The position numbers and the translations under genes were made by a program. From contig JAGOJO010000008.1 in assembly GCA_017995075.1 (NCBI GenBank), positions 1,011 through 65,010 on the forward strand: DNA of 64,000 bases, in the 5' to 3' direction. The first letter of the stretch is position 1; every line of letters begins with the position of its first letter. Positions 1 to 64,000 of the stretch are shown here, in pieces. The DNA comes from Bacteroidia bacterium (GTDB lineage Bacteria > Bacteroidota > Bacteroidia > AKYH767-A > OLB10). The notes under the pieces are model-generated. The model had not been told where the DNA came from. It saw only the letters and a list, made by a program, of their open reading frames with translations, and ran no database searches.

Positions 1-417
1 TACTTGACCCTCTACAGTTAAACTTCCGGCGTTTACATTTAGCTGATATAATTCTGTATTGTTATTCGGATTGAAATATAAATTACCATTTCTTCCACCT
101 GAAGTGGCGATGGTTAAACTATTGCTTCCGGAAATGGTAATGCTGGATGCAGCACCCATATCTCCAAAAGTTAAACTTCCGCAAATAGCAGATGAGTTGA
201 TGGTGACAACAATATCACCCGGAATGATTACATCATCAGCATCGGTTGGTATACTCCCTGTTGACCAGTTGGCCGGAGTTTCCCAGGTACCTGAATTCAA
301 TAAAGTGTTAACCGCAGCGCTACTGTAACCTGCAATTAACATAAACATCGCTGTCAGACAGATAAGAACTGTCCTTTTACTTCGTCCGATTTGTTGTAAG
401 TTCATTTCCGTATTCAT
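1..417 (-). CDS. N-terminal part of a large secreted surface protein (partial; continues past the left edge)
   Basis: Absent from the supplied track because no stop lies inside the window. I translated the reverse frame by hand: all 139 codons from ATG 417 (alternative ATG 405) down to base 1 are open. The product starts MNTEMNLQQIGRSKRTVLICLTAMFMLIAGYSSAAV (basic n-region plus hydrophobic core, a signal peptide). It continues GTWETPANWSTGSIPTDADDVIIPGD and then G/S/N/T-rich beta-helix-like sequence. The + ORF 59..328 is its antisense shadow. Confidence 0.6.
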   Translation of the reverse strand, partial: MNTEMNLQQIGRSKRTVLICLTAMFMLIAGYSSAAVNTLLNSGTWETPANWSTGSIPTDADDVIIPGDIVVTINSSAICGSLTFGDMGAASSITISGSNSLTIATSGGRNGNLYFNPNNNTELYQLNVNAGSLTVEGQV

Positions 418-713
418 CTCTTGCTTTGTTGCACTTTGTATAGGTTTCACGTTTCTTTATCTTATGCAGTCATCGCGTTTTTTTCGACATCCGTGAATGC
501 ACCTATGATTATGCTGGTGAAACGGGATCAGGGAAGTGGTTTAGAAAAATTTCGATGAATGGCGAAAAACCTCCGTTAAGCGTCTTCGTACTTTTCGATG
601 AATGGCGATGATATTTCGGCGAGCCGCCTCCCCCGGAAAATTACCGGCCATTAAATAAAATAGTGGTATACCCCTGTAAATCAGCACAAAAGAGGGTGAA
701 CCCACCTATAACG

Positions 714-740
714 AAAAAGGTGCCTTTGGGGGGCACCTTT
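714..740 (-). terminator. Intrinsic terminator downstream of the LytTR regulator gene
   Basis: A 9-bp perfect stem, aaaggtgcc (716-724) / ggcaccttt (732-740), with a 7-nt loop. On the minus strand it is followed by a T-run (plus-strand A-run 714-718). It lies 73 nt past the stop at 813. Confidence 0.6.
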
Positions 741-812
741 AATTTGTAAGTTTTAAGAAGATTCCGTTTACCGCTTATTTTTCTTCGGTAAAGGCGGGAT
801 AATCAAGCTTGC

Positions 813-1502
813 TTAAACAATTTTTAAACGGCTATAGACCTCTTTTTTATACGTTTTTCCAATCGGAATAAGCTGGTCGAAATAAGAAATTACATCATCC
901 TCAATATCGGTAATCTTATCTACCTGTATTAAAAAGGATCGGTGTACACGTATGAATTTTTTTGATCCAAGTTTATCTTCTATCGCCTGCATAGTAGAGT
1001 GAACAACGATTTTTTCCTTGCGGGTATTGAGTGTAACATAATCGCCAAGACTCTCCACCCATAATATATCGTCAATAGCAAGTTTCATCAAACTACTGCC
1101 TTTCTTAATGAACACAGATGTTTCATCAACGTGATGGATGTTATTCTTTTCGTATAGATCTTTTGCCTTCGCCATCGCCTGCATAAAGCGGGGAAGAGCG
1201 ATCGGTTTTACCAGATAGTCGGTTACATTATTATCGAAAGCCTCTATTGCATACTCTTTAAAAGAAGTGGTGAGAACGATAATTGGATGTGGCTGCTTCA
1301 ACGATTTGATAAACTCTATACCTCCTATCAAAGGCATCTCTACATCCAGCAACAACAAGTCAATCTCATTGTTCGCTATATAAGATAATGCCTCTACAGG
1401 ATTATTAAAAGTTGCGGCCAGCTTGATATAGCTAACCTGTTTAATACACTGTTCTGTTGCTTTTAACGCCAGTTCGTTGTCATCAACGATAATGCAATTC
1501 AT
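813..1502 (-). CDS. LytTR-family response regulator (REC + LytTR DNA-binding domain)
   Basis: 229 aa. The receiver is recognisable from IIVDDNELA, DLLLLDVEMP (acceptor Asp region) and YLVKP. The C-terminal LytTR domain shows FIRVHRSFLIQVDKI. Confidence 0.9.
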   Translation of the reverse strand: MNCIIVDDNELALKATEQCIKQVSYIKLAATFNNPVEALSYIANNEIDLLLLDVEMPLIGGIEFIKSLKQPHPIIVLTTSFKEYAIEAFDNNVTDYLVKPIALPRFMQAMAKAKDLYEKNNIHHVDETSVFIKKGSSLMKLAIDDILWVESLGDYVTLNTRKEKIVVHSTMQAIEDKLGSKKFIRVHRSFLIQVDKITDIEDDVISYFDQLIPIGKTYKKEVYSRLKIV

Positions 1503-1700
1503 AGATCCCCTTTTTTTTGCGCAGACGCATACGAATAATCATGCCAAATGTAAAACGGTACCCAAAAAAATCCTCCGGTATGCCTTCGCTGAAGAGCGGG
1601 ACATAGATTTCAATTGGGGTATTATCATACTATAATCGGTGCTCCACTTTCCTTCCCTTGATGGGAGCACTGTTTATTCACTAATAATTCTCCTACAATA

Positions 1701-4250
1701 TTAACACTTCCCCTTCTCTTCTGCAAATGTTGGGGTTGGGATTGTTGGTTGAAGTACAGATCGCAGCTTTAAGGTATAATTCACTATCAGATTTTCAATA
1801 TTCTGACAAAGCAGACTCATATTATCTATGTTTTCCGGATGATACGAGAGTTCATCAACCTCTGAAAGAAGCGGTACAACTTCATCCAGACCAATTATTT
1901 GTATAGATCCTTTTAAATGATGCGTTTGCTTTCTTACCCGGACAAAATCACCTGAATCGATAGCCATCCTTAATAGCTCCAGTTTTTTAGGTGAAGTTTT
2001 AATGAAAACCTCCATCATTTCTCTTTCGAAAATTTCATTGCCATTACTCAGGCTTTTGAGATAAGAGAGGTTTAATCCGGAGTTGTCGTGATTGGGTGTA
2101 TTCACCGCAACAGGTGTAGGCGTCGGTTCTGTTGATTGAAGTTTTGTATGAAGGAATACTTTTTCAATAAGCGACGACTTCTGTATTGGTTTGGAGATAA
2201 AATCACACATGCCAATGGACAAACACTTCTCCCGTTCACCGCTGATGGTATGTGCTGTCATAGCAATGATAGGTGTGGAAATCTTCAATTCATTCCGAAT
2301 CATATCTGTGGCATGGTAGCCGTCCATCACAGGCATGTCCAGATCCATCAGGATAAGATCGTAGGTGTTTTCTTTTACAAGTTGTATTCCATCTACACCA
2401 TTCACAGCAACATCAAGCTGAAAGCCCGCTTCCTTTACCAGGTGACGCACAAGTTGCTTATTGAGTTCATTATCTTCGAAGAGAAGTAATCGTATCTTAT
2501 GGGCATCTTCCGGAGGTAATGTTTCTTCTGGTCGGGATTCAATTCTGATTGGAGCAGATTCGGCTTTATTAAAACGAAGTTCAAAATAGAACTCAGACCC
2601 GGCCCCTTCTTCAGATTTCAATTCAATATAGCCGCCCATTTCTTCTACGAGGCTTTTCGAAATGCTTAGTCCAAGTCCGGATCCAATCTGCTGCTTAGTA
2701 TTTTCGTTATCGGCCTGGAAAAAGCGTTCGAAGATCAACTGCTGTGCTTGTTTGGATATTCCCGGACCCGTATCCTTTATTCTGAATAACAAAGTACAGC
2801 GACGCGCATCCTCTTCCATCAGACAAATTTCAATAGCCACAAACCCTTTTTCAGTGAACTTTATGGCGTTATTGGTGAGATTGATCAAAACCTGATTCAG
2901 GTGGGTGATATCTCCGATAAATGCTTCAGGTAGGTGTTCATCAGGAAGGAACAACAGTTCAATTTGTTTTTCCTGAGCTTTCAGTTTTAATAAATCATAC
3001 ACTCCGCGCCGGATATCCTCTATTGTGAATCTGCGCCCGCTGGTTTTCATTCCTCCTGATTCTATCTTGGAAAAATCAAGAATATCGTTGATGATAGAAA
3101 GTAAGTTGGCACCTGCCGTACGGATGATCTCAATGTATTCTTTTTGCAGTGGATCCTGAGAGCTGTTCTGTAAAATCTCCGTAAAACCGATAATGGCATT
3201 CATCGGAGTGCGGATCTCATGACTCATATTGGCGAGAAATTTCTCTTTCTGACGCAAGCTTTGTTGTTCACGCTCATGCTCCAAACGAGTGCGTTCTTCT
3301 TCCTGAACTAACTCTGTAATATCGGTTACGAAGAAAAGGTACTTCACAGAACCATCAATAGTCACAATTGGTTTCGCGCTCACTGATGTAACAGATACTT
3401 TACCCTGTATATTTCGAAACCGGCACTGGACATTGAAACTGTTGATCTCACCGGAAGCAAAAAACCATGCCCGGCGAATACCTTCACGCTCTTCTTCAAC
3501 TACCTGCTCAAACCAATAAGATTCACGGCTGGGACGTCTGACATAACCGGCAATGGAATCAAATACTGAGTTTGTATAGATTAATTTCCCCGCTGTATTC
3601 GTTTGAACGATCCCCAACGGAGAATTTTCATTTGTATAGTTGAGAATATTTTCAATCTCGTGTATCTTCTTTTCGGAAAGCCCCTTTTGCTTTTTTACAG
3701 CAAACAGTTCTTCTTTGATCAGTACGGCCCGGAAGATATCCATCACCTGCTCTGAGATAGCGAGTAGATTGTTGCGGGTATCCGAAGACGTTAGTGATAA
3801 ATCCGCTGTATGTATACCCAAACAGCCAATGAGATTAGATGCTGCATCTGATAATGGAACCAATAGGCCATTAAATCGGAAAGCAGAATCTTCCTTTACC
3901 GACACGGACTTTATCTCATTTGATAAAATCTCGTTGTGGAAGTAATCTTCCAAAAGCGGCTGAATAGCTGACACCTCCCCTTCCGTACACCGGTATGTTG
4001 CCTTGACGGAGTATTCATTAAACCCAAAAAACACCAGAAAGGCACTGTCGCCATTGCAAAGCTGTGTTGCAATGCGTAACAAACCTTGCAACTTGCGGGG
4101 CTCAGAAATACTGATCCTGATGTATTTGTTAATGAATCCGGTCGAACGGGGACGAACCCTGTTTGGCACTTGTGTGAGCATTTGTTCGATGGTGTCCACT
4201 GTACTTCCAAAAGAAGCACAATCACAATGATCTTTTATCAAGGTATACAC
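1701..4250 (-). CDS. Cytoplasmic hybrid sensor histidine kinase (GAF/PAS - HisKA - HATPase_c - REC - HPt)
   Basis: 849 aa with no obvious TM segment. H-box SHEIRTPMNAIIGF. ATPase boxes NLTNNAIKFT, DTGPGI and GSGLGLSI. Receiver LLFEDNELN...DLILMDLDMPVMDG. C-terminal HPt motif QTHHLKGS. Confidence 0.9.
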   Translation of the reverse strand: MYTLIKDHCDCASFGSTVDTIEQMLTQVPNRVRPRSTGFINKYIRISISEPRKLQGLLRIATQLCNGDSAFLVFFGFNEYSVKATYRCTEGEVSAIQPLLEDYFHNEILSNEIKSVSVKEDSAFRFNGLLVPLSDAASNLIGCLGIHTADLSLTSSDTRNNLLAISEQVMDIFRAVLIKEELFAVKKQKGLSEKKIHEIENILNYTNENSPLGIVQTNTAGKLIYTNSVFDSIAGYVRRPSRESYWFEQVVEEEREGIRRAWFFASGEINSFNVQCRFRNIQGKVSVTSVSAKPIVTIDGSVKYLFFVTDITELVQEEERTRLEHEREQQSLRQKEKFLANMSHEIRTPMNAIIGFTEILQNSSQDPLQKEYIEIIRTAGANLLSIINDILDFSKIESGGMKTSGRRFTIEDIRRGVYDLLKLKAQEKQIELLFLPDEHLPEAFIGDITHLNQVLINLTNNAIKFTEKGFVAIEICLMEEDARRCTLLFRIKDTGPGISKQAQQLIFERFFQADNENTKQQIGSGLGLSISKSLVEEMGGYIELKSEEGAGSEFYFELRFNKAESAPIRIESRPEETLPPEDAHKIRLLLFEDNELNKQLVRHLVKEAGFQLDVAVNGVDGIQLVKENTYDLILMDLDMPVMDGYHATDMIRNELKISTPIIAMTAHTISGEREKCLSIGMCDFISKPIQKSSLIEKVFLHTKLQSTEPTPTPVAVNTPNHDNSGLNLSYLKSLSNGNEIFEREMMEVFIKTSPKKLELLRMAIDSGDFVRVRKQTHHLKGSIQIIGLDEVVPLLSEVDELSYHPENIDNMSLLCQNIENLIVNYTLKLRSVLQPTIPTPTFAEEKGKC

Positions 4251-4462
4251 CTAGTTAATAACGAAGTAGTGTTAGGAAACCAATACTTACCATCAATGAG
4301 CTGAAAAACAGTAACTTATACAATGTTAAATCTTGTGTCACCACCTTTTTTGGTAGGGCAAATACAGGAAAGTATTAAAACTCGTTTTAAATCTCCGGAG
4401 AGTAAGAGAATGGGGCCCGGGAAAGATCTATGAAAAGACGCTTCCAATCAGAAAGAACCATG

Positions 4463-4470
4463 TAATTTTG
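4463..4470 (+). promoter_or_regulatory. Candidate Bacteroidota -7 promoter box (TAnnTTTG) for nadA
   Basis: taattttg is an exact match to TAnnTTTG, 27 nt upstream of ATG 4497. I saw no convincing -33 element. Confidence 0.35.
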
Positions 4471-4496
4471 AGCCGAAGAATAAACCTGCGGAGAAT

Positions 4497-5489
4497 ATGC
4501 CAACATTATTAAGTGAAGAAGAGCTTAGATTACAAGGTTTTGTAAATGAACCAATAGATCCGCGAATTGATTTATTTGAGGCAATTCGGGATTTGAAGGT
4601 CAGGAAGAATGCGGTGATTCTGGCCCATTATTATCAGGATGCCGATATTCAGGATATTGCAGATTATATAGGCGATAGTTTAGGTTTAGCGCAGGAGGCA
4701 GCAAAAACGAAGGCCGACATGATCGTTTTTGCAGGAGTTCATTTTATGGCCGAGACAGCCAAATTGCTGAATCCAACCAAGAAAGTGGTGATGCCAGATT
4801 ACCGGGCAGGCTGTTCATTGGCGGATTCGTGTCCACCGGATGAATTCCGAAAGTTCCGTGAGGCTCATCCCGGTCATATCGTAATCAGTTACATCAATTG
4901 CACAGCAGCCATTAAAGCGCAGAGTGATATTATCTGTACTTCCTCCAATGCTATAAAAGTGGTGGAGAGTGTGCCTGCCAATACACCAATCATTTTTGCT
5001 CCTGATAAAAATCTGGGGGCATGGGTATCGAAGAAAACCGGACGGGATCTCGTTTTATGGGATGGTGCCTGTATGGTTCATGAGATCTTCTCACTCGAAA
5101 AAATCACCCGCTTAAAAGCGCAACATCCGGGAGCATTATTTATCGCTCATCCGGAATGCGAAGAAGCGGTATTGAAGCTTTCTGATTTTACAGGATCAAC
5201 CACTGCGCTGCTGAATTTCACCATGAAGAGTGAGGCATCTACATTTATTGTTGCTACCGAAAGTGGTATACTTCATCAGATGCAGAAGTCGTCGCCACAG
5301 AAAACCTTTATTCCGGCTCCACCGAATAACAATTGCGCCTGTAATGATTGTCCGCACATGAAATTGAATACGCTCGAAAAATTATACCTCTGCATGAAAC
5401 ACGAGCGGCCGGAAGTGAACATTGACCCTGCCATCTTCACACAGGCATTGCGACCACTGGAACGTATGCTGGAGATCAGTGCAAAATAA
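4497..5489 (+). CDS. nadA: Quinolinate synthase A
   Basis: 330 aa, the typical NadA length. Conserved blocks are [41 protein letters not shown] and CNDCPHM. Confidence 0.9.
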
Positions 5490-5552
5490 GGTGTCGGATT
5501 TGACGGCGTGGTTACAATTTCCCGGCTGGGGATCATTATCTTCGTACTGAAT

Positions 5553-7040
5553 ATGAAAAGAATTCTGATTTTATTTTTATTGCTGGGCACCGGTAGTTTT
5601 GCCCAAACCGATGGTCCGGTGAAATTCTACTATCCGAATGGAAAGGTCAGTTCGGAAGGTAATTTTAAAGGCGGTCAGCCGGATGGATACTGGAGAGCAT
5701 ATTATGATACCGGAATTTTGAAATCGGAAGGGAATCGGGTGAATGGTCAGCTGGATAGCCTCTGGCGCTTTTATGATGAGAAGGGAAATAAAACTTCGGA
5801 TATCCTTTACCGTGAGGGACAAAAGAACGGATGGCAGCGCGATTATTATCCAACCGGTAAGGTCTACCTCGAACGGTGGATGGTAAACGGTGCGGCAGAT
5901 AGTATCGCCAATTATTACCATGAAAAGGGCTATCTTGAAAAAGTAATACCATTAAGTGGAGGTGCAGAGAACGGTATTGCCCGCGAATATGCTGAGGATG
6001 GAAGAATCATTACACTTACCTCCTATAAGAACGGATTTTTTGTAAAGCAGGAGAAAATCAATCGTTATGATAAATTTGGTTTTAAGCAGGGTCCCTGGAA
6101 AGAGTTTTATGCGAGTGGTGTAGTGAAGGAGGATGGTGTCTGGAAAGATGATAAGAAGAATGGAATTTTCCGTTGGCTGGGGCCGGAAGGAATTGTGATG
6201 AGGATGGAAGTGTGGAAGAACGGAGAGCTTGTTCAGGATGAGCTGGCGAATGTAAAACTGGATATTAAACGTGATTATCATAACAACGGTCGCCCGAAAA
6301 GCTCGGTGAATATTATCAATGGTGTGAAGGAGGGCGTATATCGCGAGTTCGATAAAGAGGGAAACATTACCATTTCTAAGCTCTACGAGAAAGATAAGGT
6401 AATCGCTGAGGGAGGAACAGTAGATCCGCAGGGACGTCAGCAGGGGAAATGGACTTACTATTATGCCGATGGTAAAATAAAATCGACCGGCAGCTTTAAA
6501 GACGGGCTTAGAGAAGGTGCCTGGATATTCTATTATCCGAACCAGCAAATTCAACAGCAGGGAAATTATGTGAAGAACCTACCTGATGGGAATTGGAAAT
6601 GGAATTATCCGAGTGGAAAGATCCTTCGCGACGAGCAATATAAAAACGGTAAGGAGGATGGATCCAGCACCGAATACGATGAGCAGGCGGTAATTATCGC
6701 ACAGGGAAATCTGGTGGGCGGTTTACGTGAAGGTCCGTGGAAGTATAAAAACGGGCAGTACATCGCGGAGGGGAATTATGTGGAGGGGAATCAGGATGGA
6801 ATCTGGAAACAGTACTACGAAAATGGCAAGTTGGCATTCGAAGGAGAATATTTCGAAGGGCAGGAAAACGGCGTCCATAAGTTCTACTTCGACAACGGCA
6901 AGCCAAAAGAAGAACGCAAATATCGTCTCGGATTAAAAGAAGGCGATTGGAAGGTATGGGATGAAACCGGAGAGCTCATTCTGACAACCACCTATGAGCG
7001 AGGAGAGGTAAAAAAGATGGAAGGGGTGAAGATGAACTAG
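5553..7040 (+). CDS. Secreted MORN-variant (YwqK-type) repeat protein
   Basis: The track ORF starts at an upstream GTG. ATG 5553 gives the signal peptide MKRILILFLLLGTGSFAQ. The body is many tandem ~23-aa units of the type G-x-W-x-x-YY-x-NGK-x-x-x-EG-x-Y-x-x-G. Confidence 0.7.
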   Translation: MKRILILFLLLGTGSFAQTDGPVKFYYPNGKVSSEGNFKGGQPDGYWRAYYDTGILKSEGNRVNGQLDSLWRFYDEKGNKTSDILYREGQKNGWQRDYYPTGKVYLERWMVNGAADSIANYYHEKGYLEKVIPLSGGAENGIAREYAEDGRIITLTSYKNGFFVKQEKINRYDKFGFKQGPWKEFYASGVVKEDGVWKDDKKNGIFRWLGPEGIVMRMEVWKNGELVQDELANVKLDIKRDYHNNGRPKSSVNIINGVKEGVYREFDKEGNITISKLYEKDKVIAEGGTVDPQGRQQGKWTYYYADGKIKSTGSFKDGLREGAWIFYYPNQQIQQQGNYVKNLPDGNWKWNYPSGKILRDEQYKNGKEDGSSTEYDEQAVIIAQGNLVGGLREGPWKYKNGQYIAEGNYVEGNQDGIWKQYYENGKLAFEGEYFEGQENGVHKFYFDNGKPKEERKYRLGLKEGDWKVWDETGELILTTTYERGEVKKMEGVKMN

Positions 7041-7062
7041 GGTTTTTTTTGAATCTTTAACC

Positions 7063-7094
7063 GTCAACCACTCAAAAATCCGGTCATCCACTCA
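7063..7094 (+). promoter_or_regulatory. Direct-repeat element (2 x CCACTCA, 20-bp period) upstream of the sensor kinase/LytTR operon
   Basis: The sequence is GTCAACCACTCAAAAATCCGGTCATCCACTCA. The heptamers sit at 7068-7074 and 7088-7094. It matches 13628-13659 at 25 of 32 positions without gaps (counted by hand). It ends 72 nt before ATG 7166. Confidence 0.4.
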
Positions 7095-7165
7095 GGATAT
7101 CTGCACTTGACACCGTTGCGACCACGAAATATTGACAGGATCGTTTAATTTTATCATCCTGCCAA

Positions 7166-10100
7166 ATGAACACTCCTCCGATAATATTCCGGAATGAACT
7201 TTTTAAACCACTGCTTTTGTGGTTTATACTCATTCTATCAACAGAGGTCAGGGCTCAAAACTATAAGGCCTCCGTTCAACCGCTCAGCGAGTACCGGTTT
7301 GAAAGCATTAACGAGCACAATGGATTGCACAACCTGCGTCTAGGCGATTTTGTACAAGACCAACAAGGGTTTATTTGGATTGCATCCGAGGATGGACTTC
7401 ATAGATATGACGGAAAAGATTTTCAAATATATCTGGAGGAAGACGGCAAAAGCACCTCTGTACTTACCAGTTGGATTTCTACACTAGAGGTTGATAAACA
7501 GGGAAGGATTTGGGTGGCGTATAACGGAGGTGGCTTTAGTATCTATACACCCGAAAATGATAAGTTCACACATTTCCCTTCCGGAACCAGTGGCCTTGGT
7601 AGCAATACGATCCAATATCTTCACTGCGATCGTGATGGAGAAATGTGGGCATATATATCTCCGAACCAGATTGCACGACTGAGTGATAAAAGTCCCATTG
7701 TACGTCCCCTCCATCCCGACACACTGGTTACACATACTTCGGCATTGGCTGTAAATATTTTTGAAGATCAGCGCACCCCTGGTCTTTTATGGTTTTGTGG
7801 AAACGGTTTATTCAGCTACAATAAAATCACGCATGAATGGAATAGTTTTTCCATCCAACACACGGTTAATCCATATCAGGAATTTAACTACTATACAAAC
7901 GGAATTGCACTGAAAGATGGTCGCGTAGTATTGAGCGCATGGGGAACAGGGGTTACTGTTTACAATCCGAACAACAATGAATGGCATCGTTACTTACCGG
8001 AAGGAACACAGGATGTACCAGGCACCCACAATATTATCTATTGGCTGGAAATGCGGGATGATCACTCTGCATGGGTAAATACTTCTATTGGTTTTGGATA
8101 TATAGATATTGATACGGGGGTCTTCTATATTATCGATGATCAAACTGCTGAAAAATACAATGTACCGAAAGGAAACATGCGAAGATTGCTGCGCGATAGA
8201 GACAATAATTTATGGATTGGACATTCTTTAGGGATCAGTTTATTAAAGAACAATTACAACAGATTTAAATTCATACCTGTGCCGGTAACACATTCAGAGA
8301 ACGGCGAATTTTATTATGTAAGTAAAATACTGAATGATACGGTTGAAAACCTGCGTATAGATGCATTGAGCTTTGCTGATGGTATTCATATCACAGATTT
8401 AAGCACGGGGAAAATTACTCGTTTGGCTGTTGATTATCTTCCCAAACAGGAACACGCGCAACTGGTACATGATTTGCTAAAAGATGACAAGGGTCGTTAT
8501 TGGGTGCTTAGTCGCGATTTCATTTATCAGCTTGATATTAAAAAATCACAGCTTAGTAAGTTACAACTCATACCGAAGTTATACGATAAGGGAGCCACTC
8601 CTTTTTTCACGGAATTTTTTTATTCTGGTGGTGATTCCGTTTGGGTAGGATCAAATCATTCAGGATTACTTTGTCTGCAACTGACAGATAAAGAGCTGAA
8701 GCAGTTTGATCATATCGAGGGAGATGATCAAACTATCAGCAGTAATTATGTGTCAAACATGCAGATGGACGGGCAAGGTCGAATGTGGGTCCAAACCAAA
8801 CGCAGATTAATTGAAGTCATCGATTTCGTAAACGGAAAAATCCAACGAATCGTGCCGGAGGATCTCAATTCCGGTAATAGCAATTATCAGTTTTTTGATA
8901 TGTCGATGGATTCGAAAAAGAACATCTGGATTTCTGGTAGCAATGGTTTTTATTATACATCTACGGCTGATAAAGGTACATTCAGCTGGAATAAACTTCC
9001 GAAAATGGAGGGCTTTACCACACAGTTTTTTTATCACTTTGTTTTTGATGGAAATGATATCATCTGGTGTATGACACCTGCCGGATTGTACTCAATTGAT
9101 CCATTTCGAAAAAAAGCAGAAAGATTTACAATCACAGACGGATTGGGCAATGATTATATTAATGCGGGTCTTAATATCGGGCCAAACAATACAATTCAGA
9201 TTTGTTATTGGAAAGGGTTTTATGTGTTAAACCACATTAAAAATTCGACACCTAGAATTCTCAAGCCGTATTTGTTGAATTTTCGTGTCTGGAATAAACC
9301 CATACAATATATACGCCGAAACAGTACAACGCTCCAGTTAAAATCAGACGAAAATTTCATTTCCATTGATTTCACTTCAGTGGATTTTGTTCACTCAGGA
9401 AAAATTCTTTTCAGTTATAAACTCGAAGGTTTAGAAGAAAGCTGGAGTGAGGCGAGTGAAAGACGGTTTGCTTCCTTTTCCCACTTGCCGGGAGGTGATT
9501 ACCGTTTTCTTGTTCGTGTGGCAAATGAGAAGGGAGAATGGGGTCCTGTTCAGGAGTTAATACGCTTCAATATTGCAACGCCTTATTGGAAGAGAACCTG
9601 GTTTGTACTCCTGGCAAGTTTGGTTTTTACTTTATTGATATTTGCTTTGTACCGATACCGAATCAATCGGGTACAACGGTCGGAAGCACATAAAACAAAA
9701 TTAAATAAACGACTGGCAGAAGCAGAAATGCGTGCATTACGTGCACAGATGAATCCGCATTTTATTTTCAACTGCCTTAACTCAATTAATCGTTATATTG
9801 TAAAAAGTGATCAGCAAAAGGCTTCATTGTATCTCACCCGCTTTTCTAAACTGATTCGTTTGATACTCGATAATTCCAATAGTAAAGCTGTCAGTCTCGA
9901 ACAGGATCTGGAGGCACTTAAGATTTACATTGAGATGGAGTCGTTGCGTTTTGAAGATAAATTTGATTTCACCGTTGAAGTAGCACCCGGGACTGACGCG
10001 TTTAATATTCAGGTACCTCCCATGATACTTCAGCCATTTGTGGAGAATGCTATTTGGCACGGCTTGCTTCATAAGGAAGGAAAGGGAGTTTTAAAGATTT

Positions 10101-10354
10101 ATATACAGAAGAATGCCCGCCATCTGGAATGTCTGATTGAGGATAATGGTGTCGGCCGCAAGAAAGCAATGGAACTTCGCAGCAAGTCCGCTACTACTCG
10201 TAAATCGCTGGGGATGCAATTAACGGAGGAGCGGATGCAGTTGCTCATGACAGAACTTGGAACGAAGGGGGAGATACGTGTGGAGGATCTGACAGGTCCA
10301 AATGACGAACCTCTTGGAACTCGTGTTATCTTAAAATTACCTATAGAAGAATAA
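7166..10354 (+). CDS. Sensor histidine kinase with a large periplasmic propeller/Y_Y_Y-type domain and a LytS-type kinase core
   Basis: 1062 aa with an N-terminal signal/anchor. The long extracytoplasmic region has repeated 'two-component regulator propeller'-like units (GFIWIASEDGLHRYDG, GRIWVAYNGGGFSIY, NNLWIGHSLGISLL). A Y_Y_Y-like segment follows (GDYRFLVRVANEKGEWG). Then one TM (WFVLLASLVFTLLIFALY), the His_kinase motif MNPHFIFNCLNSI, and HATPase_c (QPFVENAIWHG, EDNGVG). Confidence 0.85.
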   Translation: MNTPPIIFRNELFKPLLLWFILILSTEVRAQNYKASVQPLSEYRFESINEHNGLHNLRLGDFVQDQQGFIWIASEDGLHRYDGKDFQIYLEEDGKSTSVLTSWISTLEVDKQGRIWVAYNGGGFSIYTPENDKFTHFPSGTSGLGSNTIQYLHCDRDGEMWAYISPNQIARLSDKSPIVRPLHPDTLVTHTSALAVNIFEDQRTPGLLWFCGNGLFSYNKITHEWNSFSIQHTVNPYQEFNYYTNGIALKDGRVVLSAWGTGVTVYNPNNNEWHRYLPEGTQDVPGTHNIIYWLEMRDDHSAWVNTSIGFGYIDIDTGVFYIIDDQTAEKYNVPKGNMRRLLRDRDNNLWIGHSLGISLLKNNYNRFKFIPVPVTHSENGEFYYVSKILNDTVENLRIDALSFADGIHITDLSTGKITRLAVDYLPKQEHAQLVHDLLKDDKGRYWVLSRDFIYQLDIKKSQLSKLQLIPKLYDKGATPFFTEFFYSGGDSVWVGSNHSGLLCLQLTDKELKQFDHIEGDDQTISSNYVSNMQMDGQGRMWVQTKRRLIEVIDFVNGKIQRIVPEDLNSGNSNYQFFDMSMDSKKNIWISGSNGFYYTSTADKGTFSWNKLPKMEGFTTQFFYHFVFDGNDIIWCMTPAGLYSIDPFRKKAERFTITDGLGNDYINAGLNIGPNNTIQICYWKGFYVLNHIKNSTPRILKPYLLNFRVWNKPIQYIRRNSTTLQLKSDENFISIDFTSVDFVHSGKILFSYKLEGLEESWSEASERRFASFSHLPGGDYRFLVRVANEKGEWGPVQELIRFNIATPYWKRTWFVLLASLVFTLLIFALYRYRINRVQRSEAHKTKLNKRLAEAEMRALRAQMNPHFIFNCLNSINRYIVKSDQQKASLYLTRFSKLIRLILDNSNSKAVSLEQDLEALKIYIEMESLRFEDKFDFTVEVAPGTDAFNIQVPPMILQPFVENAIWHGLLHKEGKGVLKIYIQKNARHLECLIEDNGVGRKKAMELRSKSATTRKSLGMQLTEERMQLLMTELGTKGEIRVEDLTGPNDEPLGTRVILKLPIEE

Positions 10355-10356
10355 GG

Positions 10357-11109
10357 ATGAAACTTAAAGCTATTTTAATTGATGATGAGGTGAACGCCCG
10401 CGAAATGCTGGAGTGGTTACTAAAAACATATTGTCCTGAAGTTAGCCTTGAGCAGATGTGTGCCTCAGCAAAAGAAGGGCTTGATGCGATTCGGGAATTA
10501 AAGCCGGATGTTGTTTTTCTGGATATTGAAATGCCGCACATGAATGGCTTTGAAATGTTAGAGAAACTGAATGGCGACCATGACTTTGAATTAATATTTA
10601 CCACAGCATATGATCAGTACGCTATACGTGCATTTCGATACAGTGCTTTTAATTATCTCCTGAAACCGATTGATCCGGATGACCTTCAATCTACTATTAA
10701 GCGAATTCTTCAGAAGAAAGGAAATACAACACGTGAACAACTTGATCATCTTATAGAGCAAGTGAAAGCACTTACGCCTTCCGTACAACGAATTGCATTA
10801 ACCTCCGGAGATGGATTACGGTTTTTTAAAACAGAGGAAATTCTTTATTGTCAGGCAGAGAGTAATTATACTAATGTGAAGCTGGTGAATGGAGAGAACA
10901 TTCTCGTATCAAAAACACTCAAGGATATTGATGAAACGCTTTCCGGCCAGGATTTCTTTCGGGTACACAACTCTTATCTGATCAATATAAATCAGATTCG
11001 GAAATTTGTTCGTGGAGAGGGTGGATATGTTGTGATGAATGATGATCATCAGATCACGATTGCGCGTTCAAAACGTGAAGAGTTCTTTGGAAGATTCGAA
11101 CGGTTTTGA
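10357..11109 (+). CDS. LytTR-family response regulator
   Basis: 250 aa, starting 3 nt after the kinase stop. REC is seen in ILIDDEVNA, DVVFLDIEMPHMNG and LLKP. LytTR is seen in FFRVHNSYLININQI. Confidence 0.9.
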   Translation: MKLKAILIDDEVNAREMLEWLLKTYCPEVSLEQMCASAKEGLDAIRELKPDVVFLDIEMPHMNGFEMLEKLNGDHDFELIFTTAYDQYAIRAFRYSAFNYLLKPIDPDDLQSTIKRILQKKGNTTREQLDHLIEQVKALTPSVQRIALTSGDGLRFFKTEEILYCQAESNYTNVKLVNGENILVSKTLKDIDETLSGQDFFRVHNSYLININQIRKFVRGEGGYVVMNDDHQITIARSKREEFFGRFERF

Positions 11110-11126
11110 AAAAAGTAATGAACTAG

Positions 11127-11921
11127 TTAATGCGTATTTGTTCCTTTTTCAATGTTTGTGGATTTAAACATTGGCTTTCCTTTCAATGCCTGTACGAGTG
11201 TGAAAACAGCCAGTATTGCATATAAAATGATAATGATAATGGCAACGTTTCTGTTTTTCAAAAGGTACCATGATAACAATGGCAACACCTGGAGTGCATG
11301 CATCCCGATAAAGTGAGCAATTCGTGGGTCCCCGAATGTTGTTGACCAATTTAATAATGGAATGCCAATTCCCCCATCCTTTCCGCCAATGGTGTGGGAG
11401 AGGTTACTACCCATTACAAAACCTTCCAATGAGAAAATTACAAATAGAATGATTCCCCATCGGATGGAAACAAGGTAATAATCGGGCAGATCAGGAATAG
11501 TTGTTGCGAAAAAGAGATAACCGACATAGGCTGTGTAGATAGTAACAACTGTAGCCGCTATTGCCATCATGGAATACATAAACGAATAAAATGGTGTACT
11601 TAAATTAAAATGAGATAGCTGACCACGTCCCGCCTGAATAGAGATATAGATTATTTCAAATCCAAGTAGTAGAATCACTGTTAAATTAAACGGAACAACA
11701 TTGAAGTCGGGCAGATAAAAACAATACCATCCCATCGCCCACGAGAACAAAAAGGTCGACATCGAAAACTTGAATGGTTTATGCCAGGCACTTACATTGT
11801 TAACCTGTGTATTATCGAAGACTGAAGCTAATAAAAAGAAAAGCGAAAACACAAGGCAAATTAGTCCAAAGTAAAAGAGACTTTCATTTCTAAATTTTAG
11901 TTGTTCTATAAAATAGGTCAT
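11127..11921 (-). CDS. Polytopic inner-membrane protein, function unknown
   Basis: 264 aa with about 8 hydrophobic segments. The ATG at 11921 was verified. I recognised no family motif. Confidence 0.55.
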   Translation of the reverse strand: MTYFIEQLKFRNESLFYFGLICLVFSLFFLLASVFDNTQVNNVSAWHKPFKFSMSTFLFSWAMGWYCFYLPDFNVVPFNLTVILLLGFEIIYISIQAGRGQLSHFNLSTPFYSFMYSMMAIAATVVTIYTAYVGYLFFATTIPDLPDYYLVSIRWGIILFVIFSLEGFVMGSNLSHTIGGKDGGIGIPLLNWSTTFGDPRIAHFIGMHALQVLPLLSWYLLKNRNVAIIIIILYAILAVFTLVQALKGKPMFKSTNIEKGTNTH

Positions 11922-12030
11922 AATTGATTTTTCTTGTTTTCTGCTTTGGATTAATTCTACCTAACATAGAGTTTAAGCAGGTAGTATTTCCATTTCTGAA
12001 CACCAGACGCTTCAAATTGTTTTAACCTGC

Positions 12031-12597
12031 CTAATCTATTTCAATATGGTATTTGTTCAACAATCCTGATAAGCTATTTAAAGCGAATCGAGCTTTCTTC
12101 ATTCTATTATTCTCCGGGTCGATTGAAAAGTGTACAGCTGTACGGAAATCTGCCTTTTCGAGGTTTGTGTTGTTGAATGCGGCTCCGCTAAGATCACAGT
12201 GTTCAAATAGTCCGGAACTCAAATCAGCGTTGCTGAAGTCAGCTTCAGTGAGCCGGGAATTCTTGAAATGGGTGTTGCGAATTTTGCAACCCATAAAGCT
12301 AACATGATCCATTTGGCAATTATCGAAGCTGAAAGAAATGCCAATGCCATTGCAAGTGTCAAACAATAAACCAAGCAGTTTACAATCTTTGAACCGGACC
12401 GACCTGAATGAGGTGCCTGCTATTTTTGCCATACTTACATTGCAGTCAATAAATTCACATTCGTTAAATATAATTTTTGACAAATCTCCATCAGAAAATT
12501 CACAATGTTTAAATATGCAATGGTCATATTCTCCCTGCTCAAGTGGGTTCAGTGCAAAGTTTTCTTTTTCGAATGTTTTATCTTCAATGTACGTCAT
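12031..12597 (-). CDS. Pentapeptide-repeat protein
   Basis: 188 aa with runs of A(D/N)LxX pentads, e.g. TEADFSNADLSSGLFEHCDLSGAAFNNTNLEKADF. Confidence 0.8.
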   Translation of the reverse strand: MTYIEDKTFEKENFALNPLEQGEYDHCIFKHCEFSDGDLSKIIFNECEFIDCNVSMAKIAGTSFRSVRFKDCKLLGLLFDTCNGIGISFSFDNCQMDHVSFMGCKIRNTHFKNSRLTEADFSNADLSSGLFEHCDLSGAAFNNTNLEKADFRTAVHFSIDPENNRMKKARFALNSLSGLLNKYHIEID

Positions 12598-12654
12598 GCA
12601 AGATTATGGTTGCTGGTTCTTTTATTAACTCCTAAACGGATTTTCTTAGTAGTT

Positions 12655-13404
12655 TCAAATAGTTCCGTCTTGAGTAAAGAATTGTATGATTTGAGGAACT
12701 TTCAATAGTGAGTCAGTAAAGTTCTCGATTTCTTCAGAGGAAAGAATTTGGGCATTGATTTGTTTGCTATGAAAACTTTGATCTTTTTGTGGAGCTATCA
12801 AAATGGTTCTTCCCAGGGAGAGATCAAATATTCTCATATTTACCATCGCAAATGCGTGACGATCTGCAGTTTGAAAAGCGATGTACTCGATTTTTTGTGA
12901 TTTCGTTTTGTAATAACCTTGTCCGATATAATTTGGATGATTCCGTGAAATGACCTCGCTACCAACATGTGAATAATTAACAGTGTCAACTGTATCTGTC
13001 AGAACAATGATCTGAAAAAACACCTCATTCTTTTTTCCATCAATAAACGCTTTGTTAAATGGGTTGGCTCCGGCAAAGAAGGAGTTGTACAGAATCGTTT
13101 TGTCGTTTATTTTCAATTCCGATCCTTCTCCACCCGGAAAACCAAAGTTGCCGACACCCCTGAATGAGCCTTTGCCAACCAGATCATACGTCGGCACAGG
13201 ATAAACACCGCTTATCATTGGAAGCTCCGATTTGCCTTTTATGTTCGCAAGGTCGGCAAGAAGCATCTGCGTATCCCATGTTGATGAATTCTCCCGTAGG
13301 AGTACTTGATGATGCGACTGCTCCTTACTCCATGGGTTTTTATTATCCGTGGAGATACAGCCTGTAAACAGAAGCAGTAGAATAGGTAAGGCAGGTGATT
13401 TCAA
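12655..13404 (-). CDS. Lipoprotein, function unknown
   Basis: 249 aa with a TTG start. Lipobox PILLLLFTGC. No recognisable catalytic motif. Confidence 0.55.
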   Translation of the reverse strand: MKSPALPILLLLFTGCISTDNKNPWSKEQSHHQVLLRENSSTWDTQMLLADLANIKGKSELPMISGVYPVPTYDLVGKGSFRGVGNFGFPGGEGSELKINDKTILYNSFFAGANPFNKAFIDGKKNEVFFQIIVLTDTVDTVNYSHVGSEVISRNHPNYIGQGYYKTKSQKIEYIAFQTADRHAFAMVNMRIFDLSLGRTILIAPQKDQSFHSKQINAQILSSEEIENFTDSLLKVPQIIQFFTQDGTI

Positions 13405-13612
13405 GTGGTATTGTTGTTTTGGTTAGTAGGTGAAATGAAAAAACGGGAGTTTTAAATCTTTGGCCCGACTATTCATTTCATTGTCCTGCGGATTTCCGCT
13501 GGTGAAGATAGAAAAGGTAAATACAGCCCTCCAAGGGCATCTATATTTTGTATGGAATTATACGACCCAAATCCCCGGTATCGTCGCAGGATGCGTTTTT
13601 TAAAGCCAATCA

Positions 13613-13659
13613 CCACTAAACAAATCTGTCAACCGCTCAAAAAAGCTGCAATCGACTCA
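13613..13659 (+). promoter_or_regulatory. Direct-repeat element (3 heptamers, 20-bp period) upstream of fibre locus A
   Basis: CCACTAA (13613), CCGCTCA (13633) and CGACTCA (13653) are spaced exactly 20 bp apart. 13628-13659 matches 7063-7094 at 25 of 32 positions without gaps. The element ends 58 nt before ATG 13717. Confidence 0.4.
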
Positions 13660-13716
13660 TCTTTATAATAGAATGCAGTCGGCGGATTGTTCTTTTGCAT
13701 CATCAAACCCAAAGAA

Positions 13717-14007
13717 ATGAGCCAATACTTTGTATTTAAGCCCGCTGAAGTGCATCCCGGAACAGGTGAACCGCTGGAAGGAAAGTTTATCCGGATTGCA
13801 ACTTATGATGCAAAACTGGCTACTGAAATCTTTAAATCAAGATACGGGAAGGTAGAAGCATTGCAGTTCTGCTACGATGGTTTTGATTCTATGGAAATGA
13901 TTTTGAATAAAACAGAACTGGAAACATTAATACTCACTTCCTCTGGAGTATGTAGCATACTAAACGGGAATGAAATCCAATCATTTATACGCAACTCCGC
14001 CAACTAA
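13717..14007 (+). CDS. Small cytoplasmic hypothetical protein (96 aa), first gene of locus A
   Basis: The track ORF begins at TTG 13687; the first ATG is 13717 (MSQYFVFKPAEV...). No signal peptide. Its stop is 4 nt before the next ATG (14012), which suggests co-transcription. Coding status is not independently supported. Confidence 0.45.
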   Translation: MSQYFVFKPAEVHPGTGEPLEGKFIRIATYDAKLATEIFKSRYGKVEALQFCYDGFDSMEMILNKTELETLILTSSGVCSILNGNEIQSFIRNSAN

Positions 14008-14011
14008 TCTG

Positions 14012-16252
14012 ATGAAAAAAAATAAATCATATCATTCTATGTCAACCTCTCGTTTATTCGACCTATTCTTTGCAATTCTGGTCTTTATTATCATCCTCTT
14101 CGCCGGCCTTAGCAGTTTCGGTCAGGGTGTAGGCGTCAATACTACAACCCCAGATCCAAGTTCTATTCTCGATGTAAATTCTACGGACAAAGGCTTACTT
14201 GCTCCACGAATGACACATGCGCAACGCAACCTGATCAGCAATCCGGCAAACGGACTTTTGATATTTCAAACGAATACCGTGGCCAATGAACCTTCCGGAC
14301 TTTATTATTTTGATGCATCACTTCCGGGATGGGTTCGCTTCTCTGATCAGAGTAAAGACCTGGGCTGGAAAACGGATGGAAATACAGGATTGAATGCCGG
14401 TGTCAATTTTATTGGAACGAAGGATACAGCAGATCTCGTTATGCGAACAAATAATATTGAACGCATGCGTATTCAGGATAACGGGAAGGTAAGTATGGGT
14501 CCCCTTATGCCGGGATTAACTTACCCATACTCCCGTCTCGATCTTAGCGATGAAGATGGATTAAATTCAGATCTCGTTATGCGGGTTGCAGGAGGAGCAA
14601 CAGGTTATCCGCAATTCATCTTTCACAAAAGCCGGGGAACACTTGCAGCACCTACGTTAACAAGTTCAGGCGATTGGACCGGTGTAATCATTGGTCGCGC
14701 CTGGGATGGTGGAAACTGGACCAACAACTCTGCCATCATTTTAGGGGTAGATAGTACTGTATCTACCGGTCTTGCACCGGGAAATATCATTTTCTCTACA
14801 GCCAGTAAGGTCGGTAATGGCGAGAAGATGCGTATCAACAGAAATGGTCGGGTCGGCATTGGAACCACCAATCCACTAACACGATTGAACGTGGCCACAA
14901 CCGATAGTGCATGGCAAGTGGAAGCGTTACAAAACAAGAGCAGCTTCGGATGGTCTGGCTCATGGTATCTTAATAGTGCCGGTGCGTTTTCCGGACATGT
15001 TGGATACGGAAACATCAATTCACCTCGTTGGGGAAATAAGTTTTTTGCAGGATCAATTACGAATATTCCTTTTGTAATGACCACCAATGATGCAGAGCGG
15101 ATGCGTATACATGGAAGTGGAGATGTTACCATCGGAGATACGCTTCAAACAGCAAAGTTGCGAGTAGCATCAAATAGCGGCTTGCTTACACCACAACTGA
15201 TGATTGCCGAACTTGATTCTGTTGACTGGGGACGCATTGCTTTCACAAATACCAATACCAGCCGGTTCTGGCATCTCGCAGGCAGATCTTCATTGCCGGA
15301 TACAGAATCTGATTTTAATGTTTTTAATAGCAATGCCGGAAATGTGATGACCTATAAATGGAACGGGAATATTGGTATGGGTACAACAACACCTACTGTA
15401 AAGCTCGAAGTATATAGTCCCGGACTTATCCCTATGCGTGTACGATCATCGGCTCCAACAGGATATTCATTAACCCAGTTTATCAATGATGCCAACCTAT
15501 ACGGACATATTGGCTGGGGAAATAGTGGTGCATCTACATTTGCTAATACATTTTACGTAGGTACAAACTCCAGTTCACCACTTGTTTTCACCACCGCCGA
15601 TGTTGAGCGCATGCGGATTGGTACAACGGGAAATCTGGGTATCGGAATGAACAATCCGCTCTGGCGTCTGGATGTTTGGGATGTACAATCAGTAGCTCGC
15701 TTTGTATCTACCAACCATGTGAACGGTAGTGTGATTGAATTTAAAAGTCTTGTTCCCGGACCAACAGGCAACCTGGGATCAATCAACTTCAATAATCCAA
15801 CTGACAACTACCCTGGTCAGATCGCCTATACAGTAAATAATGAATTGACATTCCGTGTAGGTGGAACAGAGAAAATGCGCGTGCAAGGAAATGGATATGT
15901 GGGTATCGGAACAAATAATCCGGGAGCCGAACTCGAAGTAAATGGTTTTACCAAGCTCGGGGGCACTACAGCACCGGCGGTAAAAATGGTAAAGTTGACA
16001 AGTACAACCGGCGCTACCCAGGGCGGTTTTGTAGATATCCCATTGCCTGTACCTGCTACAAAAGTATTGGCGGTAGAAATACATGTTGAATATGTGGCTT
16101 CCACTTTTGTACCGAAAGGGTATACCATAAATGCAGGGTACGAGTTCGATTATTTTATGCAAGGCTCCAGCATTCGTATCATTAACAAGACGGCGAACTC
16201 GGCAAATATCCTGGGTAAGCCGGTGAAAGTATTGGTAACCTATGAGCTATAA
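14012..16252 (+). CDS. Fibre-like surface protein with a conserved N-terminal 'STDKG-L-PR-T-AQR' head motif and five E(R/K)MR(I/V) repeat units
   Basis: ATG 14012 gives MKKNKSYHSMSTSRLFDLFFAILVFIIILFAGLSSFGQG, a signal peptide or anchor. The head motif GVGVNTTTPDPSSILDVNSTDKGLLAPRMTHAQRNLISNPANGLLIFQT is homologous to the N-terminus of ORF 57887..59593. Five units of the type ..F.TNN.ERMRI...G.VGIGT..P...L.V begin at nt 14459, 14822, 15095, 15605 and 15869. There is no T9SS CTD. Confidence 0.7.
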   Translation: MKKNKSYHSMSTSRLFDLFFAILVFIIILFAGLSSFGQGVGVNTTTPDPSSILDVNSTDKGLLAPRMTHAQRNLISNPANGLLIFQTNTVANEPSGLYYFDASLPGWVRFSDQSKDLGWKTDGNTGLNAGVNFIGTKDTADLVMRTNNIERMRIQDNGKVSMGPLMPGLTYPYSRLDLSDEDGLNSDLVMRVAGGATGYPQFIFHKSRGTLAAPTLTSSGDWTGVIIGRAWDGGNWTNNSAIILGVDSTVSTGLAPGNIIFSTASKVGNGEKMRINRNGRVGIGTTNPLTRLNVATTDSAWQVEALQNKSSFGWSGSWYLNSAGAFSGHVGYGNINSPRWGNKFFAGSITNIPFVMTTNDAERMRIHGSGDVTIGDTLQTAKLRVASNSGLLTPQLMIAELDSVDWGRIAFTNTNTSRFWHLAGRSSLPDTESDFNVFNSNAGNVMTYKWNGNIGMGTTTPTVKLEVYSPGLIPMRVRSSAPTGYSLTQFINDANLYGHIGWGNSGASTFANTFYVGTNSSSPLVFTTADVERMRIGTTGNLGIGMNNPLWRLDVWDVQSVARFVSTNHVNGSVIEFKSLVPGPTGNLGSINFNNPTDNYPGQIAYTVNNELTFRVGGTEKMRVQGNGYVGIGTNNPGAELEVNGFTKLGGTTAPAVKMVKLTSTTGATQGGFVDIPLPVPATKVLAVEIHVEYVASTFVPKGYTINAGYEFDYFMQGSSIRIINKTANSANILGKPVKVLVTYEL

Positions 16253-16295
16253 AACGCAGAATAATAAAAACAGGAAACAATTTATTCTATATCCA

Positions 16296-17834
16296 ATGTT
16301 CAATCAAACTACTAAAATACTGCTTGTATTTGCGCTCATCATTTTATCCGCAACCGGCAAAGCACAACAACTATCGCTGAACAGCACGAATGTGTTTATT
16401 CATAACACAGCTACGATGTATGTCAGTGGGGATATTAAAACTACTGGTACAGGTTTATTTAATCTCGAAGGAGAGCTTGAATTTACCGGCGACCTCGATC
16501 ATCAGGGAGCTCCGGGTGCCTTTACGGGTGATGGTACAGTAGTACTCTCCGGCGGAGCGCAGCAGCTGGATGGTGTGCAACCAATTGATTTTCCTTCTTT
16601 AGTTCTAAATGGCGCAGGAGATAAAACGTTACTTCGCTCTGTTTCTGTAGGTGGCAGCTCCAATGCCGGGCAGCTTGATCTTCAGCAGGGAACTCTTGTA
16701 TTAAATAATTTCAATCTGTATATCCGGAATGCTGCAGCAGCAGCCATTAATTTCACAAACGGAAGTATACGAGCTGAAGATGTTGATTTTAACAGTAATG
16801 TTTACTGGTACATCGGCACTGCAGCCGGAACGCATGTGGTACCTTTCTCTAATGATGCCGGAGTGATCATTCCAATGGCAATTGACAGGGTGGCAGGAGA
16901 TGTGGATACTGTTCGCTTCTCAACCTATGCCACCAATCCGGCGAATAATCCATTGCCGAATTCTCCTATAACTGTTACGCATATCCGAAATACGAGCGGT
17001 GTAGATAATAGTGCCAACACAGTTGATAGGTTCTGGTTAACACAATGGGATGACCCGGCTGCGCTTGTGCATCTGCGCTTTAACTATGCCACTGCAGAAG
17101 CGCCTGCAAATGGAAACAATAGCCCCAAAGCCCAGCGCTGGAATCCACTCAACGATGGTTGGGATTCACCGATGACCGGTCAGTTTAACTTGTCTCCTTA
17201 CAGTGTAAGTGTGCAGAATGTTGGAATGCCCGGCGTTTGGGCGATTGCGAAAGATGGCAGCCCTTTACCAATTACGTTGCTTGATTTTAAAGCAAAAGCT
17301 AATAAGAAAGGTGAAGTTGATTTAAGCTGGATTACATTGAATGAAAAGGATAATGATTATTTTACAATTGAGCGTTCGAAAAATGGTATAGACTTCGAGC
17401 CTGTTCTTCAGTTAGATGGTGCAGGTACTTCTGCGGTTCCTTTGTTTTATTCAGCAGTAGATAAAAAGCCGTTGAATGGTCGATCTTACTATAGATTGCG
17501 TCAAACAGATTATAACGGAGAGTCGACTGTAACCGCAGCGCAATCTGTATATTTTTCAAATGGTGGTTATGTATCCGTTTCCACTTATCCGAATCCTGCT
17601 GTTGATCAGTTAACTTTTACCTTGGAAGCAGAATTTGATGAGCAGGCTGAGTTAACACTTGAAATTTTTACCGCATATGGACAAAGAGCGTTTATTGGAA
17701 GTCTGCAATCACTGGAAAGCAATACTGAAGGCTCGTTTAATTTGCCAGTGTCATCCTTTGCCCGTGGACAATATCTTTATCGAATACTTTCAGACTCAGA
17801 AGTTCTTGGAAGCGGCAAAATTATTTTACAATAG
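16296..17834 (+). CDS. Secreted T9SS cargo protein, paralogue of ORF 62360..63886
   Basis: ATG 16296 gives the signal peptide MFNQTTKILLVFALIILSATGKAQQ. Blocks shared with 62360..63886 are NTSGVDNSANTVDRFW, PLPITLLDFKA, NDYFTIERSKNGIDFE and YYRLRQTDYNG. The C-terminal T9SS sorting domain is YPNPAVDQLTF...GQYLYRI...GKIILQ. Confidence 0.75.
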   Translation: MFNQTTKILLVFALIILSATGKAQQLSLNSTNVFIHNTATMYVSGDIKTTGTGLFNLEGELEFTGDLDHQGAPGAFTGDGTVVLSGGAQQLDGVQPIDFPSLVLNGAGDKTLLRSVSVGGSSNAGQLDLQQGTLVLNNFNLYIRNAAAAAINFTNGSIRAEDVDFNSNVYWYIGTAAGTHVVPFSNDAGVIIPMAIDRVAGDVDTVRFSTYATNPANNPLPNSPITVTHIRNTSGVDNSANTVDRFWLTQWDDPAALVHLRFNYATAEAPANGNNSPKAQRWNPLNDGWDSPMTGQFNLSPYSVSVQNVGMPGVWAIAKDGSPLPITLLDFKAKANKKGEVDLSWITLNEKDNDYFTIERSKNGIDFEPVLQLDGAGTSAVPLFYSAVDKKPLNGRSYYRLRQTDYNGESTVTAAQSVYFSNGGYVSVSTYPNPAVDQLTFTLEAEFDEQAELTLEIFTAYGQRAFIGSLQSLESNTEGSFNLPVSSFARGQYLYRILSDSEVLGSGKIILQ

Positions 17835-17851
17835 CAATAGACGTTTGTTTC

Positions 17852-17893
17852 AAAAAAATAAGGCGGTCAGTAATCTGGCCGCCTTATTTTTTT
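17852..17893. terminator. Bidirectional intrinsic terminator between convergent genes
   Basis: Stem aaggcggtcag (17860-17870) / ctggccgcctt (17875-17885) has 11 bp including one G-U pair, with a 4-nt loop. It is flanked by A7 (17852-17858) and T8 (17886-17893). Confidence 0.75.
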
Positions 17894-17898
17894 AGATT

Positions 17899-18462
17899 CT
17901 ATTGTCCGGGAGGAACTGGTGCCGGAACAACATTGGCTATGGGTGGTAAACTCTTTAAGTAAGCGAAGATAGATCGTAAATCTTCGTCTGTTAGGTTCGC
18001 ATAACCTTGCCAGGGCATAAGTGGTAACAACATTCTTGTTCCCTCCATTCCCTTATACCATCCTTTACGCATGGCATTGAAGAATTGTTGTTCGGTCCAA
18101 TTCCCTATTCCTGTTACATCCGGAGTAAGGTTTGCTGCGAATGAAGTTCCCCAGGGACCTTTTGCTGCCGTTCCCATTGGGAAAAACAGAATCCAGTTTT
18201 TCGATGTAGCTGTATCTGATGGAGGTAATGGAATATTTCCGGGATGTCCCGATAACAAGAGCGCCGGATCAGGAACCGGACCTTGTTCAGTCATGATCTT
18301 TGGTGAGTGACAATCGTGACATCCTCCGATGGTTACCAGATACTTTCCACGTTCCAGACGGGTGGCTGTTGAATCACTTTCGCTGACTTTTTTTTCTGAT
18401 GCCGGAGGTGTACAGGAGTAAAGAAGACTCCCGGCGGCAAGAAGTAGAAGTAGTTTTTTCAT
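17899..18462 (-). CDS. c-type cytochrome lipoprotein
   Basis: 187 aa. Lipobox LLYSC. One haem-binding CxxCH motif (GGCHDCHSP). Confidence 0.7.
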   Translation of the reverse strand: MKKLLLLLAAGSLLYSCTPPASEKKVSESDSTATRLERGKYLVTIGGCHDCHSPKIMTEQGPVPDPALLLSGHPGNIPLPPSDTATSKNWILFFPMGTAAKGPWGTSFAANLTPDVTGIGNWTEQQFFNAMRKGWYKGMEGTRMLLPLMPWQGYANLTDEDLRSIFAYLKSLPPIANVVPAPVPPGQ

Positions 18463-18704
18463 AGTTATGTGAATAGGTTGTGGTTGGTGTGGTTAATATC
18501 GATATTTCTTTTTTTATTGGAATTGTTTTGGTAAAGATTTTTTCAACAAGAATTTTTCATATAACATGAATCGAGGAAGAATACCCTTTGATTTTACTTT
18601 TAGAGAGTTATAACGGTAGTTTTTATTTTCGGCAAAAAGACGAACTATTTGCAGGAAGGTTGTCTATAAAATCGCTCATACGTTAAATTGTAAATCCGAA
18701 ACGT

Positions 18705-18712
18705 TATTTTTG
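18705..18712 (+). promoter_or_regulatory. Candidate -7 promoter box (TAnnTTTG) abutting the start codon
   Basis: tatttttg is an exact match and ends 6 nt before ATG 18719. Confidence 0.35.
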
Positions 18713-18718
18713 CGCACC

Positions 18719-19165
18719 ATGTTGAAAGCAGCCCTTGTAAATCATTGTTTGTCCATATTAATGAATCGTGCTGCTTCAGCCGATAAACAGCTGCAGGATT
18801 TAAAAGAGGATCTTCAAGGAGAATCAAAAAGTTCAGCAGGAGATAAACATGAAACGGGCCGGGCAATGGTACAGTTGGAAATGGAAAAACTGGCTGATCA
18901 GCGTAAGGATTTGCAGTTGAAACTGGACCAATGGAGTAAAATCGATTTTTCCAGAGAAGGAAATCGCATAGAAACAGGAAGTCTGGTAATGACAGATTCA
19001 GGAAGTTTCCTGATTGCGATAGCACTTGGATCGATTGAATTTGACAAAAGCGCCGTGGTGGTTTTAAGTCCTCAATCTCCACTTGGCATTAAACTAATGG
19101 GTAAGGTGCCGGAGGATCAGGTGGAGGTTAATGGTCGTAAATTCACTATTAATTCAGTTTTGTAG
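18719..19165 (+). CDS. GreA/GreB-like small coiled-coil protein (uncertain family call)
   Basis: The track start 18710 is TTG; ATG 18719 gives MLKAALVNH.... The N-terminal half is a charged coiled-coil (DLKEDLQGESKSSAGDKHETGRAMVQLEMEKLADQRKDLQ). The C-terminal half is a small beta domain (GSLVMTDSG...VLSPQSPLGIKLMGK), resembling the Gre-factor C-terminal arrangement. Confidence 0.4.
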   Translation: MLKAALVNHCLSILMNRAASADKQLQDLKEDLQGESKSSAGDKHETGRAMVQLEMEKLADQRKDLQLKLDQWSKIDFSREGNRIETGSLVMTDSGSFLIAIALGSIEFDKSAVVVLSPQSPLGIKLMGKVPEDQVEVNGRKFTINSVL

Positions 19166-19203
19166 AGTATTGTAAGGCTTATCAGACACATTTTTACGTG
19201 AAG

Positions 19204-19237
19204 TTTGAGATATGTCGGCTGGCTGACATATCTCAAA
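19204..19237 (+). promoter_or_regulatory. 13-bp perfect inverted repeat (candidate operator or RNA hairpin) in front of the eight-gene operon
   Basis: tttgagatatgtc (19204-19216), then 8 nt, then gacatatctcaaa (19225-19237). No T-run follows. It ends 24 nt before ATG 19262. Confidence 0.45.
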
Positions 19238-19261
19238 TGATTCCGGGTCTACTTTAGCGGC

Positions 19262-19747
19262 ATGAAACAGACTATTTATTTATCAAAATGGATCTTTTTG
19301 ATTCTGCTGGTAGGATTATTTTCTATTAGAGCATATGCACAGGACGACACTCAGCGCAAGAAGCATTTTAATATTGCTAAGTCGGGATTTGTAATAGATG
19401 GATATGATCCGGTCGCCTATCAGACACAAAAGCGCGCCATTAAGGGTGATCCTTCAATTTCAGTGATTTATAAAGGTGTAAAATATGCATTTACATCTAC
19501 CGCCAACCGTGAATTATTCAAGTCAAATCCCGGGAAATATGAGCCAGCATATGGAGGTTGGTGTGCTTATGCAATGGGATACTCCGGCGAAAAGGTGGAG
19601 GTTGATCCGGAGACGTTTAAAATAATTGACGGTAAAACATATTTATTCTACAACTTCTACTTCAACAACACTTTGAAATCCTGGAATAAGGATGAAAAGA
19701 ATCTTCACTTAAAAGCAAATCAAAACTGGATGAAAATCATCCCATAA
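19262..19747 (+). CDS. Secreted YHS-domain protein
   Basis: 161 aa with a signal peptide (WIFLILLVGLFSIRAYAQ). The block GYDPVAYQTQKRAIKGD...YKGVKYAFTSTANRELFKSNPGKYEPAYGGWCAYAMG is typical of the YHS-domain (seleno)protein family. Confidence 0.65.
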   Translation: MKQTIYLSKWIFLILLVGLFSIRAYAQDDTQRKKHFNIAKSGFVIDGYDPVAYQTQKRAIKGDPSISVIYKGVKYAFTSTANRELFKSNPGKYEPAYGGWCAYAMGYSGEKVEVDPETFKIIDGKTYLFYNFYFNNTLKSWNKDEKNLHLKANQNWMKIIP

Positions 19748-19752
19748 CTAAA

Positions 19753-20154
19753 ATGGAAAAAATACATTCACCATTGAAATGGATTGCACGCATTCTTGCC
19801 GCAGTAATTATGTTACAAACTTTATATTTTAAATTCACAGGAGCTGAAGAATCAGTGTACATCTTCTCTACTCTTGGTCTTGAGCCATACGGTAGAATTG
19901 GAACCGGTATTGGTGAGTTAATTGCTTCTGTGTTGATTTTGGTTCCGGCTACTACATGGGTCGGAGCGGTTATGGCTCTTGGTTTGATGAGTGGCGCTTT
20001 GTTTTTTCACATTACCAAGCTTGGTATAGAAATAATGGGAGACGGAGGGCAGCTTTTTTATTACGGGATTGCTGTCTTTTGTGCAGCCGCATATCTGCTG
20101 ATCATGGAGAGAGAAACAGCACAATCATTCGTAGCTAAACTCCTTAAAAAATGA
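19753..20154 (+). CDS. DoxX-like small membrane protein
   Basis: 133 aa with four hydrophobic helices. Size and pattern resemble DoxX-family proteins, and it starts 5 nt after the YHS gene. Confidence 0.5.
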   Translation: MEKIHSPLKWIARILAAVIMLQTLYFKFTGAEESVYIFSTLGLEPYGRIGTGIGELIASVLILVPATTWVGAVMALGLMSGALFFHITKLGIEIMGDGGQLFYYGIAVFCAAAYLLIMERETAQSFVAKLLKK

Positions 20155-21098
20155 AATTATTTTCAATCACTATACTCCTTTTCCTCCTGATTACCGGAGA
20201 TGTGAAAGCACAGGGATGCAGTGATGCAGGTGTTTGCAGTGTCAGTGGAGCAGCACAACCTATGACAGACTCAACAAACACAAATCAGGATGTTTCGGCA
20301 TTATTTATTTTCCGTACAACTACTTCTGTTTCATCCGGGGAACAGGGAGTATTGACTTTGCAGGAAATTCCGGAAGTGGAATATTATATTTCGAAAAGAA
20401 TTCAGTTGGTCACCAGAATTCCATATATTATCAATGCCGGAAATTTAGGTACTACATCAGGCATCGGAGATCCTTATATTGGGATTTCAGCACAGGTTTA
20501 TTCTTCAGAGGAAAATAAGGTATCGATTTCCGGTGGATACAAAATACCTTTCGGGAAAACAGATATTCGTGATGCGGGAAGAAGTTTACCAATGCCATAT
20601 CAAACTGGATTAGGAACATCAGATGGACTCTTTGGTGCAGTCTGGGTAAAGAAGCGTTTACGTGTCGCAGCTGTTTACCAGCATGTTTTTAAACAGCAGA
20701 ATAAAAATGAATTTCTTCGCAGCCGTTGGGAGGGAATAAAAAAGGCACAAACGTACTTTGAGTCGAATGAGTTGAAAAGAGGAAACGATTTATCATTAAG
20801 ATTTGACTATGAGTTTAACTGGAAGAAGGGGAAAATATATACCGGCATTTTATCTATTTACAGGTTAACAGAAGATAAAATTACTGACCTTAGCGGAGAG
20901 GTAAATCAGGTAAAAGGATCTGGAGGATTAACACTCAATATAACTACAAGCGCCTTCTATCAGTTTACTCCAAACCAGCGATTAACTGCGCAATTTGGAT
21001 TTCCGGTCGTTGTTCGGGAAGTAAGACCTGACGGACTTACCAGGTCTGCAGTAATCAATTTAATTTATGCAATAAGAATTAATAAAAAATCAAAATGA
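20151..21098 (+). CDS. Putative outer-membrane beta-barrel protein
   Basis: 315 aa with signal peptide MKLFSITILLFLLITGDVKAQ. Alternating hydrophobic beta-strand patterns are seen. ATGA overlaps occur at both ends. Confidence 0.4.
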   Translation: MKLFSITILLFLLITGDVKAQGCSDAGVCSVSGAAQPMTDSTNTNQDVSALFIFRTTTSVSSGEQGVLTLQEIPEVEYYISKRIQLVTRIPYIINAGNLGTTSGIGDPYIGISAQVYSSEENKVSISGGYKIPFGKTDIRDAGRSLPMPYQTGLGTSDGLFGAVWVKKRLRVAAVYQHVFKQQNKNEFLRSRWEGIKKAQTYFESNELKRGNDLSLRFDYEFNWKKGKIYTGILSIYRLTEDKITDLSGEVNQVKGSGGLTLNITTSAFYQFTPNQRLTAQFGFPVVVREVRPDGLTRSAVINLIYAIRINKKSK

Positions 21099-21604
21099 TA
21101 CCATTGGCTGATAGTGCAGTATTAGTTTTAACGCAATTGCAACAGGTGCTTGATCAGATGAATGATCAGGAATACAGTAAAAAGTTACGAATATTAAATG
21201 AAAATACAATTGGAAAACATGTACGACATATTCTCGAGTTGTACGAATGTCTTGTTACAGGAACTCCGCAGCAAAGTGTAAATTACGACAAAAGGGAGCG
21301 CAACACGGCATTGGAAGAGGATGTCCTGTTTGCATTAGCTAAAATTGCGGAAATAAAAGAAGCAGTATTATTGATGGAAGATAAACCATTAACGTTATGG
21401 GCTGCATTCCATCAGGACAAAGATCTTATGCATAAAATTGACTCATCCGTGTTTCGCGAACTAGCTTATAATATTGAACATTCTATTCATCACATGGCTA
21501 TAATTAAAATGGCATTACTTGTAGATTTTCCATTAGTACAAACAGCCGAAGAGTTTGGAATTGCTCCTTCTACTATCAAATACCAGCAACAATGTGTACG
21601 GTAA
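21095..21604 (+). CDS. DinB-like four-helix-bundle protein (tentative)
   Basis: 169 aa and helical, with His-rich motifs HVRHILE and EHSIHHMAI spaced as in the DinB/YfiT-type metal triad. Recognition is weak. Confidence 0.4.
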   Translation: MIPLADSAVLVLTQLQQVLDQMNDQEYSKKLRILNENTIGKHVRHILELYECLVTGTPQQSVNYDKRERNTALEEDVLFALAKIAEIKEAVLLMEDKPLTLWAAFHQDKDLMHKIDSSVFRELAYNIEHSIHHMAIIKMALLVDFPLVQTAEEFGIAPSTIKYQQQCVR

Positions 21605-22299
21605 CCTATTTTCCCCTTGAACAGGATGGATATATTCTCACGTCGAGCCGGGATGAAAAAAGTGTTCGAGGAATCGCCCTTCCTCCCAGAAAATACCTTC
21701 TCGAACAGCAAACCGTCTTTTTTCCGAAGGATCCTGATGCCGGAGGAACATGGTTTGTAACAACGGGAAGAGATACCACTCTTTGCCTGCTAAACGGAGC
21801 TTTTACCAAACACGAACATGAACCACCATATAGAAAAAGCAGAGGCCTTGTTGTTTTAGATTATTTTAAGTTCAGAGATACAGAGGATTTTCGAACGAAT
21901 AATAATTTTCATGGTGTTGAGCCTTTCACTTTGGTTATTATTAAACCGGGAAGCCTTGTAGAATTTAAATGGGATGGTGAAAATACACATTGTAAAAACC
22001 TGAATTCTACTGTCCCCGCTATATGGTCATCGGTTACATTGTATGAACCGGAAGTCATTAACGCCAGACAAGAATGGTACCATCAATGGTTGCAGCAACA
22101 CCATGAAGATTCGCAGGAAAATCTGATGACTTTTCACCTTTTCGGCGGGAAGGGAGATGTGAGAAATAGTGTATTTATGAATAGGGAGAATAAAGTCCGG
22201 ACAGTAAGTATAACATCTATTTTTTCTAACAAGCAAGAGACCTGTTTACAGTATTCAGATGTATTGCAGGATAAAAAGTATAAGATCAGAATTATCTAA
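21592..22299 (+). CDS. NRDE/TANGO2-family protein (N-terminal Cys, Ntn-hydrolase-like)
   Basis: 235 aa. It starts MCTVTYFP and has SSRDEK at the position of the NRDE motif. Confidence 0.55.
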   Translation: MCTVTYFPLEQDGYILTSSRDEKSVRGIALPPRKYLLEQQTVFFPKDPDAGGTWFVTTGRDTTLCLLNGAFTKHEHEPPYRKSRGLVVLDYFKFRDTEDFRTNNNFHGVEPFTLVIIKPGSLVEFKWDGENTHCKNLNSTVPAIWSSVTLYEPEVINARQEWYHQWLQQHHEDSQENLMTFHLFGGKGDVRNSVFMNRENKVRTVSITSIFSNKQETCLQYSDVLQDKKYKIRII

Positions 22300-23381
22300 T
22301 GGATACACCGATTGGAAACGTAAGTGTTTATCGTACTATGCAATGGAAGAAACCTTTGTGGTTAATTCGGTTGATTAACTATGAATATTGGCCGTTTTGG
22401 ATATTATTCTTCCCGGCCTTTTTTTACTGGTTATATCTTGGATTTAAAGCGCGTTCGTTGGCCTATTTCAGTGCTGCGAATCCGGGAATTGAAAATGGAG
22501 GAGTTTTTGGTGAGTCTAAATCTGATATTCTGAAAATGATTCCGGATAAGTATAAACCGGCTTCTGTTTTAGTTTCTGAAAGTCTGCAACCTGCTGATTT
22601 AATTTCTTTATTTCATAAAACCGGATTTCAATATCCTGTCATCTGTAAACCGGATAAAGGAGAAATGGGATTTAAAGTAAAGAGGGTAGAAAATGAATCT
22701 GATTTGTTAATTTATCTGGAGGAGACGCCTGTTGATTTTCTTATCCAGGAGTTTATTACATGGAGCGAAGAATATGGTGTATTATACTATCGCCTTCCTA
22801 ATGGTAAATCGGGAATAAGTTCGCTCGTTGCCAAGGAATTTCTTTCGGTGACAGGTGATGGAGTTAATACTGTTGAAGAATTAATGAACTATTCTGACCG
22901 TGCAAGGTTGCAGTTAGATAATTTTAAAAGAGAGAGGCCGGCGCTATTGAGTATTGTTCCTGATAATGGACTAACCCTACAACTGGAGCCAATTGGTAAC
23001 CACTGCAGGGGTACAAAGTTTATCAATGCCAATAACAGTATTACCCCACAGATGGTCTCTGTTTTTGATGCAATTGCGAAAAATATGGATGGCTTCAATT
23101 ACGGTAGATTTGATCTGAAAGTAAAGCGAATAGATGATCTTTATACTGGTGAAAATATCAGAATAATGGAGGTGAATGGATGCACAAGTGAACCCGCACA
23201 TATTTATGGAGAGGATATGAACTTATGGAAGGTATACCGTGATATATTTTCCAATATGAAAATTGTAAATCAGATAGCAATCGCAAACCACAAGTTAGGA
23301 TACCCATATGTTCCAATTCGTAAAATTGTTACGGAGACCTTGCAACACTTCAAAATGAAACGAACTTCAAATGGTAAATAG
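22299..23381 (+). CDS. Membrane-anchored ATP-grasp ligase-like protein
   Basis: 360 aa. N-terminal TM WPFWILFFPAFFYWLYLGF. ATP-grasp hallmarks are VICKPDKGEMGFKV, FLIQEFI and RIMEVNG (the E-x-N Mg site). Confidence 0.6.
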   Translation: MDTPIGNVSVYRTMQWKKPLWLIRLINYEYWPFWILFFPAFFYWLYLGFKARSLAYFSAANPGIENGGVFGESKSDILKMIPDKYKPASVLVSESLQPADLISLFHKTGFQYPVICKPDKGEMGFKVKRVENESDLLIYLEETPVDFLIQEFITWSEEYGVLYYRLPNGKSGISSLVAKEFLSVTGDGVNTVEELMNYSDRARLQLDNFKRERPALLSIVPDNGLTLQLEPIGNHCRGTKFINANNSITPQMVSVFDAIAKNMDGFNYGRFDLKVKRIDDLYTGENIRIMEVNGCTSEPAHIYGEDMNLWKVYRDIFSNMKIVNQIAIANHKLGYPYVPIRKIVTETLQHFKMKRTSNGK

Positions 23382-23991
23382 TATCTTATCCTTTTCTATA
23401 GCGGCAGTTATTAGTTTTATTGGCTCACTTCAACCGGGACCTGTTAATTTACAGGTATTGTACTCCGGTTTTGCGGGTTCAAGGAAACAGGCTTTGTTAT
23501 GTGCTGCGGGGGGAATAGTACCTGAATTCGTTTATTGTGGTATGGCGATGTTTTTTCATGTAAGGCTACAAGCCTATCAGTTTGACTTTGCCTGGTTAAA
23601 GGTGGCTAATATTGGTGTTTTGTTGTTTATTGGCTTCTACCTTTTGAAAGTAATTTCATCGAAAGAGGCAACATCCTCCAATATGCACCCCGGATTTTGG
23701 TCTGGTTTCATTGCGGGTATGTTAAATCCTTTTTTACTGCCTTTTTGGCTTTTTGTAATATTTCAATCCGGGTATCTCGAATTCTTAACACTCAATGAGA
23801 TACCGGATCAGTTTGCATTTATCGCAGGAAGTGGAGCTGGGGCCTTCTTATTTTTATATGCGATGATTCTCATTGCTCCACGACTTCGCGATTCACTTGC
23901 AAAATTGAGTAAGCTTCCTTCCAATAAGATAATTGGTGTAATATGTATTATCTTAGCCCTAACTGAGATCATTCGTTGTTGCTATCTATGA
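23371..23991 (+). CDS. LysE-type exporter
   Basis: 206 aa with about 6 TM segments. The N-terminal LQPGPVN motif is typical of LysE/RhtB translocators. Confidence 0.55.
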   Translation: MVNSILSFSIAAVISFIGSLQPGPVNLQVLYSGFAGSRKQALLCAAGGIVPEFVYCGMAMFFHVRLQAYQFDFAWLKVANIGVLLFIGFYLLKVISSKEATSSNMHPGFWSGFIAGMLNPFLLPFWLFVIFQSGYLEFLTLNEIPDQFAFIAGSGAGAFLFLYAMILIAPRLRDSLAKLSKLPSNKIIGVICIILALTEIIRCCYL

Positions 23992-24665
23992 GTCAAGAAA
24001 CACAATACTGGTATCTGAGAAACCATAAGTTATTTTCGGTTCTTAGTAATATGCAAATTGAAGAGTTGTGTATTATGACCAAATATAAAAAAGCGGGCAA
24101 GGGAGAAATCATCTATTTTTCAGAGGACCCCGACCAACGAATTTATATTTTAAAGAAGGGGAATATTAAAATTGTGGAAGCGGATAATCAAGGGAATGAG
24201 ATTATAAAAGAAATTTTAATTCCGGGTGATTTATTGGGAGAGTTAACATCCAGCAATGAAAGTACCACCAGTGAATATGCCGTGGCCCTGTCGAAAGAGG
24301 TAATTATTTGTACTTTCAGAATGGCAGATTTTGAAAATTTGCTGGAGAAAAATCCGACAATCGCTTTAAGTTACAGTAAGCTTGTTGGCTGGCGATTTAA
24401 ACGGGTCAGGATTAATTATAGCAATCTGGTTTTTAAAGATGTAAAAACCCGGCTTAGACAGTTTTTTAGAGATTGGGCAAATCGGGAGGGAAAAAATATT
24501 GATGGCCATGTGCATCTGGATAATTATTTAACGCATCAGGATATTGCGGGTCTGGTTTGTTCGACGCGGCAAACAGTTACTCAGTTGATGAACGATTTAG
24601 AGGCTGAAAAACTAATTCGGTACAGCAGGAAGGAAATCATCATTGATGATATAAACAAATTATAA
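23988..24665 (+). CDS. Crp/Fnr-family transcriptional regulator
   Basis: ATG 23988 forms an ATGA overlap with the exporter stop. The cNMP-binding-like barrel shows GEIIYFSEDP...IYILKKGNIKI. The C-terminal HTH shows THQDIAGLVCSTRQTVTQLMNDL. Confidence 0.8.
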   Translation: MSQETQYWYLRNHKLFSVLSNMQIEELCIMTKYKKAGKGEIIYFSEDPDQRIYILKKGNIKIVEADNQGNEIIKEILIPGDLLGELTSSNESTTSEYAVALSKEVIICTFRMADFENLLEKNPTIALSYSKLVGWRFKRVRINYSNLVFKDVKTRLRQFFRDWANREGKNIDGHVHLDNYLTHQDIAGLVCSTRQTVTQLMNDLEAEKLIRYSRKEIIIDDINKL

Positions 24666-24675
24666 TATTCAATTA

Positions 24676-24715
24676 GATGAACCAGCAATTGTGTTATTTC
24701 AATTGCTGGTTCATC
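24676..24715. terminator. Bidirectional hairpin terminator between convergent genes
   Basis: A 16-bp perfect stem, gatgaaccagcaattg (24676-24691) / caattgctggttcatc (24700-24715), with an 8-nt loop, followed by tttatt. Confidence 0.8.
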
Positions 24716-24723
24716 TTTATTGA

Positions 24724-26895
24724 TCAATATTTCACCATACGTTCTACACGCTCCATTCCGGCAACATGAACACGTATGAAATATACTCCTTCTTCAAGAT
24801 TTTCGCCGATATTCATTTTATGCGCACCTCCGTTTAGTTGCATAACAGAAATGATTTTGCCATCAATGGAGGAGATCTCCATTAAACCGGTTTCATCGTC
24901 AGGCAATGTGATGTTCAGCTCAGTTGATTGATGGAATGGGTTCGGGTTAATCTGCACTTCTGGTCCGTTCAAAGCTACGCTGTCGCCGATTTTGCAATTT
25001 ACTGTTACCTGTACTGCTGAGGATGTTTTTGCACAACCTGTAGCAGTATTGGTAATATTCACGCGATATGCACCGGTGGTTTTTGCTACATATGAATTCG
25101 ATGTTGCTCCTGTTAAAGTAACATTGTTTCTGGTCCACTGGTAGGATAGGTTAGCGCCTGTGTTTGCTATGAGCACTACGCTGTCACCATTACAGAATGT
25201 AGTTGGCCCTCCTGCAGTGACATTTGCTGATGTATTGTTGGCAGTAACGGTAATGGAATTCGAAGTGCTGGTACAACCAAAACTATTGGTAGCAACAACT
25301 GTGTAGGTTCCGCTGGTTCCTGTCATGTAGGATGATCCTGTTGCACCTGGGACATCTACACCGTTCTTTTTCCATACGTAAGTAAGACCAGGATCTCCTG
25401 TAGTATTAAATGTTACACTTCCTCCAGTGCAGAAAGTGGTAGGACCATTGGCCGCTATATTAACAATAGGAAGAGGATTGATCGTTACAACTTTGGCAGC
25501 CGAGGTACTGGTGCCACAGGAATTGGTTACTTTAACTTTATAACTTCCGGAAGTATATGCTACATACATGGAGTCGGTTGCGCCATTGATGTTGGTACTT
25601 CCTATTTTCCATTGATAAGAGAGCCCTGCACCTGTATTTGCTTTCAGTAAAACTCCGTTTCCATTACATACTGAAGAGGAGCCCGGAACTGTTATAGTTG
25701 CTTTCGGTGTGTTCACAACAACAGGAATGATGTTGGATGTTTTGCTGCATCCAAAACCATTTGTCACTACAACTTTATAATCTGCACTTGCTTTCGCTGC
25801 ATAAGTGGAAGTAGTTGCACCGGCAATTGTGGTAAGGTTCTTCTTCCATGAATAAGTATATCCGTTTCCCTGACTTGCTGCTAAAACAACTGAGTCGCCC
25901 GGACAAAATGTAGTTGCGCCTCCTGCTGAAAGTATTGCTGTAGGTTTGGGATTTGCAGTTACAATTAATCCGGAAGAGGTATTGGTACAGCCAAAGCTAT
26001 TGGTAATTGTTACATAGTAAGTTCCTGTAGTTTTTGCCGTATAGTTTGCCGCAGTTGCCCCGGAAATATTGGCGGTGTTCTTTTTCCATTGATATGTTTG
26101 TCCTGCTCCTGTATTCGCAGACAGAACAACAGATCCCCCAGAACAGAAAGTGGTATTTCCACCAGCTGTAGTAGTAGCCTGAGGAGGGTTATTAACAGTG
26201 ATGTATGCGTTCTTAATAGTTGAATCGGTACCAGAGGCAGAAGTGGTTACAAGCGTAACCGGATAGGTGCCCGGTGAAGCATAGGCAACAGTTGGATTAT
26301 TGCCCGTTGAGGTTGCAGGAGAGCCACCGGTGAAATACCATTTTCTGGAAGTTAGTGTACCGGGTGTAGTATTGGTAAATTGAATGCTCTCTCCCGGACA
26401 GATAGAACTATCGTTCACAGTGAAAGATGCTTGTGAATAGGAATAAGCAAGATTGAGACTATTAATGTATGGATCATTGCAGCAGCTGCAACCCATTCCT
26501 GCAGGACAAGGATCCTGAACATACACCCGAAGCATAACTGATCCGTTTCCTGATTGAATAGCATTGTTCAAAGTAACAGCCGGAATTGTATAGCTGAAAT
26601 TTACAAAGCCACAGAAACTTGCAGCCGAACTTTGCACAAGTGTCTGGTAGTTTCCATTCAGATATATCTGCACGTTAATAGCAGGATTTGACATCCCCAC
26701 ATCCTGACATCCCAGCCAGCTGCAGGAAAGTGTACCGTTCGAGGCATTACCAGGAGTGTTGGTAAACACCACAGGAGTTGCCTGATACACGCTTTGCATG
26801 TTGGGAAGAGTTTGTGAATAGTTGCCTGTTTGCGCCAGAGCCGATCCGCTCATCGAAATGATAAACAGCACGATAGGGAGTAATATTTTGTTCAT
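24724..26895 (-). CDS. T9SS-secreted protein with a PKD domain and six Ig-like repeats
   Basis: The likely start is ATG 26895 (MNKILLPIVLFIISMSGSALAQ). There are six ~75-aa units of the type GG.TTFC.G.SV.L.A....G..Y.W..N...I.GAT...Y.A...G.Y.V..TN..GC..TS. The T9SS CTD is INPNPFHQSTEL...GVYFIRVH. Confidence 0.8.
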   Translation of the reverse strand: MNKILLPIVLFIISMSGSALAQTGNYSQTLPNMQSVYQATPVVFTNTPGNASNGTLSCSWLGCQDVGMSNPAINVQIYLNGNYQTLVQSSAASFCGFVNFSYTIPAVTLNNAIQSGNGSVMLRVYVQDPCPAGMGCSCCNDPYINSLNLAYSYSQASFTVNDSSICPGESIQFTNTTPGTLTSRKWYFTGGSPATSTGNNPTVAYASPGTYPVTLVTTSASGTDSTIKNAYITVNNPPQATTTAGGNTTFCSGGSVVLSANTGAGQTYQWKKNTANISGATAANYTAKTTGTYYVTITNSFGCTNTSSGLIVTANPKPTAILSAGGATTFCPGDSVVLAASQGNGYTYSWKKNLTTIAGATTSTYAAKASADYKVVVTNGFGCSKTSNIIPVVVNTPKATITVPGSSSVCNGNGVLLKANTGAGLSYQWKIGSTNINGATDSMYVAYTSGSYKVKVTNSCGTSTSAAKVVTINPLPIVNIAANGPTTFCTGGSVTFNTTGDPGLTYVWKKNGVDVPGATGSSYMTGTSGTYTVVATNSFGCTSTSNSITVTANNTSANVTAGGPTTFCNGDSVVLIANTGANLSYQWTRNNVTLTGATSNSYVAKTTGAYRVNITNTATGCAKTSSAVQVTVNCKIGDSVALNGPEVQINPNPFHQSTELNITLPDDETGLMEISSIDGKIISVMQLNGGAHKMNIGENLEEGVYFIRVHVAGMERVERMVKY

Positions 26896-27013
26896 TGGTA
26901 TTGGTTTGTGAGGATGCAATATAGATCAAAAATCCTACATCAGAAAATGATTTTAGTAGGGTATTTCTACCGAATAAAAGAAAAAAAAGCCGCATTTGAA
27001 TCTTTATTCCCTC

Positions 27014-27054
27014 AAAAAGAAACCCGGAGACCCACTGAAATGAGCCTCCGGGTT
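27014..27054 (-). terminator. Intrinsic terminator downstream of the metalloprotease gene
   Basis: A 9-bp perfect stem, aacccggag (27021-27029) / ctccgggtt (27046-27054). On the minus strand it is followed by TCTTTTTG. Confidence 0.65.
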
Positions 27055-27068
27055 ATAATAGATCTATT

Positions 27069-29957
27069 TTATTCCACCACCACTTTCTTCACTCCGGTAC
27101 CTAATGGTGTTTCCAGTTCCAACATATAAATACCGGCTGGTAATCCGGTTAATCCAACGCGCACTACAGTATTGGTGTTTTGCGGTGCCTCTGTATATAA
27201 CAACTGCCCTTGCATATTCAATAACCGCAAACGGTTCACCTTCATCGCTCCCGGATTCATCACATTGAATGTTCCATTTGATGGGTTTGGCTGTATGCTG
27301 AATGCTGTTGATACGGGATCGTAAAGACCAACAACAAAGTTTACAACTACCGTGTCGGTTGACGTACATCCATCGGCGTTAGTAACAACTACACTATACG
27401 TTCCACCGGTTTGTATGCTGATTACCTGTGTTGTGAAACCATTAGACCAGTTATATGCGATTCCACCATTGCCTGCATCCAGTACCAGGGTTTGCCCGAT
27501 AAACAATGTAGTGTCGTTACCGAGCGAAACCACGGGCAAGCCGCTAATACTAAACGTGGATGTTACACTGTCGTTGGCGCAGGTATAGAGCGGATCAACA
27601 TAAGTCGTGAAAAACATATCGCCTGAACCGAAAATTTGTGCGTAGTTGCAATTTCCGTCCGGGTAATTGTCCGTAGATGTCAGATAGATGATACCATTGG
27701 TGACGGGGATGATGGCCGCAAAGCAGAAAGTGTACATGCTATCCTGATAAATCCAAATCGAGTCTCGATCTAACCATACATTGGTATTATAATATCCGTT
27801 TCCACCAATTCCAACTGAATCGCTGTATAACAATAAACCGCTTGTGTCAGGCCCAGCAAATACTCTGAATAACGCACGGGCGGTATCATTACTTGCCCAG
27901 CGGAAATATATCTGATTCAGATAGCCCGTCATTCCGGCTTTGAATGACTGGAAAATCGGGAAGTTGTTCCCAACCGGAAGTAAATCTGCCGATGTTGTAT
28001 CTATCGTCGTTTGATCTACCTGGTTAAAATAAGGTAAGCTATCTTTATATACATAATTTAAGGTATGCGTACCCGGACCAAGTATACTGAAGTCAATTGT
28101 ACCACCGGTAAGAGTGTCTCCATTCAGATACATTGTACCGCCGGAAGGAGAGCCGGAGACTCCTGTCGCCACTGCATCAACACAGTAAACACTATTGAGT
28201 GGAGAGATTGTTACATCATCATCTTTTATGTTTACAAGTGCCATTGTATCACTCTGACATCCGTAGCGATCAGTAACTGAATAACTGACTGCGTGTAATC
28301 CTGTACCAAATGCTGCTGGATTTATTACACTGTCAGGGTTAAAATTGATAAGCATATCACCACCGGAAGGCCTTCCGTAGAGTGTAAAGGCCGGTGCTGT
28401 TATACATACTTCAGGAACAAAATCTTCAAAACCGGGTTTATTGGGATGAATAACAGTAAATCCGATATAGGCATTGTTTCCGCAATTACTTTCATACGGG
28501 AAGATGCGTGTGACAAAGGCGAAATCTGTCAGCGAATCACCTTGTCCCATGTCATAGCGGTCTGAGAAGGATCCGTGAACAGCTGTTGGTGTGCTGAACA
28601 CAATCTCATACGTATAGGTGTTACCGTTAGTAACCGGAAGCACTGAATCGAGATCGAGGTCATACCATTTCGTAATAACATCTGCAGGGAGATTAATCGT
28701 GTCTTCCGCCAGAAGTGTTCCGCCAACAGGTCCGAGATATATTCTGAGTGTAACATCCTGCTGGGTGGGATTATCCAGATAAACCGAGATTCCACTCAGG
28801 TCAGCGGTGATTCCGGCAGTGAAACTTTGTGCGCAGGTACTCAATAACAACGATGTGTCAGGATATGTCGCATACTGATCAGTACTGCTAACGGTATCGG
28901 ATATCCCCGGAAGTGAATAGGTGATAAGATGATTTCCCGCTTCAGCCTGTGAAGGTGAAAAAGTATTTCCACTTACACCCGGACCACTGAATGTTCCGCC
29001 TGCGGGAGTGGCAGATAATGTAATGTCTGCATCGTAAAAGCAAAATCTCCTCTCGGTATTGTCAACAACCATATTCAGAGCTCCGCTGCGCAGGTAGTAA
29101 CGAATATTGTCGAGGCAAAAACGCACCTGATCGAGTTGTTGAGGAGAGAATTGATTGTAGCAGGAATACGGAGCGTACGACATTATATTTCTTGTGTCGG
29201 GCTGAAAGAGATCGCCGTTTGCGTCAGTATAAACAGTATCTGTGTAATTACACAAACTATCTACACGGCCAGGCACTGCGCTCAGAATCGGATCTGCAGG
29301 CGTGTCACAAATAAAATCACCAGTGGTTGCGCAATTACTGCCATTCACCAGTTCATCTGTACCCACTGGTCCGGCCATGTTTGCATGAGTATGTGGAAGC
29401 GAGAAGACATGTCCGAGTTCATGTGCGAATATTCCGCCTGTTTGTTGAATCGGAAAGTTTGGACTGAACAAATAACTTACCAGGTATATTTGATCCGGAC
29501 TTCCGGGAGAAGGGAATGTTGCGGCACCTGCTGCGAAAGGAATATCAAATGTTGTATAAACGTTGATATTGCCATCTCGATCATAATTGTCGGCCATCAT
29601 ATTTGTAAATCCCGGACCCCATCCGGTCATATTATCCGGAAGAAAAACATAATCAAATCCACAGATAGTGAAATGCATGTTCGCTGGTGCAAAGTACTGG
29701 TTTGCTATATCAACCATCTGTTGCAATTGCGCCGGAGTAGATGTGGGTGTTTTATCTACCACAATAATGTGCATGAACAAGGAGATCGACCGATAGGGAT
29801 ACGACGTACCTCCGCGTAAGGCATTGGCAGCGGCTCGTTGTTGTTGCCATTGCCGAAGAATGGAGGGATCGGGATCAGGTGTGAGGCAGGTTCTGTGCTG
29901 AGCATGAACGTGCAGTCCCAGCAGAAGTGCCAGGGTAATCAGGATGGATGTTTTCAT
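27069..29957 (-). CDS. T9SS-secreted metzincin-type zinc metalloprotease (M43/pappalysin-like)
   Basis: 962 aa with signal peptide MKTSILITLALLLGLHVHAQ. The zinc motif HELGHVFSLPH is encoded at 29391-29423 (verified on the reverse strand). The T9SS CTD is IQPNPSNGTF...GIYMLELE. Confidence 0.75.
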   Translation of the reverse strand: MKTSILITLALLLGLHVHAQHRTCLTPDPDPSILRQWQQQRAAANALRGGTSYPYRSISLFMHIIVVDKTPTSTPAQLQQMVDIANQYFAPANMHFTICGFDYVFLPDNMTGWGPGFTNMMADNYDRDGNINVYTTFDIPFAAGAATFPSPGSPDQIYLVSYLFSPNFPIQQTGGIFAHELGHVFSLPHTHANMAGPVGTDELVNGSNCATTGDFICDTPADPILSAVPGRVDSLCNYTDTVYTDANGDLFQPDTRNIMSYAPYSCYNQFSPQQLDQVRFCLDNIRYYLRSGALNMVVDNTERRFCFYDADITLSATPAGGTFSGPGVSGNTFSPSQAEAGNHLITYSLPGISDTVSSTDQYATYPDTSLLLSTCAQSFTAGITADLSGISVYLDNPTQQDVTLRIYLGPVGGTLLAEDTINLPADVITKWYDLDLDSVLPVTNGNTYTYEIVFSTPTAVHGSFSDRYDMGQGDSLTDFAFVTRIFPYESNCGNNAYIGFTVIHPNKPGFEDFVPEVCITAPAFTLYGRPSGGDMLINFNPDSVINPAAFGTGLHAVSYSVTDRYGCQSDTMALVNIKDDDVTISPLNSVYCVDAVATGVSGSPSGGTMYLNGDTLTGGTIDFSILGPGTHTLNYVYKDSLPYFNQVDQTTIDTTSADLLPVGNNFPIFQSFKAGMTGYLNQIYFRWASNDTARALFRVFAGPDTSGLLLYSDSVGIGGNGYYNTNVWLDRDSIWIYQDSMYTFCFAAIIPVTNGIIYLTSTDNYPDGNCNYAQIFGSGDMFFTTYVDPLYTCANDSVTSTFSISGLPVVSLGNDTTLFIGQTLVLDAGNGGIAYNWSNGFTTQVISIQTGGTYSVVVTNADGCTSTDTVVVNFVVGLYDPVSTAFSIQPNPSNGTFNVMNPGAMKVNRLRLLNMQGQLLYTEAPQNTNTVVRVGLTGLPAGIYMLELETPLGTGVKKVVVE

Positions 29958-30105
29958 TTCAACGCGTGTTTAAAGAAAAGCGAATATTGCCTTTCAGGAG
30001 TGAAAGTTAAAAATATTTCCATTTCTACAGAAGATACGGTTGAAAAAATCTTTCAGATTTGGTTGCTTTTGGAGACAGGAGCCGTCTATATCGGTACATT
30101 TGTCT

Positions 30106-30582
30106 ATGAAATCCCCTATCGCCCGGTTGCTGATCTCCCTGTTTATTCCACTTTTATGCGGAGGTGTGGCTGGCTTTTTCACGGCAGAGGCTATCCCCGA
30201 ATGGTATTCCACACTTCGGCAACCATCATTTAATCCACCGAATAATGTATTTGGTCCGGTATGGACACTATTGTATCTCCTGATGGGATATTCCTTTTTC
30301 CGGATATGGTCATTGCCGCTTACGAGCGAGAGGTCCAAAGCCATGCGGATATATTTTGTTCAGCTGTTTCTGAATTTCGGTTGGAGCTTTCTCTTTTTCT
30401 ATTTTCAGGAGATAGGATGGGCATTGCTGGAAATAGTCGTTTTATGGCTTTCGATTTTTACAATGATTTATCATTTTTACCGTTTGGATCGTTTAGCGGC
30501 CTATGTGAATATTCCATACATTCTTTGGGTTAGCTTCGCCTCGGCACTTAATGCTTCTTATTACCTGCTTAACAGTAATTGA
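30106..30582 (+). CDS. tspO: TspO/MBR tryptophan-rich sensory protein
   Basis: ATG 30106 gives MKSPIARLLISLFIPLLCGGVAGFFT. Conserved blocks are WYSTLRQPSFNPPNNVFGPVWTLLYLLMG and NIPYILWVSFASALN. Confidence 0.85.
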   Translation: MKSPIARLLISLFIPLLCGGVAGFFTAEAIPEWYSTLRQPSFNPPNNVFGPVWTLLYLLMGYSFFRIWSLPLTSERSKAMRIYFVQLFLNFGWSFLFFYFQEIGWALLEIVVLWLSIFTMIYHFYRLDRLAAYVNIPYILWVSFASALNASYYLLNSN

Positions 30583-30585
30583 TTG

Positions 30586-31728
30586 ATGATTAAAAGAATC
30601 TTCCTACTCGCATTGGCGGTTATCCTTCCGCTGTTTTCAACGGCACAGCAAAAGCACCCACGTATAAAGGCCGGATCCGAAAAAGTGGATATAAGGGATG
30701 GCGATAAATTAGAGAAAGAAGCGTGGACCATCATGCCGGAGCTGAAACCGGATATCTACTATACTTCAACAAAGGGTCAGCGCATAACATTTTATACTGA
30801 TAAGGATTCTATTTCTGTTTTGATGACCGAAACTACGGTTTTCGATTTTGTTATCTCACTGAATGATACAGCGGAAGCGTGGACAAGTATTCGTTACAAA
30901 CCAACCTACCTGGAAACATTAAAAAAAGCAGCCGAATATAATCATCAGGATTTGCGACCTATTCCGGTGTTCACCTATCAGGATAGCAGCAATGAACATC
31001 TGAGAGCGCTACGCCGTGGATTTAATCTGGATTCAATTGCAGGAAAAGGAAATGATGCTTCCAGAATTTTAAATGTATTGCATTGGCTGCATAGTCTGGT
31101 TCCTCACGATGGACAACATGGTAATCCGGAAGTGATGAATGCGATGAATATGTTATCCGTTTGTAAAGCAGAAAAGCGTGGATTGAATTGCCGGGGTTTA
31201 TCTACCGTGCTGAATGAATGTTATCTTGCTCTGGGATATAAATCACGTTTTATAACATGTCTGCCGAAGGATACTACAGATACAGAGTGTCATGTTATCA
31301 ACATGGTTTATTGCAACGATTTGAAAAAGTGGATATGGGTTGATGCTACCCATGATAGTTATGTAATGGATGAAAATGGGGTTCTTCTCGGAGTCGCAGA
31401 AGTTCGTGCACGACTTATCTCCGGACAGCCTTTGCATATTAATCCAGACGCTAACTGGAACCATACGCTATCAACAGTGAAGGAAGATTATCTCTATAAT
31501 TACATGGCAAAGAATCTGTATCGCTTCTCTTGTCCGCTGAATAGCATGTACGATACTGAATCTACTGTTAAAGACAAAGAAATTATATATGTGGAACTGC
31601 TTCCATTGGACTATCATGAGCAGAAGCCTGATATTTCAATAGAAAAGCGTCGTAACGGACAGGTTACTTTTAAAACATATCGTACCAACAATCCGGAACT
31701 ATTTTGGATGACTCCACAAGGAAATTAA
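30586..31728 (+). CDS. Secreted transglutaminase-like (Cys-His-Asp) domain protein
   Basis: ATG 30586 gives the signal peptide MIKRIFLLALAVILPLFSTAQQ. The putative triad context is LNCRGLSTVLNECYLALG ... ECHVINMVY ... WIWVDATHD. Confidence 0.5.
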   Translation: MIKRIFLLALAVILPLFSTAQQKHPRIKAGSEKVDIRDGDKLEKEAWTIMPELKPDIYYTSTKGQRITFYTDKDSISVLMTETTVFDFVISLNDTAEAWTSIRYKPTYLETLKKAAEYNHQDLRPIPVFTYQDSSNEHLRALRRGFNLDSIAGKGNDASRILNVLHWLHSLVPHDGQHGNPEVMNAMNMLSVCKAEKRGLNCRGLSTVLNECYLALGYKSRFITCLPKDTTDTECHVINMVYCNDLKKWIWVDATHDSYVMDENGVLLGVAEVRARLISGQPLHINPDANWNHTLSTVKEDYLYNYMAKNLYRFSCPLNSMYDTESTVKDKEIIYVELLPLDYHEQKPDISIEKRRNGQVTFKTYRTNNPELFWMTPQGN

Positions 31729-31813
31729 CCGATTAATTATGTAAGCAATCCGGTGAAGAAATAAGATGCCGGCAACTGCGCATTGAAAAACTATAGGTAA
31801 GCGCAACATTTTT

Positions 31814-31839
31814 CAAAACAGAGAACAAGCATTCTCTGT
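31814..31839 (-). terminator. Possible terminator hairpin for the gene ending at 31852
   Basis: An 8-bp stem, acagagaa (31818-31825) / ttctctgt (31832-31839), with a 6-nt loop. Only a short T-run follows on the minus strand. Confidence 0.4.
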
Positions 31840-31851
31840 AAATAAAAACGA

Positions 31852-32457
31852 CTATTTCGGCATGAATCGTGAATGATCTTCCTTGTCGATCGTCTCTTCC
31901 TTTGTTGGTTGAACAACAGTCGGAGCTGGTGTCGGCACTGGCGTTGCTGGCATAGTAGTAACTATGGGAGAAGATTTTTTAGGAAACAAAGCAGGAACAG
32001 AAGCCTCTGGATCATCCCATGCTTTTCTCATTCTGATCAGTTGAATTAAATAGGGGATAAGGAGAAGAACTTCAAACCGGAAATTCAAGCGGTTTACCCC
32101 CTCTACAATTTCGACAAATGGTAATACAACCATCACCATTATACAAACAATCAGCCCGAATACTGCATCAATGATTCCAAACTTTATAGCCCAGTCTTTT
32201 TCCATCCACAAACCAAAAGCAGTAATGGCTTTAAAGAACATTATACTTTTCAGAAATATTCCCATGGCAGAAAATATAGTAAAGGCTTCAAGTCCATAAA
32301 TAGAAGTTTCCGAGTCATTCCCTATAATGTTTCTCCAGATGCCATATAAACTGGTAATCCCAAAAAGCATAAAAAGAAAAATAAAGGGTTTCATCCAGAC
32401 CGGAATAAGGTCTCTTCTTCTTTTTGCGGGTAAGGATTGTAAAGCACTTAAATCCAT
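31852..32457 (-). CDS. Membrane protein with a Pro/Thr-rich C-terminal tail, function unknown
   Basis: 201 aa with about 4-5 TM segments. The tail reads TTMPATPVPTPAPTVVQPTKEE. Confidence 0.5.
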   Translation of the reverse strand: MDLSALQSLPAKRRRDLIPVWMKPFIFLFMLFGITSLYGIWRNIIGNDSETSIYGLEAFTIFSAMGIFLKSIMFFKAITAFGLWMEKDWAIKFGIIDAVFGLIVCIMVMVVLPFVEIVEGVNRLNFRFEVLLLIPYLIQLIRMRKAWDDPEASVPALFPKKSSPIVTTMPATPVPTPAPTVVQPTKEETIDKEDHSRFMPK

Positions 32458-32731
32458 TTCTTGTTTTTTTTGGTAAAGATAGTGCTATTTTCCGTTAAAC
32501 GACTTAGAGGCTAATTCAGAAAGTCTATGAAGCAAATTCGATATACGTAATAGAACAAAATTTATTAATGTATTGTTAATTATCGTACACACAAAAAACT
32601 GTGGCAAGAATCCCTATATGGTATTTGGAGATGAGTAGACTTAAATATGGTGATATTTCCAATCTTCGACAAAGAAGATTTAATCAGCATTGGTTATTGT
32701 GAATTGAAATTGCCGAATGGTATCTGTAATT

Positions 32732-35554
32732 TTATCGATTAACTAACCGGATAACTTTTCTGTATTCACCAGAGATGATTTCAGCAATGTATATGCCCGC
32801 AGGAATGGAATATCCGATATTGAAATCAGTCCCCGGAGTTATGTTATCAATTCGTTTTATTTCTCTTCCATTAAGCTCGCGAAGACTAATAGAAACTGCA
32901 TTGAAAATGGCGGAATGAAAAAGCACCTTATACACGCCACTACCCGGATTTGGATAGATTACCGGATCAAAGTAAATCAGATTTCCTTCTTCGAATTCTC
33001 GGCAACCAATTATAACCTGTAATGTGCGATTAGTACTGCTGCCACATCCATTATTGGATTTCACTTTGACTATTCCATCCTGAGCTCCATAGTTCAGCGT
33101 GATAGTATTCGTGTTTTGGCCATTAATAATTTGTGATCCGGCTGGTACTGTCCATGTATACCCGGATGCGCCTGTTACCGGATTTGTCGAATAAACTACA
33201 CCAGACTGCATTGCACAAACACTGACAGGCCCAACAATAGTATCCGGCGAAATTGGTTTGCTTCGAATTGTTTGGTTTCTAGATGCGCTTACTCCGCAAA
33301 CATTTTCAGCCGACACTTTTAGAATTCCGGTTTTAAATTGAGAATTAAAATCTACCGATATGTTTGTTGTACCTTGCCCACTGGATATTATTGCATTCAA
33401 AGGTGCTGTCCAGTTGTAGTGTGTAGCCCCTGTACTTGCAGGGATAGAATAGTTAACACCCGTAGTCCCTGCACAAACACCTTCTGTTGGACCAATTATC
33501 AAAGCGGGAAAAGCGGGTTTTGATCTTATGGATATACTTTTAAAAGCACTGTTGCCTACACAGTTGTTAGCCGATACTTTTATTGTTCCTGTTGTAAATG
33601 TTGACTGAAAATTAACGATGATGGTATTCGTTCCCTGGCCACTCATAATATTAACTGTCGCCGGAACTACCCAGTTATATGCTGTTGCATTTGCTGCTAA
33701 TGTACATGAATAAACTGCGCCAGTACTACCTGCACATTGTGCAATGTTTCCAGAGATAGATGCCGGCTTAGCAGGTAAACCGGAAAGAATAGTTATGGGT
33801 AAACAGGAGGCAATACCGGTACCACAATTATTGGAAGCAGAAACGCATACTGTTCCATTTTGACTGATGCCGGAATAATCAACATTTATTGTAGTGCTTC
33901 CTTGTCCAGAGGTGATGAGTGCACCAGCCGGAACCGTCCATGTATAGGAAGTTGCTCCAGCAACCGGATTGATAGAATAAACAGAGCTACCGACAATATT
34001 GCATACAGTTGTTGCACCAGTTGGGATATTGGGAGTATCCGGAATATCAGTTGTTGATACTGAAATCATATTCGACACTTGATTGCCACATATTGTTGAA
34101 ACCAAACAGTCATAATTACCAGCCAATCCTGTTTGATAAGAATCATTAACAGCCCCTGGAATGTCTATACCGTTTCTTCTCCATTGATATGATTGTCCTG
34201 GTTGTTGATTAGCCGTAAGGACGACAAATTCTCCCTGACAAAGGTTGGTAGATCCCCCGGCCAATATATTCGCTGTAGGTGCAGCATAAATGGTAATAAT
34301 ATTTGATTTTACGATTGTATCATATCCGGCGGCATTCCCGGCAATCAATGTAGCTGCATATGTTCCAGGCAATGAATATTGAATAATTGGATTTTGTTGA
34401 GTTGAGGTAGATGGGTTCCCTCCAGGAAAACTCCAATGCCACGACGTTGGCGTATTTTGACTCTGGTCAGTATACTGTACCGATGTGTTTTGGCATAAAG
34501 TACCTTGAGGTATACTAAAGTTTGCGATCGGCGAGGGATAAAGAAATTTTGCAGGCAGATAAGCGTCAATGTTAAAGGTACGTAACCTGGCAGGGACATT
34601 GGCTGCGGTGGTATATAATTCGTTTGTAACATAAGCCAGAGAGGAAGAGAAAAATTCTACTCCTTCCACCTGTCCGTATTGCGTTTGCGTGGACAATTCA
34701 AATTTCCGTTTGTTACCATTAAATAGAAGATGATTTTTATAATCATACACTAAGCACATTGAGACAGGTTTGTTTCCTGTTCGCAGGTAACCAATTAGTG
34801 AGATCACCCCGAATTTCTGTACGGTGGCAGAAGTTACAAGGAATCCTGTATTATATGTTTCGCGGTATTGTGCAACATGCGTCCCAGGTATATTGGGGAG
34901 CACATAATGTTTTGTCTGGTTATCAACCCAGTTTTTTGTAAAGAGATGAATGGAGTCATTAAGAAAAATCATTGCTTCACAATCAAAGTTGTTGTTATTC
35001 GGAAGCGATGGGAAGGATGTCTGATCTGAATAGGAAAACTGAATAACCGATGAGGTAACGGATGTAGCAGCAGAAGTAAGATCGTTTTTATTGATCCGGT
35101 AGATCTTTAAATTCTGCCGGTTACCATTATTATTACCAAAGTCGCCTATAAATAGATGATCTTGTGACGATGTTACATCTTCCCAGTCAACATTTGTGGC
35201 ATTCGAAATATCTACCGTCTGGAAAATCGTATTAGTTATTGTATCTATTCTGTAAATGTCATTCGGATTGCCTGAGTCGCAGAAGGTCCAGAGTTTGCCG
35301 TCAAGAAATGCAATCCCGGAAGTTTCGTTTAACAGAGGTGCGCTAAGGGTAACTTTATCTGTCAATGATAGATTAGTTGTCGGATAGTTACAAGACCCAT
35401 CATTTATTGTTGCTGCCGGATTGTAGTTAGTACCCTGCGGATCAGTACATCCACTGATTTGTGCGCTGGAGACAGTTGTGTTGAGAATGAAGACGGAAAT
35501 TAAAAATAGGTGGCGGAGAGCTATCATTATAATCGTTGTAATTTGTTGCAACAT
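32732..35554 (-). CDS. Large T9SS-secreted protein (N-terminal beta-propeller-like region, PKD domain, five PKD-like repeats)
   Basis: The track start is 35611. Met at 35554 or 35527 places the signal peptide (...IALRHLFLISVFILNTTVSSAQ) at the N-terminus. There are repeated ~85-aa units of the type P....G......C.........Y.......GAT.Y.W..P.....SGQG...I.V.F. The T9SS CTD is IYPNPGSGVY...GIYIAEI. Confidence 0.75.
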   Translation of the reverse strand: MLQQITTIIMIALRHLFLISVFILNTTVSSAQISGCTDPQGTNYNPAATINDGSCNYPTTNLSLTDKVTLSAPLLNETSGIAFLDGKLWTFCDSGNPNDIYRIDTITNTIFQTVDISNATNVDWEDVTSSQDHLFIGDFGNNNGNRQNLKIYRINKNDLTSAATSVTSSVIQFSYSDQTSFPSLPNNNNFDCEAMIFLNDSIHLFTKNWVDNQTKHYVLPNIPGTHVAQYRETYNTGFLVTSATVQKFGVISLIGYLRTGNKPVSMCLVYDYKNHLLFNGNKRKFELSTQTQYGQVEGVEFFSSSLAYVTNELYTTAANVPARLRTFNIDAYLPAKFLYPSPIANFSIPQGTLCQNTSVQYTDQSQNTPTSWHWSFPGGNPSTSTQQNPIIQYSLPGTYAATLIAGNAAGYDTIVKSNIITIYAAPTANILAGGSTNLCQGEFVVLTANQQPGQSYQWRRNGIDIPGAVNDSYQTGLAGNYDCLVSTICGNQVSNMISVSTTDIPDTPNIPTGATTVCNIVGSSVYSINPVAGATSYTWTVPAGALITSGQGSTTINVDYSGISQNGTVCVSASNNCGTGIASCLPITILSGLPAKPASISGNIAQCAGSTGAVYSCTLAANATAYNWVVPATVNIMSGQGTNTIIVNFQSTFTTGTIKVSANNCVGNSAFKSISIRSKPAFPALIIGPTEGVCAGTTGVNYSIPASTGATHYNWTAPLNAIISSGQGTTNISVDFNSQFKTGILKVSAENVCGVSASRNQTIRSKPISPDTIVGPVSVCAMQSGVVYSTNPVTGASGYTWTVPAGSQIINGQNTNTITLNYGAQDGIVKVKSNNGCGSSTNRTLQVIIGCREFEEGNLIYFDPVIYPNPGSGVYKVLFHSAIFNAVSISLRELNGREIKRIDNITPGTDFNIGYSIPAGIYIAEIISGEYRKVIRLVNR

Positions 35555-35800
35555 ATCAAAATATATTGATAAATGGAAGAATAATTTTAGTGAAACGTGG
35601 TTTTTAAACAATGAAATGTATGAGTATTCAGATTATTCAACACTCTCTTGTGCGAAAAAGACTTCATAGATTGAAATACCGGAGATGGTTTAACCCCGAG
35701 GTGTGAAAGTAATCTTGTCAGGCCTCGCTACGAAAAAACAAGGATTGATGTAAACAACTGGAAGAATAAAGGATTCTGTAATTATTCCTCAGGAGGTACT

Positions 35801-36472
35801 TTAATCAATGTTTTTTACTTCAATAAAAGTACGGGCATAAAAATCAAAAGCGAACAGACTTCCCTTTCCTTCAAACCCCCGGTATACACAACCACCGTCA
35901 AGGTTCAATGGACTTTCAAATTTCTGTGACAGTAGCAGATCGCGGGGAATAGGAGTATGTCCATGTACCAGGATTCTCCCTTGCAGATAATTTTTTTCAT
36001 CGTTGAAATTCCTCGACCACATCATTGACATTTTATCCTGAAGCGGATCTTCTGCCTCACAATTCAATCCTGCGTGTACCAATAAGAAATCATCCGTTTC
36101 ATAGTAAAACAAGGTGTTCAGAAAAAAATGCCCGTACTTCGCCGGAATCTCCTTCACAGATTCAACCCCAAAACTATTCAGCGTTTTATCTCCTCCATTT
36201 CGCAGCCACATGCGTTCCACCCCAGGACTATTTACCGATTCGATCAGTAGTTGCTCGTGGTTTCCTCTCAATGTAAACACTTGCATCCCGGCTTCGCGCA
36301 ACTCAAGAATAAAATCAATCACTCCCTTACTATCCGGTCCGCGGTCAATATAATCGCCGAGCAAATAAAGGACATCTTCCTGCTTGAGTTGAATTTCTTC
36401 AATAACCATCTTACGGAATGTTTTTGCACATCCGTGAATGTCACCAATGATGAAAGTGCGGGTTGTAGACAT
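35801..36472 (-). CDS. Metallophosphoesterase (ApaH/PrpE-like Ser/Thr phosphatase family)
   Basis: 223 aa with motifs GDIHG, GDYIDRGPDS, RGNHE and VHGH. Confidence 0.8.
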   Translation of the reverse strand: MSTTRTFIIGDIHGCAKTFRKMVIEEIQLKQEDVLYLLGDYIDRGPDSKGVIDFILELREAGMQVFTLRGNHEQLLIESVNSPGVERMWLRNGGDKTLNSFGVESVKEIPAKYGHFFLNTLFYYETDDFLLVHAGLNCEAEDPLQDKMSMMWSRNFNDEKNYLQGRILVHGHTPIPRDLLLSQKFESPLNLDGGCVYRGFEGKGSLFAFDFYARTFIEVKNID

Positions 36473-36637
36473 GTATTGATGTTTTATATTGAGGATAAAG
36501 TGAAGTCTATATTTATTGACTCTACAAAATTAATAAGATGGGAATTTGCGTCTATTAGTATTATAGCATCTTAGTATATAATAAAACGAATAAAGTTCTA
36601 ACGATACGATTTTGTTGAAATTCATCTGGTGGAACTA

Positions 36638-36676
36638 ATGAAAGAAATGGCGTCCCGGTTATGGAAATGGCTATAA
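36638..36676 (+). other. 12-codon mini-ORF (MKEMASRLWKWL) immediately upstream of an orphan terminator; candidate leader peptide
   Basis: Translated by hand as atg aaa gaa atg gcg tcc cgg tta tgg aaa tgg cta taa. It has two Trp codons (36662, 36668). The stop lies 4 nt before the terminator stem. Confidence 0.25.
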
Positions 36677-36680
36677 AAAT

Positions 36681-36711
36681 AACGGGGACCCTGGAGAAGT
36701 CCCCGTTTTTT
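36681..36711 (+). terminator. Orphan intrinsic terminator (no annotated + strand gene upstream)
   Basis: A 9-bp perfect GC-rich stem, aacggggac (36681-36689) / gtccccgtt (36699-36707), with a 9-nt loop and T6 (36706-36711). On the minus strand it is also followed by ATTTTTA, so it could act in both directions. Confidence 0.6.
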
Positions 36712-36783
36712 GTTAAAGCAGAAAAGGGTGGAAGGATCTAAATGTTTTTTATTTTAAGTTTTGGCTTTCAGTCAGCAGGGAAA

Positions 36784-36957
36784 CCCCCGCTAGTGTGACT
36801 TTTAAAGGATTCATTAAGAACGGATAGCGATCTTCGATTAGGTACCCCCAAAGAAACGGTAAAAATTGCCCCATGTTTCGGTTAGAAATAACCCCCCGCA
36901 CCCCCGTGTTTCTAGGGGGCTATAATTAGGGGGGTCAGGGGGGCTCAAACTGGGGGG
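36784..36957. repeat. Island of homopolymeric C-runs followed by G-runs
   Basis: C5 36784-88, C5 36845-49, C4 36869-72, C6 36892-97 and C5 36901-05. These are followed by G5 36915-19, G6 36929-34, G6 36938-43 and G6 36952-57. The G block has the form G5-N9-G6-N3-G6-N8-G6. Confidence 0.7.
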
Positions 36958-37003
36958 ACATTTATTTGAATCATTTACGATATTTGTACAATATCTATCA
37001 TAT

Positions 37004-37783
37004 ATGTCTACCACAAAAACAGCCATCGAATACAAGGAATACGGAAGATTAATAGGTAGCCGCTACAGCTACTTTGAAATTACCACTGCCGGTGTAATCC
37101 ACCCCCCCCTGTTTATTGACCCGATGATCACTGCAAGGGATCTTTCTGCCCTTTATGTAGACAGTATTGCTAACGGCAATGCAGGAATCCGCTTCTACCC
37201 CGGCCTTACGGACGATAACCGGATGGTGTTTATCATGTGCGAAGTGAATGCTGAAGATACCTCCGAGGAAACGAACTATCGAATTTTCGATCGTCAGCTT
37301 TATATCGGAACAGGTACCTCCTTACCCCCGATTGAACCCGGCGCGGGTGCTGCGGAAAACCTGCATATTAATTACCTGTCGAATGTGAAGGTGGAAGGTT
37401 GGACACAACCCCCAATTGGAGGCAGTGATGCGCGTATCCGCAAATCAAGATATTACCAGTGGGAAAATATTCGCGAGTTTATAGAAGAAAATATTCTAGG
37501 TGCCGATATGAATAATCCGGCAACTATGGGTGGACATATAATCAAAATTGAAAATGCATATGTCCCCGATTATTTGATTGATACATTCAACGCCCGCAAC
37601 CCTCAGACGAATCCTGAATACCAACGTGGGTTTACTGCAGTCTTCACCCTGAAAGATCAATTCGGAGTGAAATTAATCGATCCGGATAAGTCCTATGATG
37701 GCAGTGCAGATAAGGTGTATGAAAGGTTAAGTTTGGAGGTCGCTGTAGCTTGCCCGCCAATTTGCGGAAGATTAAACCCATAA
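37004..37783 (+). CDS. Hypothetical cytoplasmic protein (259 aa), no recognisable family
   Basis: A clean ATG start, an ORF with no competing frame, and no signal peptide or TM. I could find no known motif. Confidence 0.55.
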   Translation: MSTTKTAIEYKEYGRLIGSRYSYFEITTAGVIHPPLFIDPMITARDLSALYVDSIANGNAGIRFYPGLTDDNRMVFIMCEVNAEDTSEETNYRIFDRQLYIGTGTSLPPIEPGAGAAENLHINYLSNVKVEGWTQPPIGGSDARIRKSRYYQWENIREFIEENILGADMNNPATMGGHIIKIENAYVPDYLIDTFNARNPQTNPEYQRGFTAVFTLKDQFGVKLIDPDKSYDGSADKVYERLSLEVAVACPPICGRLNP

Positions 37784-37813
37784 GATTAAATACTATATTT
37801 ACCATCGGTAAAT

Positions 37814-38506
37814 ATGGATTTACAATTCTTCGTTGATGTGTTCTTACGAAGGCCATGGCTGCACTCGACTGCTTATGGCTTTTTAATAACCGCTGCATTT
37901 TTTTATAAAAAACTAAATATTTCAGGTCGTTCCTTAGTGCATATTGTTGGAATTTACGGAATTCATACCTTGGTATGTAGTCATTTATCCATTTCAAAGA
38001 TTGAAACAAGCTGGACTTTCAATCTGATTTGCATGCCATTAACATGGATGATTGTCAAGCTTCTTACCGATAATTTATCTGATAAGAAGTTTATAAAATT
38101 ATTTAGGTACATAACGATAATATGTATTAGTGTTCATATTTTAAATATCAGCTTTTTTCAAGGAATCAGATACATCGCAACATACTCGTATTTGACCTTG
38201 CAGGCGGTAAATGCCATAGTCGCATTCTATTATTTAAAAGATCAGATGGATAGTTCGGATCGTCACCCATCCTTAAATGTTCTTAATTGGTTTGCTGCGG
38301 CAACACTTATAGATCACATAACCTCTATTCCAATTACAGCCACATTATCTCAAGATATGATTGGGTTCGCGGATAGAAGATATGCAAGTTTTTTATTTAG
38401 TATTATGTCTTTCGTTTACGGTTGCTGGTACCTGATTATCAGCGCAGGAATTATATGGAACAAAACGGCTCTCAGTTCGCGATTTTTGTCGCGATCATCA
38501 CCGTAG
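37814..38506 (+). CDS. Seven-TM membrane protein (possible sensor module of the downstream kinase)
   Basis: 230 aa with about 7 hydrophobic helices. Its 3' end overlaps the kinase ORF by 52 nt in another frame. Confidence 0.55.
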   Translation: MDLQFFVDVFLRRPWLHSTAYGFLITAAFFYKKLNISGRSLVHIVGIYGIHTLVCSHLSISKIETSWTFNLICMPLTWMIVKLLTDNLSDKKFIKLFRYITIICISVHILNISFFQGIRYIATYSYLTLQAVNAIVAFYYLKDQMDSSDRHPSLNVLNWFAAATLIDHITSIPITATLSQDMIGFADRRYASFLFSIMSFVYGCWYLIISAGIIWNKTALSSRFLSRSSP

Positions 38507-39249
38507 TGCTGTTACTCCTGCTGATGTTATTATTTAACTTATTACTCAGCAGTCGGAACAGGCGGCTTCGGCATCAAAGTGAAGTGCAGCAGATGCAACT
38601 CCATTTCCGGGAGGAGATGAATAGCATTCGTATGGATGTGGCGGAGCAAACCCTGAAGGAGGTGGCGCGTGATTTACATGACGAAGTGGGACAGTTGCTG
38701 ACCTTTAGTATTCTGCAGATCGGTAACCTTCGGAAAACACCGGAAGAAAAGCAGGAGTCGATGATGCTGGAGGTACAGGCGAGTGTGAAGGATGCATTGG
38801 ATTCAGTGCGTAGTATCTCCAGGGGATTGAGTCCCGATATTGTAAATGCGATTGGCCTGAAAGCTTCTATCGAACAGTTAATTGACCGTGCAACGCGCCG
38901 TACCGGATTACCGATACATTTTAACTGGTCGGAAAACTTGAAAATCATTCAGTCTTCTACCAAGGTGGTTACATTTCACATGATTCGTGAATGTCTGACC
39001 AACACGATTCGTCATGCTGAAGCGAAGAATGCCTGGATATCCTTCAAAGAGGATGGGGAGATGATTTCGATGGTGTTCGAAGATGATGGGAAGGGCTTTT
39101 TGGATGACGAAAGCAGGTCAACCTCGATGGGTCTGATCAGTATGAAGCAACGGGCTCAACTGGTCAAAGGGAATTTGGTTATCGCAAGTCGTAACGGTGG
39201 CGGCAGTACGATAACTTTTACTTTCCCGAATAATCAAATGGAATTATAG
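38455..39249 (+). CDS. HisKA_3-type (NarL-class partner) sensor histidine kinase with a single N-terminal TM
   Basis: The track start 38422 is TTG. ATG 38455 gives MEQNGSQFAIFVAIITVVLLLLLMLLFNLLL (one TM). H-box ARDLHDEVGQLL. HATPase_c is seen in ECLTNTIRHA, FEDDGKGF and GGGSTITFTFP. Confidence 0.8.
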   Translation: MEQNGSQFAIFVAIITVVLLLLLMLLFNLLLSSRNRRLRHQSEVQQMQLHFREEMNSIRMDVAEQTLKEVARDLHDEVGQLLTFSILQIGNLRKTPEEKQESMMLEVQASVKDALDSVRSISRGLSPDIVNAIGLKASIEQLIDRATRRTGLPIHFNWSENLKIIQSSTKVVTFHMIRECLTNTIRHAEAKNAWISFKEDGEMISMVFEDDGKGFLDDESRSTSMGLISMKQRAQLVKGNLVIASRNGGGSTITFTFPNNQMEL

Positions 39250-39318
39250 TAAATTCACCGCGTGCATACCGCAAGGATGCAATCCGCATTCATTGTTTAT
39301 TCTAATTGAAGCCTCTCT

Positions 39319-39993
39319 ATGAAAATTAACATCTCCCTTGCCGATGATCACCAACTGGTACGTAAAGGAATTCGTTTACTGCTGGAAAATATTAATGGTT
39401 TTACGGTGCTGTCGGAAGCAGCCAACGGTAAAGAACTGGTTGAACAGATTGAGCTACGCGAACAAAATGGCGATATGCCTGATATTGTGTTAATCGATGT
39501 GAATATGCCGATTATGGATGGCGGAGAGGCGGTGAAAATTTTGCGTGATAAATATGCGGATCTGAAAATTGTTGCCTTGAGCGTGAATGATGAGCTGGAG
39601 ACCATCCGCAATATGATTCGGAAAGGAGCGAATGCCTATCTCTTCAAGGATTCTACACCTGAGATGTTCGAGAAGGTCTTGAAGGAAGTACATGAAAACG
39701 GATTTTACTATAGCGCAGAGGTGGTGAAAAGTCTCACCATGAATGAAAAATCGGCCGAGTCACAACATATGCGTGACCACTACATGCGACTCTTATCTAC
39801 GCTGAGTGCACGCGAAAAGGAGTTCGTGATATTGTGCTGCAGTGAAAAAACCTACAAACAAATCGGCGACGATATGGGCGTGAGTCAGCATACTGTTCAT
39901 GGATACCGCGAAAGCGTTTTCTATAAATTGGAAATTAAAACCCGTACCGGACTCGTAATTTTCGCATTGACTACAGGAATGGTGAAGCTGTAA
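39319..39993 (+). CDS. NarL/LuxR-family response regulator
   Basis: 224 aa. REC is seen in LADDHQLVRKG and DIVLIDVNMPIMDG. The LuxR HTH is seen in LSAREKEFVILCCSEKTYKQIGDDMGVSQHTVHGYRESVFYKL. Confidence 0.9.
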   Translation: MKINISLADDHQLVRKGIRLLLENINGFTVLSEAANGKELVEQIELREQNGDMPDIVLIDVNMPIMDGGEAVKILRDKYADLKIVALSVNDELETIRNMIRKGANAYLFKDSTPEMFEKVLKEVHENGFYYSAEVVKSLTMNEKSAESQHMRDHYMRLLSTLSAREKEFVILCCSEKTYKQIGDDMGVSQHTVHGYRESVFYKLEIKTRTGLVIFALTTGMVKL

Positions 39994-40082
39994 AGTCAGT
40001 TTATCGCCCAACCTTTTGTATTCTTACTGACCATTTATCAGCCAAATTAGCCGGTTTCTACGAAGAGGATTGGTTCTTTCGC

Positions 40083-40090
40083 TATTTTTG
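40083..40090 (+). promoter_or_regulatory. Candidate -7 promoter box (TAnnTTTG) for gltX
   Basis: tatttttg is an exact match, 45 nt upstream of ATG 40136. Confidence 0.3.
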
Positions 40091-40135
40091 TAGCGGACAG
40101 ATCCTATCTCTCGTCTATGAAATTCCCCCTGAAAA

Positions 40136-41665
40136 ATGTCAGTTCGTACCCGTTTCGCCCCTTCTCCTACCGGACCCCTTCACATGGGAGGTGTTCGTAC
40201 CGCCTTATATGCTTATCTATTTGCAAAGCAACAAAATGGTCAGTTCCTTCTTCGGATTGAAGATACCGATCAGAACCGCTATGTGCCGGGTGCGGAAGAA
40301 TATATCATTGAAGCCCTGCGCTGGTGTGGAATAATTCCGGATGAAGGCGTTGGCTTTGGTGGACCTCATACTCCTTATCGCCAGAGTGAACGAAAAGAAA
40401 AGGGTTTTTATATTCAATACGCCACTCAGTTGCTTGAACAGGGGAATGCGTATTATGCTTTTGATCGCCCGGAAGATCTCGACCTGGCCCGGAAAAATGC
40501 AGAGGAGAACGGAGTGCAGGGGTGGCAATATGATGCACAAACCCGCATGGGAATGCGCAACTCACTTACATTGCCTTCGCAGGAAGTTCAACACCTGCTG
40601 GACCAGGGTACGCCCTATGTGATTCGCCTGAAAGTTATTCCCGGAAACACACTAACGTTTACGGATATGATAAGAGGCGAGGTTAGCTTCGACAGTTCTC
40701 TTGTTGATGATAAAGTATTGATTAAAGCAGATGGTATGCCGACGTATCACCTTGCGCATATCGTTGATGATATTATGATGGGAATCACCCACGCTATCCG
40801 TGGAGAAGAATGGTTACCCTCTGCACCAGCACATATTCTTATTTATCAATATCTCGGTACTCCGATGCCGTTATACGCCCATCTCCCTTTATTGCTGAAG
40901 CCGGAGGGAAATGGTAAGCTCAGTAAACGTGATGGAGATCGTCTTGGATTTCCTGTTTTCCCTTTGCAATGGAAAGATCCTGCCAGCGGAGAAATCTCTT
41001 CCGGTTACAGAGAGAAAGGTTATTACCCGGAGGCTTTCGTGAATATGCTTGCTTTCCTTGGATGGAATCCGGGTACTGAGCAGGAAATATTTACAATGGA
41101 AGAATTGATTCAGGCTTTTTCTTTCGAACGGGTGCAAAAGGCAGGTGCTCGTTTCGACCCTGATAAAGCAAAGTGGTTTAATGAACAACAACTGCGCGCG
41201 CAGAAGGATGAAGAACTGGGCGCAAGGTTTGCCGTCGTATTGAAGGAAAAAATCGGCGCAGACCATCCTTCAGCGTCTCCCGCATTCGCTACGGGTGCAG
41301 TAAAATTGCTCAAGGATCGTGTGCAGTTTGAACATGATTTTTATGAGACCGGGAAATACCTCTTTGAAGCGCCGGAGTCGTACGATGAAAAAGTTATCGC
41401 CAAGCGTTGGAATGACAAGGCAAAGACCTTTTTCCTGGCATTGCCTGATCAGCTTTCAGGTGTCGCCGGCTACACTGCTGAAGAGACAAAATCTGCCTTT
41501 GAACAACTGGCAATAAGTCTGGGACTCAAGCCCGGAGATGTACTGCAGTTGTTCCGGGTAATTGTAAGCGGACACGGAAGTGGTATCGATCTCTTCGGTA
41601 TGGTGGAGTTGCTGGGTAAACAAGAGGTCAACTCCCGCATTCAACGGGCTCTGGATCGATTGTAA
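40136..41665 (+). CDS. gltX: Glutamate--tRNA ligase
   Basis: 509 aa. The class I signature is RFAPSPTGPLHMGGVRTALY (HIGH-type). The KMSKS-type loop is GKLSKRDG. Confidence 0.9.
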   Translation: MSVRTRFAPSPTGPLHMGGVRTALYAYLFAKQQNGQFLLRIEDTDQNRYVPGAEEYIIEALRWCGIIPDEGVGFGGPHTPYRQSERKEKGFYIQYATQLLEQGNAYYAFDRPEDLDLARKNAEENGVQGWQYDAQTRMGMRNSLTLPSQEVQHLLDQGTPYVIRLKVIPGNTLTFTDMIRGEVSFDSSLVDDKVLIKADGMPTYHLAHIVDDIMMGITHAIRGEEWLPSAPAHILIYQYLGTPMPLYAHLPLLLKPEGNGKLSKRDGDRLGFPVFPLQWKDPASGEISSGYREKGYYPEAFVNMLAFLGWNPGTEQEIFTMEELIQAFSFERVQKAGARFDPDKAKWFNEQQLRAQKDEELGARFAVVLKEKIGADHPSASPAFATGAVKLLKDRVQFEHDFYETGKYLFEAPESYDEKVIAKRWNDKAKTFFLALPDQLSGVAGYTAEETKSAFEQLAISLGLKPGDVLQLFRVIVSGHGSGIDLFGMVELLGKQEVNSRIQRALDRL

Positions 41666-41769
41666 GAAGATTTTTAAAACAATACCTCGGAGCTTCACTG
41701 CTTTCTCCGCTTCAACAGGAAAGCATAACAAATCGTAACCCTCAGCGCCAATCTGCGGCCAATTCCCAT

Positions 41770-41777
41770 TATCTTTG
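41770..41777 (+). promoter_or_regulatory. Candidate -7 promoter box (TAnnTTTG) abutting the glnS start codon
   Basis: tatctttg is an exact match and ends 4 nt before ATG 41782. Confidence 0.35.
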
Positions 41778-41781
41778 CAGT

Positions 41782-43449
41782 ATGTCAGTAGAAAAAGGCC
41801 CCAATTTCCTCGAAGAGATTATATCTGAGGATGTAAAAAACGGTAAACATGGTGGACGGGTATTAACCCGATTCCCGCCGGAACCGAATGGTTATCTGCA
41901 TATCGGTCATAGTAAATCGATATGTGTGAACTTTGGATTGGCACAGCAGTTTGGTGGTAAAACCAATTTACGTTTCGACGATACAAATCCGGAGAAGGAA
42001 GAGACGGAGTATGTGGATAGTATCAAGGCTGATATCAAGTGGCTTGGATTTGAGTGGGCCAATGAGTTATATGCTTCCGACTATTTCCCACAACTGTATG
42101 CGTTTGCTCAATCGTTGATTCGTAAAGGATTGGCATATGTAGACGACAGCAGCGCAGAGGAAATTGCCGCCATGAAGGGAACACCGACAGAACCGGGAAA
42201 GGAAAGTCCATTCCGTAGTCGTACCGTGGATGAAAACATGGAGCTGTTTGAACGGATGCGTAAAGGAGAGTTTCGTGACGGGGAGAAAGTACTGAGAGCG
42301 AAAATTGATATGACTTCGCCCAATATGCATTTCCGCGATCCGATTATTTACCGGATTAAACATACGGCGCATCATCGTACCGGCAACGAATGGTGTATCT
42401 ATCCCATGTATGATTTTGCACATGGACAAAGTGATGCTATTGAAAATATAACGCACTCGATCTGCACACTTGAATTCGAAGTACATCGTCCCTTATACGA
42501 ATGGTTCATACAGCAACTCGAACTCTTCCCGAGTCATCAGTATGAGTTTGCACGACTCAACCTGAATTATACGGTGATGAGTAAACGTAAACTTTTACAA
42601 CTCGTCAAAGAGGGACATGTGAGTGGATGGGATGATCCACGGATGCCAACCATCAGCGCTTTGCGTCGCCGAGGTTTCACGCCGGAGAGTATTCGCAATT
42701 TTGCAGAACGGGTTGGTGTAGCCAGAAGAGAAAATATTATTGACGTAGGATTTCTGGAATTCTGTGTAAGGGAAGATCTGAATAAACGCGCTACACGGGT
42801 GATGGCGGTACTGGATCCGGTGAAACTCGTTATTGAAAACTATCCGGAAGGTCAGACAGAAATGCTGACAACAGAAAACAATACCGAAGCAGAAGATGCG
42901 GGTACCCGTGAAATTCCGTTCAGCCGTGAATTATTTATTGAGCGTGAAGATTTCATGGAAGAACCACCAAAGAAATTTTTCAGACTTGGTCCGGGGAAAC
43001 TCGTACGATTGAAAAGTGCGTTTATTGTAGAATGTACCGGATTTGAGAAAGATGCAAGCGGTGAAATTTCGGTAATCCATTGCCGTTACTATCCTGAAAG
43101 TAAAAGCGGACAGGATACAAGTGGATTATCGCCAAAGGGTGTTATTCATTGGGTGAGCGCTCCTCATGCGGTCAAGGCAGAAGTGCGTTTATACGACCGC
43201 CTTTTCAAGGTGGAAGACCCATCATCCGAAGAAGGTGATTTCAAAGAGTATATTAACCCCGACAGTCTGCATATCACAACCAATGCCATGGTAGAACCAT
43301 CACTAAAGGATGCGAAGCCCGGACACTTCTTTCAGTTTATGCGCAAAGGATATTTCGTTCCTGACCCTGACGGAACCTCAGAAAATCCGGTGTTTAACAG
43401 AACCGTTGGACTAAAGGACAGTTTCACAAAGGCTGCTCCATCATCATAG
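41782..43449 (+). CDS. glnS: Glutamine--tRNA ligase
   Basis: 555 aa. Recognised from RFPPEPNGYLHIGHSKSI, TNLRFDDTNP and the VMSKRKL loop. The length and C-terminal anticodon-binding beta-barrel region are typical of GlnRS. Confidence 0.9.
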   Translation: MSVEKGPNFLEEIISEDVKNGKHGGRVLTRFPPEPNGYLHIGHSKSICVNFGLAQQFGGKTNLRFDDTNPEKEETEYVDSIKADIKWLGFEWANELYASDYFPQLYAFAQSLIRKGLAYVDDSSAEEIAAMKGTPTEPGKESPFRSRTVDENMELFERMRKGEFRDGEKVLRAKIDMTSPNMHFRDPIIYRIKHTAHHRTGNEWCIYPMYDFAHGQSDAIENITHSICTLEFEVHRPLYEWFIQQLELFPSHQYEFARLNLNYTVMSKRKLLQLVKEGHVSGWDDPRMPTISALRRRGFTPESIRNFAERVGVARRENIIDVGFLEFCVREDLNKRATRVMAVLDPVKLVIENYPEGQTEMLTTENNTEAEDAGTREIPFSRELFIEREDFMEEPPKKFFRLGPGKLVRLKSAFIVECTGFEKDASGEISVIHCRYYPESKSGQDTSGLSPKGVIHWVSAPHAVKAEVRLYDRLFKVEDPSSEEGDFKEYINPDSLHITTNAMVEPSLKDAKPGHFFQFMRKGYFVPDPDGTSENPVFNRTVGLKDSFTKAAPSS

Positions 43450-43452
43450 AAG

Positions 43453-43497
43453 AACCCTTTCGTGCTGTTGAGTAATCGGACAACACGAAAGGGTTTT
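43453..43497 (+). terminator. Strong intrinsic terminator after glnS
   Basis: A 12-bp perfect stem, aaccctttcgtg (43453-43464) / cacgaaagggtt (43484-43495), followed by a T-run (43494-43497). Confidence 0.8.
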
Positions 43498-43525
43498 GGC
43501 ATAAAGATTGCTTCTTTCAGCGCCC

Positions 43526-44581
43526 ATGCTTCACCGAATCCACCGTTTATTTTTATGTGTGCTTTTTATTTTTTCGTGTACACGAGCAGATGCCCAATAC
43601 GATGACACTTTGAACTATTATACCTGGGGAGCCTATTACTATGAGCCGGTAGAAGAGGTACAAATGGTGGAGATCGTTTTTGGCGTTGCAGATTTCAGAC
43701 AGGAGATGGAGCGTCATCGAAGGAACACATTTTTTGAAATGCCTGATCCTAATCCTGTAGCCTATCTCTTCAGGGATATGAAGGGAAATATTTTAAGAAG
43801 CTATAATTTATTCGGGTATGATGTAAAGGACTTTGAACTGAAAGCCCCGGGGACGATTCCAGCCAAAGAATTGCGGAAACATAATTCGGAAAGGTATCTC
43901 TGGATCAACAATTGTTTCCGTTCGAAGAAGCCTTTAGGCAGAAGTATGTGGGTGTTTCGATATGCCGATGTTGATCAGAGCAATCAAACATTTGGACTCA
44001 TAGACCAACAAGGACGTCCCATAGTTTTTCCGCAATACACGAATATTATCTCTGTATGGGAAAGGACAATTTCAGGAGTAAAAAAAGGTGATCGGTGGGG
44101 TGGAATTGACATGTATGGTAATGAAATTGTGGACTTCAAATATGATACTGCAAGTGTTTCAAGTATAGGTAAAGGTGTTTTGATGATGACCCGCAACAAC
44201 AAGGTGGATTATTATGATCATACAGGAACCAAACTCAATGCAAAGCCTTATGATTTTGGAGAAACTTTCTGGAGCAGAAGAGCCCGGGTGCAACGAAATG
44301 GTAAGTATGGATTCATCGATAGTACCGGTGCGGAAGTTGTGCCGCTTATTTATGATTATGCGGAAACATTTTATTATAATGTAGCTATCGTAAAGCTGAA
44401 CGGAAAATTCGGGCTGGTTGATAATATGGGAGCATTGCACACTGAATTAATCTATGATCAGATCACCGATATTTATGATGAAGAAAAAATGGTAACAGTT
44501 GGATATAGGGCTCGCATAGGAGAGAACTGGTATCTTTACAACCGGGATGGGAAGCCGATGGAATCTACATTGGAGAAATAA
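43526..44581 (+). CDS. Secreted WG-repeat (KWG-type) protein
   Basis: The track start is TTG. ATG 43526 gives the signal peptide MLHRIHRLFLCVLFIFSCTRADAQ. Repeated units include GKYGFIDSTGAEVVPLIYDYAE, GKFGLVDNMGALHTELIYDQI and DRWGGIDMYGNEIVDFKYD. Confidence 0.6.
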   Translation: MLHRIHRLFLCVLFIFSCTRADAQYDDTLNYYTWGAYYYEPVEEVQMVEIVFGVADFRQEMERHRRNTFFEMPDPNPVAYLFRDMKGNILRSYNLFGYDVKDFELKAPGTIPAKELRKHNSERYLWINNCFRSKKPLGRSMWVFRYADVDQSNQTFGLIDQQGRPIVFPQYTNIISVWERTISGVKKGDRWGGIDMYGNEIVDFKYDTASVSSIGKGVLMMTRNNKVDYYDHTGTKLNAKPYDFGETFWSRRARVQRNGKYGFIDSTGAEVVPLIYDYAETFYYNVAIVKLNGKFGLVDNMGALHTELIYDQITDIYDEEKMVTVGYRARIGENWYLYNRDGKPMESTLEK

Positions 44582-44744
44582 TCGCTATTTAGAAACAGAG
44601 AGTCAATACAGTTTCAGGAATACATATTGTCAAATATACGTTCTGTTATATTACATTCATGCAGATTTAAATCAGGGTCTTCATCACGTGATTAAACACA
44701 GGAATTATACTTCAAATAATAAACCCCAGCAAGCATCTTACTTT

Positions 44745-45257
44745 ATGTTACGAATAGTAATTCTCTTCCTTCTCACATTCCTTTTTTATTCATCGAATGC
44801 ACAAGAACGTATACCATCTAACTATAAACTTCCCAATGAAGAAATAGTAATGGCGATTCAGATGAATGATGGAAAAATAATGACACTGTGTAAGGACACA
44901 GCAGAGAATTACCTTCTTTACCGGTTTGGAACACCACAGCGGGTTGAACTGGAGTATCCATCCAAAGAAAAGTCCAGCTGGGAACGATTCACCTACTCTT
45001 TTTATTTACGTGGAGGAGGTGCCGAAAATGCCGGGCTCGACCTCAATTACGTTTATTTTGAACGGGAAGGATACCGATATATCATATACGATACTTACGA
45101 CGCCACCGAAAATCAATCAGAGCAAGGAATAAAGGTCGAAAATTTGAAAACAGGTGAAATAAAAGTGCTTTCAGGTAAAAAGATGAAAATTGGTTCATCT
45201 TTAATTGATTTCCGCGACAATACATTAATACAAAAATCTGATAAAACGTTTGATTAA
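44745..45257 (+). CDS. Secreted hypothetical protein
   Basis: The track ORF begins far upstream inside the previous gene. ATG 44745 gives the signal peptide MLRIVILFLLTFLFYSSNAQE. No family motif recognised. Confidence 0.5.
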   Translation: MLRIVILFLLTFLFYSSNAQERIPSNYKLPNEEIVMAIQMNDGKIMTLCKDTAENYLLYRFGTPQRVELEYPSKEKSSWERFTYSFYLRGGGAENAGLDLNYVYFEREGYRYIIYDTYDATENQSEQGIKVENLKTGEIKVLSGKKMKIGSSLIDFRDNTLIQKSDKTFD

Positions 45258-45304
45258 TCGGATATTTTTCTACTTTAGTTCTCCCAACCTATATCCAGTT
45301 TACT

Positions 45305-45718
45305 ATGAATTCAGTCCTAAGAAACATTCTTGCCGTAATTGCCGGTGCAATTGTGGGAGGTGTCGTTAACGGTTTTATCATTGGTATCAGTGGTAAAATT
45401 ATTCCACCACCTGCCGGAGCTGATTTAACCACCATGGAAGGCCTGAAAGCCTCTATGCATTTATTCACTCCGATTAATTTTCTGATGCCATGGCTCGCTC
45501 ATGCAATTGGTACTTTTGTTGGTGCCATCATTGCCGCGCTAATAGCTGTTGGAAATAAAATGCGTGCAGCAATGATAGTTTCTGTCTTGTTTTTAATTGG
45601 CGGAATTATCAATGTATATATGTTGCCGGCGCCAATGTGGTTCAATGCAACCGACCTCTTGCTTGCGTATCTTCCTATGGGGTATCTCGGAGGGAAATTA
45701 ATGGCAGGCAGGAAATAA
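45305..45718 (+). CDS. Small 4-TM membrane protein, function unknown
   Basis: 137 aa with Gly/Ala/Ile-rich helices. Confidence 0.5.
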   Translation: MNSVLRNILAVIAGAIVGGVVNGFIIGISGKIIPPPAGADLTTMEGLKASMHLFTPINFLMPWLAHAIGTFVGAIIAALIAVGNKMRAAMIVSVLFLIGGIINVYMLPAPMWFNATDLLLAYLPMGYLGGKLMAGRK

Positions 45719-45803
45719 CCCGCCCAATCAGTTTTATTTCATCTGTTTAAATCTGCTGTAACACAGCGGGGTTGTTCTTATGTCGTACTGAAAGGGGAAA
45801 CTG

Positions 45804-47345
45804 TTAATGACGGACAATAAACTTTCCGCTTAACTGCTCATTTCCATTTTGAACTATGATCCAATACAACCCTTCGTACCATGAACTGAGATTCATAAAA
45901 GTGACCCGCTCGTTTACAGTCAACTTTTCCTGAAGCTTTCCATCGGTGCTGTACAACATTACAATTGACTCACCTGTGAAAGAATCAGGGAATTTTATCG
46001 TCAGAGTTTCTGAAGCAGGATTAGGATAAAGCAGTAAAGAAGATTTAACAGGAGAATCAGGCAGTGCTGAAGTAGAAGAATGAAGACGAGCTGTAAATCC
46101 CCGCCGTATATTGAATCCGGCATTACCGGTGCCAGCCAGGAATAAATCACCTGCAGCCTCGTCGATTGCATTTACCTCAGGGTTAAGAATACTGGGCAGA
46201 ATCAGTTGTTGATCTGTTATGCGTTGCCCATTCAAATTATACTGATATAGCCACGGAATTCCTTTTGTTGTAACAAATGTCAGTCGATTATTTTCAAGGT
46301 GGAGGAAGTCTTTATTGCGCCCATAGAGATTAGAAAAGCCACGTGCAGTATCGTTCCATAAAATAATTCCGTTTGAATCGATGGCCGTAATTAAACTGTA
46401 TCCCGGACTACTGCTATTTATACTTAACGTATAAATATTTCCATTGCTATCGGTTTTTATATTCACTACTGACGTTAAGGCAGTACTTAGTCCAGGAAAG
46501 GAGATGGTTCTGGTCCATAATGTATCGCCCAATGCATTCACTTTTACCAATCCTGCAAACTGATTTATCCTCCCACCTGCAATCGCATTTCCAATATGAT
46601 CAACAGCCAGCTGAGTATGGTATTCTTCTAAACTAACCGGTAGTGTTGTCTGCCAAAGATAATTTCCGGAAGTATCACCATAAATCAATGATCCAAAACC
46701 TGTAAAATTGAATACCAGCTGATAGAAGCCGGTATCGCCACACATTTCTATTCCTCTTGCTATTGCAGAATTCCAGCCTGTAAGCAGCGGATAACTACTC
46801 AGCCATCTGTAATTACCACCCACATCGAATCGCCCTGCAGCAGCGTTGAAAGCGTTATTAACCTTGATTTGTCCAGAGAGATACACATTACCTACTCCAT
46901 CTATAGCGACATCATCCAGATCATCGCCGGTTGCAAACCCCGGAGCATTGAGAATACCGCCTGAGATACTGTCACCCAGGGCATCAAGTTCGGTATAAAC
47001 CATATTGTTCGTTCCGGAATTATCCTCATATTCTCCGGCATAAATAATATTCCCTGACGGAAGTGGAAGCAGGCGGTAACTATAGTTAAAATTAAAACCA
47101 TTCATTGTTTTTCTCCATCGTTGCTGACCATTGGCATCGTATGAAAGATACACCGGACTCTGATCCTGCAATGTGTCAATGGTTCCATTAACATAAGATA
47201 TTCCGTTAGAATCAACAAATAAATCCTCAATCCTGCTATAACCTGTAACAGGAGAATCACATTCTGCTGCTACCCAAAGGGCGGTAAATTGGGCATTTGA
47301 TGATAACGAAATTAGTAGTAAGAAAGTGAGAAGCTTGAATTTCAT
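45804..47345 (-). CDS. T9SS-secreted repeat (beta-propeller-like) protein
   Basis: 513 aa with signal peptide MKFKLLTFLLLISLSSNAQ. Repeated D..GN.Y..G units are present. The T9SS CTD is LYPNPASETLTIKF...GLYWIIV. Confidence 0.7.
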   Translation of the reverse strand: MKFKLLTFLLLISLSSNAQFTALWVAAECDSPVTGYSRIEDLFVDSNGISYVNGTIDTLQDQSPVYLSYDANGQQRWRKTMNGFNFNYSYRLLPLPSGNIIYAGEYEDNSGTNNMVYTELDALGDSISGGILNAPGFATGDDLDDVAIDGVGNVYLSGQIKVNNAFNAAAGRFDVGGNYRWLSSYPLLTGWNSAIARGIEMCGDTGFYQLVFNFTGFGSLIYGDTSGNYLWQTTLPVSLEEYHTQLAVDHIGNAIAGGRINQFAGLVKVNALGDTLWTRTISFPGLSTALTSVVNIKTDSNGNIYTLSINSSSPGYSLITAIDSNGIILWNDTARGFSNLYGRNKDFLHLENNRLTFVTTKGIPWLYQYNLNGQRITDQQLILPSILNPEVNAIDEAAGDLFLAGTGNAGFNIRRGFTARLHSSTSALPDSPVKSSLLLYPNPASETLTIKFPDSFTGESIVMLYSTDGKLQEKLTVNERVTFMNLSSWYEGLYWIIVQNGNEQLSGKFIVRH

Positions 47346-47503
47346 ATGGAGGAGGCTTAAAGCAAATTTAAAATTATAATTTGACTTTCCAACAGATTTT
47401 TAATAGACTGGCAATTGGCTATGATGTGAAACCTTCATCAACCCATATGTTCTGGAAAGGTATTTGGAAATATTGAAAGAAGATGTTGACAGGAAGATTA
47501 TAT

Positions 47504-47535
47504 AAAAAAAGGCTGCCTCCTATAGGGAGACAGCC
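47504..47535 (-). terminator. Intrinsic terminator after the coiled-coil lipoprotein gene
   Basis: Hairpin ggctgcctcc / ggagacagcc (47511-47535, 9 bp with one 1x1 mismatch). On the minus strand it is followed by T7 (plus-strand A-run 47504-47510). Confidence 0.65.
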
Positions 47536-47557
47536 AGACAAAGCAATAAAAGTTAAC

Positions 47558-47995
47558 CTATTTATCGTCTACAGTTAAACCTTTGAGCGCTTTCCCCAAT
47601 TCATCCATATCATAATTGAACTCGGTTTTAAAAGCAGTCCAGTTATTTTTTGCTTCAGGTTTATACGAATCCAGTTTCTCCTTCAGACTATCATTCTTTT
47701 GCTGAAGGTAAGTTACCTGTGTTTTGTAGTCGTTTTTAAGCTCCTTTCGTTCTGCCGACCCCTTCGTTTTGAGTTCTTCAATTTTCTTTTTGTTTTCCTC
47801 AATTTTCATTTCTGATTCCTGGCGAAACTTTGTTACTTCCGCTTCATAGCGTAGCTGAGCCTCATTCAACTCTTTATTTGCCTGATCAACCTTTTCTTCA
47901 GCGCTTTTAACTTCCTGAGAAGAGGCATTACAGCTGAATAAAAGTGAAATGGAAACGATGGAGGCCATTAACGACCTTTTACTTAAATTTTTCAT
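47558..47995 (-). CDS. Coiled-coil lipoprotein, function unknown
   Basis: 145 aa. Lipobox SLLFSC. The body is a Lys/Glu-rich heptad-like sequence. Confidence 0.55.
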   Translation of the reverse strand: MKNLSKRSLMASIVSISLLFSCNASSQEVKSAEEKVDQANKELNEAQLRYEAEVTKFRQESEMKIEENKKKIEELKTKGSAERKELKNDYKTQVTYLQQKNDSLKEKLDSYKPEAKNNWTAFKTEFNYDMDELGKALKGLTVDDK

Positions 47996-48068
47996 TTAAT
48001 TAATTTTTAGTTAAAAACAATTTCTAAAAGGGTGATCTAAAAGATCAGCATTTCTATCTACGCCAATA

Positions 48069-48260
48069 CTAAAGCGCGGCGATTATTTTAGTAAGCTCAT
48101 CCTTTGTTTTACCCAATTTGATCTGCAGTCGGCCCATCATCTCATCTTTTTTACCTTCTGCGAACATTAGATCGTCGTCAGTAAGTACAGAGAATTTTTG
48201 TTTCAATTTACCCTTCTGCTCATTCCAGTTACCTTTAATTTCTGTGGTGTTCATGGTCAT
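48069..48260 (-). CDS. CsbD-family general-stress protein
   Basis: 63 aa. The pattern [22 protein letters not shown]...[20 protein letters not shown] is characteristic of CsbD. Confidence 0.75.
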
Positions 48261-48483
48261 TTGTTTTAGTGTTGTTTCCGCATGCGGCGAATCGCAAAAG
48301 AACCATTGTTCTCATCTTTCAAAAGTACATACAACATCATGTCTGGTTGTTACATACATATTGGGAAGATTTGTATAATTAGATAAATACTTAACAGTAA
48401 GTGAAGCATCTGCGAATGGAGCCAGTGGGCTGTTCGTTGTAAGGTCAACTAAATTTTTGTATTCTGTGTATGTGTGCTCAAAC

Positions 48484-48512
48484 AAAAAGGCTGCCCTATC
48501 CGGAGCAGCCTT
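48484..48512 (-). terminator. Intrinsic terminator after the OMP gene
   Basis: An 8-bp stem, aaggctgc (48487-48494) / gcagcctt (48505-48512). On the minus strand it is followed by TTTTTGTTTG. Confidence 0.65.
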
Positions 48513-48545
48513 GTTATGTTAAGCATAACATAAATTATAGGTTAT

Positions 48546-49253
48546 CTAGAATCGCACGGATAAGCCCATATAAATCGCATTCGTACGGATATGTGAACGG
48601 TCCAGTACGTAATAATTGTTGGTTGTTTGAGTTTTACTGTTGTCGCTGATGTCTAATAACCCGAATACGCCCCTATAGCCAAGTCCAAGACGAACCGTTC
48701 TGGCAGAGTTTAAACCAAAATCTACTCCTGCTCCGTATACTAAACCGAAGTCTCCTTTTTTGATAGACAATACCGGATTTGGACTGGTCGACTGCCCGGC
48801 ATCAGTTGTTTCGATTTTAGCGCCGGCACTTACACCTATTTGTGGCCCGGCTACAAGATTCAGATTGATCATTTTTGATACACCGGTATTGAGTGATAGT
48901 AATAGCGGTATGTTAAAGTATTTCAGCGTAATTTTATGATCAACGTCCTTTTCCTTGAATTTTTGAGTGATGTTACTATAGATACACTCAAATTGCGCGC
49001 CAACATGTTCGGTAATATTGAAGGCGACTAAGGCGCCAACGCCATATCCCATATTCACCGAACCACGGGTTGTGCCTCCATCAGATGTATGTAGATCGAG
49101 AGCGGTAAATGTGGGCATAAACCTTAAGCCGAATTCAAAAACTTTATGGTTATCATCAGTATCTGTGCTTTGACCCTTCGCCTGACTTATTACTACTGTA
49201 GAAGTAATAAATAATAACGTCCAAAATCTTATTTTAAAATTTGAAACTTTCAT
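48546..49253 (-). CDS. Outer-membrane beta-barrel (porin-family) protein
   Basis: ATG 49253 was verified and gives the signal peptide MKVSNFKIRFWTLLFITSTVVISQAKGQ. Alternating beta-strand pattern, ending in the C-terminal LSVRF (terminal Phe). Confidence 0.65.
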   Translation of the reverse strand: MKVSNFKIRFWTLLFITSTVVISQAKGQSTDTDDNHKVFEFGLRFMPTFTALDLHTSDGGTTRGSVNMGYGVGALVAFNITEHVGAQFECIYSNITQKFKEKDVDHKITLKYFNIPLLLSLNTGVSKMINLNLVAGPQIGVSAGAKIETTDAGQSTSPNPVLSIKKGDFGLVYGAGVDFGLNSARTVRLGLGYRGVFGLLDISDNSKTQTTNNYYVLDRSHIRTNAIYMGLSVRF

Positions 49254-49562
49254 AATTCTGTTTTTAATAATGTAAGATGCAAAGGTGAATGCAATATAGG
49301 CAAAAAGTATTATATTATTATCTTTTACAATTACACATATCGTATCTGCCATACGTATTCCAAGTATAACTGTAGTTTCAATATTCGTTATTAATGTTTC
49401 AATTTTATGACTCAACCTATAATTATTAGGGTTTCTGCTATTATTTTCACGAATTATCAAGAATTATCATTTACGTTTGGTTCGTTCTGTCATATATATT
49501 CAGGGTTATTCAAATTCTGGACTTTTTATATCTACTTTTGCATTGTACCAATATCGTTTTCA

Positions 49563-50123
49563 ATGAAGTTATTTATTCAGAATATGGTCAGTCTACGCTG
49601 TAAAATGCTGGTGCGTTCCGAATTGGAGAAGCTGGGATTAAAAGTACTAAGTGTTGAGCTGGGTGAAATACAAATTGCAGAGGAATTAACAGAAAGTGAC
49701 AGGGAGTTGTTAAGTGACAGACTTCATTCATCCGGGCTGGAGTTAATGGAAGATAAAGTAGCGATGATTATTGAGAAGATTAAAAATATCATTGTTGAGA
49801 TGGTTCATTATTCCGACGAGCCAATTAAAGAGAACTTTTCGGATTTTCTGAGTAATTTGATGAAAAAGGATTATCATCAACTTTCGGTATTATTTTCAAA
49901 AACAAAGGGTATTACAATCGAACATTTTATCATAATTCACAGGATTGAAAGAGTAAAGGAATTGATCATCTATGATGAACTAACCATCTCTGAAATAGCC
50001 TGGAAGTTGAATTATAGCAGTGTTTCACATCTTAGTTCACAATTTAAAAAAGTTACCGGATTAAGTCCGACCGAGTTCAAAAATCTTCTTAGTAGACGAA
50101 GGAATACTTTAGAGAGTTTGTAG
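49563..50123 (+). CDS. AraC-family transcriptional regulator
   Basis: ATG 49563 (MKLFIQNMVSLRCKMLV...). The C-terminal AraC HTH is ISEIAWKLNYSSVSHLSSQFKKVTGLSPTEFK. Confidence 0.8.
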   Translation: MKLFIQNMVSLRCKMLVRSELEKLGLKVLSVELGEIQIAEELTESDRELLSDRLHSSGLELMEDKVAMIIEKIKNIIVEMVHYSDEPIKENFSDFLSNLMKKDYHQLSVLFSKTKGITIEHFIIIHRIERVKELIIYDELTISEIAWKLNYSSVSHLSSQFKKVTGLSPTEFKNLLSRRRNTLESL

Positions 50124-50419
50124 TTTTAATTATAAAGTGGTCTGTTTCAGATTTAATTTTGATACTATAAATCAGAATTTTGTAACGATTCTCCGCTATA
50201 TAAGTAGCAACTTTGTTGATAGATATTCCAATCCGAATTCATTACTTGTCAGGAATTGCAATAGAACTGTTAGATAGCTTGAACGTTCATAGTGGTTGCA
50301 CTAGCAATTGACGGTTACTTAACTTCTATCTTAAGCCGTCTTAACACCTTGTTTCCGGTTGGGATTTACGGTTTGAAATTTATTCTCTCGCATATCACTG
50401 AAAGATTTAATCAAAAGAA

Positions 50420-50764
50420 ATGAATAATAAAGAACTGGTAAAGTCAAAAGCACACATAATTGTTGAAATCATTGAATATGTACCAAATGCTGTGGTAAGT
50501 AAAACAATTATTAAAAAAATAACGGGAAATATAACTGTATCTTCCTTCGATAGTGGAGAGGAATTAAGTGAGAAATCATCCCCATTCGATACGTATGTTC
50601 AAATAATTGATGGTGCTGCATAGATTACAGTGGATGACAAAAAGGTAATGTTGGAACTGGGCCAGGGAATGATTATTCCTGCACATTCCAAACATAGTTT
50701 CAACGCTCAGGAGCAGTTTAAAATGATTACTACTGTTATTAAAAGCGGTTATGAAATAGAATAA
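50420..50764 (+). pseudogene. Cupin-domain gene interrupted by one in-frame TAG (50621-50623)
   Basis: The track ORF stops at ...YVQIIDGAA*. The same frame continues ITVDDKKVMLELGQGMIIPAHSKHSFNAQEQFKMITTVIKSGYEIE* to 50764. Only the two halves together make a ~114-aa cupin barrel (G.G..IPA...H motif in the second half). Confidence 0.6.
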
Positions 50765-50780
50765 AATTAAATAGAAAGAT

Positions 50781-50912
50781 ATGTCAAAAGAAAATCAAAA
50801 TAAAAAGAAATCTGATAAAACATCACCACAGAAAACTGCAAAACAGAAAAGAATAGATAAGGTGACGAAAAGAATTGCGAAACATCAAAGCGATAAGCTA
50901 TCTACAGATTAA
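50781..50912 (+). CDS. Possible 43-aa lysine-rich small protein
   Basis: MSKENQNKKKSDKTSPQKTAKQKRIDKVTKRIAKHQSDKLSTD. It is below the track's length cut-off and fits exactly between the cupin gene and the GH130 gene. There is no independent support. Confidence 0.25.
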   Translation: MSKENQNKKKSDKTSPQKTAKQKRIDKVTKRIAKHQSDKLSTD

Positions 50913-50917
50913 ATCCG

Positions 50918-51964
50918 ATGATAGAAGTCAATAAATTGGGAATACTATTGTCCAAATCAGACTTACCATTTGAGTGTGATGGCGTATTAAACCCCGGTGT
51001 AATAAAGGAAGATAATAAGATTCATTTGTTTTACAGAGCAGTTACAAAGAATAATTATTCAACGATTGGTTATTGTTTGCTCGCCGGTCCGAATGAAGTG
51101 GAAATCAGGAACAGCTTACCGTTACTTTATCCGCAGTTCGATTATGAAGAGCAGGGAATGGAAGATCCCCGAGTAGTAAAGATTGAAGAAACTTATTATC
51201 TGACATATACCGCGTATGATGGTGTTAATGCATTAGGTGCATTGGCTACCAGCGTTGATCTGGTGAATTGGACAAAGGTAGGCCTTGTGGCTCCTTGTTT
51301 GACTTTTGAGGAGTTCAAACGGTTTATTGAAATGCGCCATGTGATCAGTGAGAAGTATATTCGATACAATGTAGGTAAACTTGTACATCATAAGAAAGAT
51401 AAAAAGGTGTATGTATGGGATAAGAACATGGTTTTATTCCCAAGGAAGATAGATGGAAAATTTTGTTTTCTGCACCGAATCAAACCGGATATTCAACTCG
51501 TGGTGTCGGTGGGAAAGTTGGATGAGTTGACACCGGCATTTTGGGACGACTATTTTATGCATTTTGATGAACATATTGTTTTGTCTCCCCGTTTTGATCA
51601 CGAAGTTAGTTATATAGGAAGCGGTTGTCCGCCGATTGAAACTGGACGCGGCTGGTTAATGATTTATCATGGAGTACGTGATACAATCGATGGGTATGTT
51701 TATTCGGCATGTGCTGCCTTGCTTGATCTTAAGAATCCACGCAAGGAAATTGCCCGTTTACCCTATCCGCTTTTTTTTCCTGAAAAGGATTGGGAGTTGA
51801 AAGGTGAAGTTAATAATGTCTGTTTTCCGACAGGTGCGTTAGTAGAGGATGGAATATTGTTTATTTATTACGGAGCAGCAGATGAACGAATAGCTGTCGC
51901 TTCAGTTGTGTTAGAAGATCTGGTGGAAGAGTTGTTACAGTATAAAACGGTTATATGTTTATGA
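50918..51964 (+). CDS. GH130-like (DUF377) glycoside phosphorylase/hydrolase
   Basis: 348 aa and cytoplasmic. Motifs VLNPGVIKEDNKIHLFYRA, MEDPRVVKIEETYYLTYTAYDG and GWLMIYHGV are typical of the 5-bladed propeller GH130 family. Confidence 0.65.
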   Translation: MIEVNKLGILLSKSDLPFECDGVLNPGVIKEDNKIHLFYRAVTKNNYSTIGYCLLAGPNEVEIRNSLPLLYPQFDYEEQGMEDPRVVKIEETYYLTYTAYDGVNALGALATSVDLVNWTKVGLVAPCLTFEEFKRFIEMRHVISEKYIRYNVGKLVHHKKDKKVYVWDKNMVLFPRKIDGKFCFLHRIKPDIQLVVSVGKLDELTPAFWDDYFMHFDEHIVLSPRFDHEVSYIGSGCPPIETGRGWLMIYHGVRDTIDGYVYSACAALLDLKNPRKEIARLPYPLFFPEKDWELKGEVNNVCFPTGALVEDGILFIYYGAADERIAVASVVLEDLVEELLQYKTVICL

Positions 51965-54351
51965 GAGAATCTGAGATTACATTTTATACCGATGGTGAAA
52001 AAGACGGCTGGCTGGATTCAGGACATCGTAATGTGATTATGGACCGGGCAGGTAGTTTATCATCTGAACAGGATGAGTTATATCCTGAAATTTTATTTAT
52101 TAGCACTTTTCCTCCTCGGGAATGTGGTATAGCAACCTATACACAGGATTTAATTAGTGCATTAGATAAGCAGTTTGATCAGACATTTACATATTCAGTT
52201 TGTGCATTGGAGGATGAAACATCGAATTATTTCTATGAACGCAACCCTAAATATGTCTTAAATACTTCAAAAGTATCTTCTTATACAAAACTTGCATTTC
52301 GGGTAAGTCGAAATAGACGTATTCAGTTGATCGTAGTTCAGCATGAGTTTGGATTGTTCAAAAACAGAGATGAATCCTTTTTAAAATTGATTGCCGATGT
52401 ATCTCAACCGGTAATTGTTGTATTTCATACTGTATTACCGAAGCCGGATCGTCTTTTGCAATCTAATGTAGTTGGTATAGCCCATTTTGCTGCTACAATT
52501 GTCGTCATGACAGAGAACGCCAGGCAAATACTAGAGGAAGATTATGGAGTATCTAAGGAGAAAATAATGGTGATACCACATGGTACTCATTTGGTTTCTC
52601 CTTTGAATAAGGATGAGTTAAAAGAAAAGTATCATATATCTGGTAGAAAAGTATTGAGCACGTTTGGTTTGCTTAGTAACGGGAAAAATATTGAATCATC
52701 GCTCGAAGCATTACCGGCAATTATAAAGGTACATCCAGATGCATTGTTTCTCATTATTGGAAAAACCCACCCAACAATCGTAGAACGGGAAGGTGAACAG
52801 TATCGTTCGATGTTGGAAAAAAAGGTGATGGAAATGAAATTGCAGGGGCATGTACTATTCGTAAACAAATATCTGCCGCTTGATGTATTACTTGAATACC
52901 TTCAATTAACCGATGTTTATCTGTTTACTTCCAAGGATCGGAATCAGGCTGTTAGCGGCACCTTTTCATACGCGGTAAGTTGCGGATGTCCTGTAATTTC
53001 CACACCCATACCTCATACACGTGAAGTACTAAACGATGGAACTGGTATGATTGTGGACTTCGAAGCCCCGGATCAGATTGCAGCAGCAGCCATTTTACTG
53101 CTTAATGACGAAGACTTAATGAAATCAATTAGTCTAAATGCTCGACATAAGATGGCGATCACAGCCTGGCAGAACACTGCTATTGCACATGCACTTTTGT
53201 TTAAACAGTTAAGCGGCAAAAATGTATCATTAAACTATCGTTTACCGGATATCAACCTGCAACACTTTAAAAATTTGACAACTGAATTTGGAATGTTGCA
53301 GTTTTCAAAAATTAACCATCCTGATCCACTTTCAGGATATACGCTAGACGATAATGCCCGGGCACTTATTGCAATATGTATGCATTATCAGATTTATCGG
53401 ATAACTACAGATTTGCCGCTCATTAAAATATATTTAAATTTTATCAGTCATTGTTTACAACCAAATAGTAAATTTCTTAACTATATGGATAAGGATAAAA
53501 TATTTACAGAACAGAATGAAGAAAATAATCTGGAAGATGCCAACGGACGTGCTGTTTGGGCTTTGGGTTATTTACTTTCCATGCGTGATTTATTGCCTGT
53601 TGAATTGGGAGAAACTGCTGCTTCAATTCTTGAAAGAATTATACCGCAATTGCATTCCATACATTCAACAAGAGCGATGGCATTTTCAATTAAGGGGTTG
53701 TATTATCACACCAATCACCTGAATGAAGATATATTAACTGAAATGGCAGACAGGATGGTACAAATGTACAAGCATGAATCGGATGAGGAGTGGAAATGGT
53801 TCGAGGGCTATATTACATATGGTAACAGCGTTTTACCGGAGGCATTGCTCTGTGCCTGGGTTGTAACCGGTAATCCTGTTTACGTTGAAATTGCAAAGGA
53901 GTCATTTGATTTTCTTCTTTCAAAAACTTTTAACGTAAACAATATGGAGGTTATTTCGAATAATGGATGGCTTCACCGTTCGAATGGACAACAACAACTG
54001 GTAACTGGCGGGGAACAGCCCATAGAAGTAGCATACACTATTATGGCACTTGAGAAGTTTCATGCTATTTTTCCTGAGTCGGGTTACCGGAAACTAATGG
54101 AGCAGGCGTTTAGCTGGTTTTTAGGGAATAATCAACTCCATCAGATTATTTATAATCCCGCAACGGGAGGATGTTACGATGGACTTGAAAAGAATTATGT
54201 AAATCTGAACCAGGGAGCTGAATCTACGATCAGCTATCTGATGTCGAGATTAACGATTCAACGGGCATTGGATGAGGAGCGCCGGTATAGATGGGATGTC
54301 TTGAAATCAGAATTGCTGGAAAACAAAGTGGCAATGGTTCATAATCTTTAA
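51955..54351 (+). CDS. GT4-family glycosyltransferase fused to a ~380-aa C-terminal helical domain
   Basis: 798 aa. The start (ATG 51955 or 51961) overlaps the GH130 stop. The GT-B/GT4 region spans ILFISTFPPRECGIATY to FSYAVSCGCPVISTPIPHTREVL. The C-terminal half (DDNARALIAICMHY, GRAVWALGYL, WFLGNN) resembles an alpha/alpha-toroid. Confidence 0.65.
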   Translation: MFMRESEITFYTDGEKDGWLDSGHRNVIMDRAGSLSSEQDELYPEILFISTFPPRECGIATYTQDLISALDKQFDQTFTYSVCALEDETSNYFYERNPKYVLNTSKVSSYTKLAFRVSRNRRIQLIVVQHEFGLFKNRDESFLKLIADVSQPVIVVFHTVLPKPDRLLQSNVVGIAHFAATIVVMTENARQILEEDYGVSKEKIMVIPHGTHLVSPLNKDELKEKYHISGRKVLSTFGLLSNGKNIESSLEALPAIIKVHPDALFLIIGKTHPTIVEREGEQYRSMLEKKVMEMKLQGHVLFVNKYLPLDVLLEYLQLTDVYLFTSKDRNQAVSGTFSYAVSCGCPVISTPIPHTREVLNDGTGMIVDFEAPDQIAAAAILLLNDEDLMKSISLNARHKMAITAWQNTAIAHALLFKQLSGKNVSLNYRLPDINLQHFKNLTTEFGMLQFSKINHPDPLSGYTLDDNARALIAICMHYQIYRITTDLPLIKIYLNFISHCLQPNSKFLNYMDKDKIFTEQNEENNLEDANGRAVWALGYLLSMRDLLPVELGETAASILERIIPQLHSIHSTRAMAFSIKGLYYHTNHLNEDILTEMADRMVQMYKHESDEEWKWFEGYITYGNSVLPEALLCAWVVTGNPVYVEIAKESFDFLLSKTFNVNNMEVISNNGWLHRSNGQQQLVTGGEQPIEVAYTIMALEKFHAIFPESGYRKLMEQAFSWFLGNNQLHQIIYNPATGGCYDGLEKNYVNLNQGAESTISYLMSRLTIQRALDEERRYRWDVLKSELLENKVAMVHNL

Positions 54352-54429
54352 AAACCCAGATTAAGTCCTAAAGTCACCCCGCATGTCGCTCGAATTGTCT
54401 AACATTACATAATATACAAACTGACAATC

Positions 54430-55608
54430 ATGTTAAATGTTACTGCACTTTTTATTCCGATGTTTCTGTTGATTGTGGTACTGGAGATGATTTTCAGTTA
54501 TAAGAAGAAGGACAAGAAGTATTCACTCGCAAACACAACTATGAATCTTGCGATAGGTACAATTGATCAAATAGGTGCATTAATTTATTTTCTCGCCTTG
54601 TATGTGGTGATGGAGTACGTATATGTACACTTTAGATTTTATCAAACTGATAATTTACTTTTCCAATGGGTAGGAGGATATCTTGCAGTTGATTTTTTAA
54701 GTTACTGGTATCACCGACTTTCTCATCGGGTAAATATTTTATGGGCTGGTCATATTACTCATCATAGTTCTGTTTTTTATAATTATTCAAATGGATTCCG
54801 TACTTCACTTTTTCAGGGAATTAACCGTATATTATTCTGGGCGTTGCTTCCTTTATTTGGATTTCAACCTTTGATATTAGTGCTTATATTACAGGTATCC
54901 GGAATTTATGATTTCATATTGCATACGGAGTATATTCCAAAACTTGGGTTTTTAGAAAAAATCCTGATTACTCCTTCGATGCATCGTGTTCATCATGGTA
55001 AAAACCCTTTATACATTGATAAAAACTATGGTTCTACCTTCGTTATCTGGGATAAAATGTTTGGCACCTATCAGGAGGAAACGGAGAAGGTGGAATATGG
55101 AGTTACCGGAAATTACGCTGACACCTCTCCATTGCGGGCCATTAGTTGCCATTATCGCTATTTGTGGAATGCGGTTAGTCAAACTGCTGATTGGAAGAAT
55201 AAAGTACTTTATTTCTTTATGCCACCGGACTGGAAAGTAGTCCCAATTGATGACGGTACACCAAAGAAATATCCTGTAAATGATAACCCAAGGGAATTAA
55301 TACAATATGCATGGTATCTATTGGGATTTAGTATAGTTGGAATACTTTTATTACTTATTTACATTCATTTTTTGCGATGGTATGAAGTTGGTGTTTTTGC
55401 AGCTATTGCTATAACTGCTGTTTCAAGTATGTCGATGATTTTTAACAATACATTTCCGGAAAACTTTGTTAAGATTGAGAAACAAAGAGTAGTTCTTGCG
55501 TTAATATTACTTTTGTCAATCATTGTTTTGCATGAGTCACTTTATAATTATGCTCTGTTGTTGTTTCTCTGTGTCACCTACGGGATGATCAGCAGAGTTA
55601 CTTATTAG
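54430..55608 (+). CDS. Fatty-acid hydroxylase / sterol desaturase superfamily membrane enzyme
   Basis: 392 aa. The three His boxes are HRLSH, HITHH and HRVHH. Extra C-terminal TM helices are present. Confidence 0.75.
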   Translation: MLNVTALFIPMFLLIVVLEMIFSYKKKDKKYSLANTTMNLAIGTIDQIGALIYFLALYVVMEYVYVHFRFYQTDNLLFQWVGGYLAVDFLSYWYHRLSHRVNILWAGHITHHSSVFYNYSNGFRTSLFQGINRILFWALLPLFGFQPLILVLILQVSGIYDFILHTEYIPKLGFLEKILITPSMHRVHHGKNPLYIDKNYGSTFVIWDKMFGTYQEETEKVEYGVTGNYADTSPLRAISCHYRYLWNAVSQTADWKNKVLYFFMPPDWKVVPIDDGTPKKYPVNDNPRELIQYAWYLLGFSIVGILLLLIYIHFLRWYEVGVFAAIAITAVSSMSMIFNNTFPENFVKIEKQRVVLALILLLSIIVLHESLYNYALLLFLCVTYGMISRVTY

Positions 55609-55743
55609 CGATTTACTTTATATTTAACAGATCATATTAAGCAAGCGTATTGATTGATTTTGCAGCCGTTTAGTAAGTTTCATGTACGGTGAAGAATATA
55701 TTACGAGGATTTCTTATTTTTAAACGCTACAAAATCTCATAGA

Positions 55744-57666
55744 ATGTTCTCAGGATTTTCCCTACGTACTCTCTTTATTTGCACATTATCGATCCTTGGT
55801 TTTAATAGTGGATCCGCTAACGCTCAAGGCTTCAATTCTAATCCTATTACATGGACTTCCCCCATCGGCGGACATTATGGCGGGTTCGGTGCCTTGCTTG
55901 GGTATAACTATTTCTCGAATCTCGTTATCAGTAATGGTTCGTCGCAGGCATGGAATACCGCAGATATTAATGGTGACGGTCTTGTTGATCTTATTGTTAC
56001 GGCTGAGTATTATGCTCCTTATACTACGGCACTTCAATTCGGTGTCGGAACCAATCCTCATTGGAAAGTTTATTTGGGAAATGGAACGGGTTTCACTACA
56101 TCAGCTATAACCTGGAGTACTCCTGTTGGGGGTCAATATGCATTTTCAATTGGAAGTTATGGCTATATCGGCACAAGTGGGTTCTCTAACCAGGAACAGG
56201 ATTCACAAACATGGTCATTAACGGATATGAATAACGATCAGAAGCCGGATCTGGTGATTTATACCAGGTATGTTCCATCCATTAGTAACGATCAGCAGTT
56301 CAATGCCGGGACATCCCCATATTGGAAAGTATATTTAAATAATGGAAGTGGTTTCAACGCCTTGCCAATTAACTGGTCAACTCCGGTAGGTGGATCATAT
56401 CTCTCTTCCGGTGCCAATGTTGGTTATCTCAACGAATCCGGTTATGCCTGTTCAAATAATGCGAACTGTCAATCATGGACGCTTTCGGATTTTACTGGTG
56501 ATGGAAAACCTGATTTGGTGATTTCTTCTCAACATGATGTGAGTATAGGTGCACCAGTGCAGTTTGGCGTAGGTGTGAGCCCGTATTTTAAAGTGTATGA
56601 AAATACAGGCACATCTTTTTCATCAACACCACTAATCTGGAACACTCCGGTTGGCGGAAAATATTCTGTATCCAATGTAAATTATGGATACCAGACTACG
56701 ATAGGAGTGTCTTACAGTGGAAGTGACAGCAGTCAGAACTGGGCTATAGGTGATGCTGATGGAGATGGACTGAAGGATCTGGTACTCTGTGCGCATTATA
56801 ATTCAAGTGTCAGTGCGCCTGAACAATTCGGAACTACCGGGTCAAGGCATTGGAGAATACATCGCAATACCGGGTCTGGATTTGACCCGAACATTACCTA
56901 TTGGTCAACTCCCGACGGAGGAAATTATACGGCTAGTGGACAGGATTTAGGCTTTACATTGCCCCTTGTAAACGGATTGAATTTTTACGACAGCAGCCAG
57001 ACCTGGACCACTACGGATATAGACGGTGACCATAAACCGGAATTGGTGGTGATGTCGGAATATTTTGCAGTCTATAATTGTTATCGTCAGTTTGGTGTAG
57101 GTAGCAATCAGTTCTGGAAAATATACGCAAATAATGATAGTGGATTTGCTGCTACACCTGTCATTTGGAGTACTCCTTCAGGTGGAGCAATCATTAACAC
57201 AGGTTTTGTCCAGGGTTTTGTGAATGAGGTGGGCTATAGTAATCAGTACTCCGGATCAGATTCCTACAGAATTGCCGATATGAATGGTGATGGTAAGCCA
57301 GATTTAACTGTTTTTAGTGAGTACAATACCTCTCAAAGTTATCCTCAGCAATTCGGCGTTCCAACAGCGCCTTACTGGAAGGTGTATTTGAATAATACTG
57401 TTCCTTTATCAATAGAGGAAACAGTTATTCAAAACAATAAATTGATCGTCTATCCAAATCCATGTACCGCGTATATTAAATTTAAGACAGTTGAATTGCT
57501 TACAGGTGCAACATATCATCTGTTTAATGTAGAGGGGAAATTAATTCGTACTGGTGCAATTGTTGATCTGGAAAACATCATCTGGACTACTGACCTCGCA
57601 AGCGGAGTTTATTTTGTACAACTTTCAAATTCTCCATCTGCTGCTACATATTTCATACATGAATAA
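55744..57666 (+). CDS. T9SS-secreted FG-GAP/VCBS-like repeat protein
   Basis: 640 aa with a signal peptide. There are six ~80-aa units, each with W(S/N)TP.GG ... D.(N/D)GD(G)KPDL ... QFG.G..P(Y)WKVY.N.GSGF. The T9SS CTD is VYPNPCTAYIKF...GVYFVQL. Confidence 0.75.
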   Translation: MFSGFSLRTLFICTLSILGFNSGSANAQGFNSNPITWTSPIGGHYGGFGALLGYNYFSNLVISNGSSQAWNTADINGDGLVDLIVTAEYYAPYTTALQFGVGTNPHWKVYLGNGTGFTTSAITWSTPVGGQYAFSIGSYGYIGTSGFSNQEQDSQTWSLTDMNNDQKPDLVIYTRYVPSISNDQQFNAGTSPYWKVYLNNGSGFNALPINWSTPVGGSYLSSGANVGYLNESGYACSNNANCQSWTLSDFTGDGKPDLVISSQHDVSIGAPVQFGVGVSPYFKVYENTGTSFSSTPLIWNTPVGGKYSVSNVNYGYQTTIGVSYSGSDSSQNWAIGDADGDGLKDLVLCAHYNSSVSAPEQFGTTGSRHWRIHRNTGSGFDPNITYWSTPDGGNYTASGQDLGFTLPLVNGLNFYDSSQTWTTTDIDGDHKPELVVMSEYFAVYNCYRQFGVGSNQFWKIYANNDSGFAATPVIWSTPSGGAIINTGFVQGFVNEVGYSNQYSGSDSYRIADMNGDGKPDLTVFSEYNTSQSYPQQFGVPTAPYWKVYLNNTVPLSIEETVIQNNKLIVYPNPCTAYIKFKTVELLTGATYHLFNVEGKLIRTGAIVDLENIIWTTDLASGVYFVQLSNSPSAATYFIHE

Positions 57667-57886
57667 GTTAGAAGAGCTTCATAATATTTGCTCGAGATTT
57701 GAAGAAAGATAAACTAAAATGAGAGGATAGTCTGGCTCAAATTCATCATGCCTTTTTACAACGTTCAATTTGTTTATTGGATGGGTTGCCTGAAATAGCG
57801 AACGGATGTCACTCCACAGTCGTTGCATTTTAGTAGGAGAACAAGCATACATTGCGTTTAACTTTTTTCCTTTCAAGTGAGTATTT

Positions 57887-59593
57887 TTATTTTATAGAAC
57901 CAGAAGTGTCGGTTTTTAAAGAATCATCTAACCGCTTTTCAATTTCTGCCATTCGGATATTGATCGTATTTATTCTTGCTTCGAGTTCTTTGTTGGTTAC
58001 AACCAAAAGTTCATTAGCTGAAGCCAATTCCTGTACTGCTTTTACCAGAGGAACAACGAATTCAGCATAACGCACGGCATATGTATCTTTTTCATTTGAA
58101 GGTTTTTGAACCCCACTAAAATCATAGCCGGTTTTATCAGCTGCAACTTCCACTTCTTGTGCTACAAAGCCGGTATAGCGAGTTTGTGTTTTAACTTTGA
58201 AGTTGTGGTCTGCTGCTATCAAAGAATCAACGTTACCGTTTGGTAATATATGATTGAGATAGGAAATCACATTCAAGTTATAGGATACAGGACGCAATGC
58301 CAGAATGAATGGCAGGCCAGGAATATCTTCCTTAATGTCATTTTTAAATCGTCCGTCTGATATTACACTCCAGTTTACTGCGCCGCCAATTGCTGTAACA
58401 AGTGCATTCCCGATCTTCACCTGATTGCTTGCGGTCACGACAGCATTGTAGCCAATCGCCGTTGAATTGGAAAAATTGTTGAGATTCGCTTCTGCTAAAG
58501 CACCAACAAAAGTACAATTCGAATAAGTTGAACGAATCATACCTGCCTGGTAACCCAATGCAAGATTATTATTTCCGGTATTATTTTGCAATGTATTTGC
58601 ACCAATGCCTGTATTGTTTGATCCGATAGTATTGGAATACCCGGAAAAGTAACCCAACCCACAATTGTAATTCCCGGTAGTATTTCCGGCTAATGCTGAC
58701 TCACCAAAAGCTGAATTGAAGTTTCCGATATTATTATTAAACAGGGAGGAATATCCAAATGATGAATTAGAAGCACCGGTTGTATTTAGTTTTAAAGACC
58801 AGTTTCCGTAACCGCAATTATAATTTGCTGTATTATTCAGTAACGATTCATATCCGTAAGCACAGTTAAATGTACCTGCAGCTGCAGTAGAGAACATAGC
58901 ATGGTAGCCGAATACCTGATTGTAATTCCCGCTTAAAGCCGTAGTTAATGCACCAGTCCCAACTGCTGTTGATTGTACTATGCCTGTAGCATTTTGCATA
59001 GCATAAGAGCCAATGGCTGTGTTCGAATACGAGTTAGCAGAATTCTGTAGAGTGAAGGATCCTACCGCAGTATTAAATTCCCCATCCAAATTTGAAAAGC
59101 CGCTTTTGAATCCGAGATATACATTGTCAAAACCGGAAACAGTATTGTTAAATCCGGATTGGAACCCTAGAAATAAATTACGTCCAGTATAAGGCCCATC
59201 TATATTATCAATGTAGCCACTTTTTAAATTATTAATTTTAAATTGAATCGGTTGGTTGTCTGTAGTTCCGATAAAGTTAGCAGGACCATTTCCTGAATTT
59301 CCGTTAAGGCTCCATCCACTTACACCATTTCCTATTGATTGCCATGCACTGCCATCGAAGTACATAAATTTATTTCCGGTAATATCGTATACCAATAATC
59401 CGGTTGCGGGAGCGACAATGGCAACCCGTTGAGCGCTCGTCAATCTTGGAATCAAAATTCCTTTATCAGTTGATACCATATCCCAAAGCGCCGATGCATG
59501 AGGAGTAGGGTTGTTCACACCAATATTTTGTGCTGATAGTGGAGACGTAATGTTTAACAAAACGAATAACAGAAGCAGAGTGCGTGTTTTCAT
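57887..59593 (-). CDS. Tail-fibre-like protein: head motif + Asn/Gly-rich repeat shaft + C-terminal S74-type intramolecular chaperone domain
   Basis: 568 aa with signal peptide MKTRTLLLLFVLLNITSPLSAQ. The head motif is IGVNNPTPHASALWDMVSTDKGILIPRLTSAQRVAIVAPATGLLVYD. The shaft has degenerate repeats (NTAIGSYAMQN, NSAFGESALAGNTTGNYN and similar). The S74-like block ISDGRFKNDIKEDIPGLPFILALRPVSYNL...YTGFVAQEVE...YAVRYAEFVVPLVKAVQEL lies at about nt 58019-58363, followed by a short coiled-coil. There is no T9SS CTD. Confidence 0.8.
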   Translation of the reverse strand: MKTRTLLLLFVLLNITSPLSAQNIGVNNPTPHASALWDMVSTDKGILIPRLTSAQRVAIVAPATGLLVYDITGNKFMYFDGSAWQSIGNGVSGWSLNGNSGNGPANFIGTTDNQPIQFKINNLKSGYIDNIDGPYTGRNLFLGFQSGFNNTVSGFDNVYLGFKSGFSNLDGEFNTAVGSFTLQNSANSYSNTAIGSYAMQNATGIVQSTAVGTGALTTALSGNYNQVFGYHAMFSTAAAGTFNCAYGYESLLNNTANYNCGYGNWSLKLNTTGASNSSFGYSSLFNNNIGNFNSAFGESALAGNTTGNYNCGLGYFSGYSNTIGSNNTGIGANTLQNNTGNNNLALGYQAGMIRSTYSNCTFVGALAEANLNNFSNSTAIGYNAVVTASNQVKIGNALVTAIGGAVNWSVISDGRFKNDIKEDIPGLPFILALRPVSYNLNVISYLNHILPNGNVDSLIAADHNFKVKTQTRYTGFVAQEVEVAADKTGYDFSGVQKPSNEKDTYAVRYAEFVVPLVKAVQELASANELLVVTNKELEARINTINIRMAEIEKRLDDSLKTDTSGSIK

Positions 59594-59642
59594 AGTTTAC
59601 CGATTAGAATACAACGGTAAAAATAATTGCTTCTGTTTCCTG

Positions 59643-59665
59643 TGAAAATACTACTTAAGTGGTAC
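59643..59665 (-). promoter_or_regulatory. Shared upstream element, copy 1 (in front of the fibre gene)
   Basis: The plus strand reads tgaaaatactacttaagtggtac. This is near-identical to 63917-63935 and contains the near-palindrome TACtA-CTTAAG-TgGTA. It lies 50-72 nt upstream of ATG 59593. Confidence 0.35.
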
Positions 59666-59679
59666 AATATTTGTCTGCA

Positions 59680-60315
59680 CTATGAAGATTTCCCATATAC
59701 CTTATTGATCGCTTCCGTTCGCGAGTTAACTTGAAGCTTTTCATAGATATTGTAAACATGTTTTCGTACAGTTTCAATACCGATCTCTTTTCGAGTTGCA
59801 ATTTCTTTATACATTAACCCCTGCGATAAAAGATCCAATATCTCTCTTTCACGTGCAGTTAACATTTCATTATGTATAGCAGATGTTTTTTTAGAGGCAA
59901 AAGAGTCCACTACATATCGGGCAATAGATGCACTCATGGGTGAGCCGCCTTGGGTGATTTCACGTATCGCTGATTTGAGTTGGTCCCCTGAGTTGTTTTT
60001 CAATATATAGCCTGTCGCACCATTACAGAGTGCCTGGAAGATGAACCCGGGATTTTCAAATACTGTGCAGACCAGAAATTGGATTTTCGGACGTAATTGC
60101 TTGGCAATACCGATGCATTCAATGCCATTTTTACCAGGCATATTAATGTCCATCAATACTACATCGCAATCATAGTTTTCCCATGATTTTAAAAAACTAT
60201 CACCGTTGGCAAAGGATTTCACAACTTGAAAATCACTTTCACCTGACAAAATACCTTCGGTCATTTCCCGGATTTCTTTATCGTCTTCAACAAGTATTAT
60301 GCGAATTACTTTCAT
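59680..60315 (-). CDS. NarL/LuxR-family response regulator
   Basis: 211 aa. REC is seen in ILVEDDKEIRE and DVVLMDINMPGKNG. The LuxR HTH is seen in LTAREREILDLLSQGLMYKEIATRKEIGIETVRKHVYNIYEKL. Confidence 0.9.
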   Translation of the reverse strand: MKVIRIILVEDDKEIREMTEGILSGESDFQVVKSFANGDSFLKSWENYDCDVVLMDINMPGKNGIECIGIAKQLRPKIQFLVCTVFENPGFIFQALCNGATGYILKNNSGDQLKSAIREITQGGSPMSASIARYVVDSFASKKTSAIHNEMLTAREREILDLLSQGLMYKEIATRKEIGIETVRKHVYNIYEKLQVNSRTEAINKVYGKSS

Positions 60316-60330
60316 ACTAGAATAACTATA

Positions 60331-62295
60331 TTATATCGACAATTTTCCTTGTGCAATAACACTACATCCATTACCTGGCGAACTTCGGATTTCAAGAACA
60401 TTTCCGTGCTGTACCATCCGTTGTTTCATATTGAGCAAACCGTTACCTTGCCGGCGATCTTCCGCTTGAGTATCAAAGCCTATTCCATTGTCACGAATTT
60501 CTAAATAGAAGTGACGGGAATCTGCTTTGAATATTATATGTACAGTACTCGCTTCACTGTATTTTATGACATTATGTATAGCCTCTTTCAACACAAGATA
60601 AATATTTCTTTTGATTTCCGGATGAATCGGCATATTGTTGGTTTCTTTTGGGAACTCGATTACATATTCTATATTGCTGTTTTCAAGTAGCTGTAAGACT
60701 GTAGATTTCATATAACCTATAAGACTCCCCAGATGATCATTTTCCGGATGAATTGCCCATACGATTTCTGCAAGCGACGCACTAACATTTCTGGAATATG
60801 TCATCACTTTTTCGAGCGCTTCTTTTATTCCCGGATCTGCTATTTTATTTCGTGTAATATCACTTAACATTGTGATTTTCGTCAAACTACTTCCAATATC
60901 ATCATGAATATCGCGGGCAATCCGTACTCTTATTTGTTGAGCCTCCCGCTGCTTTTCTGTTTCGACTAGTTCTTGTTGAGTTTGTTGGAGTGCCATCAAC
61001 GTTGATTCAAGAGCTACATTGTTTTCGGATAGGATTTTGCTGTAGCTGTTTCTCTCGCGGTATCGTTGAAAAATGAAGAGGACCAGAAGGAAAAGTAATA
61101 TTCCAACGGCAATCGAGAAATTCCGGATTTGAACTTGTCTTGTGTGCTCCACAAGAGCATTTATTCGCTCTTTCTCAAATTCAAAATCCATTTGAGCTCG
61201 GGTAAGGGATCTGGCTTTAATCAGATTGACGTCTTCTGAGTATTCATTGAAAGAGGAATCAATGGTTTGTAATGCTGCTTCAGGTGATCCCTCAGCTGCA
61301 AGGATAAGACTTAGATATTTATGGATATTGAAATCATCTTCCTTGACCTCTGTTTCACGAGCCATATTCATTGATTCAGTCAGGAGATTTCTGGCCTCAT
61401 TTAATTTTCGATCCTTGAAGTACACAATTGCCTGATAGGTATTGTATGTCATGATGTGCTCGGGAAATTCAAGTTCATGCACCAACTCTTTGGAGATAGA
61501 TAAGTACTTTCTCGCAGAATCGAACTCCTGAAAATAGACAAATATTTCAATAAGATCAAGTGTAGATCCACTTAAAAGCGGTAAGTAACCTGTTTGATTG
61601 TATAGATCATAAGCCTGTTTCTTCCAATAGTAGGAACTATCGTAATTGACTTTCTTGTCGAAGTAGTAAGATCCATAAATAGCCAACGCTCCTCCTATGG
61701 CATTCTTGTTTTCAGTGTTCTTTAAAATAGTATATGCTTCCTGAGCATAAGAGAAAGCTTTATCGTAATCTTCCAACTCACGATGGGAAGATGCGATGTA
61801 GGATAAAGCTGTTCCGATATTTTGATTACTTTTAATTGCGCGCGCCTTCTCAAGGTATTTATGAAAGTATTTTAATTGTCCCGTGTAATCATCTTTGTCG
61901 AAATAAGAAATACCGATGTTTTTGTAAAATATCATTTCATATTTATCCAGTAGAAGTAATTTGTTTTTATCGCGGACAGATGATTTAAATTTCAATGTTT
62001 GATTTAATCCAAGATCTGCATACTTCCTCATCGAATCTGATTCACCAAGTTGATAGAATTCCGCACATAGATACCAGATGTCTACCAAATGCATGGAGTC
62101 TTTTTTCTGAAAGGTTCCTTTTTGTTGAAAGGTAATTACCCGTGATCTTAGACTGTCGACACTATTACTTTTTCCGTATGCAACATTTATTATCAGGGAA
62201 AAGAATATACTTAGAAAAAATATACTTTGATTTGGGAAATAGATGCAAGGCGCAGAAGAAGCTGATTTTTTATTTGTCTCGAGAATATAATACAT
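60331..62295 (-). CDS. TPR-repeat sensor histidine kinase (HisKA_3 + HATPase_c)
   Basis: 654 aa. After an N-terminal anchor there is a ~330-aa TPR-like helical repeat region. Then one TM (FSIAVGILLFLLVLFIF), a coiled-coil, H-box ARDIHDDIGSSL, and HATPase_c (LKEAIHNVIKYS, RDNGIGF, GNGCSV). Confidence 0.85.
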   Translation of the reverse strand: MYYILETNKKSASSAPCIYFPNQSIFFLSIFFSLIINVAYGKSNSVDSLRSRVITFQQKGTFQKKDSMHLVDIWYLCAEFYQLGESDSMRKYADLGLNQTLKFKSSVRDKNKLLLLDKYEMIFYKNIGISYFDKDDYTGQLKYFHKYLEKARAIKSNQNIGTALSYIASSHRELEDYDKAFSYAQEAYTILKNTENKNAIGGALAIYGSYYFDKKVNYDSSYYWKKQAYDLYNQTGYLPLLSGSTLDLIEIFVYFQEFDSARKYLSISKELVHELEFPEHIMTYNTYQAIVYFKDRKLNEARNLLTESMNMARETEVKEDDFNIHKYLSLILAAEGSPEAALQTIDSSFNEYSEDVNLIKARSLTRAQMDFEFEKERINALVEHTRQVQIRNFSIAVGILLFLLVLFIFQRYRERNSYSKILSENNVALESTLMALQQTQQELVETEKQREAQQIRVRIARDIHDDIGSSLTKITMLSDITRNKIADPGIKEALEKVMTYSRNVSASLAEIVWAIHPENDHLGSLIGYMKSTVLQLLENSNIEYVIEFPKETNNMPIHPEIKRNIYLVLKEAIHNVIKYSEASTVHIIFKADSRHFYLEIRDNGIGFDTQAEDRRQGNGLLNMKQRMVQHGNVLEIRSSPGNGCSVIAQGKLSI

Positions 62296-62359
62296 CTGTA
62301 TGGATTAGTATAGATGATACTTAAATTGACAAAAATTGTATTGCCGAAAGTTAAGTAAA

Positions 62360-63886
62360 TTATTGACGTAATATTTTAAGTAGATGGCTTTGTCTGGCTT
62401 CAGGTGTGATGATTTCGAACATATAATTTCCTGTTTCGAGGGTATTTACGGGTATATGAGCGAGGCCGTTCATTGATTCTCCATGGTTGCATAATACTTT
62501 TTTCCCAGCCAGATCATAGATGCAGTATTGAAAAGTATTGCTTTGGGATGTAGTGATGTAAATATCGGTCGAAGCAGGATTTGGAAATAGTAGAAAGCTA
62601 TTAACTTGGGTGACAGGGCTTACCACGATCGTTTTAGAATAGGAATACTGGCCATCAAAATCTGTTTGTTTCAAACGGTAGTATAGAATATTATTAGGAG
62701 CCGTGAAGTCAAATAAATTGTATACTAAAAGTGTAGTTGAATTTCCAGACCCATTCCTGAGACCAATAGTCTCAAATAGAATTCCATCTTCGCTACGCTG
62801 CACTTCAAAATAATCATTATTGGTTTCTGTAAGTGTAGTCCATTCACAAATAACTTCGCTTTCAGAATTTCTTCGGGCGCTAAATGAAAGAAGCTCTACC
62901 GGCAATGGAGTAGCGTTCATAGTTATTGCCCATGTTTGACCACTTAATACGCCCGGTATAGATGGAAGAACGCCTGGTACCATCACCTGTTGAGCGACTG
63001 GATTTGTCTGGCCCAAAAGAGGCATTGACCAGCCGGCATTTAATACATTCCAGGGTTGTGCTCTCATTTGCACATTTCCATTTGCAGCATTTTCACTGGC
63101 TGCATAACGGAATATATAATTGCTGGCCCCGGCATTTTCGATATGCCAGAATCGGTCAACTGTATTAGCACTGTTATCTGCTCCACTTGTATTGTTAACA
63201 TGGTTAATTGTAAATGGTGTAGTAGGATAGGGAGTATTATCTGGTAATGTCTGATATGTGGATATTCGCAGGGAACCTGTTTGAAATCCTGTCGGTGGCG
63301 ATGTTGTGAACCCAAATGAAATATCTTCGCCCGCAGAATTACCAAATGGAATTGTATGAATACCGGCACCAACATTTACCCACCATACTTTGGCACTATT
63401 CGATGTTTCTTCACTGAGAATGTATCCGGTGGTCCGCTGTATCCCACCTATTGCCGGATTAAAAACAGAGAGGGTATTTGATTTGAGGGAAAGGATGGCA
63501 TTTTTCAGATTTAGTATTCCATTATAGGGTGAGGTAGACCCACCGGTGGACATATCTATATTCATCACTTTTGTACCATTCTGCAGTTGGAGATGGTAGA
63601 ACGTGGTGGGAAATGCACCTGTAATATGTTGAATATTGCCATCCAACAGAATAGTTCCCTTTGAATTGTTAAACAGGCCGGATCCTGCATTGTTGATCCA
63701 GTTTCCCGTGAGGGTGATGGTACCTTCATTTACTAATGTGGTGGTACCTGTTGATTCAATATCTCCGTTAACCGTAAAGATTACCCCGGCGTTAATTGTA
63801 ATCTGAACATCATTATTCGTCAGCAGTTGTGCTGTACAATTTTGTACGATGATGAAGGAGGAGAAACAGAGAATCCACTTTTTCAT
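62360..63886 (-). CDS. Secreted T9SS cargo protein, paralogue of ORF 16296..17834
   Basis: 508 aa with signal peptide MKKWILCFSSFIIVQNCTAQ. Blocks shared with 16296..17834 are NTSGADNSANTVDRFW, PLPVELLSFSA, NDYFEVQRSEDGILFE and YYRLKQTDFDG. The T9SS CTD is LFPNPASTDIYI...GNYMFEI. Confidence 0.75.
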   Translation of the reverse strand: MKKWILCFSSFIIVQNCTAQLLTNNDVQITINAGVIFTVNGDIESTGTTTLVNEGTITLTGNWINNAGSGLFNNSKGTILLDGNIQHITGAFPTTFYHLQLQNGTKVMNIDMSTGGSTSPYNGILNLKNAILSLKSNTLSVFNPAIGGIQRTTGYILSEETSNSAKVWWVNVGAGIHTIPFGNSAGEDISFGFTTSPPTGFQTGSLRISTYQTLPDNTPYPTTPFTINHVNNTSGADNSANTVDRFWHIENAGASNYIFRYAASENAANGNVQMRAQPWNVLNAGWSMPLLGQTNPVAQQVMVPGVLPSIPGVLSGQTWAITMNATPLPVELLSFSARRNSESEVICEWTTLTETNNDYFEVQRSEDGILFETIGLRNGSGNSTTLLVYNLFDFTAPNNILYYRLKQTDFDGQYSYSKTIVVSPVTQVNSFLLFPNPASTDIYITTSQSNTFQYCIYDLAGKKVLCNHGESMNGLAHIPVNTLETGNYMFEIITPEARQSHLLKILRQ

Positions 63887-63916
63887 GGGATAAAATTATC
63901 CTGATTAAAAATCATC

Positions 63917-63935
63917 TGAAATACTACTTTAGTGG
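63917..63935 (-). promoter_or_regulatory. Shared upstream element, copy 2 (in front of the T9SS cargo gene)
   Basis: The plus strand reads tgaaatactactttagtgg. Against 59643-59662 it has 18 matches, 1 mismatch and 1 single-base gap (aligned by hand). It lies 31-49 nt upstream of ATG 63886. Confidence 0.35.
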
Positions 63936-64000
63936 AAGAAAAACATGGTAGACGATCGTTTTTACGCCCTAAAGCGAGTATTTATTGCTATTTTGCCGGA

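What the first reader, a model, noticed from the sequence alone, without database searches (positions are those of the whole stretch)
13717..17834. Locus A: 'head-motif fibre + T9SS cargo' gene pair that recurs 44 kb away
ORF 14012..16252 has a signal/anchor followed by GVGVNTTTPDPSSILDVNSTDKGLLAPRMTHAQRNLISNPANGLLIFQT..YYFD....W....GW...GN.G.....NFIGT. This aligns almost position for position with the N-terminus of minus-strand ORF 57887..59593 (IGVNNPTPHASALWDMVSTDKGILIPRLTSAQRVAIVAPATGLLVYD..MYFDGSAW...GWSLNGNSGNGPANFIGT). Its neighbour 16296..17834 is a clear paralogue of 62360..63886. The shared blocks are NTSG.DNSANTVDRFW, PLP..LL.F.A, NDYF...RS..GI.FE and YYRL.QTD..G, and both end in a T9SS CTD. 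So one two-gene module occurs twice in a single window. In both copies only the partner protein carries a T9SS sorting domain; the fibre-like protein does not. My inference is that the CTD-bearing protein exports, anchors or caps the fibre, making a two-partner surface appendage. I know of no characterised system with this architecture.
Basis: partly seen in the sequence, partly recalled or inferred. Interest (0 to 1): 0.7.

Follow-up and report, generated by a model that had tools for sequence, protein, structure and literature searches.

The report
Regulated surface fibre plus T9SS partner
A phage-tail-fibre-like surface protein with no export signal of its own is encoded, in many Bacteroidota, right next to one uncharacterised family of type IX-secreted proteins and a dedicated two-component regulator, so the pair is a real conserved module whose physical partnership is still untested.

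Summary
The sequence similarities are real. fibA and fibB share only a ~120-aa N-terminal domain (39% identity, E 1e-17; newer-Pfam PF26696 'PTL_trimer'). carA and carB are full-length paralogues (35% identity, E 8e-86), each ending in a type-A T9SS CTD. Neither fibre has a CTD.

The "module occurs twice" claim needs correcting. Locus A is fibre→cargo, abutting or overlapping. Locus B is cargo→histidine kinase→LuxR regulator→fibre.

The linkage is not chance. Of 20 short-form cargo genes, 13 have a PTL_trimer fibre gene immediately upstream, and 18 have one within 4 kb on the same strand. None of 41 long-form relatives has one within about 10 kb (Fisher p 1e-13). Conversely, about 18 of 37 assessable fibre arrays end with a CTD protein.

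In locus B a palindromic box precedes both genes, and it recurs upstream of the same genes in four other MAGs. Locus A has its own Y_Y_Y kinase and LytTR regulator.

The fibres resemble Bdellovibrio MAT fibres in architecture. The cargo N-terminal region matches no Pfam or PDB family, although the family is large.

Co-regulation and functional linkage are well supported. Export, anchoring or capping of the fibre by the partner remains inference. Verdict: new variant of a known kind; interest 0.6.

The parts
14012..16252 (+). fibA: non-S74 fibre protein (746 aa). Signal peptide aa 1-37, with Gln at +1. PTL_trimer head about aa 38-155 (nt 14123..14476). Shaft of about 6 repeats ending in G-x-V/I-G-I-G-T-x-x-P-x-x-x-L-x-V 'capping loop' motifs. 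Beta-sandwich tip about aa 656-746.
   Evidence: The orthologue P0121 carries PF26696 PTL_trimer. The shaft matches Bdellovibrio MAT fibre structures 8ol4/8oml/8ond and phage tail-fibre PHROGs from residue 146 onward. No CTD was found.
16242..17834 (+). carA: short-form T9SS cargo partner (530 aa from 16242, or 512 aa from 16296). In 512-aa numbering: signal peptide, short beta-helix (aa 25-160), conserved beta-sandwich core containing DNSANTVDRFW (aa 165-320), Ig/FN3-like domain (aa 326-420), type-A CTD (aa 431-512; nt 17586..17831).
   Evidence: AlphaFold2 model with pLDDT 84. Foldseek returns only generic FN3/Ig matches. NCBI MBP7166492.1, 'T9SS type A sorting domain-containing protein'.
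17852..17893 (.). 19-bp-stem hairpin flanked by A/T runs: a terminator closing the fibA-carA unit, shared with the convergent cytochrome c gene.
   Evidence: No comparably strong hairpin lies between or inside fibA and carA.
7166..11109 (+). Two-component system near locus A: Y_Y_Y/His_kinase sensor (7166..10354) and LytTR response regulator (10357..11109).
   Evidence: Pfam annotation of the orthologues in L054. The pair is conserved upstream of the fibre-cargo pair in L058. In L082 the kinase, the LytTR regulator, the fibre and the cargo are contiguous. LytTR regulators also flank fibre arrays in L068, L076, L081, L085, L088 and L132.
62360..63886 (-). carB: paralogue of carA (508 aa); type-A CTD at aa 433-496 (nt 62399..62590).
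63919..63935 (-). Dyad box CCACTAAAGTAGTATTT, 33-49 nt upstream of the carB ATG and about 22 nt upstream of a TAATTTTA element resembling the Bacteroidota -7 promoter motif.
60331..62295 (-). Sensor histidine kinase (TPR + HisKA_3 + HATPase_c) lying between carB and fibB.
   Evidence: Orthologues occupy the same position in L008 and L009. Related kinases lie next to fibre/cargo genes in L001, L006, L011, L018, L051, L056 and L086.
59680..60315 (-). NarL/LuxR-type response regulator (Response_reg + GerE).
59646..59662 (-). Dyad box CCACTTAAGTAGTATTT, 53-69 nt upstream of the fibB ATG and followed by a TATTTTTA -7-like element.
57887..59593 (-). fibB: S74-type fibre (568 aa). Signal peptide aa 1-21, with Gln at +1. 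PTL_trimer head about aa 22-125 (nt 59219..59530). Repetitive shaft. Peptidase_S74 intramolecular chaperone at aa 412-487 (nt 58133..58360) with an SDGRFK motif.
   Evidence: NCBI MBP7166527.1, 'tail fiber domain-containing protein'.

Best explanation
Both loci are copies of a conserved Bacteroidota surface-fibre module with three components. (1) One or more phage-tail-fibre-derived trimeric fibres. Each has a Sec signal peptide, an N-terminal PTL_trimer domain, a variable shaft, and either an S74 chaperone end or a beta-sandwich tip. None has a T9SS signal. (2) A dedicated partner from one family of type-A-CTD T9SS cargo proteins, built from a beta-helix, a conserved beta-sandwich core, an Ig-like domain and the CTD. 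(3) A two-component system that controls expression.

Shown: the two gene families are adjacent and co-oriented far more often than chance. In locus A they form one transcription unit with no room for a terminator between them. In locus B each gene carries the same palindromic promoter box.

Inferred: the fibre trimer and the partner associate. The partner's CTD takes the complex, or at least the partner, through the T9SS, and the PorU sortase attaches it to anionic LPS. The partner would then be the cell-surface base that displays CTD-less fibres with interchangeable tips. The response regulators switch the appendage on in response to an unknown envelope or environmental cue.
For: Paralogy and domains.

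Forward adjacency. A GTDB-wide scan with the cargo N-terminal profile returned 53 loci. Of 20 short-form cargo genes, including the two in the window, 13 have a head-domain fibre gene ending within about 0-450 nt upstream on the same strand, mostly within 100 nt or overlapping. Five more have one 1-3.8 kb downstream on the same strand. None of 41 long-form proteins with the same core has a head gene within the fetched flanks of up to 10 kb. Fisher p = 1.4e-13.

Independent metagenome contigs show fibre→cargo with called genes and PF26696.

Reverse adjacency. Of 37 assessable loci picked by the head domain alone, 10 end in a cargoN gene. Six end in a related cargoN-like CTD family and two in other Por_Secre_tail proteins. 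The literature baseline is about 30 type-A CTD proteins per genome (PMC10202324).

Inheritance as pairs. The nearest relatives of pair A both lie in L058, and those of pair B in L008/L009. Mantel r = 0.48, p 5e-4. Heads of cargo-associated fibres cluster together: 62 of 80 nearest neighbours share the label, against 41 expected.

Co-regulation. All nine perfect copies of CACTWAAGTRGTATT in 1.6 Mb lie 48-158 nt upstream of the start of a cargo or fibre domain match, in five MAGs. Each is followed about 22 nt later by TAnnTTT(A/G). A kinase and regulator are recurrently adjacent. A terminator follows carA only.

Surface-fibre nature. The shaft is homologous to Bdellovibrio MAT fibre structures and to phage tail-fibre PHROGs; fibB has an S74 domain with an SDxxxK motif. 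The MAT paper states that the conserved N-domain presumably binds an unidentified surface element (PMC10769870).
Against: There is no direct evidence of contact. No complex prediction was possible, and no head+cargoN fusion protein was found among about 390 family members.

About half of assessable fibre arrays lack a cargoN or cargoN-like neighbour, and a few are followed by unrelated CTD proteins (FG-GAP, ice-binding-like) or by none. The partner is therefore not universally required.

The head domain occurs up to 4-5 times internally in some fibres, which does not fit a purely N-terminal docking role.

The Mantel and clustering signals are confounded by species phylogeny.

I found no mention of co-transport of a CTD-less protein with a T9SS cargo in the review I checked.

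One fibre (L055) carries S74 and a CTD in a single chain, so fibres can acquire their own signal.
Confidence: 0.5

Rival explanations
1. Co-regulated but physically independent surface proteins. The fibre and the CTD protein are two separate adhesins or surface-remodelling factors that travel together because they belong to the same two-component-controlled regulon or mobile cassette. The fibre reaches its destination by another route, such as outer-membrane vesicles, lysis or an unknown exporter.
For: Shared promoter box and adjacent kinase-regulator pairs. Fibre arrays are sometimes followed by unrelated CTD proteins or by none. No fusions were found. In locus B the two genes have separate promoters.
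Against: One specific cargo subfamily (short-form cargoN) is tied to fibres, while long-form proteins with the same core never are. Gene spacing is very tight or overlapping, with a fixed order, in most genomes. The fibre lacks any known Bacteroidota outer-membrane export signal.
Confidence: 0.3
2. The CTD protein is a fibre accessory factor rather than an anchor. It would be analogous to phage tail-fibre assembly proteins or distal-tip adhesins encoded just downstream of tail-fibre genes, helping trimerisation or forming the distal cap.
For: Its position immediately downstream of the fibre gene mirrors phage tail-fibre/Tfa gene order (from my own knowledge). One cargo gene can follow 2-3 tandem fibre genes (L001, L018).
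Against: There is no similarity to any PHROG family or to a phage chaperone. fibB already has its own S74 intramolecular chaperone. A 500-aa beta-helix/Ig protein with a sortase-type CTD looks like a displayed structural protein.
Confidence: 0.12
3. Nothing special: either a chance resemblance from common low-complexity surface-protein domains duplicated within one genome, or a degraded prophage, tailocin or eCIS tail-fibre region.
For: The fibre shafts match phage tail-fibre and tailspike PHROGs. FN3/Ig and CTD domains are ubiquitous.
Against: E-values of 1e-17 and 8e-86 for the two paralogue pairs. The pairing is conserved in more than 25 loci from divergent MAGs and one cultured species. 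The neighbours are regulators, a cytochrome c, a pentapeptide-repeat protein and glycosyltransferases, with no sheath, tube, baseplate or other phage genes. The head domain and the cargo proteins have no PHROG match.
Confidence: 0.04

Closest known systems
Bdellovibrio bacteriovorus MAT (mosaic adhesive trimer) fibres (Caulton et al. 2024, PMC10769870; PDB 8OL4, 8OML, 8OND, 8OJN)
   Same: [quoted passage not shown] Both are multi-copy families with variable tips. The fibA shaft aligns with MAT structures at E 1e-9.
   Different: The host phylum differs: Bacteroidota, which has a T9SS. Here the fibre genes are coupled to a specific CTD cargo family and to two-component systems, and I found no such partner mentioned in the parts of the MAT paper I read. 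Homology between the two N-terminal domains was not tested, because the one search I tried for a full-length MAT sequence found nothing.
T9SS type-B CTD adhesins with their cognate PorP/SprF partner genes (e.g. the sprB-sprF cluster of Flavobacterium johnsoniae; reviewed in PMC10202324)
   Same: A surface adhesin gene is conserved next to a dedicated T9SS-related partner gene needed for its export or anchoring.
   Different: Here the partner is itself a type-A CTD cargo, not a PorP/SprF outer-membrane barrel. The fibre has no CTD of any type.
Phage tail-fibre or tailspike genes with a downstream accessory (Tfa-type) gene
   Same: The fibre shaft, tip and S74 domain are homologous to phage tail-fibre/tailspike families, and an accessory gene lies immediately downstream.
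   Different: There is no phage context. The virion-attachment end is replaced by a signal peptide plus PTL_trimer domain. The downstream protein has no phage homologue and carries a secretion and sortase signal.
Trimeric autotransporter adhesins (YadA family)
   Same: Trimeric repetitive surface fibres. One source names a member of fibB's 90%-identity cluster 'trimeric autotransporter adhesin', and a neighbouring fibre in L070 has YadA_head repeats.
   Different: There is no C-terminal YadA membrane-anchor barrel. The C-terminus is an S74 chaperone or a beta-sandwich tip.

Membership tests
PTL_trimer / MAT-like cell-surface fibre | Sec signal peptide directly followed by the conserved N-terminal domain of about 120-130 aa (PF26696) | tested here: met
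   Hydrophobic leaders end in ...SFG|Q (fibA) and ...LSA|Q (fibB). The head HMM scores E 1e-44 and 1e-38. The fibA orthologue P0121 is annotated PF26696 PTL_trimer. PF26696 is absent from the local Pfam copy, so the window proteins themselves were matched only with my own HMM.
PTL_trimer / MAT-like cell-surface fibre | Shaft homologous to solved MAT fibres, with repeated capping-loop motifs | tested here: met
   fibA matches 8ol4 at E 1e-9 and 8oml at E 2e-8. The alignments cover the ...ERMRI..G.VGIGT..P...L.V unit. The motif is listed in the MAT paper's supplement.
PTL_trimer / MAT-like cell-surface fibre | C-terminal S74 chaperone/protease with an SDxxxK motif (S74 subclass) or a non-S74 tip | tested here: met
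   fibB: Peptidase_S74, 26.4 bits against a cut-off of 22, with SDGRFK at aa 412-417. fibA: no S74; its beta-sandwich tip matches PHROG 3018.
PTL_trimer / MAT-like cell-surface fibre | Homology of the N-terminal domain to the Bdellovibrio MAT N-domain | not tested
   The MAT structures I matched in the PDB are C-terminal fragments (constructs listed), and a head-domain profile search of the PDB found no relative. My attempt to retrieve a full-length MAT protein found nothing.
PTL_trimer / MAT-like cell-surface fibre | Trimer formation and surface exposure | not testable with these tools
   The monomer AlphaFold2 model of fibA has pLDDT 59 and is uninformative.
T9SS type-A cargo | C-terminal Por_Secre_tail/TIGR04183 domain above the curated threshold, plus an N-terminal signal peptide | tested here: met
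   carA scores 29.9 bits and carB 37.3 bits against a cut-off of 27; TIGR04183 scores 26.4 and 30.7 against 23. Both have signal peptides ending in A|Q.
T9SS type-A cargo | T9SS-dependent secretion with CTD cleavage and A-LPS attachment | not testable with these tools
   The window holds at least two further CTD proteins (55744..57666 and 45804..47345). This implies a T9SS-positive organism, but I identified no T9SS machinery gene in the window (only selected ORFs were scanned).
T9SS cargo (applied to the fibres themselves) | Type A, B or C CTD at the C-terminus | tested here: not met
   No PF18962, TIGR04183, TIGR04131 or PF13585 hit in fibA or fibB at E <= 0.01. The fibB C-terminus is an S74 chaperone.
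Type-B CTD / PorP-SprF pair | Type-B CTD on the adhesin and an adjacent PorP/SprF barrel gene | tested here: not met
   The fibres and cargo proteins have no type-B CTD. No such family appeared in the neighbours I scanned, which were not all ORFs of the window.
Prophage / tailocin / eCIS tail-fibre locus | Adjacent sheath, tube, baseplate, capsid or other phage genes | tested here: not met
   The flanking genes are regulators, cytochrome c, a pentapeptide-repeat protein, a fatty-acid hydroxylase and glycosyltransferases. PHROG hits are confined to the fibre shafts and tips.
Trimeric autotransporter adhesin | C-terminal YadA-type membrane anchor | tested here: not met
   No YadA_anchor hit in either fibre.

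The most novel reading that the evidence does not exclude
The short-form cargoN protein is a dedicated T9SS carrier and anchor. CTD-less, pre-assembled trimeric fibres bind it in the periplasm and hitchhike through the SprA translocon on its CTD. They are then displayed on the cell surface through its A-LPS linkage. This would be a first case of piggy-back export by the T9SS. It would also identify the long-sought 'surface element' that holds MAT-type fibres, with one base serving several interchangeable fibres under two-component control.
Probability: 0.25. Interest if true: 0.85.

Novelty: new variant of a known kind. Interest (0 to 1): 0.6.

Why it matters
Phage-tail-fibre-like 'tail fiber domain-containing proteins' are very common in environmental Bacteroidota. 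How they leave the periplasm and what holds them on the cell is unknown. The same question was left explicitly open for the Bdellovibrio MAT fibres.

A conserved, tightly linked T9SS cargo family gives a concrete candidate for the export and anchoring partner. The family has about 700 clusters at 50% identity with E <= 1e-30, and its N-terminal region matches no Pfam or PDB family. The module also supplies a defined regulatory circuit that can be tested directly: a kinase, a regulator and a palindromic promoter box.

If the partnership is physical, it would extend the known T9SS substrate rules beyond proteins that carry their own CTD. It would also describe a modular, tip-swappable adhesion appendage in a phylum important in wastewater, soil, aquatic and host-associated communities.

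Tried and rejected
- Retrieving a full-length Bdellovibrio MAT protein, using a fragment rebuilt from a PDB alignment. The search found nothing and used the last protein search, so homology of the two N-domains stays untested.
- First attempt at a metagenome scan with a 19-sequence head alignment. It worked with 7 sequences.
- Monomer AlphaFold2 model of fibA: pLDDT 59, unusable for fold search.
- Foldseek of the carA model against PDB and BFVD: only generic FN3/Ig and CTD matches with TM <= 0.27, and no functional clue.
- Profile searches of the cargo N-terminal region and of the head domain against PDB sequences: no significant hit.
- NCBIfam: nothing beyond the CTD.
- Search for Rosetta-stone fusions of head and cargoN: none in 240 + 150 proteins.
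- Literature searches for PF26696, for tail-fibre proteins with T9SS, for S74 with T9SS, and for piggy-back secretion in a T9SS effector review: nothing relevant.
- The small ORF 13717..14007 as a third component. Rejected: it is present only in the near-identical contig L054.
- The dyad box in locus A: absent, even allowing 3 mismatches.
- Sigma-70-type promoter scan: not informative for Bacteroidota.

Full report
**1. Checking the observation**

The four ORFs exist as described.

fibA (14012..16252, +) and fibB (57887..59593, -) align only over the ~120 residues that follow their signal peptides: 39% identity, E 1e-17. The rest of the two proteins is unrelated.
- fibB ends in a Peptidase_S74 intramolecular chaperone with an SDGRFK motif.
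- fibA has no S74 domain and ends in a small beta-sandwich.

The JGI start for the 96%-identical orthologue, and the 530-aa NCBI protein, place the carA start at 16242. Both cargo proteins pass the curated thresholds for the type-A T9SS C-terminal domain. Neither fibre has any CTD. tblastn finds exactly two copies of each element in the 64-kb window.

The description "one two-gene module occurs twice" needs correcting.
- In locus A the order is fibre→cargo. The genes overlap by 11 nt or lie 43 nt apart, depending on the start codon. A 19-bp-stem terminator follows carA.
- In locus B the order on the minus strand is carB → histidine kinase (TPR + HisKA_3 + HATPase_c) → NarL/LuxR-type response regulator → fibB.

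**2. What the proteins are**

The shared N-terminal segment is a recognised domain. Orthologues and hundreds of other hits carry the precomputed Pfam family PF26696, named PTL_trimer. This family is missing from the local Pfam copy, which explains the empty result. The domain nearly always sits directly after the signal peptide, but some fibres carry up to four or five internal copies.

The fibA shaft consists of units ending in G-x-V-G-I-G-T-x-x-P-x-x-x-L-x-V.
- It aligns with crystal structures of the Bdellovibrio bacteriovorus MAT fibres (8ol4 E 1e-9; 8oml; 8ond).
- The same motif is the "capping loop" consensus in that paper's supplement.
- Caulton et al. (PMC10769870) describe all 21 MATs as a signal peptide, a conserved beta-rich ~130-aa domain, a trimeric fibre, and an S74 or non-S74 end. 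[quoted passage not shown]
- fibB and fibA therefore have the architecture of the S74 and non-S74 MAT classes.

PHROG profiles match the shafts and tips as phage tail fibre or tailspike, but only from residue ~140 onward. The head domain has no phage counterpart.

The cargo proteins have no match in Pfam, NCBIfam, PHROG or PDB sequences outside the CTD. A confident AlphaFold2 model of carA (pLDDT 84) shows four parts:
- a short right-handed beta-helix, aa 25-160;
- a beta-sandwich core containing the invariant DNSANTVDRFW segment, aa 165-320;
- an Ig/FN3-like domain;
- the CTD.

Foldseek returns only generic FN3/Ig hits.

The family is large. An exhaustive profile search finds 706 cluster representatives at E <= 1e-30. 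These comprise ~500-aa "short forms" and many "long forms" in which the same core is preceded by hundreds to thousands of residues of beta-helix.

NCBI annotates the window proteins only generically, as "T9SS type A sorting domain-containing protein" and "tail fiber domain-containing protein", from a Bacteroidia MAG.

**3. Is the pairing more than chance?**

Forward test. A scan of one genome per GTDB species with the cargo N-terminal profile returned 53 loci. I scanned six-frame ORFs with HMMs of the head domain and of the cargo N-terminal region.
- Of 20 short-form cargo genes, including the two in the window, 13 have a head-domain fibre gene ending immediately upstream on the same strand. 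The gaps are typically -20 to +100 nt. Sometimes two or three tandem fibre genes precede one cargo gene.
- Five more have a fibre gene 1-3.8 kb downstream on the same strand.
- The two exceptions are a contig end (L037) and an opposite-strand fibre 4 kb away (L011).
- None of 41 long-form genes has a head-domain gene within the fetched flanks of up to 10 kb, although several come from the same MAG as a paired short form (for example JADKFV01).
- Fisher's exact p = 1.4e-13.

Three further metagenome contigs, with independent gene calls and Pfam labels, show PTL_trimer fibre → cargo at gaps of 12-290 nt.

Reverse test. I examined 80 metagenome loci chosen only by the head domain. Of these, 37 have enough downstream sequence to assess.
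- 10 have a cargoN gene right after the fibre or fibre array.
- 6 have a related "cargoN-like" family with the same architecture and a Por_Secre_tail domain.
- 2 have other Por_Secre_tail proteins (FG-GAP; ice-binding-like).

So roughly half of the fibre arrays end with a type-A CTD gene. A review reports more than 3000 type-A CTD proteins in 104 genomes, about 30 per genome (PMC10202324).

The pairs also appear to be inherited together.
- The closest relatives of fibA and of carA both lie in L058. Those of fibB and carB both lie in L008/L009.
- Head and cargo distance matrices correlate: Mantel r 0.48, p 5e-4.
- Heads from cargo-associated arrays cluster together: 62 of 80 nearest neighbours share the label, against 41 expected.
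- Both statistics are confounded by species phylogeny, so I count them as weak support.

**4. Regulation**

Locus B type. Kinase-regulator pairs of the locus-B type recur beside the fibre and cargo genes.
- The order cargo-HK-RR-fibre is found in L008 and L009, with 63-82% identity.
- The order HK-RR-fibre(s)-cargo is found in L001, L006, L011, L018, L051, L056 and L086.

In the window, the 17-mer CCACT(T/A)AAGTAGTATTT occurs exactly twice, 53-69 nt upstream of fibB and 33-49 nt upstream of carB. Across 1.6 Mb of fetched loci, all nine perfect matches to CACTWAAGTRGTATT lie 48-158 nt upstream of the start of a cargo or fibre domain match. They come from the window and from L006, L008, L009 and L036. 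Copies with 1-2 mismatches lie upstream of fibre or cargo genes in L001, L007 and L055.

Aligned, the box reads T(A/T)CCACT-(T/A)A-AGT(A/G)GTA, a 7-2-7 inverted repeat. About 22 nt downstream lies TAnnTTT(A/G), which resembles the Bacteroidota -7 promoter element. The -7 consensus, and the resemblance of the box to NarL-type 7-2-7 sites, are from my own knowledge. My inference is that the LuxR-type regulator encoded between the two genes activates both promoters.

Locus A type. Locus A lacks this box but has its own system 2.6 kb upstream: a Y_Y_Y/His_kinase sensor (7166..10354) and a LytTR regulator (10357..11109).
- The pair is conserved in L054 and L058.
- In L082 the kinase, the regulator, the fibre and the cargo are directly contiguous.
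- LytTR regulators flank several other fibre arrays.
- A ~38-nt stretch (13612..13650) is conserved between the window and L058 in an otherwise divergent intergenic region.

**5. Most likely mechanism**

Shown:
- two gene families that are tightly and specifically linked;
- co-transcription (locus A) or matching promoters (locus B);
- dedicated two-component control;
- a fibre of phage-tail-fibre/MAT type with a Sec signal but no outer-membrane export signal known for Bacteroidota (no CTD and no lipobox cysteine);
- a partner with a type-A CTD. Established T9SS biology says such a CTD directs passage through SprA/Sov, cleavage by PorU and attachment to A-LPS.

Inferred: the fibre trimer binds the partner. 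The partner then supplies export and/or surface anchorage, giving a regulated appendage with interchangeable tips. I put about 0.5 on a physical partnership of this kind and about 0.9 on functional linkage or co-regulation.

Evidence against a strict docking model:
- many fibre arrays have no cargoN neighbour;
- some are followed by unrelated CTD proteins;
- the head domain can be internal;
- no fusion proteins were found;
- I found no mention of T9SS co-transport in the review I checked.

One fibre in L055 carries S74 plus a CTD in a single chain. This shows that fibres of this kind can be direct T9SS substrates. It supports a link between these fibres and the T9SS, but it also shows that a separate partner is not the only solution.

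**6. Comparison with known systems and novelty**

The fibre half is a new member of a known kind: MAT-like, PTL_trimer, "tail fiber domain-containing" proteins. I could not test whether the head domain is homologous to the Bdellovibrio N-domain.

The cargo half is a generic T9SS type-A substrate by its CTD, but its body belongs to an undescribed family.

The locus is not any of the following:
- a type-B CTD/PorP-SprF pair;
- a trimeric autotransporter;
- a prophage, tailocin or eCIS locus.

I found no paper describing fibre-cargo pairing, the associated two-component systems or the promoter box. I therefore rate it a new variant of a known kind, of moderate to high interest. It is not exotic, but it offers a concrete and testable answer to how CTD-less tail-fibre-like adhesins are exported or held on Bacteroidota cells. 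Parachryseolinea silvisoli (L013) is a cultured carrier in which to test it.

Noticed in passing
window 59646..59662 and 63919..63935 (minus strand); also L006 9828, L008 9935 and 14218, L009 9962 and 14237, L036 9914 and 11648: A palindromic 7-2-7-like box, T(A/T)CCACT-(T/A)A-AGT(A/G)GTA, lies about 22 nt upstream of a TAnnTTT(A/G) -7-like element. It precedes both the cargo gene and the fibre gene that flank a TPR-HisKA_3 kinase and LuxR regulator. All nine perfect copies in 1.6 Mb are in such promoter positions. It is probably the regulator's binding site.
   Followed up: yes
window 7166..11109: A Y_Y_Y/His_kinase sensor and a LytTR response regulator lie 2.6 kb upstream of locus A. The pair is conserved in L054 and L058, and the equivalent genes are directly contiguous with the fibre-cargo pair in L082. 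LytTR regulators also flank fibre arrays in L068, L076, L081, L085, L088 and L132. Fibre clusters therefore use at least two different two-component types.
   Followed up: partly
window 13612..13650: A ~38-nt stretch (CACCACTAAACAAATCTGTCAACCGCTCAAAAAAGCTG) is conserved with L058 inside an otherwise divergent intergenic region upstream of locus A. It begins with the same CCACTAA half-site as the locus-B box. It may be a regulator site or a leader element.
   Followed up: partly
window 13717..14007: A 96-aa ORF lies 4 nt upstream of fibA. It was called as a gene by JGI and is 100% identical in L054, where the flanking fibre is only 91% identical. It has no homologue in L058 or any other locus and no family match.
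   Followed up: partly
window 55744..57666: An FG-GAP/VCBS-repeat protein with a type-A CTD is convergent with fibB. Its orthologue (45% identity) lies beside the orthologous cluster in L008, and an FG-GAP+CTD gene follows a fibre array in L079. It may be a further surface protein recurrently linked to these clusters.
   Followed up: partly
L055 2687..4477: A fibre protein combines a weak head domain, Peptidase_S74 and Por_Secre_tail in one chain. S74 self-cleavage would separate the fibre from its own T9SS signal after export.
   Followed up: partly
L062, L090, L096, L104, L118 and L081 (genes immediately downstream of fibre arrays): A second ~450-aa family has the same layout as cargoN: signal peptide, short beta-helix, a core with RYYDI.P in place of VDRFW.I, an Ig-like domain and a CTD. 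It occupies the same position after fibre genes. In L081 it is extended by SprB repeats.
   Followed up: partly
L019-L053 (e.g. L019 6827..11167, L029 4865..11116): Long-form proteins of 900-2100 aa carry the cargoN core, Ig-like domain and CTD behind very long beta-helical repeat regions. They never have fibre genes nearby, so the fibre association is specific to the short form.
   Followed up: yes
window 45804..47345 (minus strand): Another Por_Secre_tail (type-A CTD) protein of 513 aa with no other Pfam domain, unrelated to the cargoN family.
   Followed up: no
window 17852..17893: A 19-bp-stem hairpin flanked by A and T runs lies between the convergent carA and cytochrome c genes. It is a likely bidirectional terminator.
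   Followed up: no

Follow-up and report, generated by a model that had tools for sequence, protein, structure and literature searches.

Related systems

The ergothioneine pathway brings together EgtB, an enzyme with a DinB domain; EgtC, an amidohydrolase of the Cys-N-terminal-nucleophile type; and EgtA, an amide ligase that depends on ATP. A comparable enzyme trio is encoded by an eight-gene operon of a Bacteroidia bacterium, which we analyzed within a 64-kb stretch of DNA (the window), and the EgtB N-domain is among the fold matches of its DinB-like protein. Unlike the ergothioneine pathway, the cluster has no FGE-sulfatase domain, methyltransferase EgtD or PLP lyase EgtE, and its hydrolase and ligase belong to other families. 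Bacillithiol/mycothiol detoxification (the DinB/YfiT-fold S-transferase BstA or MST with the amidase Bca or Mca and cysteine-conjugate export) resembles the operon in its set of a metalloenzyme with the DinB fold, a hydrolase acting on amides and an exporter, in its link to stress, and in that the host phylum has bacillithiol-type thiols. However, the hydrolase there is a deacetylase-family amidase, whereas here it is of the TANGO2/NRDE Cys type, and an obligatory ATP-grasp ligase and the presence of a periplasmic YHS protein and DoxX in the same regulon set the present system apart.

The DoxX envelope-stress clusters (Haemophilus influenzae RpoE2, Neisseria meningitidis SigE, and Mycobacterium tuberculosis DoxX-SodA-SseA) also join DoxX to a periplasmic partner, cytoplasmic proteins of unknown function and a dedicated stress regulator (PMC7907618), but their partners are DUF-type rather than YHS, DinB, NRDE or ATP-grasp proteins, and their regulator is an ECF sigma factor instead of a Crp/Fnr protein. 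The full combination of genes, which the initial annotation did not recognize as a described system, likewise has no account in the searchable literature.

Organization of the operon

The ORF listing of the window contains eight plus-strand ORFs in tandem between positions 19262 and 24665, given here together with the flanking elements:

19213..19228, + strand: operator-like palindrome TGTCGGCTGGCTGACA (TGTCR-N6-YGACA, 16 bp; motif match)
19250..19257, + strand: Bacteroidetes-type −7 box TACTTTAG, 21 nt past the palindrome and 4 nt ahead of the ATG
19262..19747, + strand: secreted YHS-domain (seleno)protein-family member, Cys form (YHS_seleno_dom NF041384, 125.7 bits; cut-off 70)
19753..20154, + strand: DoxX-family inner-membrane protein (Pfam DoxX 28.9, cut-off 23.6; DoxX_2 26.4 bits)
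20151..21098, + strand: putative outer-membrane beta-barrel (Phenol_MetA_deg 27.5 versus 22, no single stretch passing; borderline)
21095..21604, + strand: DinB/YfiT-fold protein (DinB_2 19 bits, below the cut-off of 24.8; fold-level support)
21592..22299, + strand: NRDE/TANGO2-family protein (TANGO2/NRDE PF05742, 33.3 bits; cut-off 22.6)
22299..23381, + strand: predicted ATP-grasp amide ligase (RimK 21.4 bits, cut-off 21; fold-confirmed)
23371..23991, + strand: LysE-family exporter (PF01810, 44.1 bits; cut-off 25.6)
23988..24665, + strand: Crp/Fnr-family regulator (cNMP_binding 54.9 and HTH_Crp_2 46.8 bits; both domains matched)
24675..24716, + strand: hairpin with a perfect 17-bp stem and an 8-nt loop, followed by TTTATTG

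All eight family assignments made initially hold, with the DinB-like protein recognized by fold only and the barrel borderline. The coordinates reproduce every junction previously listed for these same-strand genes: the first two genes are 5 nt apart, and the following ones overlap in turn by 4 nt (ATGA), again by ATGA, by 13 nt, by 1 nt (TAATG) and by 11 nt. The last junction, between the LysE and Crp/Fnr genes, becomes another ATGA when ATG 23988 (225 amino acids) rather than 23976 is taken as the start of the regulator, and 23988 is the start chosen by independent gene callers on three metagenome contigs. The hairpin, whose perfect stem had been given as 16 bp and measures 17 bp, sits between convergent genes and is probably a bidirectional terminator. 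The eight translationally coupled genes form a single unit with the palindrome near a promoter at one end and the terminator hairpin at the other, and would be read as one transcript. Upstream, a cytochrome c gene is found roughly 0.8 kb from the operon.

Conservation of the gene set

Conservation of both gene set and gene order had been proposed as a check on the operon; the set was recovered in forward and reverse tests, while the order is shared by some species and shuffled elsewhere. For the forward test, we seeded 80 genomic loci with the ATP-grasp protein and counted neighbors within 8 kb, which gave LysE in 54 loci, DinB in 51, NRDE in 44, YHS in 38, Crp in 31 and DoxX in 26, in an order that changed from lineage to lineage. 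Far above chance expectation, the identical eight genes in identical order were found in no fewer than five further MAG species (L001 to L004 and L007), whose ATP-grasp proteins are only 51 to 57% identical. The reverse test started from the DinB-like subfamily and covered 23 long metagenome loci; ATP-grasp was present in 22, mostly as DinB-(NRDE)-ATP-grasp, and DinB-NRDE-ATP-grasp was the tightest core order. The best-conserved pair was ATP-grasp and LysE (54 of 80 loci), which is kept even where nearby DinB and NRDE genes are absent. Over more than 150 loci, the gene families are reciprocally co-conserved. Between a third and a half of loci lack NRDE, and about a third lack LysE. No conserved precursor-peptide ORF was found among the 80 ATP-grasp loci, and no ccm or heme-synthesis genes were co-conserved in them.

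In some lineages the cluster is split into separate units (YHS-DoxX; DM13-barrel-YceI-DinB-NRDE; ATP-grasp; LysE; and a thioredoxin-like secreted protein) that share the upstream palindrome TGTCR-N6-YGACA at a fixed distance of 21 to 22 nt from the −7 box. In other genomes the regulon also takes in relatives of selenoprotein families, of thioredoxin-like and AhpC/TSA-like type, and DM13 (an “electron transfer” domain) and YceI occur among the neighbors in related loci. Co-conservation in both test directions and the placement of split units under the same operator bear out the earlier view of the genes as one functional module.

A shared operator and its putative regulator

The palindrome at 19213 to 19228, nested in a longer 13+13-bp inverted repeat (19204 to 19216 and 19225 to 19237), is the sole TGTCR-N6-YGACA match in the window. 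Across 1.14 Mb of related loci, we observed 37 strict sites versus 3.15 in shuffled sequence, nearly all of them intergenic and 34 to 115 nt upstream of cluster genes (YHS 18, ATP-grasp 15, LysE 5, small barrel 4, thioredoxin-like 3, and DM13 3). A hold-out set contained 9 sites versus 1.75 expected, 7 of which had the 21-nt spacing. The distance from the palindrome to TAnnTTTG, the −7 consensus of Bacteroidetes promoters, is 21 nt in most related promoters and 22 nt before the ATP-grasp gene. Since the −7 box lies 4 nt before the ATG, the mRNA would be leaderless or have a very short leader. A palindrome shared across the transcription units of the cluster is new here.

CRP sites have a 5-6-5 palindrome layout. 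Class II CRP/FNR promoters carry such a 16-bp palindrome, with its center some 41.5 bp ahead of the start site, in place of the upstream promoter element, and the geometry found here, with a site predicted to be centered near −41.5, appears to be that of a class II Crp/Fnr activator. Yet the half-site is TGTCR as opposed to TGTGA (CRP) or TTGAT (FNR), the promoter is of the TAnnTTTG type, and the regulator has Gln for CRP Glu181 and no cAMP-contacting Arg. The best solved relatives of the regulator are GlxR, M. tuberculosis CRP, NtcA, CRP and CooA, and 31 orthologues share an invariant recognition-helix R194-Q195 and an invariant Cys108. Position 181 is a known specificity determinant in the CRP family (PMC1274295). 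Judged from these sequence features, the cluster-encoded protein probably binds TGTCR-N6-YGACA as a class II activator and is unlikely to sense cAMP; sensing may instead involve Cys108. The operator is not universal among cluster loci: the strict motif is absent from Roseivirga-type loci and from most hold-out loci, where a sigma-54 PAS-GAF activator is often encoded in its place, and a Crp gene is absent from the 8 kb around some loci that bear the palindrome.

Cytoplasmic enzymes and exporter

The AF2 model of the DinB-like protein (pLDDT 94.8) gave top Foldseek matches exclusively in the DinB/YfiT superfamily (TM 0.55 to 0.64), including YfiT and M. tuberculosis mycothiol S-transferase. Conserved residues comprise five histidines (H42, H45, H129, H132 and H133) together with E48, Y64, R67, R121, E122 and E128. 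The protein is probably a metal-dependent enzyme that has the fold of thiol transferases. Bacteroidetes use bacillithiol-type thiols, not glutathione (PMC6282198), which makes DinB/YfiT-type transferases plausible in this phylum.

In 17 orthologues of the NRDE protein, Met1-Cys2 and (S/N)RDE are invariant (C2, R20, D21, E22, G52, T53, W54, N68, G69, S83, R84 and G85), consistent with a Cys-N-terminal-nucleophile-type hydrolase or transferase. It shares Pfam membership, Cys2 and an NRDE-type motif with eukaryotic TANGO2. TANGO2 homologues, among them HtpA, are reported not as enzymes but as heme-trafficking and heme-binding or acyl-CoA-binding proteins (PMC10470608, PMC11867700), and the heme role is disputed (PMC12782551). 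Here, by contrast, the gene is embedded between two enzyme genes, which suggests a catalytic role.

The ATP-grasp model (pLDDT 90.8) matched cyanophycin synthetases 1 and 2, GshF (glutathione synthetase domain) and D-Ala-D-Ala ligases best, with a Foldseek TM of only 0.4 to 0.5 and only 15 to 20% identity to the nearest structures; a profile search against the PDB returned GshAB (E 8e-4). NCBIfam/Pfam matches were RimK-like and cyanophycin synthetase, of which only RimK, marginally, reaches a curated cut-off. Residues K117-P, Q150, R270-x-D272 and E291-x-N293 are invariant, and the motifs K-P...G.G, R-x-D and E-x-N, shared with the GshF/cyanophycin synthetase/D-Ala-D-Ala ligase group, correspond to DdlB K144, R255/D257 and E270/N272. 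Fold and motifs argue well for an active carboxylate-amine ligase. Unlike that group, the protein has a conserved aromatic-rich, hydrophobic segment (about residues 19 to 52) in place of the classical N-terminal substrate domain. The membrane anchor postulated earlier is plausible, but the peak Kyte-Doolittle value of this segment, 1.37, falls short of the 1.6 threshold. The LysE protein, with multiple transmembrane segments, is the commonest ATP-grasp neighbor.

Envelope proteins

The YHS protein has a signal-peptide-like N-terminus and, in 42 orthologues, conserved GYDPV.Y and YGGWCAY motifs. Its sole invariant Cys is that of GGWC (Cys101), and the canonical YHS/TRASH Cys ligands are missing. 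Its family is listed among the selenoprotein families, with the motif GxU (PMC13188914). DoxX, which has several hydrophobic segments, directly follows YHS in 26 loci; DoxX clusters occur in envelope HOCl-stress regulons, and the M. tuberculosis protein is a component of a thiol oxidoreductase complex (PMC7907618). The redox or thiol flavor ascribed to the operon gains from the invariant GGWC in a selenoprotein family, the thioredoxin-like and AhpC-like regulon members, and the likeness of the DinB model to YfiT and mycothiol S-transferase. The barrel carries QGCSDAG[VF]C after its signal peptide, with Cys-x5-Cys invariant in 10 of 10 sequences. It occurs in 10 of the 80 ATP-grasp loci and is absent from 70, and some lineages that lack it carry an unrelated small barrel, so the notion of a module spanning the whole envelope fared poorly.

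Proposed role and alternatives

We tentatively favor, at somewhat under even chances, the reading that Bacteroidota conserve a stress regulon, with this operon as its compact version, in which DinB-NRDE-ATP-grasp enzymes and LysE export serve periplasmic Cys/Sec redox proteins. The inducing signal would be oxidative or electrophilic and arise at the envelope. The DinB-like and NRDE enzymes would ready or recycle a small precursor, which the membrane-associated ligase would join to an amino acid or amine, and LysE would pass the amide to the periplasm. There the secreted YHS (Cys/Sec) protein, partnered with DoxX, could use it as a reductant or a cofactor, as could thioredoxin-like, AhpC-like and DM13 proteins in other genomes; outer-membrane barrels might give access to the cell surface. 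The product would be a small amide-linked compound, and no cluster gene points to a substrate, thiol included. Counting against this reading, polymer-forming cyanophycin synthetases and cell-wall ligases are among the nearest structural matches of the ATP-grasp protein.

Mercapturate-type detoxification of thiol conjugates is an unlikely alternative in which DinB would couple a bacillithiol-type thiol to an electrophile or quinone, NRDE would cleave the conjugate, ATP-grasp would re-ligate or recycle the released moiety, and LysE would export the Cys conjugate. BSH/MSH detoxification proceeds in a matching order, from DinB-fold transferase to amidase to export. Known mercapturate routes, however, acetylate before export and involve no ATP-dependent ligation, and ATP-grasp and LysE are the most conserved pair even without nearby DinB and NRDE. 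The resemblance of the DinB-like model to YfiT (bacillithiol transferase family) and mycothiol S-transferase favors detoxification but comes with marginal Foldseek E-values (1e-3 to 0.1); the tight DinB-NRDE-ATP-grasp core, the hydrophobic ligands hinted at by YceI and the Phenol_MetA_deg-like barrel, and the bacillithiol derivatives made by Bacteroidetes (PMC6282198) fit it as well. It is quite unlikely that ATP-grasp attaches amino acids to the C-terminal end of a peptide or protein, or synthesizes a chain of cyanophycin-like or poly-amino-acid type, with NRDE as the matching peptidase. Cyanophycin synthetases 1 and 2 are its best structural matches, RimK-like and cyanophycin synthetase families are among its profile matches, and glutathionylspermidine synthetase/amidase is a precedent in which an ATP-grasp ligase comes with a cysteine amidase; against this, the cluster has no conserved precursor-peptide ORF, the protein is an ATP-grasp core without the other CphA1 domains, and the close tie to a small-molecule exporter disfavors a polymer or protein substrate.

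Handling of metals or metalloids (Cu, Hg, Se or Te) appears very unlikely: YHS would bind the metal or Se species in the periplasm, DoxX and redox partners would reduce it, and LysE-superfamily transport and the cytoplasmic enzymes would handle the ion or adducts formed from it. Pfam (PF04945) counts YHS domains as metal-binding, selenoprotein forms exist for YHS, Omp28-like and SelL-like relatives, and the barrel has its invariant Cys-x5-Cys; yet this YHS protein retains only the GGWC Cys, the regulator is Crp/Fnr-type and not MerR, ArsR or CsoR, the exporter matches LysE proper, and ATP-grasp, DinB and NRDE are left without a role. That NRDE acts like Shewanella HtpA, a TANGO2 homologue, in a regulon supporting envelope hemoproteins through heme trafficking or cytochrome maturation is highly improbable. 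Bacterial TANGO2 homologues, with Bacteroidota in the tree, are reported to traffic heme (PMC10470608), a role that is disputed (PMC12782551), and some Crp/Fnr regulators are heme sensors (PMC12750200). DM13 domains in the regulon and the upstream cytochrome c gene would fit, but that gene lies outside the conserved set, ccm and heme-synthesis genes are not co-conserved, and a heme role accounts neither for the invariant Cys2/RDE nor for the ATP-grasp and DinB partners, which are obligatory. For the favored stress-regulon reading, the make-and-export idea of the initial annotation agrees with ATP-grasp and LysE as the best-conserved pair.

Organization of the operon

The ORF listing of the window places eight genes, all on the plus strand, which fill 19262-24665, and the same gene boundaries, including those of a 225-aa regulator, had been called independently on three metagenome contigs encoding an identical ATP-grasp protein. 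The seven junctions, computed from ORF coordinates, are as follows.

Gene junctions of the operon
19748-19752, + strand, YHS/DoxX, 5-nt gap
20151, + strand, DoxX/barrel, ATGA overlap
21095, + strand, barrel/DinB-like, ATGA overlap
21592, + strand, DinB-like/NRDE, 13-nt overlap
22299, + strand, NRDE/ATP-grasp, TAATG
23371, + strand, ATP-grasp/LysE, 11-nt overlap
23988, + strand, LysE/Crp-Fnr regulator, ATGA, given an ATG start there and not TTG at 23976

These genes and junctions agree exactly with those of the initial annotation, which had also described a perfect terminal hairpin. The hairpin is present at 24675-24716, with a stem of 17 bp rather than the 16 bp counted earlier, an 8-nt loop and a following TTTATTG; it starts 10 nt past the operon end and separates the operon from a convergent T9SS/PKD gene.

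The gene set is reciprocally linked across Bacteroidota

We scanned one genome per GTDB species for ATP-grasp homologues, which gave at least 587 confirmed loci, and analyzed the best 80. Nearly all of these 80 were from Bacteroidota, including unclassified Bacteroidia, Cytophagales, Spirosomataceae, Roseivirga, Microscillaceae and Chitinophagales; Runella, Emticicia, Spirosoma, Arcicella and Roseivirga are examples of cultured carriers.

Cluster families within 8 kb of the ATP-grasp gene, best 80 loci
LysE, 54/80
DinB-like, 51/80
NRDE, 44/80
YHS, 38/80
Crp/Fnr, 31/80
DoxX, 26/80
Window-type barrel, 10/80

The complete eight-gene order of the window was found again in loci L001-L004 and L007, where identity of the ATP-grasp protein is just 51-57%. 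In Roseivirga, NRDE-DinB-YHS is divergent from ATP-grasp-LysE-Crp, and Spirosomataceae carry LysE-YHS-DoxX-ATP-grasp-Crp followed by DM13-barrel-YceI-DinB-NRDE. Linkage that persists through rearrangement is a classical sign of functional connection. A second scan of metagenomes, seeded with the DinB-like subfamily, gave at least 548 confirmed loci, and the ATP-grasp gene was present in 22 of the 23 that span at least 12 kb, usually as DinB-NRDE-ATP-grasp or DinB-ATP-grasp. The gene set, whose conservation across Bacteroidota the initial annotation had proposed to check, is thus linked from the ATP-grasp side and from the DinB side; gene order is kept in L001-L004 and L007 and is shuffled by units in other lineages. 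Chance juxtaposition of unrelated genes was ruled out by this co-conservation together with the shared operator described below.

Several recurrent neighbors have no counterpart in the window: YceI, a protein with a DM13 “electron transfer” domain, a small barrel of unrelated type, a redoxin of the AhpC/TSA type, a thioredoxin-like T9SS protein that is secreted and has a CPPC motif, and a PAS-GAF sigma-54 activator. The thioredoxin-like family (f17; L004:1295-2317, L005, L007) has a T9SS sorting tail and a weak match to the “Omp28-related selenoprotein” model, and the palindromic operator lies directly in front of its gene. The AhpC/TSA redoxin (f47; L049:3020-3604) matches “SelL-related redox protein”, so that three families of the regulon have selenoprotein relatives. 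Just upstream of the barrel-YceI-DinB unit, a gene for a protein of ~238 aa with an HEMSH (HExxH-like) motif recurs (f22; e.g., L045:4674-5390; also L049, L064, L078, L079, L090, L108, L114, L132 and L147). This protein has no Pfam or NCBIfam match and may be an uncharacterized metallohydrolase of the same system.

A shared palindrome with class II activator geometry

Alignment of the regions upstream of YHS genes brought out a 16-bp palindrome, TGTCR-N6-YGACA. In its strict form it has 37 occurrences across 1.14 Mb of locus sequence versus 3.15 in shuffles, and the sites are almost all intergenic, 34-115 nt upstream of start codons. For counts per gene we used a looser core, TGTC-N8-GACA, exact matches to which precede YHS (18), ATP-grasp (15), LysE (5), small barrel (4), thioredoxin-like (3) and DM13 (3) genes. 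The distance from the end of the palindrome to a TAnnTTTG box, which we take to be the Bacteroidetes -7 promoter element, is mostly exactly 21 nt, and 22 nt in ATP-grasp promoters with a recognizable box. The site center therefore lies ~41-42 bp upstream of the expected transcription start, which is the position of a class II CRP/FNR activator. The independent DinB-seeded set contains nine strict sites versus 1.75 expected, located upstream of DinB, YceI, YHS and DoxX genes, and seven of the nine have the 21-nt spacing.

The 64-kb window holds one palindrome only, at 19213-19228. It is followed by 21 nt, then TACTTTAG (19250-19257), 4 nt and the YHS start codon. A start codon 4 nt past the -7 box makes it probable that the mRNA is leaderless or nearly so, like those predicted for ATP-grasp promoters in other genomes, where the 34-35-nt geometry is the same. 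The window operator is embedded in a longer perfect inverted repeat (19204-19237; 13-bp arms TTTGAGATATGTC and GACATATCTCAAA, 8-nt spacer), and related loci have the 16-bp core without it. This repeat lies just 39 nt past the stop codon of the upstream GreA-like gene and could double as the terminator of that gene.

The 5-6-5 half-site layout is that of a CRP site. The regulator encoded by the last gene of the operon consists of a cNMP-binding-like sensor (PF00027, 54.9 bits) and a C-terminal helix-turn-helix domain (PF13545, 46.8 bits), and has relatives of solved structure down to an E value of 1e-17; none of the NCBIfam equivalogs reaches its cut-off on this protein. The FNR-type N-terminal Cys cluster is absent, as is an Arg at the position of the cAMP contact Arg82 of CRP. 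Cys108 of the sensor domain does not vary among 31 orthologues, and Arg-Gln occupies the CRP Arg180-Glu181 positions in 31/31. Positions 180 and 181 set half-site specificity in the CRP family (PMC1274295). Based on co-location and site architecture, we infer that the Crp/Fnr protein of the cluster is an activator that binds TGTCR-N6-YGACA; its signal is predicted to be other than cAMP. Class II Crp/Fnr activators are a known kind of regulator, and the regulatory logic proposed for the cluster is the same.

Porphyromonas HcpR, which recognizes a TGTCGC-type palindrome, raised the question of an NO- or heme-sensing regulator. At CRP position 181 the P. gingivalis HcpR has Gln, and its motif is atypical. 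The TGTCGC-type motif itself was not found in the accessible papers on HcpR, and no HcpR chain is among the listed solved-structure matches of the regulator.

The operator is not universal, since the strict motif is absent from Roseivirga-type and many DinB-seeded loci, often with a sigma-54 activator instead. This PAS-GAF activator (family f8; e.g., L010:5775-7640), with a domain layout as in NorR/FhlA-type regulators, adjoins the cluster in 19 loci (L010, L012, L014, L016, L018-L025, L029, L030, L032, L039, L041, L054, L061 and L068) and in many cases diverges from YHS-DinB-NRDE. The strict palindrome is mostly missing from these lineages, a pattern that suggests an alternative, second input to regulation. 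Inspection by eye of Roseivirga-type loci beside the activator gave no convincing -24/-12 sigma-54 elements. Taken at the level of the regulon, a reciprocally conserved gene set, a shared operator and one predicted transcription unit are very likely correct.

A distinct family of ATP-grasp ligases

An AlphaFold2 model of the ATP-grasp protein, built on 74 homologues, was confident (pLDDT 90.8, pTM 0.88). Foldseek returned 383 PDB matches at E ≤ 0.001, and all 50 of the 50 listed are ATP-grasp ligases; the closest are cyanophycin synthetases 2 and 1 and bifunctional GshF, followed by many D-Ala-D-Ala ligases. The sequence profile reached GshAB with an E value of 8e-4. Invariant in the 74 sequences are K117 (in K117-P), G121, G124, Q150, R270, D272, E291, N293 and G294, which complete the ATP-grasp signature of ATP/Mg2+ and acyl-phosphate residues (Lys in K-P..G..G, hinge Q/E, R-x-D and E-x-N). 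By motif comparison, not structural superposition, we take them to correspond to K144, R255, D257, E270 and N272 of DdlB. Given the fold, the nearest structures, the GshAB match and the invariant signature, we expect the protein to be an active carboxylate-amine ligase.

The protein is a distinct family and a member of neither the RimK nor the cyanophycin synthetase family. It scores 21.4 bits against 21 for RimK (PF08443), with residues 97-158 alone covered, and 17.2 against a cut-off of 850 for cyanophycin synthetase (TIGR02068); the RimK, cyanophycin synthetase, GshF and Ddl families by their own thresholds leave it outside. All of its 1120 detectable relatives are unnamed or “hypothetical”. 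The ligase had earlier been described as membrane-anchored, a feature that hydropathy did not confirm: its aromatic-rich N-terminal segment falls short of the usual threshold for a classical transmembrane helix.

The DinB-like and NRDE/TANGO2 proteins

The DinB-like protein scores 19.0 bits with PF12867 (DinB_2), under the cut-off of 24.8. Because the family profile found no meaningful relative among PDB sequences, we compared folds. The model (pLDDT 94.8) has the four-helix-bundle DinB fold with an additional β-hairpin at residues 98-118, and Foldseek ranks 1-16 are all of the DinB/YfiT superfamily (TM 0.47-0.64, with E values of only 1e-3 to 0.2; probability ~1.0 at ranks 1-14 and 0.89-0.97 at ranks 15-16). 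The top matches (TM 0.55-0.64, marginal E values) are BH3987, YizA, YfiT, DR0053, the Mycobacterium tuberculosis mycothiol S-transferase and EgtB N-domains; several of the 16 entered the PDB as putative metal-dependent hydrolases or as metal-binding proteins. A cluster of His, Glu and Arg residues is invariant across the family. It includes H42, H45, H129, H132 and H133, the candidates for a metal-binding His triad. The DinB fold is well supported, and the protein is a probable cytoplasmic metalloenzyme.

The NRDE protein scores 33.3 bits with PF05742 (gathering cut-off, 22.6), and a precomputed hit on metagenome copies independently agrees. M1-C2 and R20-D21-E22 are invariant in 17/17 orthologues; the motif reads SRDE in the window protein and NRDE in the consensus. 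Searching PDB sequences with the family profile gave nothing meaningful. By its sequence the protein is a well-supported cytoplasmic member of the TANGO2 family, with a Cys2 typical of N-terminal-nucleophile hydrolases. TANGO2 is a human disease gene whose biochemical role is argued between heme trafficking and acyl-CoA binding. The Shewanella homologue HtpA was reported to have a heme role (PMC10470608), a heme-trafficking role has been disputed for the family (PMC12782551), and human TANGO2 was reported to bind acyl-CoA dependent on the NRDE motif (PMC11867700). Acyl-CoA binding would fit a pocket that accepts a thiol-ester or amide ligand. No report of a TANGO2/NRDE-ATP-grasp link in bacteria was found in the literature searched.

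Membrane and secreted proteins

The YHS protein scores 125.7 bits with the YHS (seleno)protein model NF041384 (curated cut-off, 70) and carries GGWC, in which Cys101 is invariant. The redox motif and selenocysteine forms named in the initial annotation are borne out by the entry of this family, with a GxU motif, among prokaryotic selenoprotein families (PMC13188914); GGWC is kept here. Loci L042, L046, L051 and L056 of Emticicia/Spirosomataceae carry two tandem YHS paralogues (e.g., L042:6285-6731 and 6750-7211), the first ~38% identical to the window protein, with the palindrome in front of the first copy only.

DoxX (PF07681, 28.9 versus 23.6 bits) has hydrophobic segments that fit a polytopic membrane protein, and the LysE protein (PF01810, 44.1 versus 25.6 bits, residues 17-198) has multiple transmembrane segments. 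The putative outer-membrane barrel is borderline for PF13557 (Phenol_MetA_deg; 27.5 versus 22 for the whole protein, with no single stretch passing), and the match is graded “faint” on metagenome copies. Right after its signal peptide (residues 20-30), the motif QGCSDAG[V/F]C is present in 10/10 orthologues (window 20151-21098, L001-L005, L007, L009, L013 and L071). It is a Cys-x5-Cys pair, or possibly a lipoprotein Cys with a second Cys, and may mark a plug at the N terminus that is redox- or metal-active. Homology of this barrel to the small barrel of other lineages was ruled out (hmmsearch, no hits; hhalign probability, 7%).

A candidate pathway for synthesis and export

The cytoplasmic ligase, DinB-like and NRDE trio is coupled to LysE and to redox proteins that are secreted or lie in the membrane, namely the GGWC-containing YHS protein with DoxX and, in other genomes, thioredoxin-like, AhpC-like, DM13 and YceI proteins. 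In the mechanism that we propose, the regulator would sense oxidative or electrophile stress of the envelope, a precursor would be readied or recycled by the DinB-like and NRDE enzymes, and the ATP-grasp protein would close an amide bond; LysE would then carry the product out, where it would back periplasmic Cys/Sec proteins during stress. Bacillithiol-type thiols are cosubstrates of DinB/YfiT transferases. Such thiols are used by Bacteroidetes (PMC6282198). Clusters with DoxX fall into HOCl/envelope regulons in Haemophilus and Neisseria, and DoxX of M. tuberculosis belongs to a thiol oxidoreductase complex (PMC7907618). The initial annotation had proposed a single module, spanning the envelope, that makes, processes and exports a small metabolite derived from an amino acid or peptide and possibly a thiol. 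Reciprocal linkage and the shared operator uphold its unity, and the whole is only partly supported: we regard the complete synthesis-and-export mechanism as tentative, with somewhat less than even chances, and a thiol product specifically as more doubtful still.

A mercapturate-type detoxification of conjugates, by transferase, amidase and export, would suit the DinB-NRDE order but leaves an ATP-dependent ligase as obligatory partner of the exporter unaccounted for. If the ATP-grasp protein, which resembles cyanophycin synthetase, instead tailed peptides or made a polymer, the link to LysE would not fit, and a conserved precursor ORF is absent. Synthesis and export is favored because no other pair is as conserved as ligase and exporter and because the hydrophobic N terminus of the ligase is conserved.

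Metal or selenium handling would suit the name YHS and the relatives among selenoproteins; against it stand a regulator of the wrong type and a window YHS protein without canonical metal-ligand cysteines. Heme trafficking, suggested by the HtpA report (PMC10470608), is disputed for TANGO2 proteins (PMC12782551), leaves the enzymes of the cluster unexplained and finds no co-conserved heme or ccm genes. Within synthesis and export, a more far-reaching version is improbable by our own estimate. It holds that the DinB-like/TANGO2/ATP-grasp/LysE core makes and exports a new low-molecular-weight, probably thiol-bearing amide feeding periplasmic Cys/Sec redox proteins, with the TANGO2 member as a Cys2-dependent amidohydrolase or transferase. 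If true, this would be the first enzymatic function for the TANGO2 family, and the catalytic question becomes tractable in bacteria through an invariant-Cys homologue that sits between two enzymes and next to an exporter and an amide ligase.

Literature searches found no paper combining even three of DoxX, YceI, DinB, ATP-grasp and LysE. The gene combination is undescribed in the searchable literature, and the finding is real and conserved. The parts all fall within known superfamilies; we class the whole as a probable stress regulon that combines a small-molecule ligase with an exporter. The system is widespread, reciprocally linked and co-regulated in environmental Bacteroidota (at least 587 ATP-grasp and 548 DinB-like loci), whose envelope stress and low-molecular-weight thiol biology are poorly known, and the predicted Crp/Fnr-type operator, new and of class II geometry on Bacteroidetes promoters, provides a handle for genome-wide regulon mapping.

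Genomic surroundings

An Rfam scan of the whole window detected no riboswitch or other RNA family, and a tRNA scan detected none. A sigma-70-type promoter scan gave fewer sites than shuffles, the model being uninformative for Bacteroidetes. On both sides the operon is flanked by unrelated genes (GreA-like, cytochrome c-like and T9SS cargo), which show no co-conservation with the cluster at this position.

Features around the operon
13970-16252, 760-aa ORF without any Pfam match
16242-17834, 24724-26919, 27069-29957 and 32732-35611, four large secreted proteins, each with a C-terminal sorting domain of the T9SS
17899-18462, - strand, small lipoprotein resembling cytochrome c, with CHDCH as heme motif, just upstream of the operon
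18710-19165, + strand, GreA/GreB-C-terminal-like protein of 151 aa, just upstream of the operon
30040-31728, TspO/MBR tryptophan-rich sensory protein gene, then transglutaminase-core gene

The GreA-like family (f30) recurs in L001 and L003, there ~5 kb downstream of the cluster, and its position is not conserved. The T9SS proteins feature PKD/Ig repeats and an M43-like metallopeptidase. The TspO/MBR gene (162.7 bits) and the transglutaminase-core gene have adjoining coordinates (30582/30583), an unusual pairing that lies outside the operon.

Follow-up and report, generated by a model that had tools for sequence, protein, structure and literature searches.

Locus B raises the question whether a two-component system (TCS) that lies between two genes for predicted surface proteins also controls them. 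In the 64 kb stretch of DNA analysed here, referred to as the window, the locus comprises four minus-strand ORFs in the order T9SS cargo, TPR kinase, response regulator and S74 fibre, separated by gaps of 64, 15 and 86 nt in the cargo-to-fibre direction. ORF coordinates, strand and gaps matched a preliminary description of the DNA exactly, and profile matches bore out its T9SS cargo, TPR kinase, LuxR-type regulator and S74 fibre. The four genes did not make up the complete cassette, as a 57-aa ORF after the fibre gene had been overlooked, and neither the promoter architecture nor the usual coupling of this kinase family to ThiF and GGWDxN peptides had been described. We read the cassette as five genes in two transcription units, cargo-kinase-regulator and fibre-small ORF, both headed by one operator-promoter module and both switched by the embedded TCS, and assign this reading a probability of about 0.7.

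Proteins encoded by the cassette

The cargo gene (62360..63886, minus strand) encodes a protein of 508 aa with a type A CTD (Por_Secre_tail / TIGR04183, residues 433-497). The signal peptide of this protein is followed by a beta-solenoid (about residues 20-160), with a beta-sandwich (165-320) and an FN3-like module (330-420) between this and the CTD; the AF2 model of the protein had a pLDDT of 89.7. The 1225 matches of the cargo family were found in Bacteroidota only.

The sensor histidine kinase (60331..62295, minus strand; 654 aa) matched TPR_12 (124-192), HisKA_3 (456-518) and HATPase_c (563-648), with His464 in the H-box RDIHDDIGS. The TPR region had been placed on the N-terminal side of a single central TM helix, which left its location ambiguous. 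The side and the helix (TM2, 390-408) were confirmed, but the helix is not single, as a second hydrophobic segment, a signal-anchor, is present at about residues 23-41. An N-terminal hydrophobic segment and one TM before the kinase core were found in every orthologue. The TPR domain (about residues 42-388, about 345 aa), lying between the signal-anchor and TM2, is predicted to be periplasmic. The response regulator (59680..60315, minus strand; 211 aa) belongs to the NarL/FixJ family, with Response_reg and GerE (NarL class) domains, the REC residues D11/D12, D56, T84 and K106, and the recognition helix ETVRKHVYNIYEKL in the GerE HTH. Functional residues were conserved, namely the kinase H-box, the REC acidic pocket, D56, K106 and the Ser-Asp...Lys of the S74 domain.

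In the fibre protein (57887..59593, minus strand; 568 aa) a Sec signal peptide is followed by a small N-terminal domain (24-90), by 17-residue repeats that form a beta-solenoid (116-400), by the intramolecular-chaperone domain S74 (412-505, with invariant S412-D413...K417) and by a long C-terminal helix (509-564); a T9SS CTD was not found in it. Peptidase_S74 matched residues 412-487 with 26.4 bits (cut-off 22). The fold of the domain matched that of the MyRF ICA domain (TM 0.55-0.61) and 3GUD (TM 0.54), and more weakly that of 3GW6 (TM 0.23-0.26). The S74 chaperone domain is self-cleaving and folds the fibre, which is therefore presumably trimeric.

Phage endosialidase/tail-spike proteins share with the fibre a C-terminal Peptidase_S74 chaperone above the Pfam cut-off and the invariant Ser-Asp...Lys, S74 being a phage-type intramolecular chaperone. 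Fibre residues 374-546 matched the phage tail-spike family phrog_4636 (E 9e-54), and the repeats matched PHROGs of virion structural proteins. The locus could thus be a decayed prophage or tailocin fragment, in which a tail-spike gene and accessory genes adjoin the TCS by chance, but hardly any weight can be given to this explanation. No further phage gene was found nearby, and the cargo, the small ORF and the kinase sensor domain had no PHROG match, the kinase catalytic core being weakly matched. Unlike phage tail-spikes, the fibre is cellular: it has a Sec signal peptide and is a member of a chromosomal family of Bacteroidota that is very large (>5200 matches). Its gene is part of a regulatory cassette on the chromosome, beside that of a T9SS substrate, and not of a virion module. 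Furthermore, the order of the five genes and the two operators are kept across lineages.

The small ORF (57679..57852, minus strand; 57 aa) has the C-terminal motif DYxxI[IL]xxLxxxLxE[IV]F and was detected in nine cassette lineages with a TCS, in all of them 3' of the fibre gene. It had no signal peptide, no TM and no Pfam, PHROG or PADLOC match. As it tracks the TCS rather than the fibre, this small cytoplasmic protein may, speculatively, be a feedback modulator.

Locus A, with a 'fibre' gene (13970-16252, plus strand) followed by a cargo gene (16242-17834, plus strand), had been regarded as the same fibre/cargo pair. This is correct for the cargo, a true paralogue of the locus B cargo with 35% identity over the full length, but not for the fibre. 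The two fibre proteins have only about 130 N-terminal residues in common, and an S74 domain was not found in that of locus A. The gene order is also opposite, with the 'fibre' before the cargo and not after it.

Operators and promoters

A common element of about 20 nt had been claimed upstream of both structural genes, and this element proved to be real. The sequence CCACT[T/A]AAGTAGTATTT is present at 63919-63935 (CCACTAAAGTAGTATTT, the conserved 17-mer of operator 1) and at 59646-59662 (the 17-mer of operator 2), both on the minus strand. No further match was found in the 64 kb window with up to 3 mismatches, and locus A has no copy. Both operators are 7-2-7 inverted repeats with the consensus T[A/T]CCACTnnAGT[A/G]GTA. 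Operator 1 (TTCCACTAAAGTAGTA; 63922..63937, minus strand) is located upstream of the cargo gene, and operator 2 (TACCACTTAAGTAGTA; 59649..59664, minus strand) begins 15 nt past the regulator stop codon. Exactly 20 nt past each 17-mer a Bacteroidota-type -7 box was predicted, TAATTTTA (63891..63898, minus strand) for the cargo promoter and TATTTTTA (59618..59625, minus strand) for the fibre promoter. We take TAnnTTTG to be the -7 consensus of Bacteroidota promoters. The fibre ATG follows its predicted box by 24 nt; the cargo ATG is only 4 nt past the box, and the cargo mRNA is therefore probably leaderless.

The same 20 non-conserved nt separated the motif from a TAnnTTT[A/G] box in all ten promoters measured (5 cassettes). 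The regular expression CCACT-N3-GT[AG]GTAT matched each cassette locus exactly twice, ahead of the cargo or peptide operon and in the regulator-fibre gap; other Bacteroidota loci, 1.25 Mb in total, gave no match.

The NarX-NarL system of E. coli consists, as does the cassette TCS, of a HisKA_3 kinase and a REC-GerE regulator, and the cassette dyad TACCACTAAAGTGGTA differs at one symmetric position from an engineered high-affinity NarL 7-2-7 site, TACCCCTAAAGGGGTA. The NCBIfam equivalog scores were nevertheless far under the cut-offs (117 vs 250 bits for the regulator against NarL, 32 vs 578 for the kinase against NarX). In place of the four-helix nitrate-binding sensor domain of NarX the cassette kinase has a periplasmic TPR array, and the cassette targets, unlike those of NarL, are surface-protein genes with promoters of the Bacteroidota -33/-7 type.

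The dyad abuts the -33 region, and its centre precedes the predicted start by about 42 bp. NarL activates from 7-2-7 sites at about -40 to -49 (PMC4549865), and the promoter-proximal position of the cassette dyad agrees with that of the napF and yeaR sites, from which NarL activates (PMC4549865). A dyad of 16-20 bp centred near -42 of the regulated operon is likewise seen in class II activation by LuxR at the lux box. The regulator, unphosphorylated or phosphorylated, could instead block RNA polymerase at the dyad until a signal relieves repression, since NarL represses at some 7-2-7 sites, e.g. frdA (PMC4549865), and a conserved TATTT at the expected -33 position directly adjoins the dyad. 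Repression is unlikely, however, as neither the two predicted core elements nor the start site are covered by the 16-bp dyad, which is upstream of both elements, and the -33 element is sub-consensus (TTTc/t vs TTTG), which would be typical of activator-dependent promoters. The -42 placing and the preference for activation over repression both rest on the predicted -7 box.

Conservation of gene order, dyad and recognition helix

The order cargo, TPR kinase, regulator, S74 fibre and small ORF was found between unrelated flanks in L085, L086 and L088, whose cargo proteins are 57%, 53% and 48% identical to that of locus B, and the cassette gene order was also present in L116 and L129. A cross-genome check of the kinase and regulator with the fibre/cargo pair had been proposed; the window-type order recurred in at least five further lineages, and another five had a variant with an added peptide/ThiF module (e.g. 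L096, L090 and L215). Among the genes, conservation is highest for the regulator (77-82% identity, vs 45-57% for the cargo). In L086 the cargo-kinase gap is just 12 nt, which was counted toward co-transcription. A dyad ahead of the cargo gene or peptide operon is kept in L085, L086, L088, L090, L212 and L213-L218. In the TCS-less relatives L212 and L214 it is followed by the cargo gene and directly by the fibre gene, which fits the earlier claim that the TCS splits the pair.

Cassette regulators and a separate group of orphan regulators have the helix ETVRKHVY[N/H]IYEKL in common despite an overall identity of 44-47%, and the dyad adjoins both. NarL-type regulators with other helices do not adjoin it. 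In loci not selected for the motif, a dyad was found within 400 nt of 7/8 helix-bearing regulators vs 3/13 others; one of these three has a one-residue variant of the helix and two only neighbour the dyad of another operon. An unbiased metagenome motif scan gave 121 matches, 48 of them adjoining a NarL-type regulator gene and the remaining 73 unclassified. By sequence comparison, the recognition helix of the regulator tracks the dyad.

As the TCS-less L212 and L214 keep the dyad before the cargo-fibre operon, the regulator that acts on the dyad can be encoded at another site. Proteins other than the cassette regulator may bind it, and the distinct orphan family has both the helix and the dyad. 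That a paralogous regulator is mainly in charge, the embedded TCS having another target or being a passenger, is nevertheless quite improbable. The helix-bearing TCS is co-inherited with dyad promoters in at least ten lineages and in varied contexts (with a one-residue helix variant in L217 and L218), most of these lineages have a second dyad in the gap after the regulator, and the window is without another good dyad site as alternative target. Control of both structural genes by the embedded TCS via the shared site is most likely, and is strongly supported by these comparative data.

Sampling that started from the kinase showed that its relatives usually also encode ThiF and GGWDxN peptides, neither of which was found in the window or in the closest cassettes. 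ThiF of the related cassettes is 342-344 aa long, of which about 94 aa form an N-terminal extension, and is accompanied by 2-3 precursor-like peptides ending in GGWDxN, with a C-terminal Asn as in MccA (microcin C) and Trp at -4 as in IndA. The putative peptide-modifying module resembles the ThiF-like RiPP systems MccB/microcin C and IndF (indolylamide peptides). The ThiF/peptide genes of the related cassettes were not seen together with genes for a transporter, a protease or immunity, and a review of ThiF-RiPP systems makes no mention of Bacteroidota or of two-component linkage. In the cassette relatives the same operon begins with these candidate signal-peptide genes, which is a likeness to LuxR autoinduction and a hint of peptide signalling.

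Proposed regulatory circuit

The proposal of a self-contained, signal-controlled cassette gained comparative support from the conserved order, the fixed-spacing dyads and the helix covariation, while some of its details had to be corrected. From what is known of these protein families, the periplasmic TPR domain would sense a ligand, upon which the kinase would autophosphorylate on His464 and the NarL-type regulator would receive the phosphate on Asp56. The phosphorylated dimer would then bind the inverted repeat and activate both promoters; the dyad data strongly support the binding step. A dyad promoter heads unit 1, to which the kinase and regulator genes belong, and positive autoregulation of the circuit would follow. 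The same positive feedback topology, with regulator genes inside the regulated operon, is found in LuxR autoinduction, but LuxR binds acyl-homoserine-lactone whereas the cassette regulator is a phosphorylation-dependent response regulator. A signal synthase was not found in the window.

In FimS-FimR of Porphyromonas gingivalis, from the same phylum, the kinase likewise has two membrane segments with a periplasmic TPR sensor between them, and the system positively controls a surface filament, the fimbriae (PMC11053733). The TPR region of the cassette kinase gave a weak local match to the FimS model NF053520 (E 2e-6); at 26 bits against a cut-off of 600, identity as a FimS orthologue was rejected. 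FimS-FimR acts on type V pilins, and the proposed targets of the cassette TCS are a T9SS cargo and an S74 fibre; their genes flank the TCS, and an operator can be identified, both in contrast to FimS-FimR.

The outputs of the circuit would be a T9SS-secreted, presumably surface-anchored beta-solenoid/Ig protein and a Sec-exported fibre folded by its self-cleaving S74 domain; the two probably make up a surface fibre or adhesin that is inducible. The cassette offers a regulatory circuit open to direct test in an uncultured Bacteroidia bacterium.

Composition and spread of the locus B cassette

An ORF listing reproduced exactly the four minus-strand genes of the preliminary description of locus B: a T9SS cargo (63886-62360, 508 aa), a TPR kinase (62295-60331, 654 aa), a NarL-type regulator (60315-59680, 211 aa) and an S74 fibre (59593-57887, 568 aa), separated by gaps of 64, 15 and 86 nt. 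Pfam and NCBIfam confirmed the labels given to all four products. A fifth cassette gene had been overlooked, a small ORF at 57679-57852 on the minus strand, downstream of the fibre. A profile made from seven copies of this small ORF gave matches after the fibre in the window and in L085, L086, L088, L090, L096, L213, L215 and L216 (L-numbers denote loci from other genomes or metagenomes). The small ORF was kept in L216 even though the fibre had decayed to a 90-aa remnant, and the profile search did not find it in L214, where the two-component system (TCS) of kinase and regulator is absent. The small ORF therefore tracks the TCS, not the fibre. No signal peptide or transmembrane segment was detected in its product, and searches of Pfam and PHROG, and of PADLOC for defence systems, were without a match. 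The plus-strand gene at 55744-57666, which converges on the cassette, encodes an FG-GAP-repeat protein of 640 aa carrying a T9SS CTD; its stop lies 12 nt from that of the small ORF, which leaves no space for separate terminators. In L086 and L088, too, FG-GAP/CTD proteins are encoded no more than 8 kb from the cassette, at differing positions.

The two features of a T9SS type A cargo, a CTD (PF18962, 37.3 bits, cut-off 27; TIGR04183, 30.7 bits, cut-off 23) and a signal peptide at the N-terminus (which reads MKKWILCFSSFIIVQNCTAQ), were both found in the cargo, whose CTD has matches among solved CTD structures. The presence of a T9SS in the organism is implied by several further CTD proteins encoded in the window. 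In the cargo model, which is confident (pLDDT 89.7), a beta-solenoid and a beta-sandwich precede an FN3-like module and the CTD. Fold searches against PDB and BFVD were uninformative, all matches being to generic FN3, Ig, L-domain and CTD folds at TM scores below 0.25, and a sequence search of the PDB matched the cargo in the CTD only and the fibre not at all. The FN3-like module that precedes the CTD, at residues ~325-425 of the product of 62360-63886, follows the pattern PLPVELLSF...W.T.SE.NNDYF.VERS.DG..F...YYRLKQTDFDG. It recurs, again ahead of the CTD, in T9SS proteins of 400-2700 aa that are otherwise unrelated and number in the hundreds (loci L005-L084), 594 out of 600 candidate stretches being confirmed.

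Like the Peptidase_S74 intramolecular-chaperone fibres, the locus B fibre carries an S74 domain (PF13884, 26.4 bits, cut-off 22) with the catalytic Ser-Asp...Lys; S412, D413 and K417 were invariant in 45 homologues. In the monomer model (pLDDT 73) a small N-terminal domain is followed by a beta-solenoid of 17-residue period, the S74 domain and, at the C-terminus, a long helix. The S74 fold gave TM scores of 0.54-0.61 with the ICA domain of MyRF and with 3GUD, and a weaker 0.23-0.26 with 3GW6. Homology to phage tail spikes covers residues 374-546 (phrog_4636, E 9e-54). A precomputed annotation assigns the protein to PF26696, 'PTL_trimer', a family for which no mention in the literature was found. 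The JGI name for its homologues, trimeric autotransporter adhesin, was rejected because the YadA-type C-terminal anchor beta-barrel is absent. A Pfam search detected no YadA anchor and no domain apart from S74, and the NxAxG-type repeats are presumably the sole resemblance to YadA heads. From the conserved adjacency we infer that the CTD-less fibre partners with the adjacent cargo. Docking of its N-terminal fibN domain onto the cargo, which a lack of fibN in fibres with their own CTD would suggest, was considered and dropped. The comparison was invalid, because the CTD probe missed even cases with a Pfam-flagged CTD and fibN was present in 119 of 120 homologues regardless.

Co-occurrence of the kinase/regulator pair with the fibre/cargo pair was borne out across genomes. 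Among contigs encoding the nearest cargo homologues, L085, L086 and L088 carry a cargo (57%, 53% and 48% identical to the window cargo, respectively), a TPR kinase, a NarL-type regulator, an S74 fibre and an ORF of 49-62 aa, with entirely different flanks in each. A metagenome scan revealed the same window-type layout in L116/L129, as well as a cassette with an additional peptide/ThiF module in L096; this module also accompanies the cassette genes of L090 and L215. Distant cargo relatives in reference genomes have the fibre directly upstream of the cargo, and in L212/L214 it directly follows the cargo, the TCS being absent from both arrangements. Insertion of the kinase and regulator is therefore a trait of one clade. 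Within this clade the regulator is best conserved (77-82% identity), compared to 53-72% for the fibre and 45-57% for the cargo.

Locus A, on the plus strand, had been regarded as holding the same fibre/cargo pair. Its genes were located by tblastn at 13970-16252 and 16242-17834, and the two cargos are indeed paralogues, with a full-length identity of 35%. The 'fibre' of locus A has only ~130 N-terminal residues in common with that of locus B, lacks the S74 domain and lies upstream of its cargo, opposite to the order in locus B, and the upstream element of locus B was not found there with three mismatches allowed. Only one half of the designation as the same pair is therefore correct. The genes of the 'fibre' (760 aa) and the cargo paralogue (530 aa) overlap by 11 nt. 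The 'fibre' gives PHROG tail-fibre matches (phrog_9942 and phrog_18345) and has no regulator nearby. Since homology begins near 14075, its true start may lie downstream of 13970. The ORFs of 40136-43449, another candidate for locus A, encode GluRS and GlnRS.

The two-component system and its putative operator

NarL/FixJ-class systems combine a HisKA_3/HATPase_c kinase with a REC-GerE regulator, and the same domains were found in the locus B pair. HisKA_3 (PF07730, 38.5 bits, cut-off 24) and HATPase_c (PF02518, 43.5 bits, cut-off 26.4) were identified in the kinase, of which the H-box RIARDIHD[D/E]IGS is conserved in five orthologues. REC (PF00072, 79 bits) and GerE (PF00196, 56.8 bits) were identified in the regulator, with D11/D12, D56, T84 and K106 conserved. 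Assignment to NarX-NarL, UhpB-UhpA or other named equivalogs was rejected, as NCBIfam equivalog cut-offs were not reached; the best scores were 117.7 bits to MctR (cut-off 300) and 117.4 bits to NarL (cut-off 250) for the regulator and 81.7 bits to UhpB (cut-off 408) for the kinase. The support for the predicted phosphotransfer from the cassette kinase to the cassette regulator consists of their adjacency, with a gap of 15 nt, and their co-inheritance.

The upstream element described as common to both structural genes was recovered as CCACT[T/A]AAGTAGTATTT at 59646-59662 and 63919-63935. CCACT-N3-GT[AG]GTAT matched exactly twice in each cassette locus, once ahead of the cargo or peptide operon and once between regulator and fibre, and had no match in 1.25 Mb of other Bacteroidota loci. 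The core of the element is a 7-2-7 inverted repeat (59649-59664 and 63922-63937), hereafter the dyad, with the sequence T[A/T]CCACT-nn-AGT[A/G]GTA, which was kept at both promoters in every cassette examined. Exactly 20 non-conserved nt separate the element from a TAnnTTT[A/G] box in 10/10 promoters measured (five cassettes). This box matches the consensus of the Bacteroidota -7 element. Reckoned from the predicted -7 box, the dyad would be centered near -42, with transcription predicted to start at about 63887 for the cargo and about 59613 for the fibre. An engineered high-affinity NarL site is TACCCCTAAAGGGGTA, and NarL activates napF and yeaR from 7-2-7 sites at about -40 to -49 (PMC4549865). 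The cassette dyad differs from the engineered site at one symmetric position. In silico, the cassette promoters thereby contain a counterpart of the NarL/FixJ-class 7-2-7 site, to which a regulator dimer is predicted to bind. The ATG of the cargo follows the predicted -7 box by exactly 4 nt in four lineages, namely the window (63887-63898), L085, L086 and L212, and this short distance suggests that the cargo mRNA is leaderless. The called start of the L086 cargo probably sits 21 nt too far downstream. A scan for sigma-70-type promoters was discarded, as sites were no commoner than in shuffled sequence and the model is not applicable to Bacteroidota.

Covariation of the recognition helix with the dyad provides the strongest argument that the cassette regulator would bind the dyad. 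A metagenome collection scanned for the complete promoter architecture yielded at least 120 stretches, and 121 matches were sorted by neighbourhood: 8 were located in cassettes, 36 directly after the gene of an orphan NarL-type regulator and 4 immediately upstream of a regulator gene. Although no more than 44-47% identical to the cassette regulator, the orphan regulators have the recognition helix ETVRKHVY[N/H]IYEKL in common with it. The recognition helices of three NarL-type regulators without a nearby dyad differ. At loci not picked by motif, a dyad was present within 400 nt of seven of the eight helix-bearing regulators, compared to 3 of 13 others. One of these three belongs to a cassette and departs from the helix by one residue; the other two merely adjoin the dyad of another operon. 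Locus B is read as a NarL-class TCS switch, in which a NarL-like 7-2-7 operator would drive the T9SS cargo together with the phage-type, presumably self-chaperoning fibre. The TCS probably also regulates itself. In silico, support is good for the regulatory part of the earlier view of a self-contained, signal-controlled cassette, with gene content, kinase topology and locus A corrected.

The loci with orphan regulators (36/121, including L098, L102, L117, L128, L136, L138, L139, L148, L153, L159, L163, L167, L175, L179, L187, L197, L198 and L204) show the order rsmG-like gene, orphan NarL-type regulator (helix ETVRKHVYHIYEKL), dyad TACCACTAAAGTGGTATTG and -7 box. The -7 box is followed by ~90-170 nt without an ORF, containing a CCAUUAACCU-like box and ending in a GC hairpin and a U-run, and beyond the hairpin lies a convergent M1-peptidase-like gene. 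The ORF-free stretch looks like a regulator-controlled small RNA; a match in Rfam or a consensus fold was not obtained for it.

Another HisKA_3 kinase/NarL-type regulator pair is present in the window at 37814-39993 (plus strand), with a different regulator helix, HTVHGYRESVFYKL, and no dyad. Its kinase is spread over two ORFs that overlap out of frame with each other, one with several TM segments (37814-38506) and one for the kinase core (38422-39249), as a frameshift or an assembly error would produce. At L040 (3801-10540) and L042 (4078-10540) a T9SS protein of 1000-1170 aa with the same pre-CTD module as the window cargo is encoded directly downstream of a HisKA_3 kinase and a NarL-type regulator, the latter with the helix YDTVRAHMKKIYEKL; the cassette-type dyad is absent. 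These loci may represent a parallel case of a dedicated TCS beside a T9SS cargo.

Kinase topology and the peptide/ThiF relatives

Every kinase orthologue contains an N-terminal hydrophobic segment, ~345 aa of TPR, one transmembrane segment, basic residues and the kinase core. In the window kinase the TPR lies between hydrophobic segments at 23-41 and 390-408, the second being followed by positive residues, and the TPR is therefore predicted to be periplasmic. The earlier description of a single central membrane helix is corrected accordingly, the N-terminal segment being an additional one. FimS of P. gingivalis has a periplasmic TPR sensor between two membrane segments, and its signal is unknown (PMC11053733). 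The window kinase has this architecture in common with FimS. It was rejected as a FimS orthologue, with 26.3 bits to NF053520 against a cut-off of 600 bits and a local match limited to residues 122-272. A literature search for a TPR kinase with LuxR in Flavobacterium found nothing. To our knowledge, almost nothing is known about regulation of T9SS substrates or surface filaments in environmental Bacteroidota beyond PorXY/SigP and P. gingivalis FimSR.

The kinase family is compact, with ~47 full-length relatives. Four members on contigs missing from the cargo and fibre lists were sampled by way of the kinase. All four loci consist of 2-3 small ORFs, a ThiF-family enzyme of 342-344 aa and then kinase and regulator; an S74 fibre is found downstream in two of them, L215 and L218. 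The peptide/ThiF module also occurs in L090, L096, L208 and L213. ThiF and the GGWDxN precursor genes are both present in eight related lineages (L090, 7446-8020 and 9568-10596; L213, 2990-4435; L215, 3779-6928; L216, 5142-6784; L217, 5420-6937; L218, 5593-7008; also L096 and L208), and neither was found in the window, L001, L085, L086, L088 or L116. The related cassettes contain 2-3 tandem peptide genes of 44-56 aa (~52 aa) with a leader MLIExLIIFI...N and a C-terminal (R)GGWDxN. The N-terminus is hydrophobic in all 15 peptides read directly from six loci, and GGWDxN is invariant at their C-terminus, Asn being the last residue in 15/15. The ThiF-family enzyme of these relatives has an N-terminal extension of ~94 aa. 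Among ThiF-like RiPP enzymes, MccB acts on a C-terminal Asn and IndF joins the Trp at -4 to the C-terminal carboxylate, and a recent review of ThiF-RiPPs mentions neither Bacteroidota nor two-component linkage. The GGWDxN peptides and ThiF are a candidate for an undescribed RiPP or signalling-peptide family.

Dyads are located upstream of the first peptide gene, and in most relatives peptides and ThiF lie behind the same dyad promoter as kinase and regulator. Judged by this predicted promoter, the topology of the operon is autoinduction-like. The TPR sensors of the window and L090 are still 43% identical. It is conceivable, though on balance unlikely, that the TPR kinase is the receptor arm of peptide cell-cell signalling in Bacteroidota and the window cassette an 'orphan' receptor for a ThiF-modified peptide. 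On this view the window cassette once had peptide and ThiF genes of its own and has lost them, and its surface fibres would be switched on by a ThiF-modified peptide that is produced from another part of the genome or by adjacent cells.

In L213 (4184-7203), a locus of the complete 3.25-Mb MAG CP064983.1, the cassette has no cargo gene. Its TPR kinase is divided into five or six short ORFs and its ThiF into two, due to either pseudogenisation or long-read frameshift errors. A second, divergently transcribed TCS of a TPR kinase and a regulator with the helix ETVRTYCRNIYDVL adjoins the cassette in L090 (1776-7259, minus strand) and L215 (837-3594, minus strand). It is followed in L090 by a 910-aa protein with both an S74 domain and its own T9SS CTD, so that a single polypeptide combines the fibre with its secretion signal.

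The cassette would be a compact circuit with a precise prediction: one regulator, one 16-bp operator, two promoters of fixed geometry and a defined recognition helix. The predicted common control of a phage-type, presumably self-chaperoning fibre and a T9SS cargo suggests an inducible two-protein surface appendage. The family of dyad, GGWDxN peptides, ThiF, TPR kinase, regulator and fibre may be the first candidate in the phylum for RiPP-like peptide signalling via a periplasmic TPR kinase. If confirmed, such signalling would help to answer a question of long standing, namely which signals are sensed by FimS and other TPR sensor kinases.
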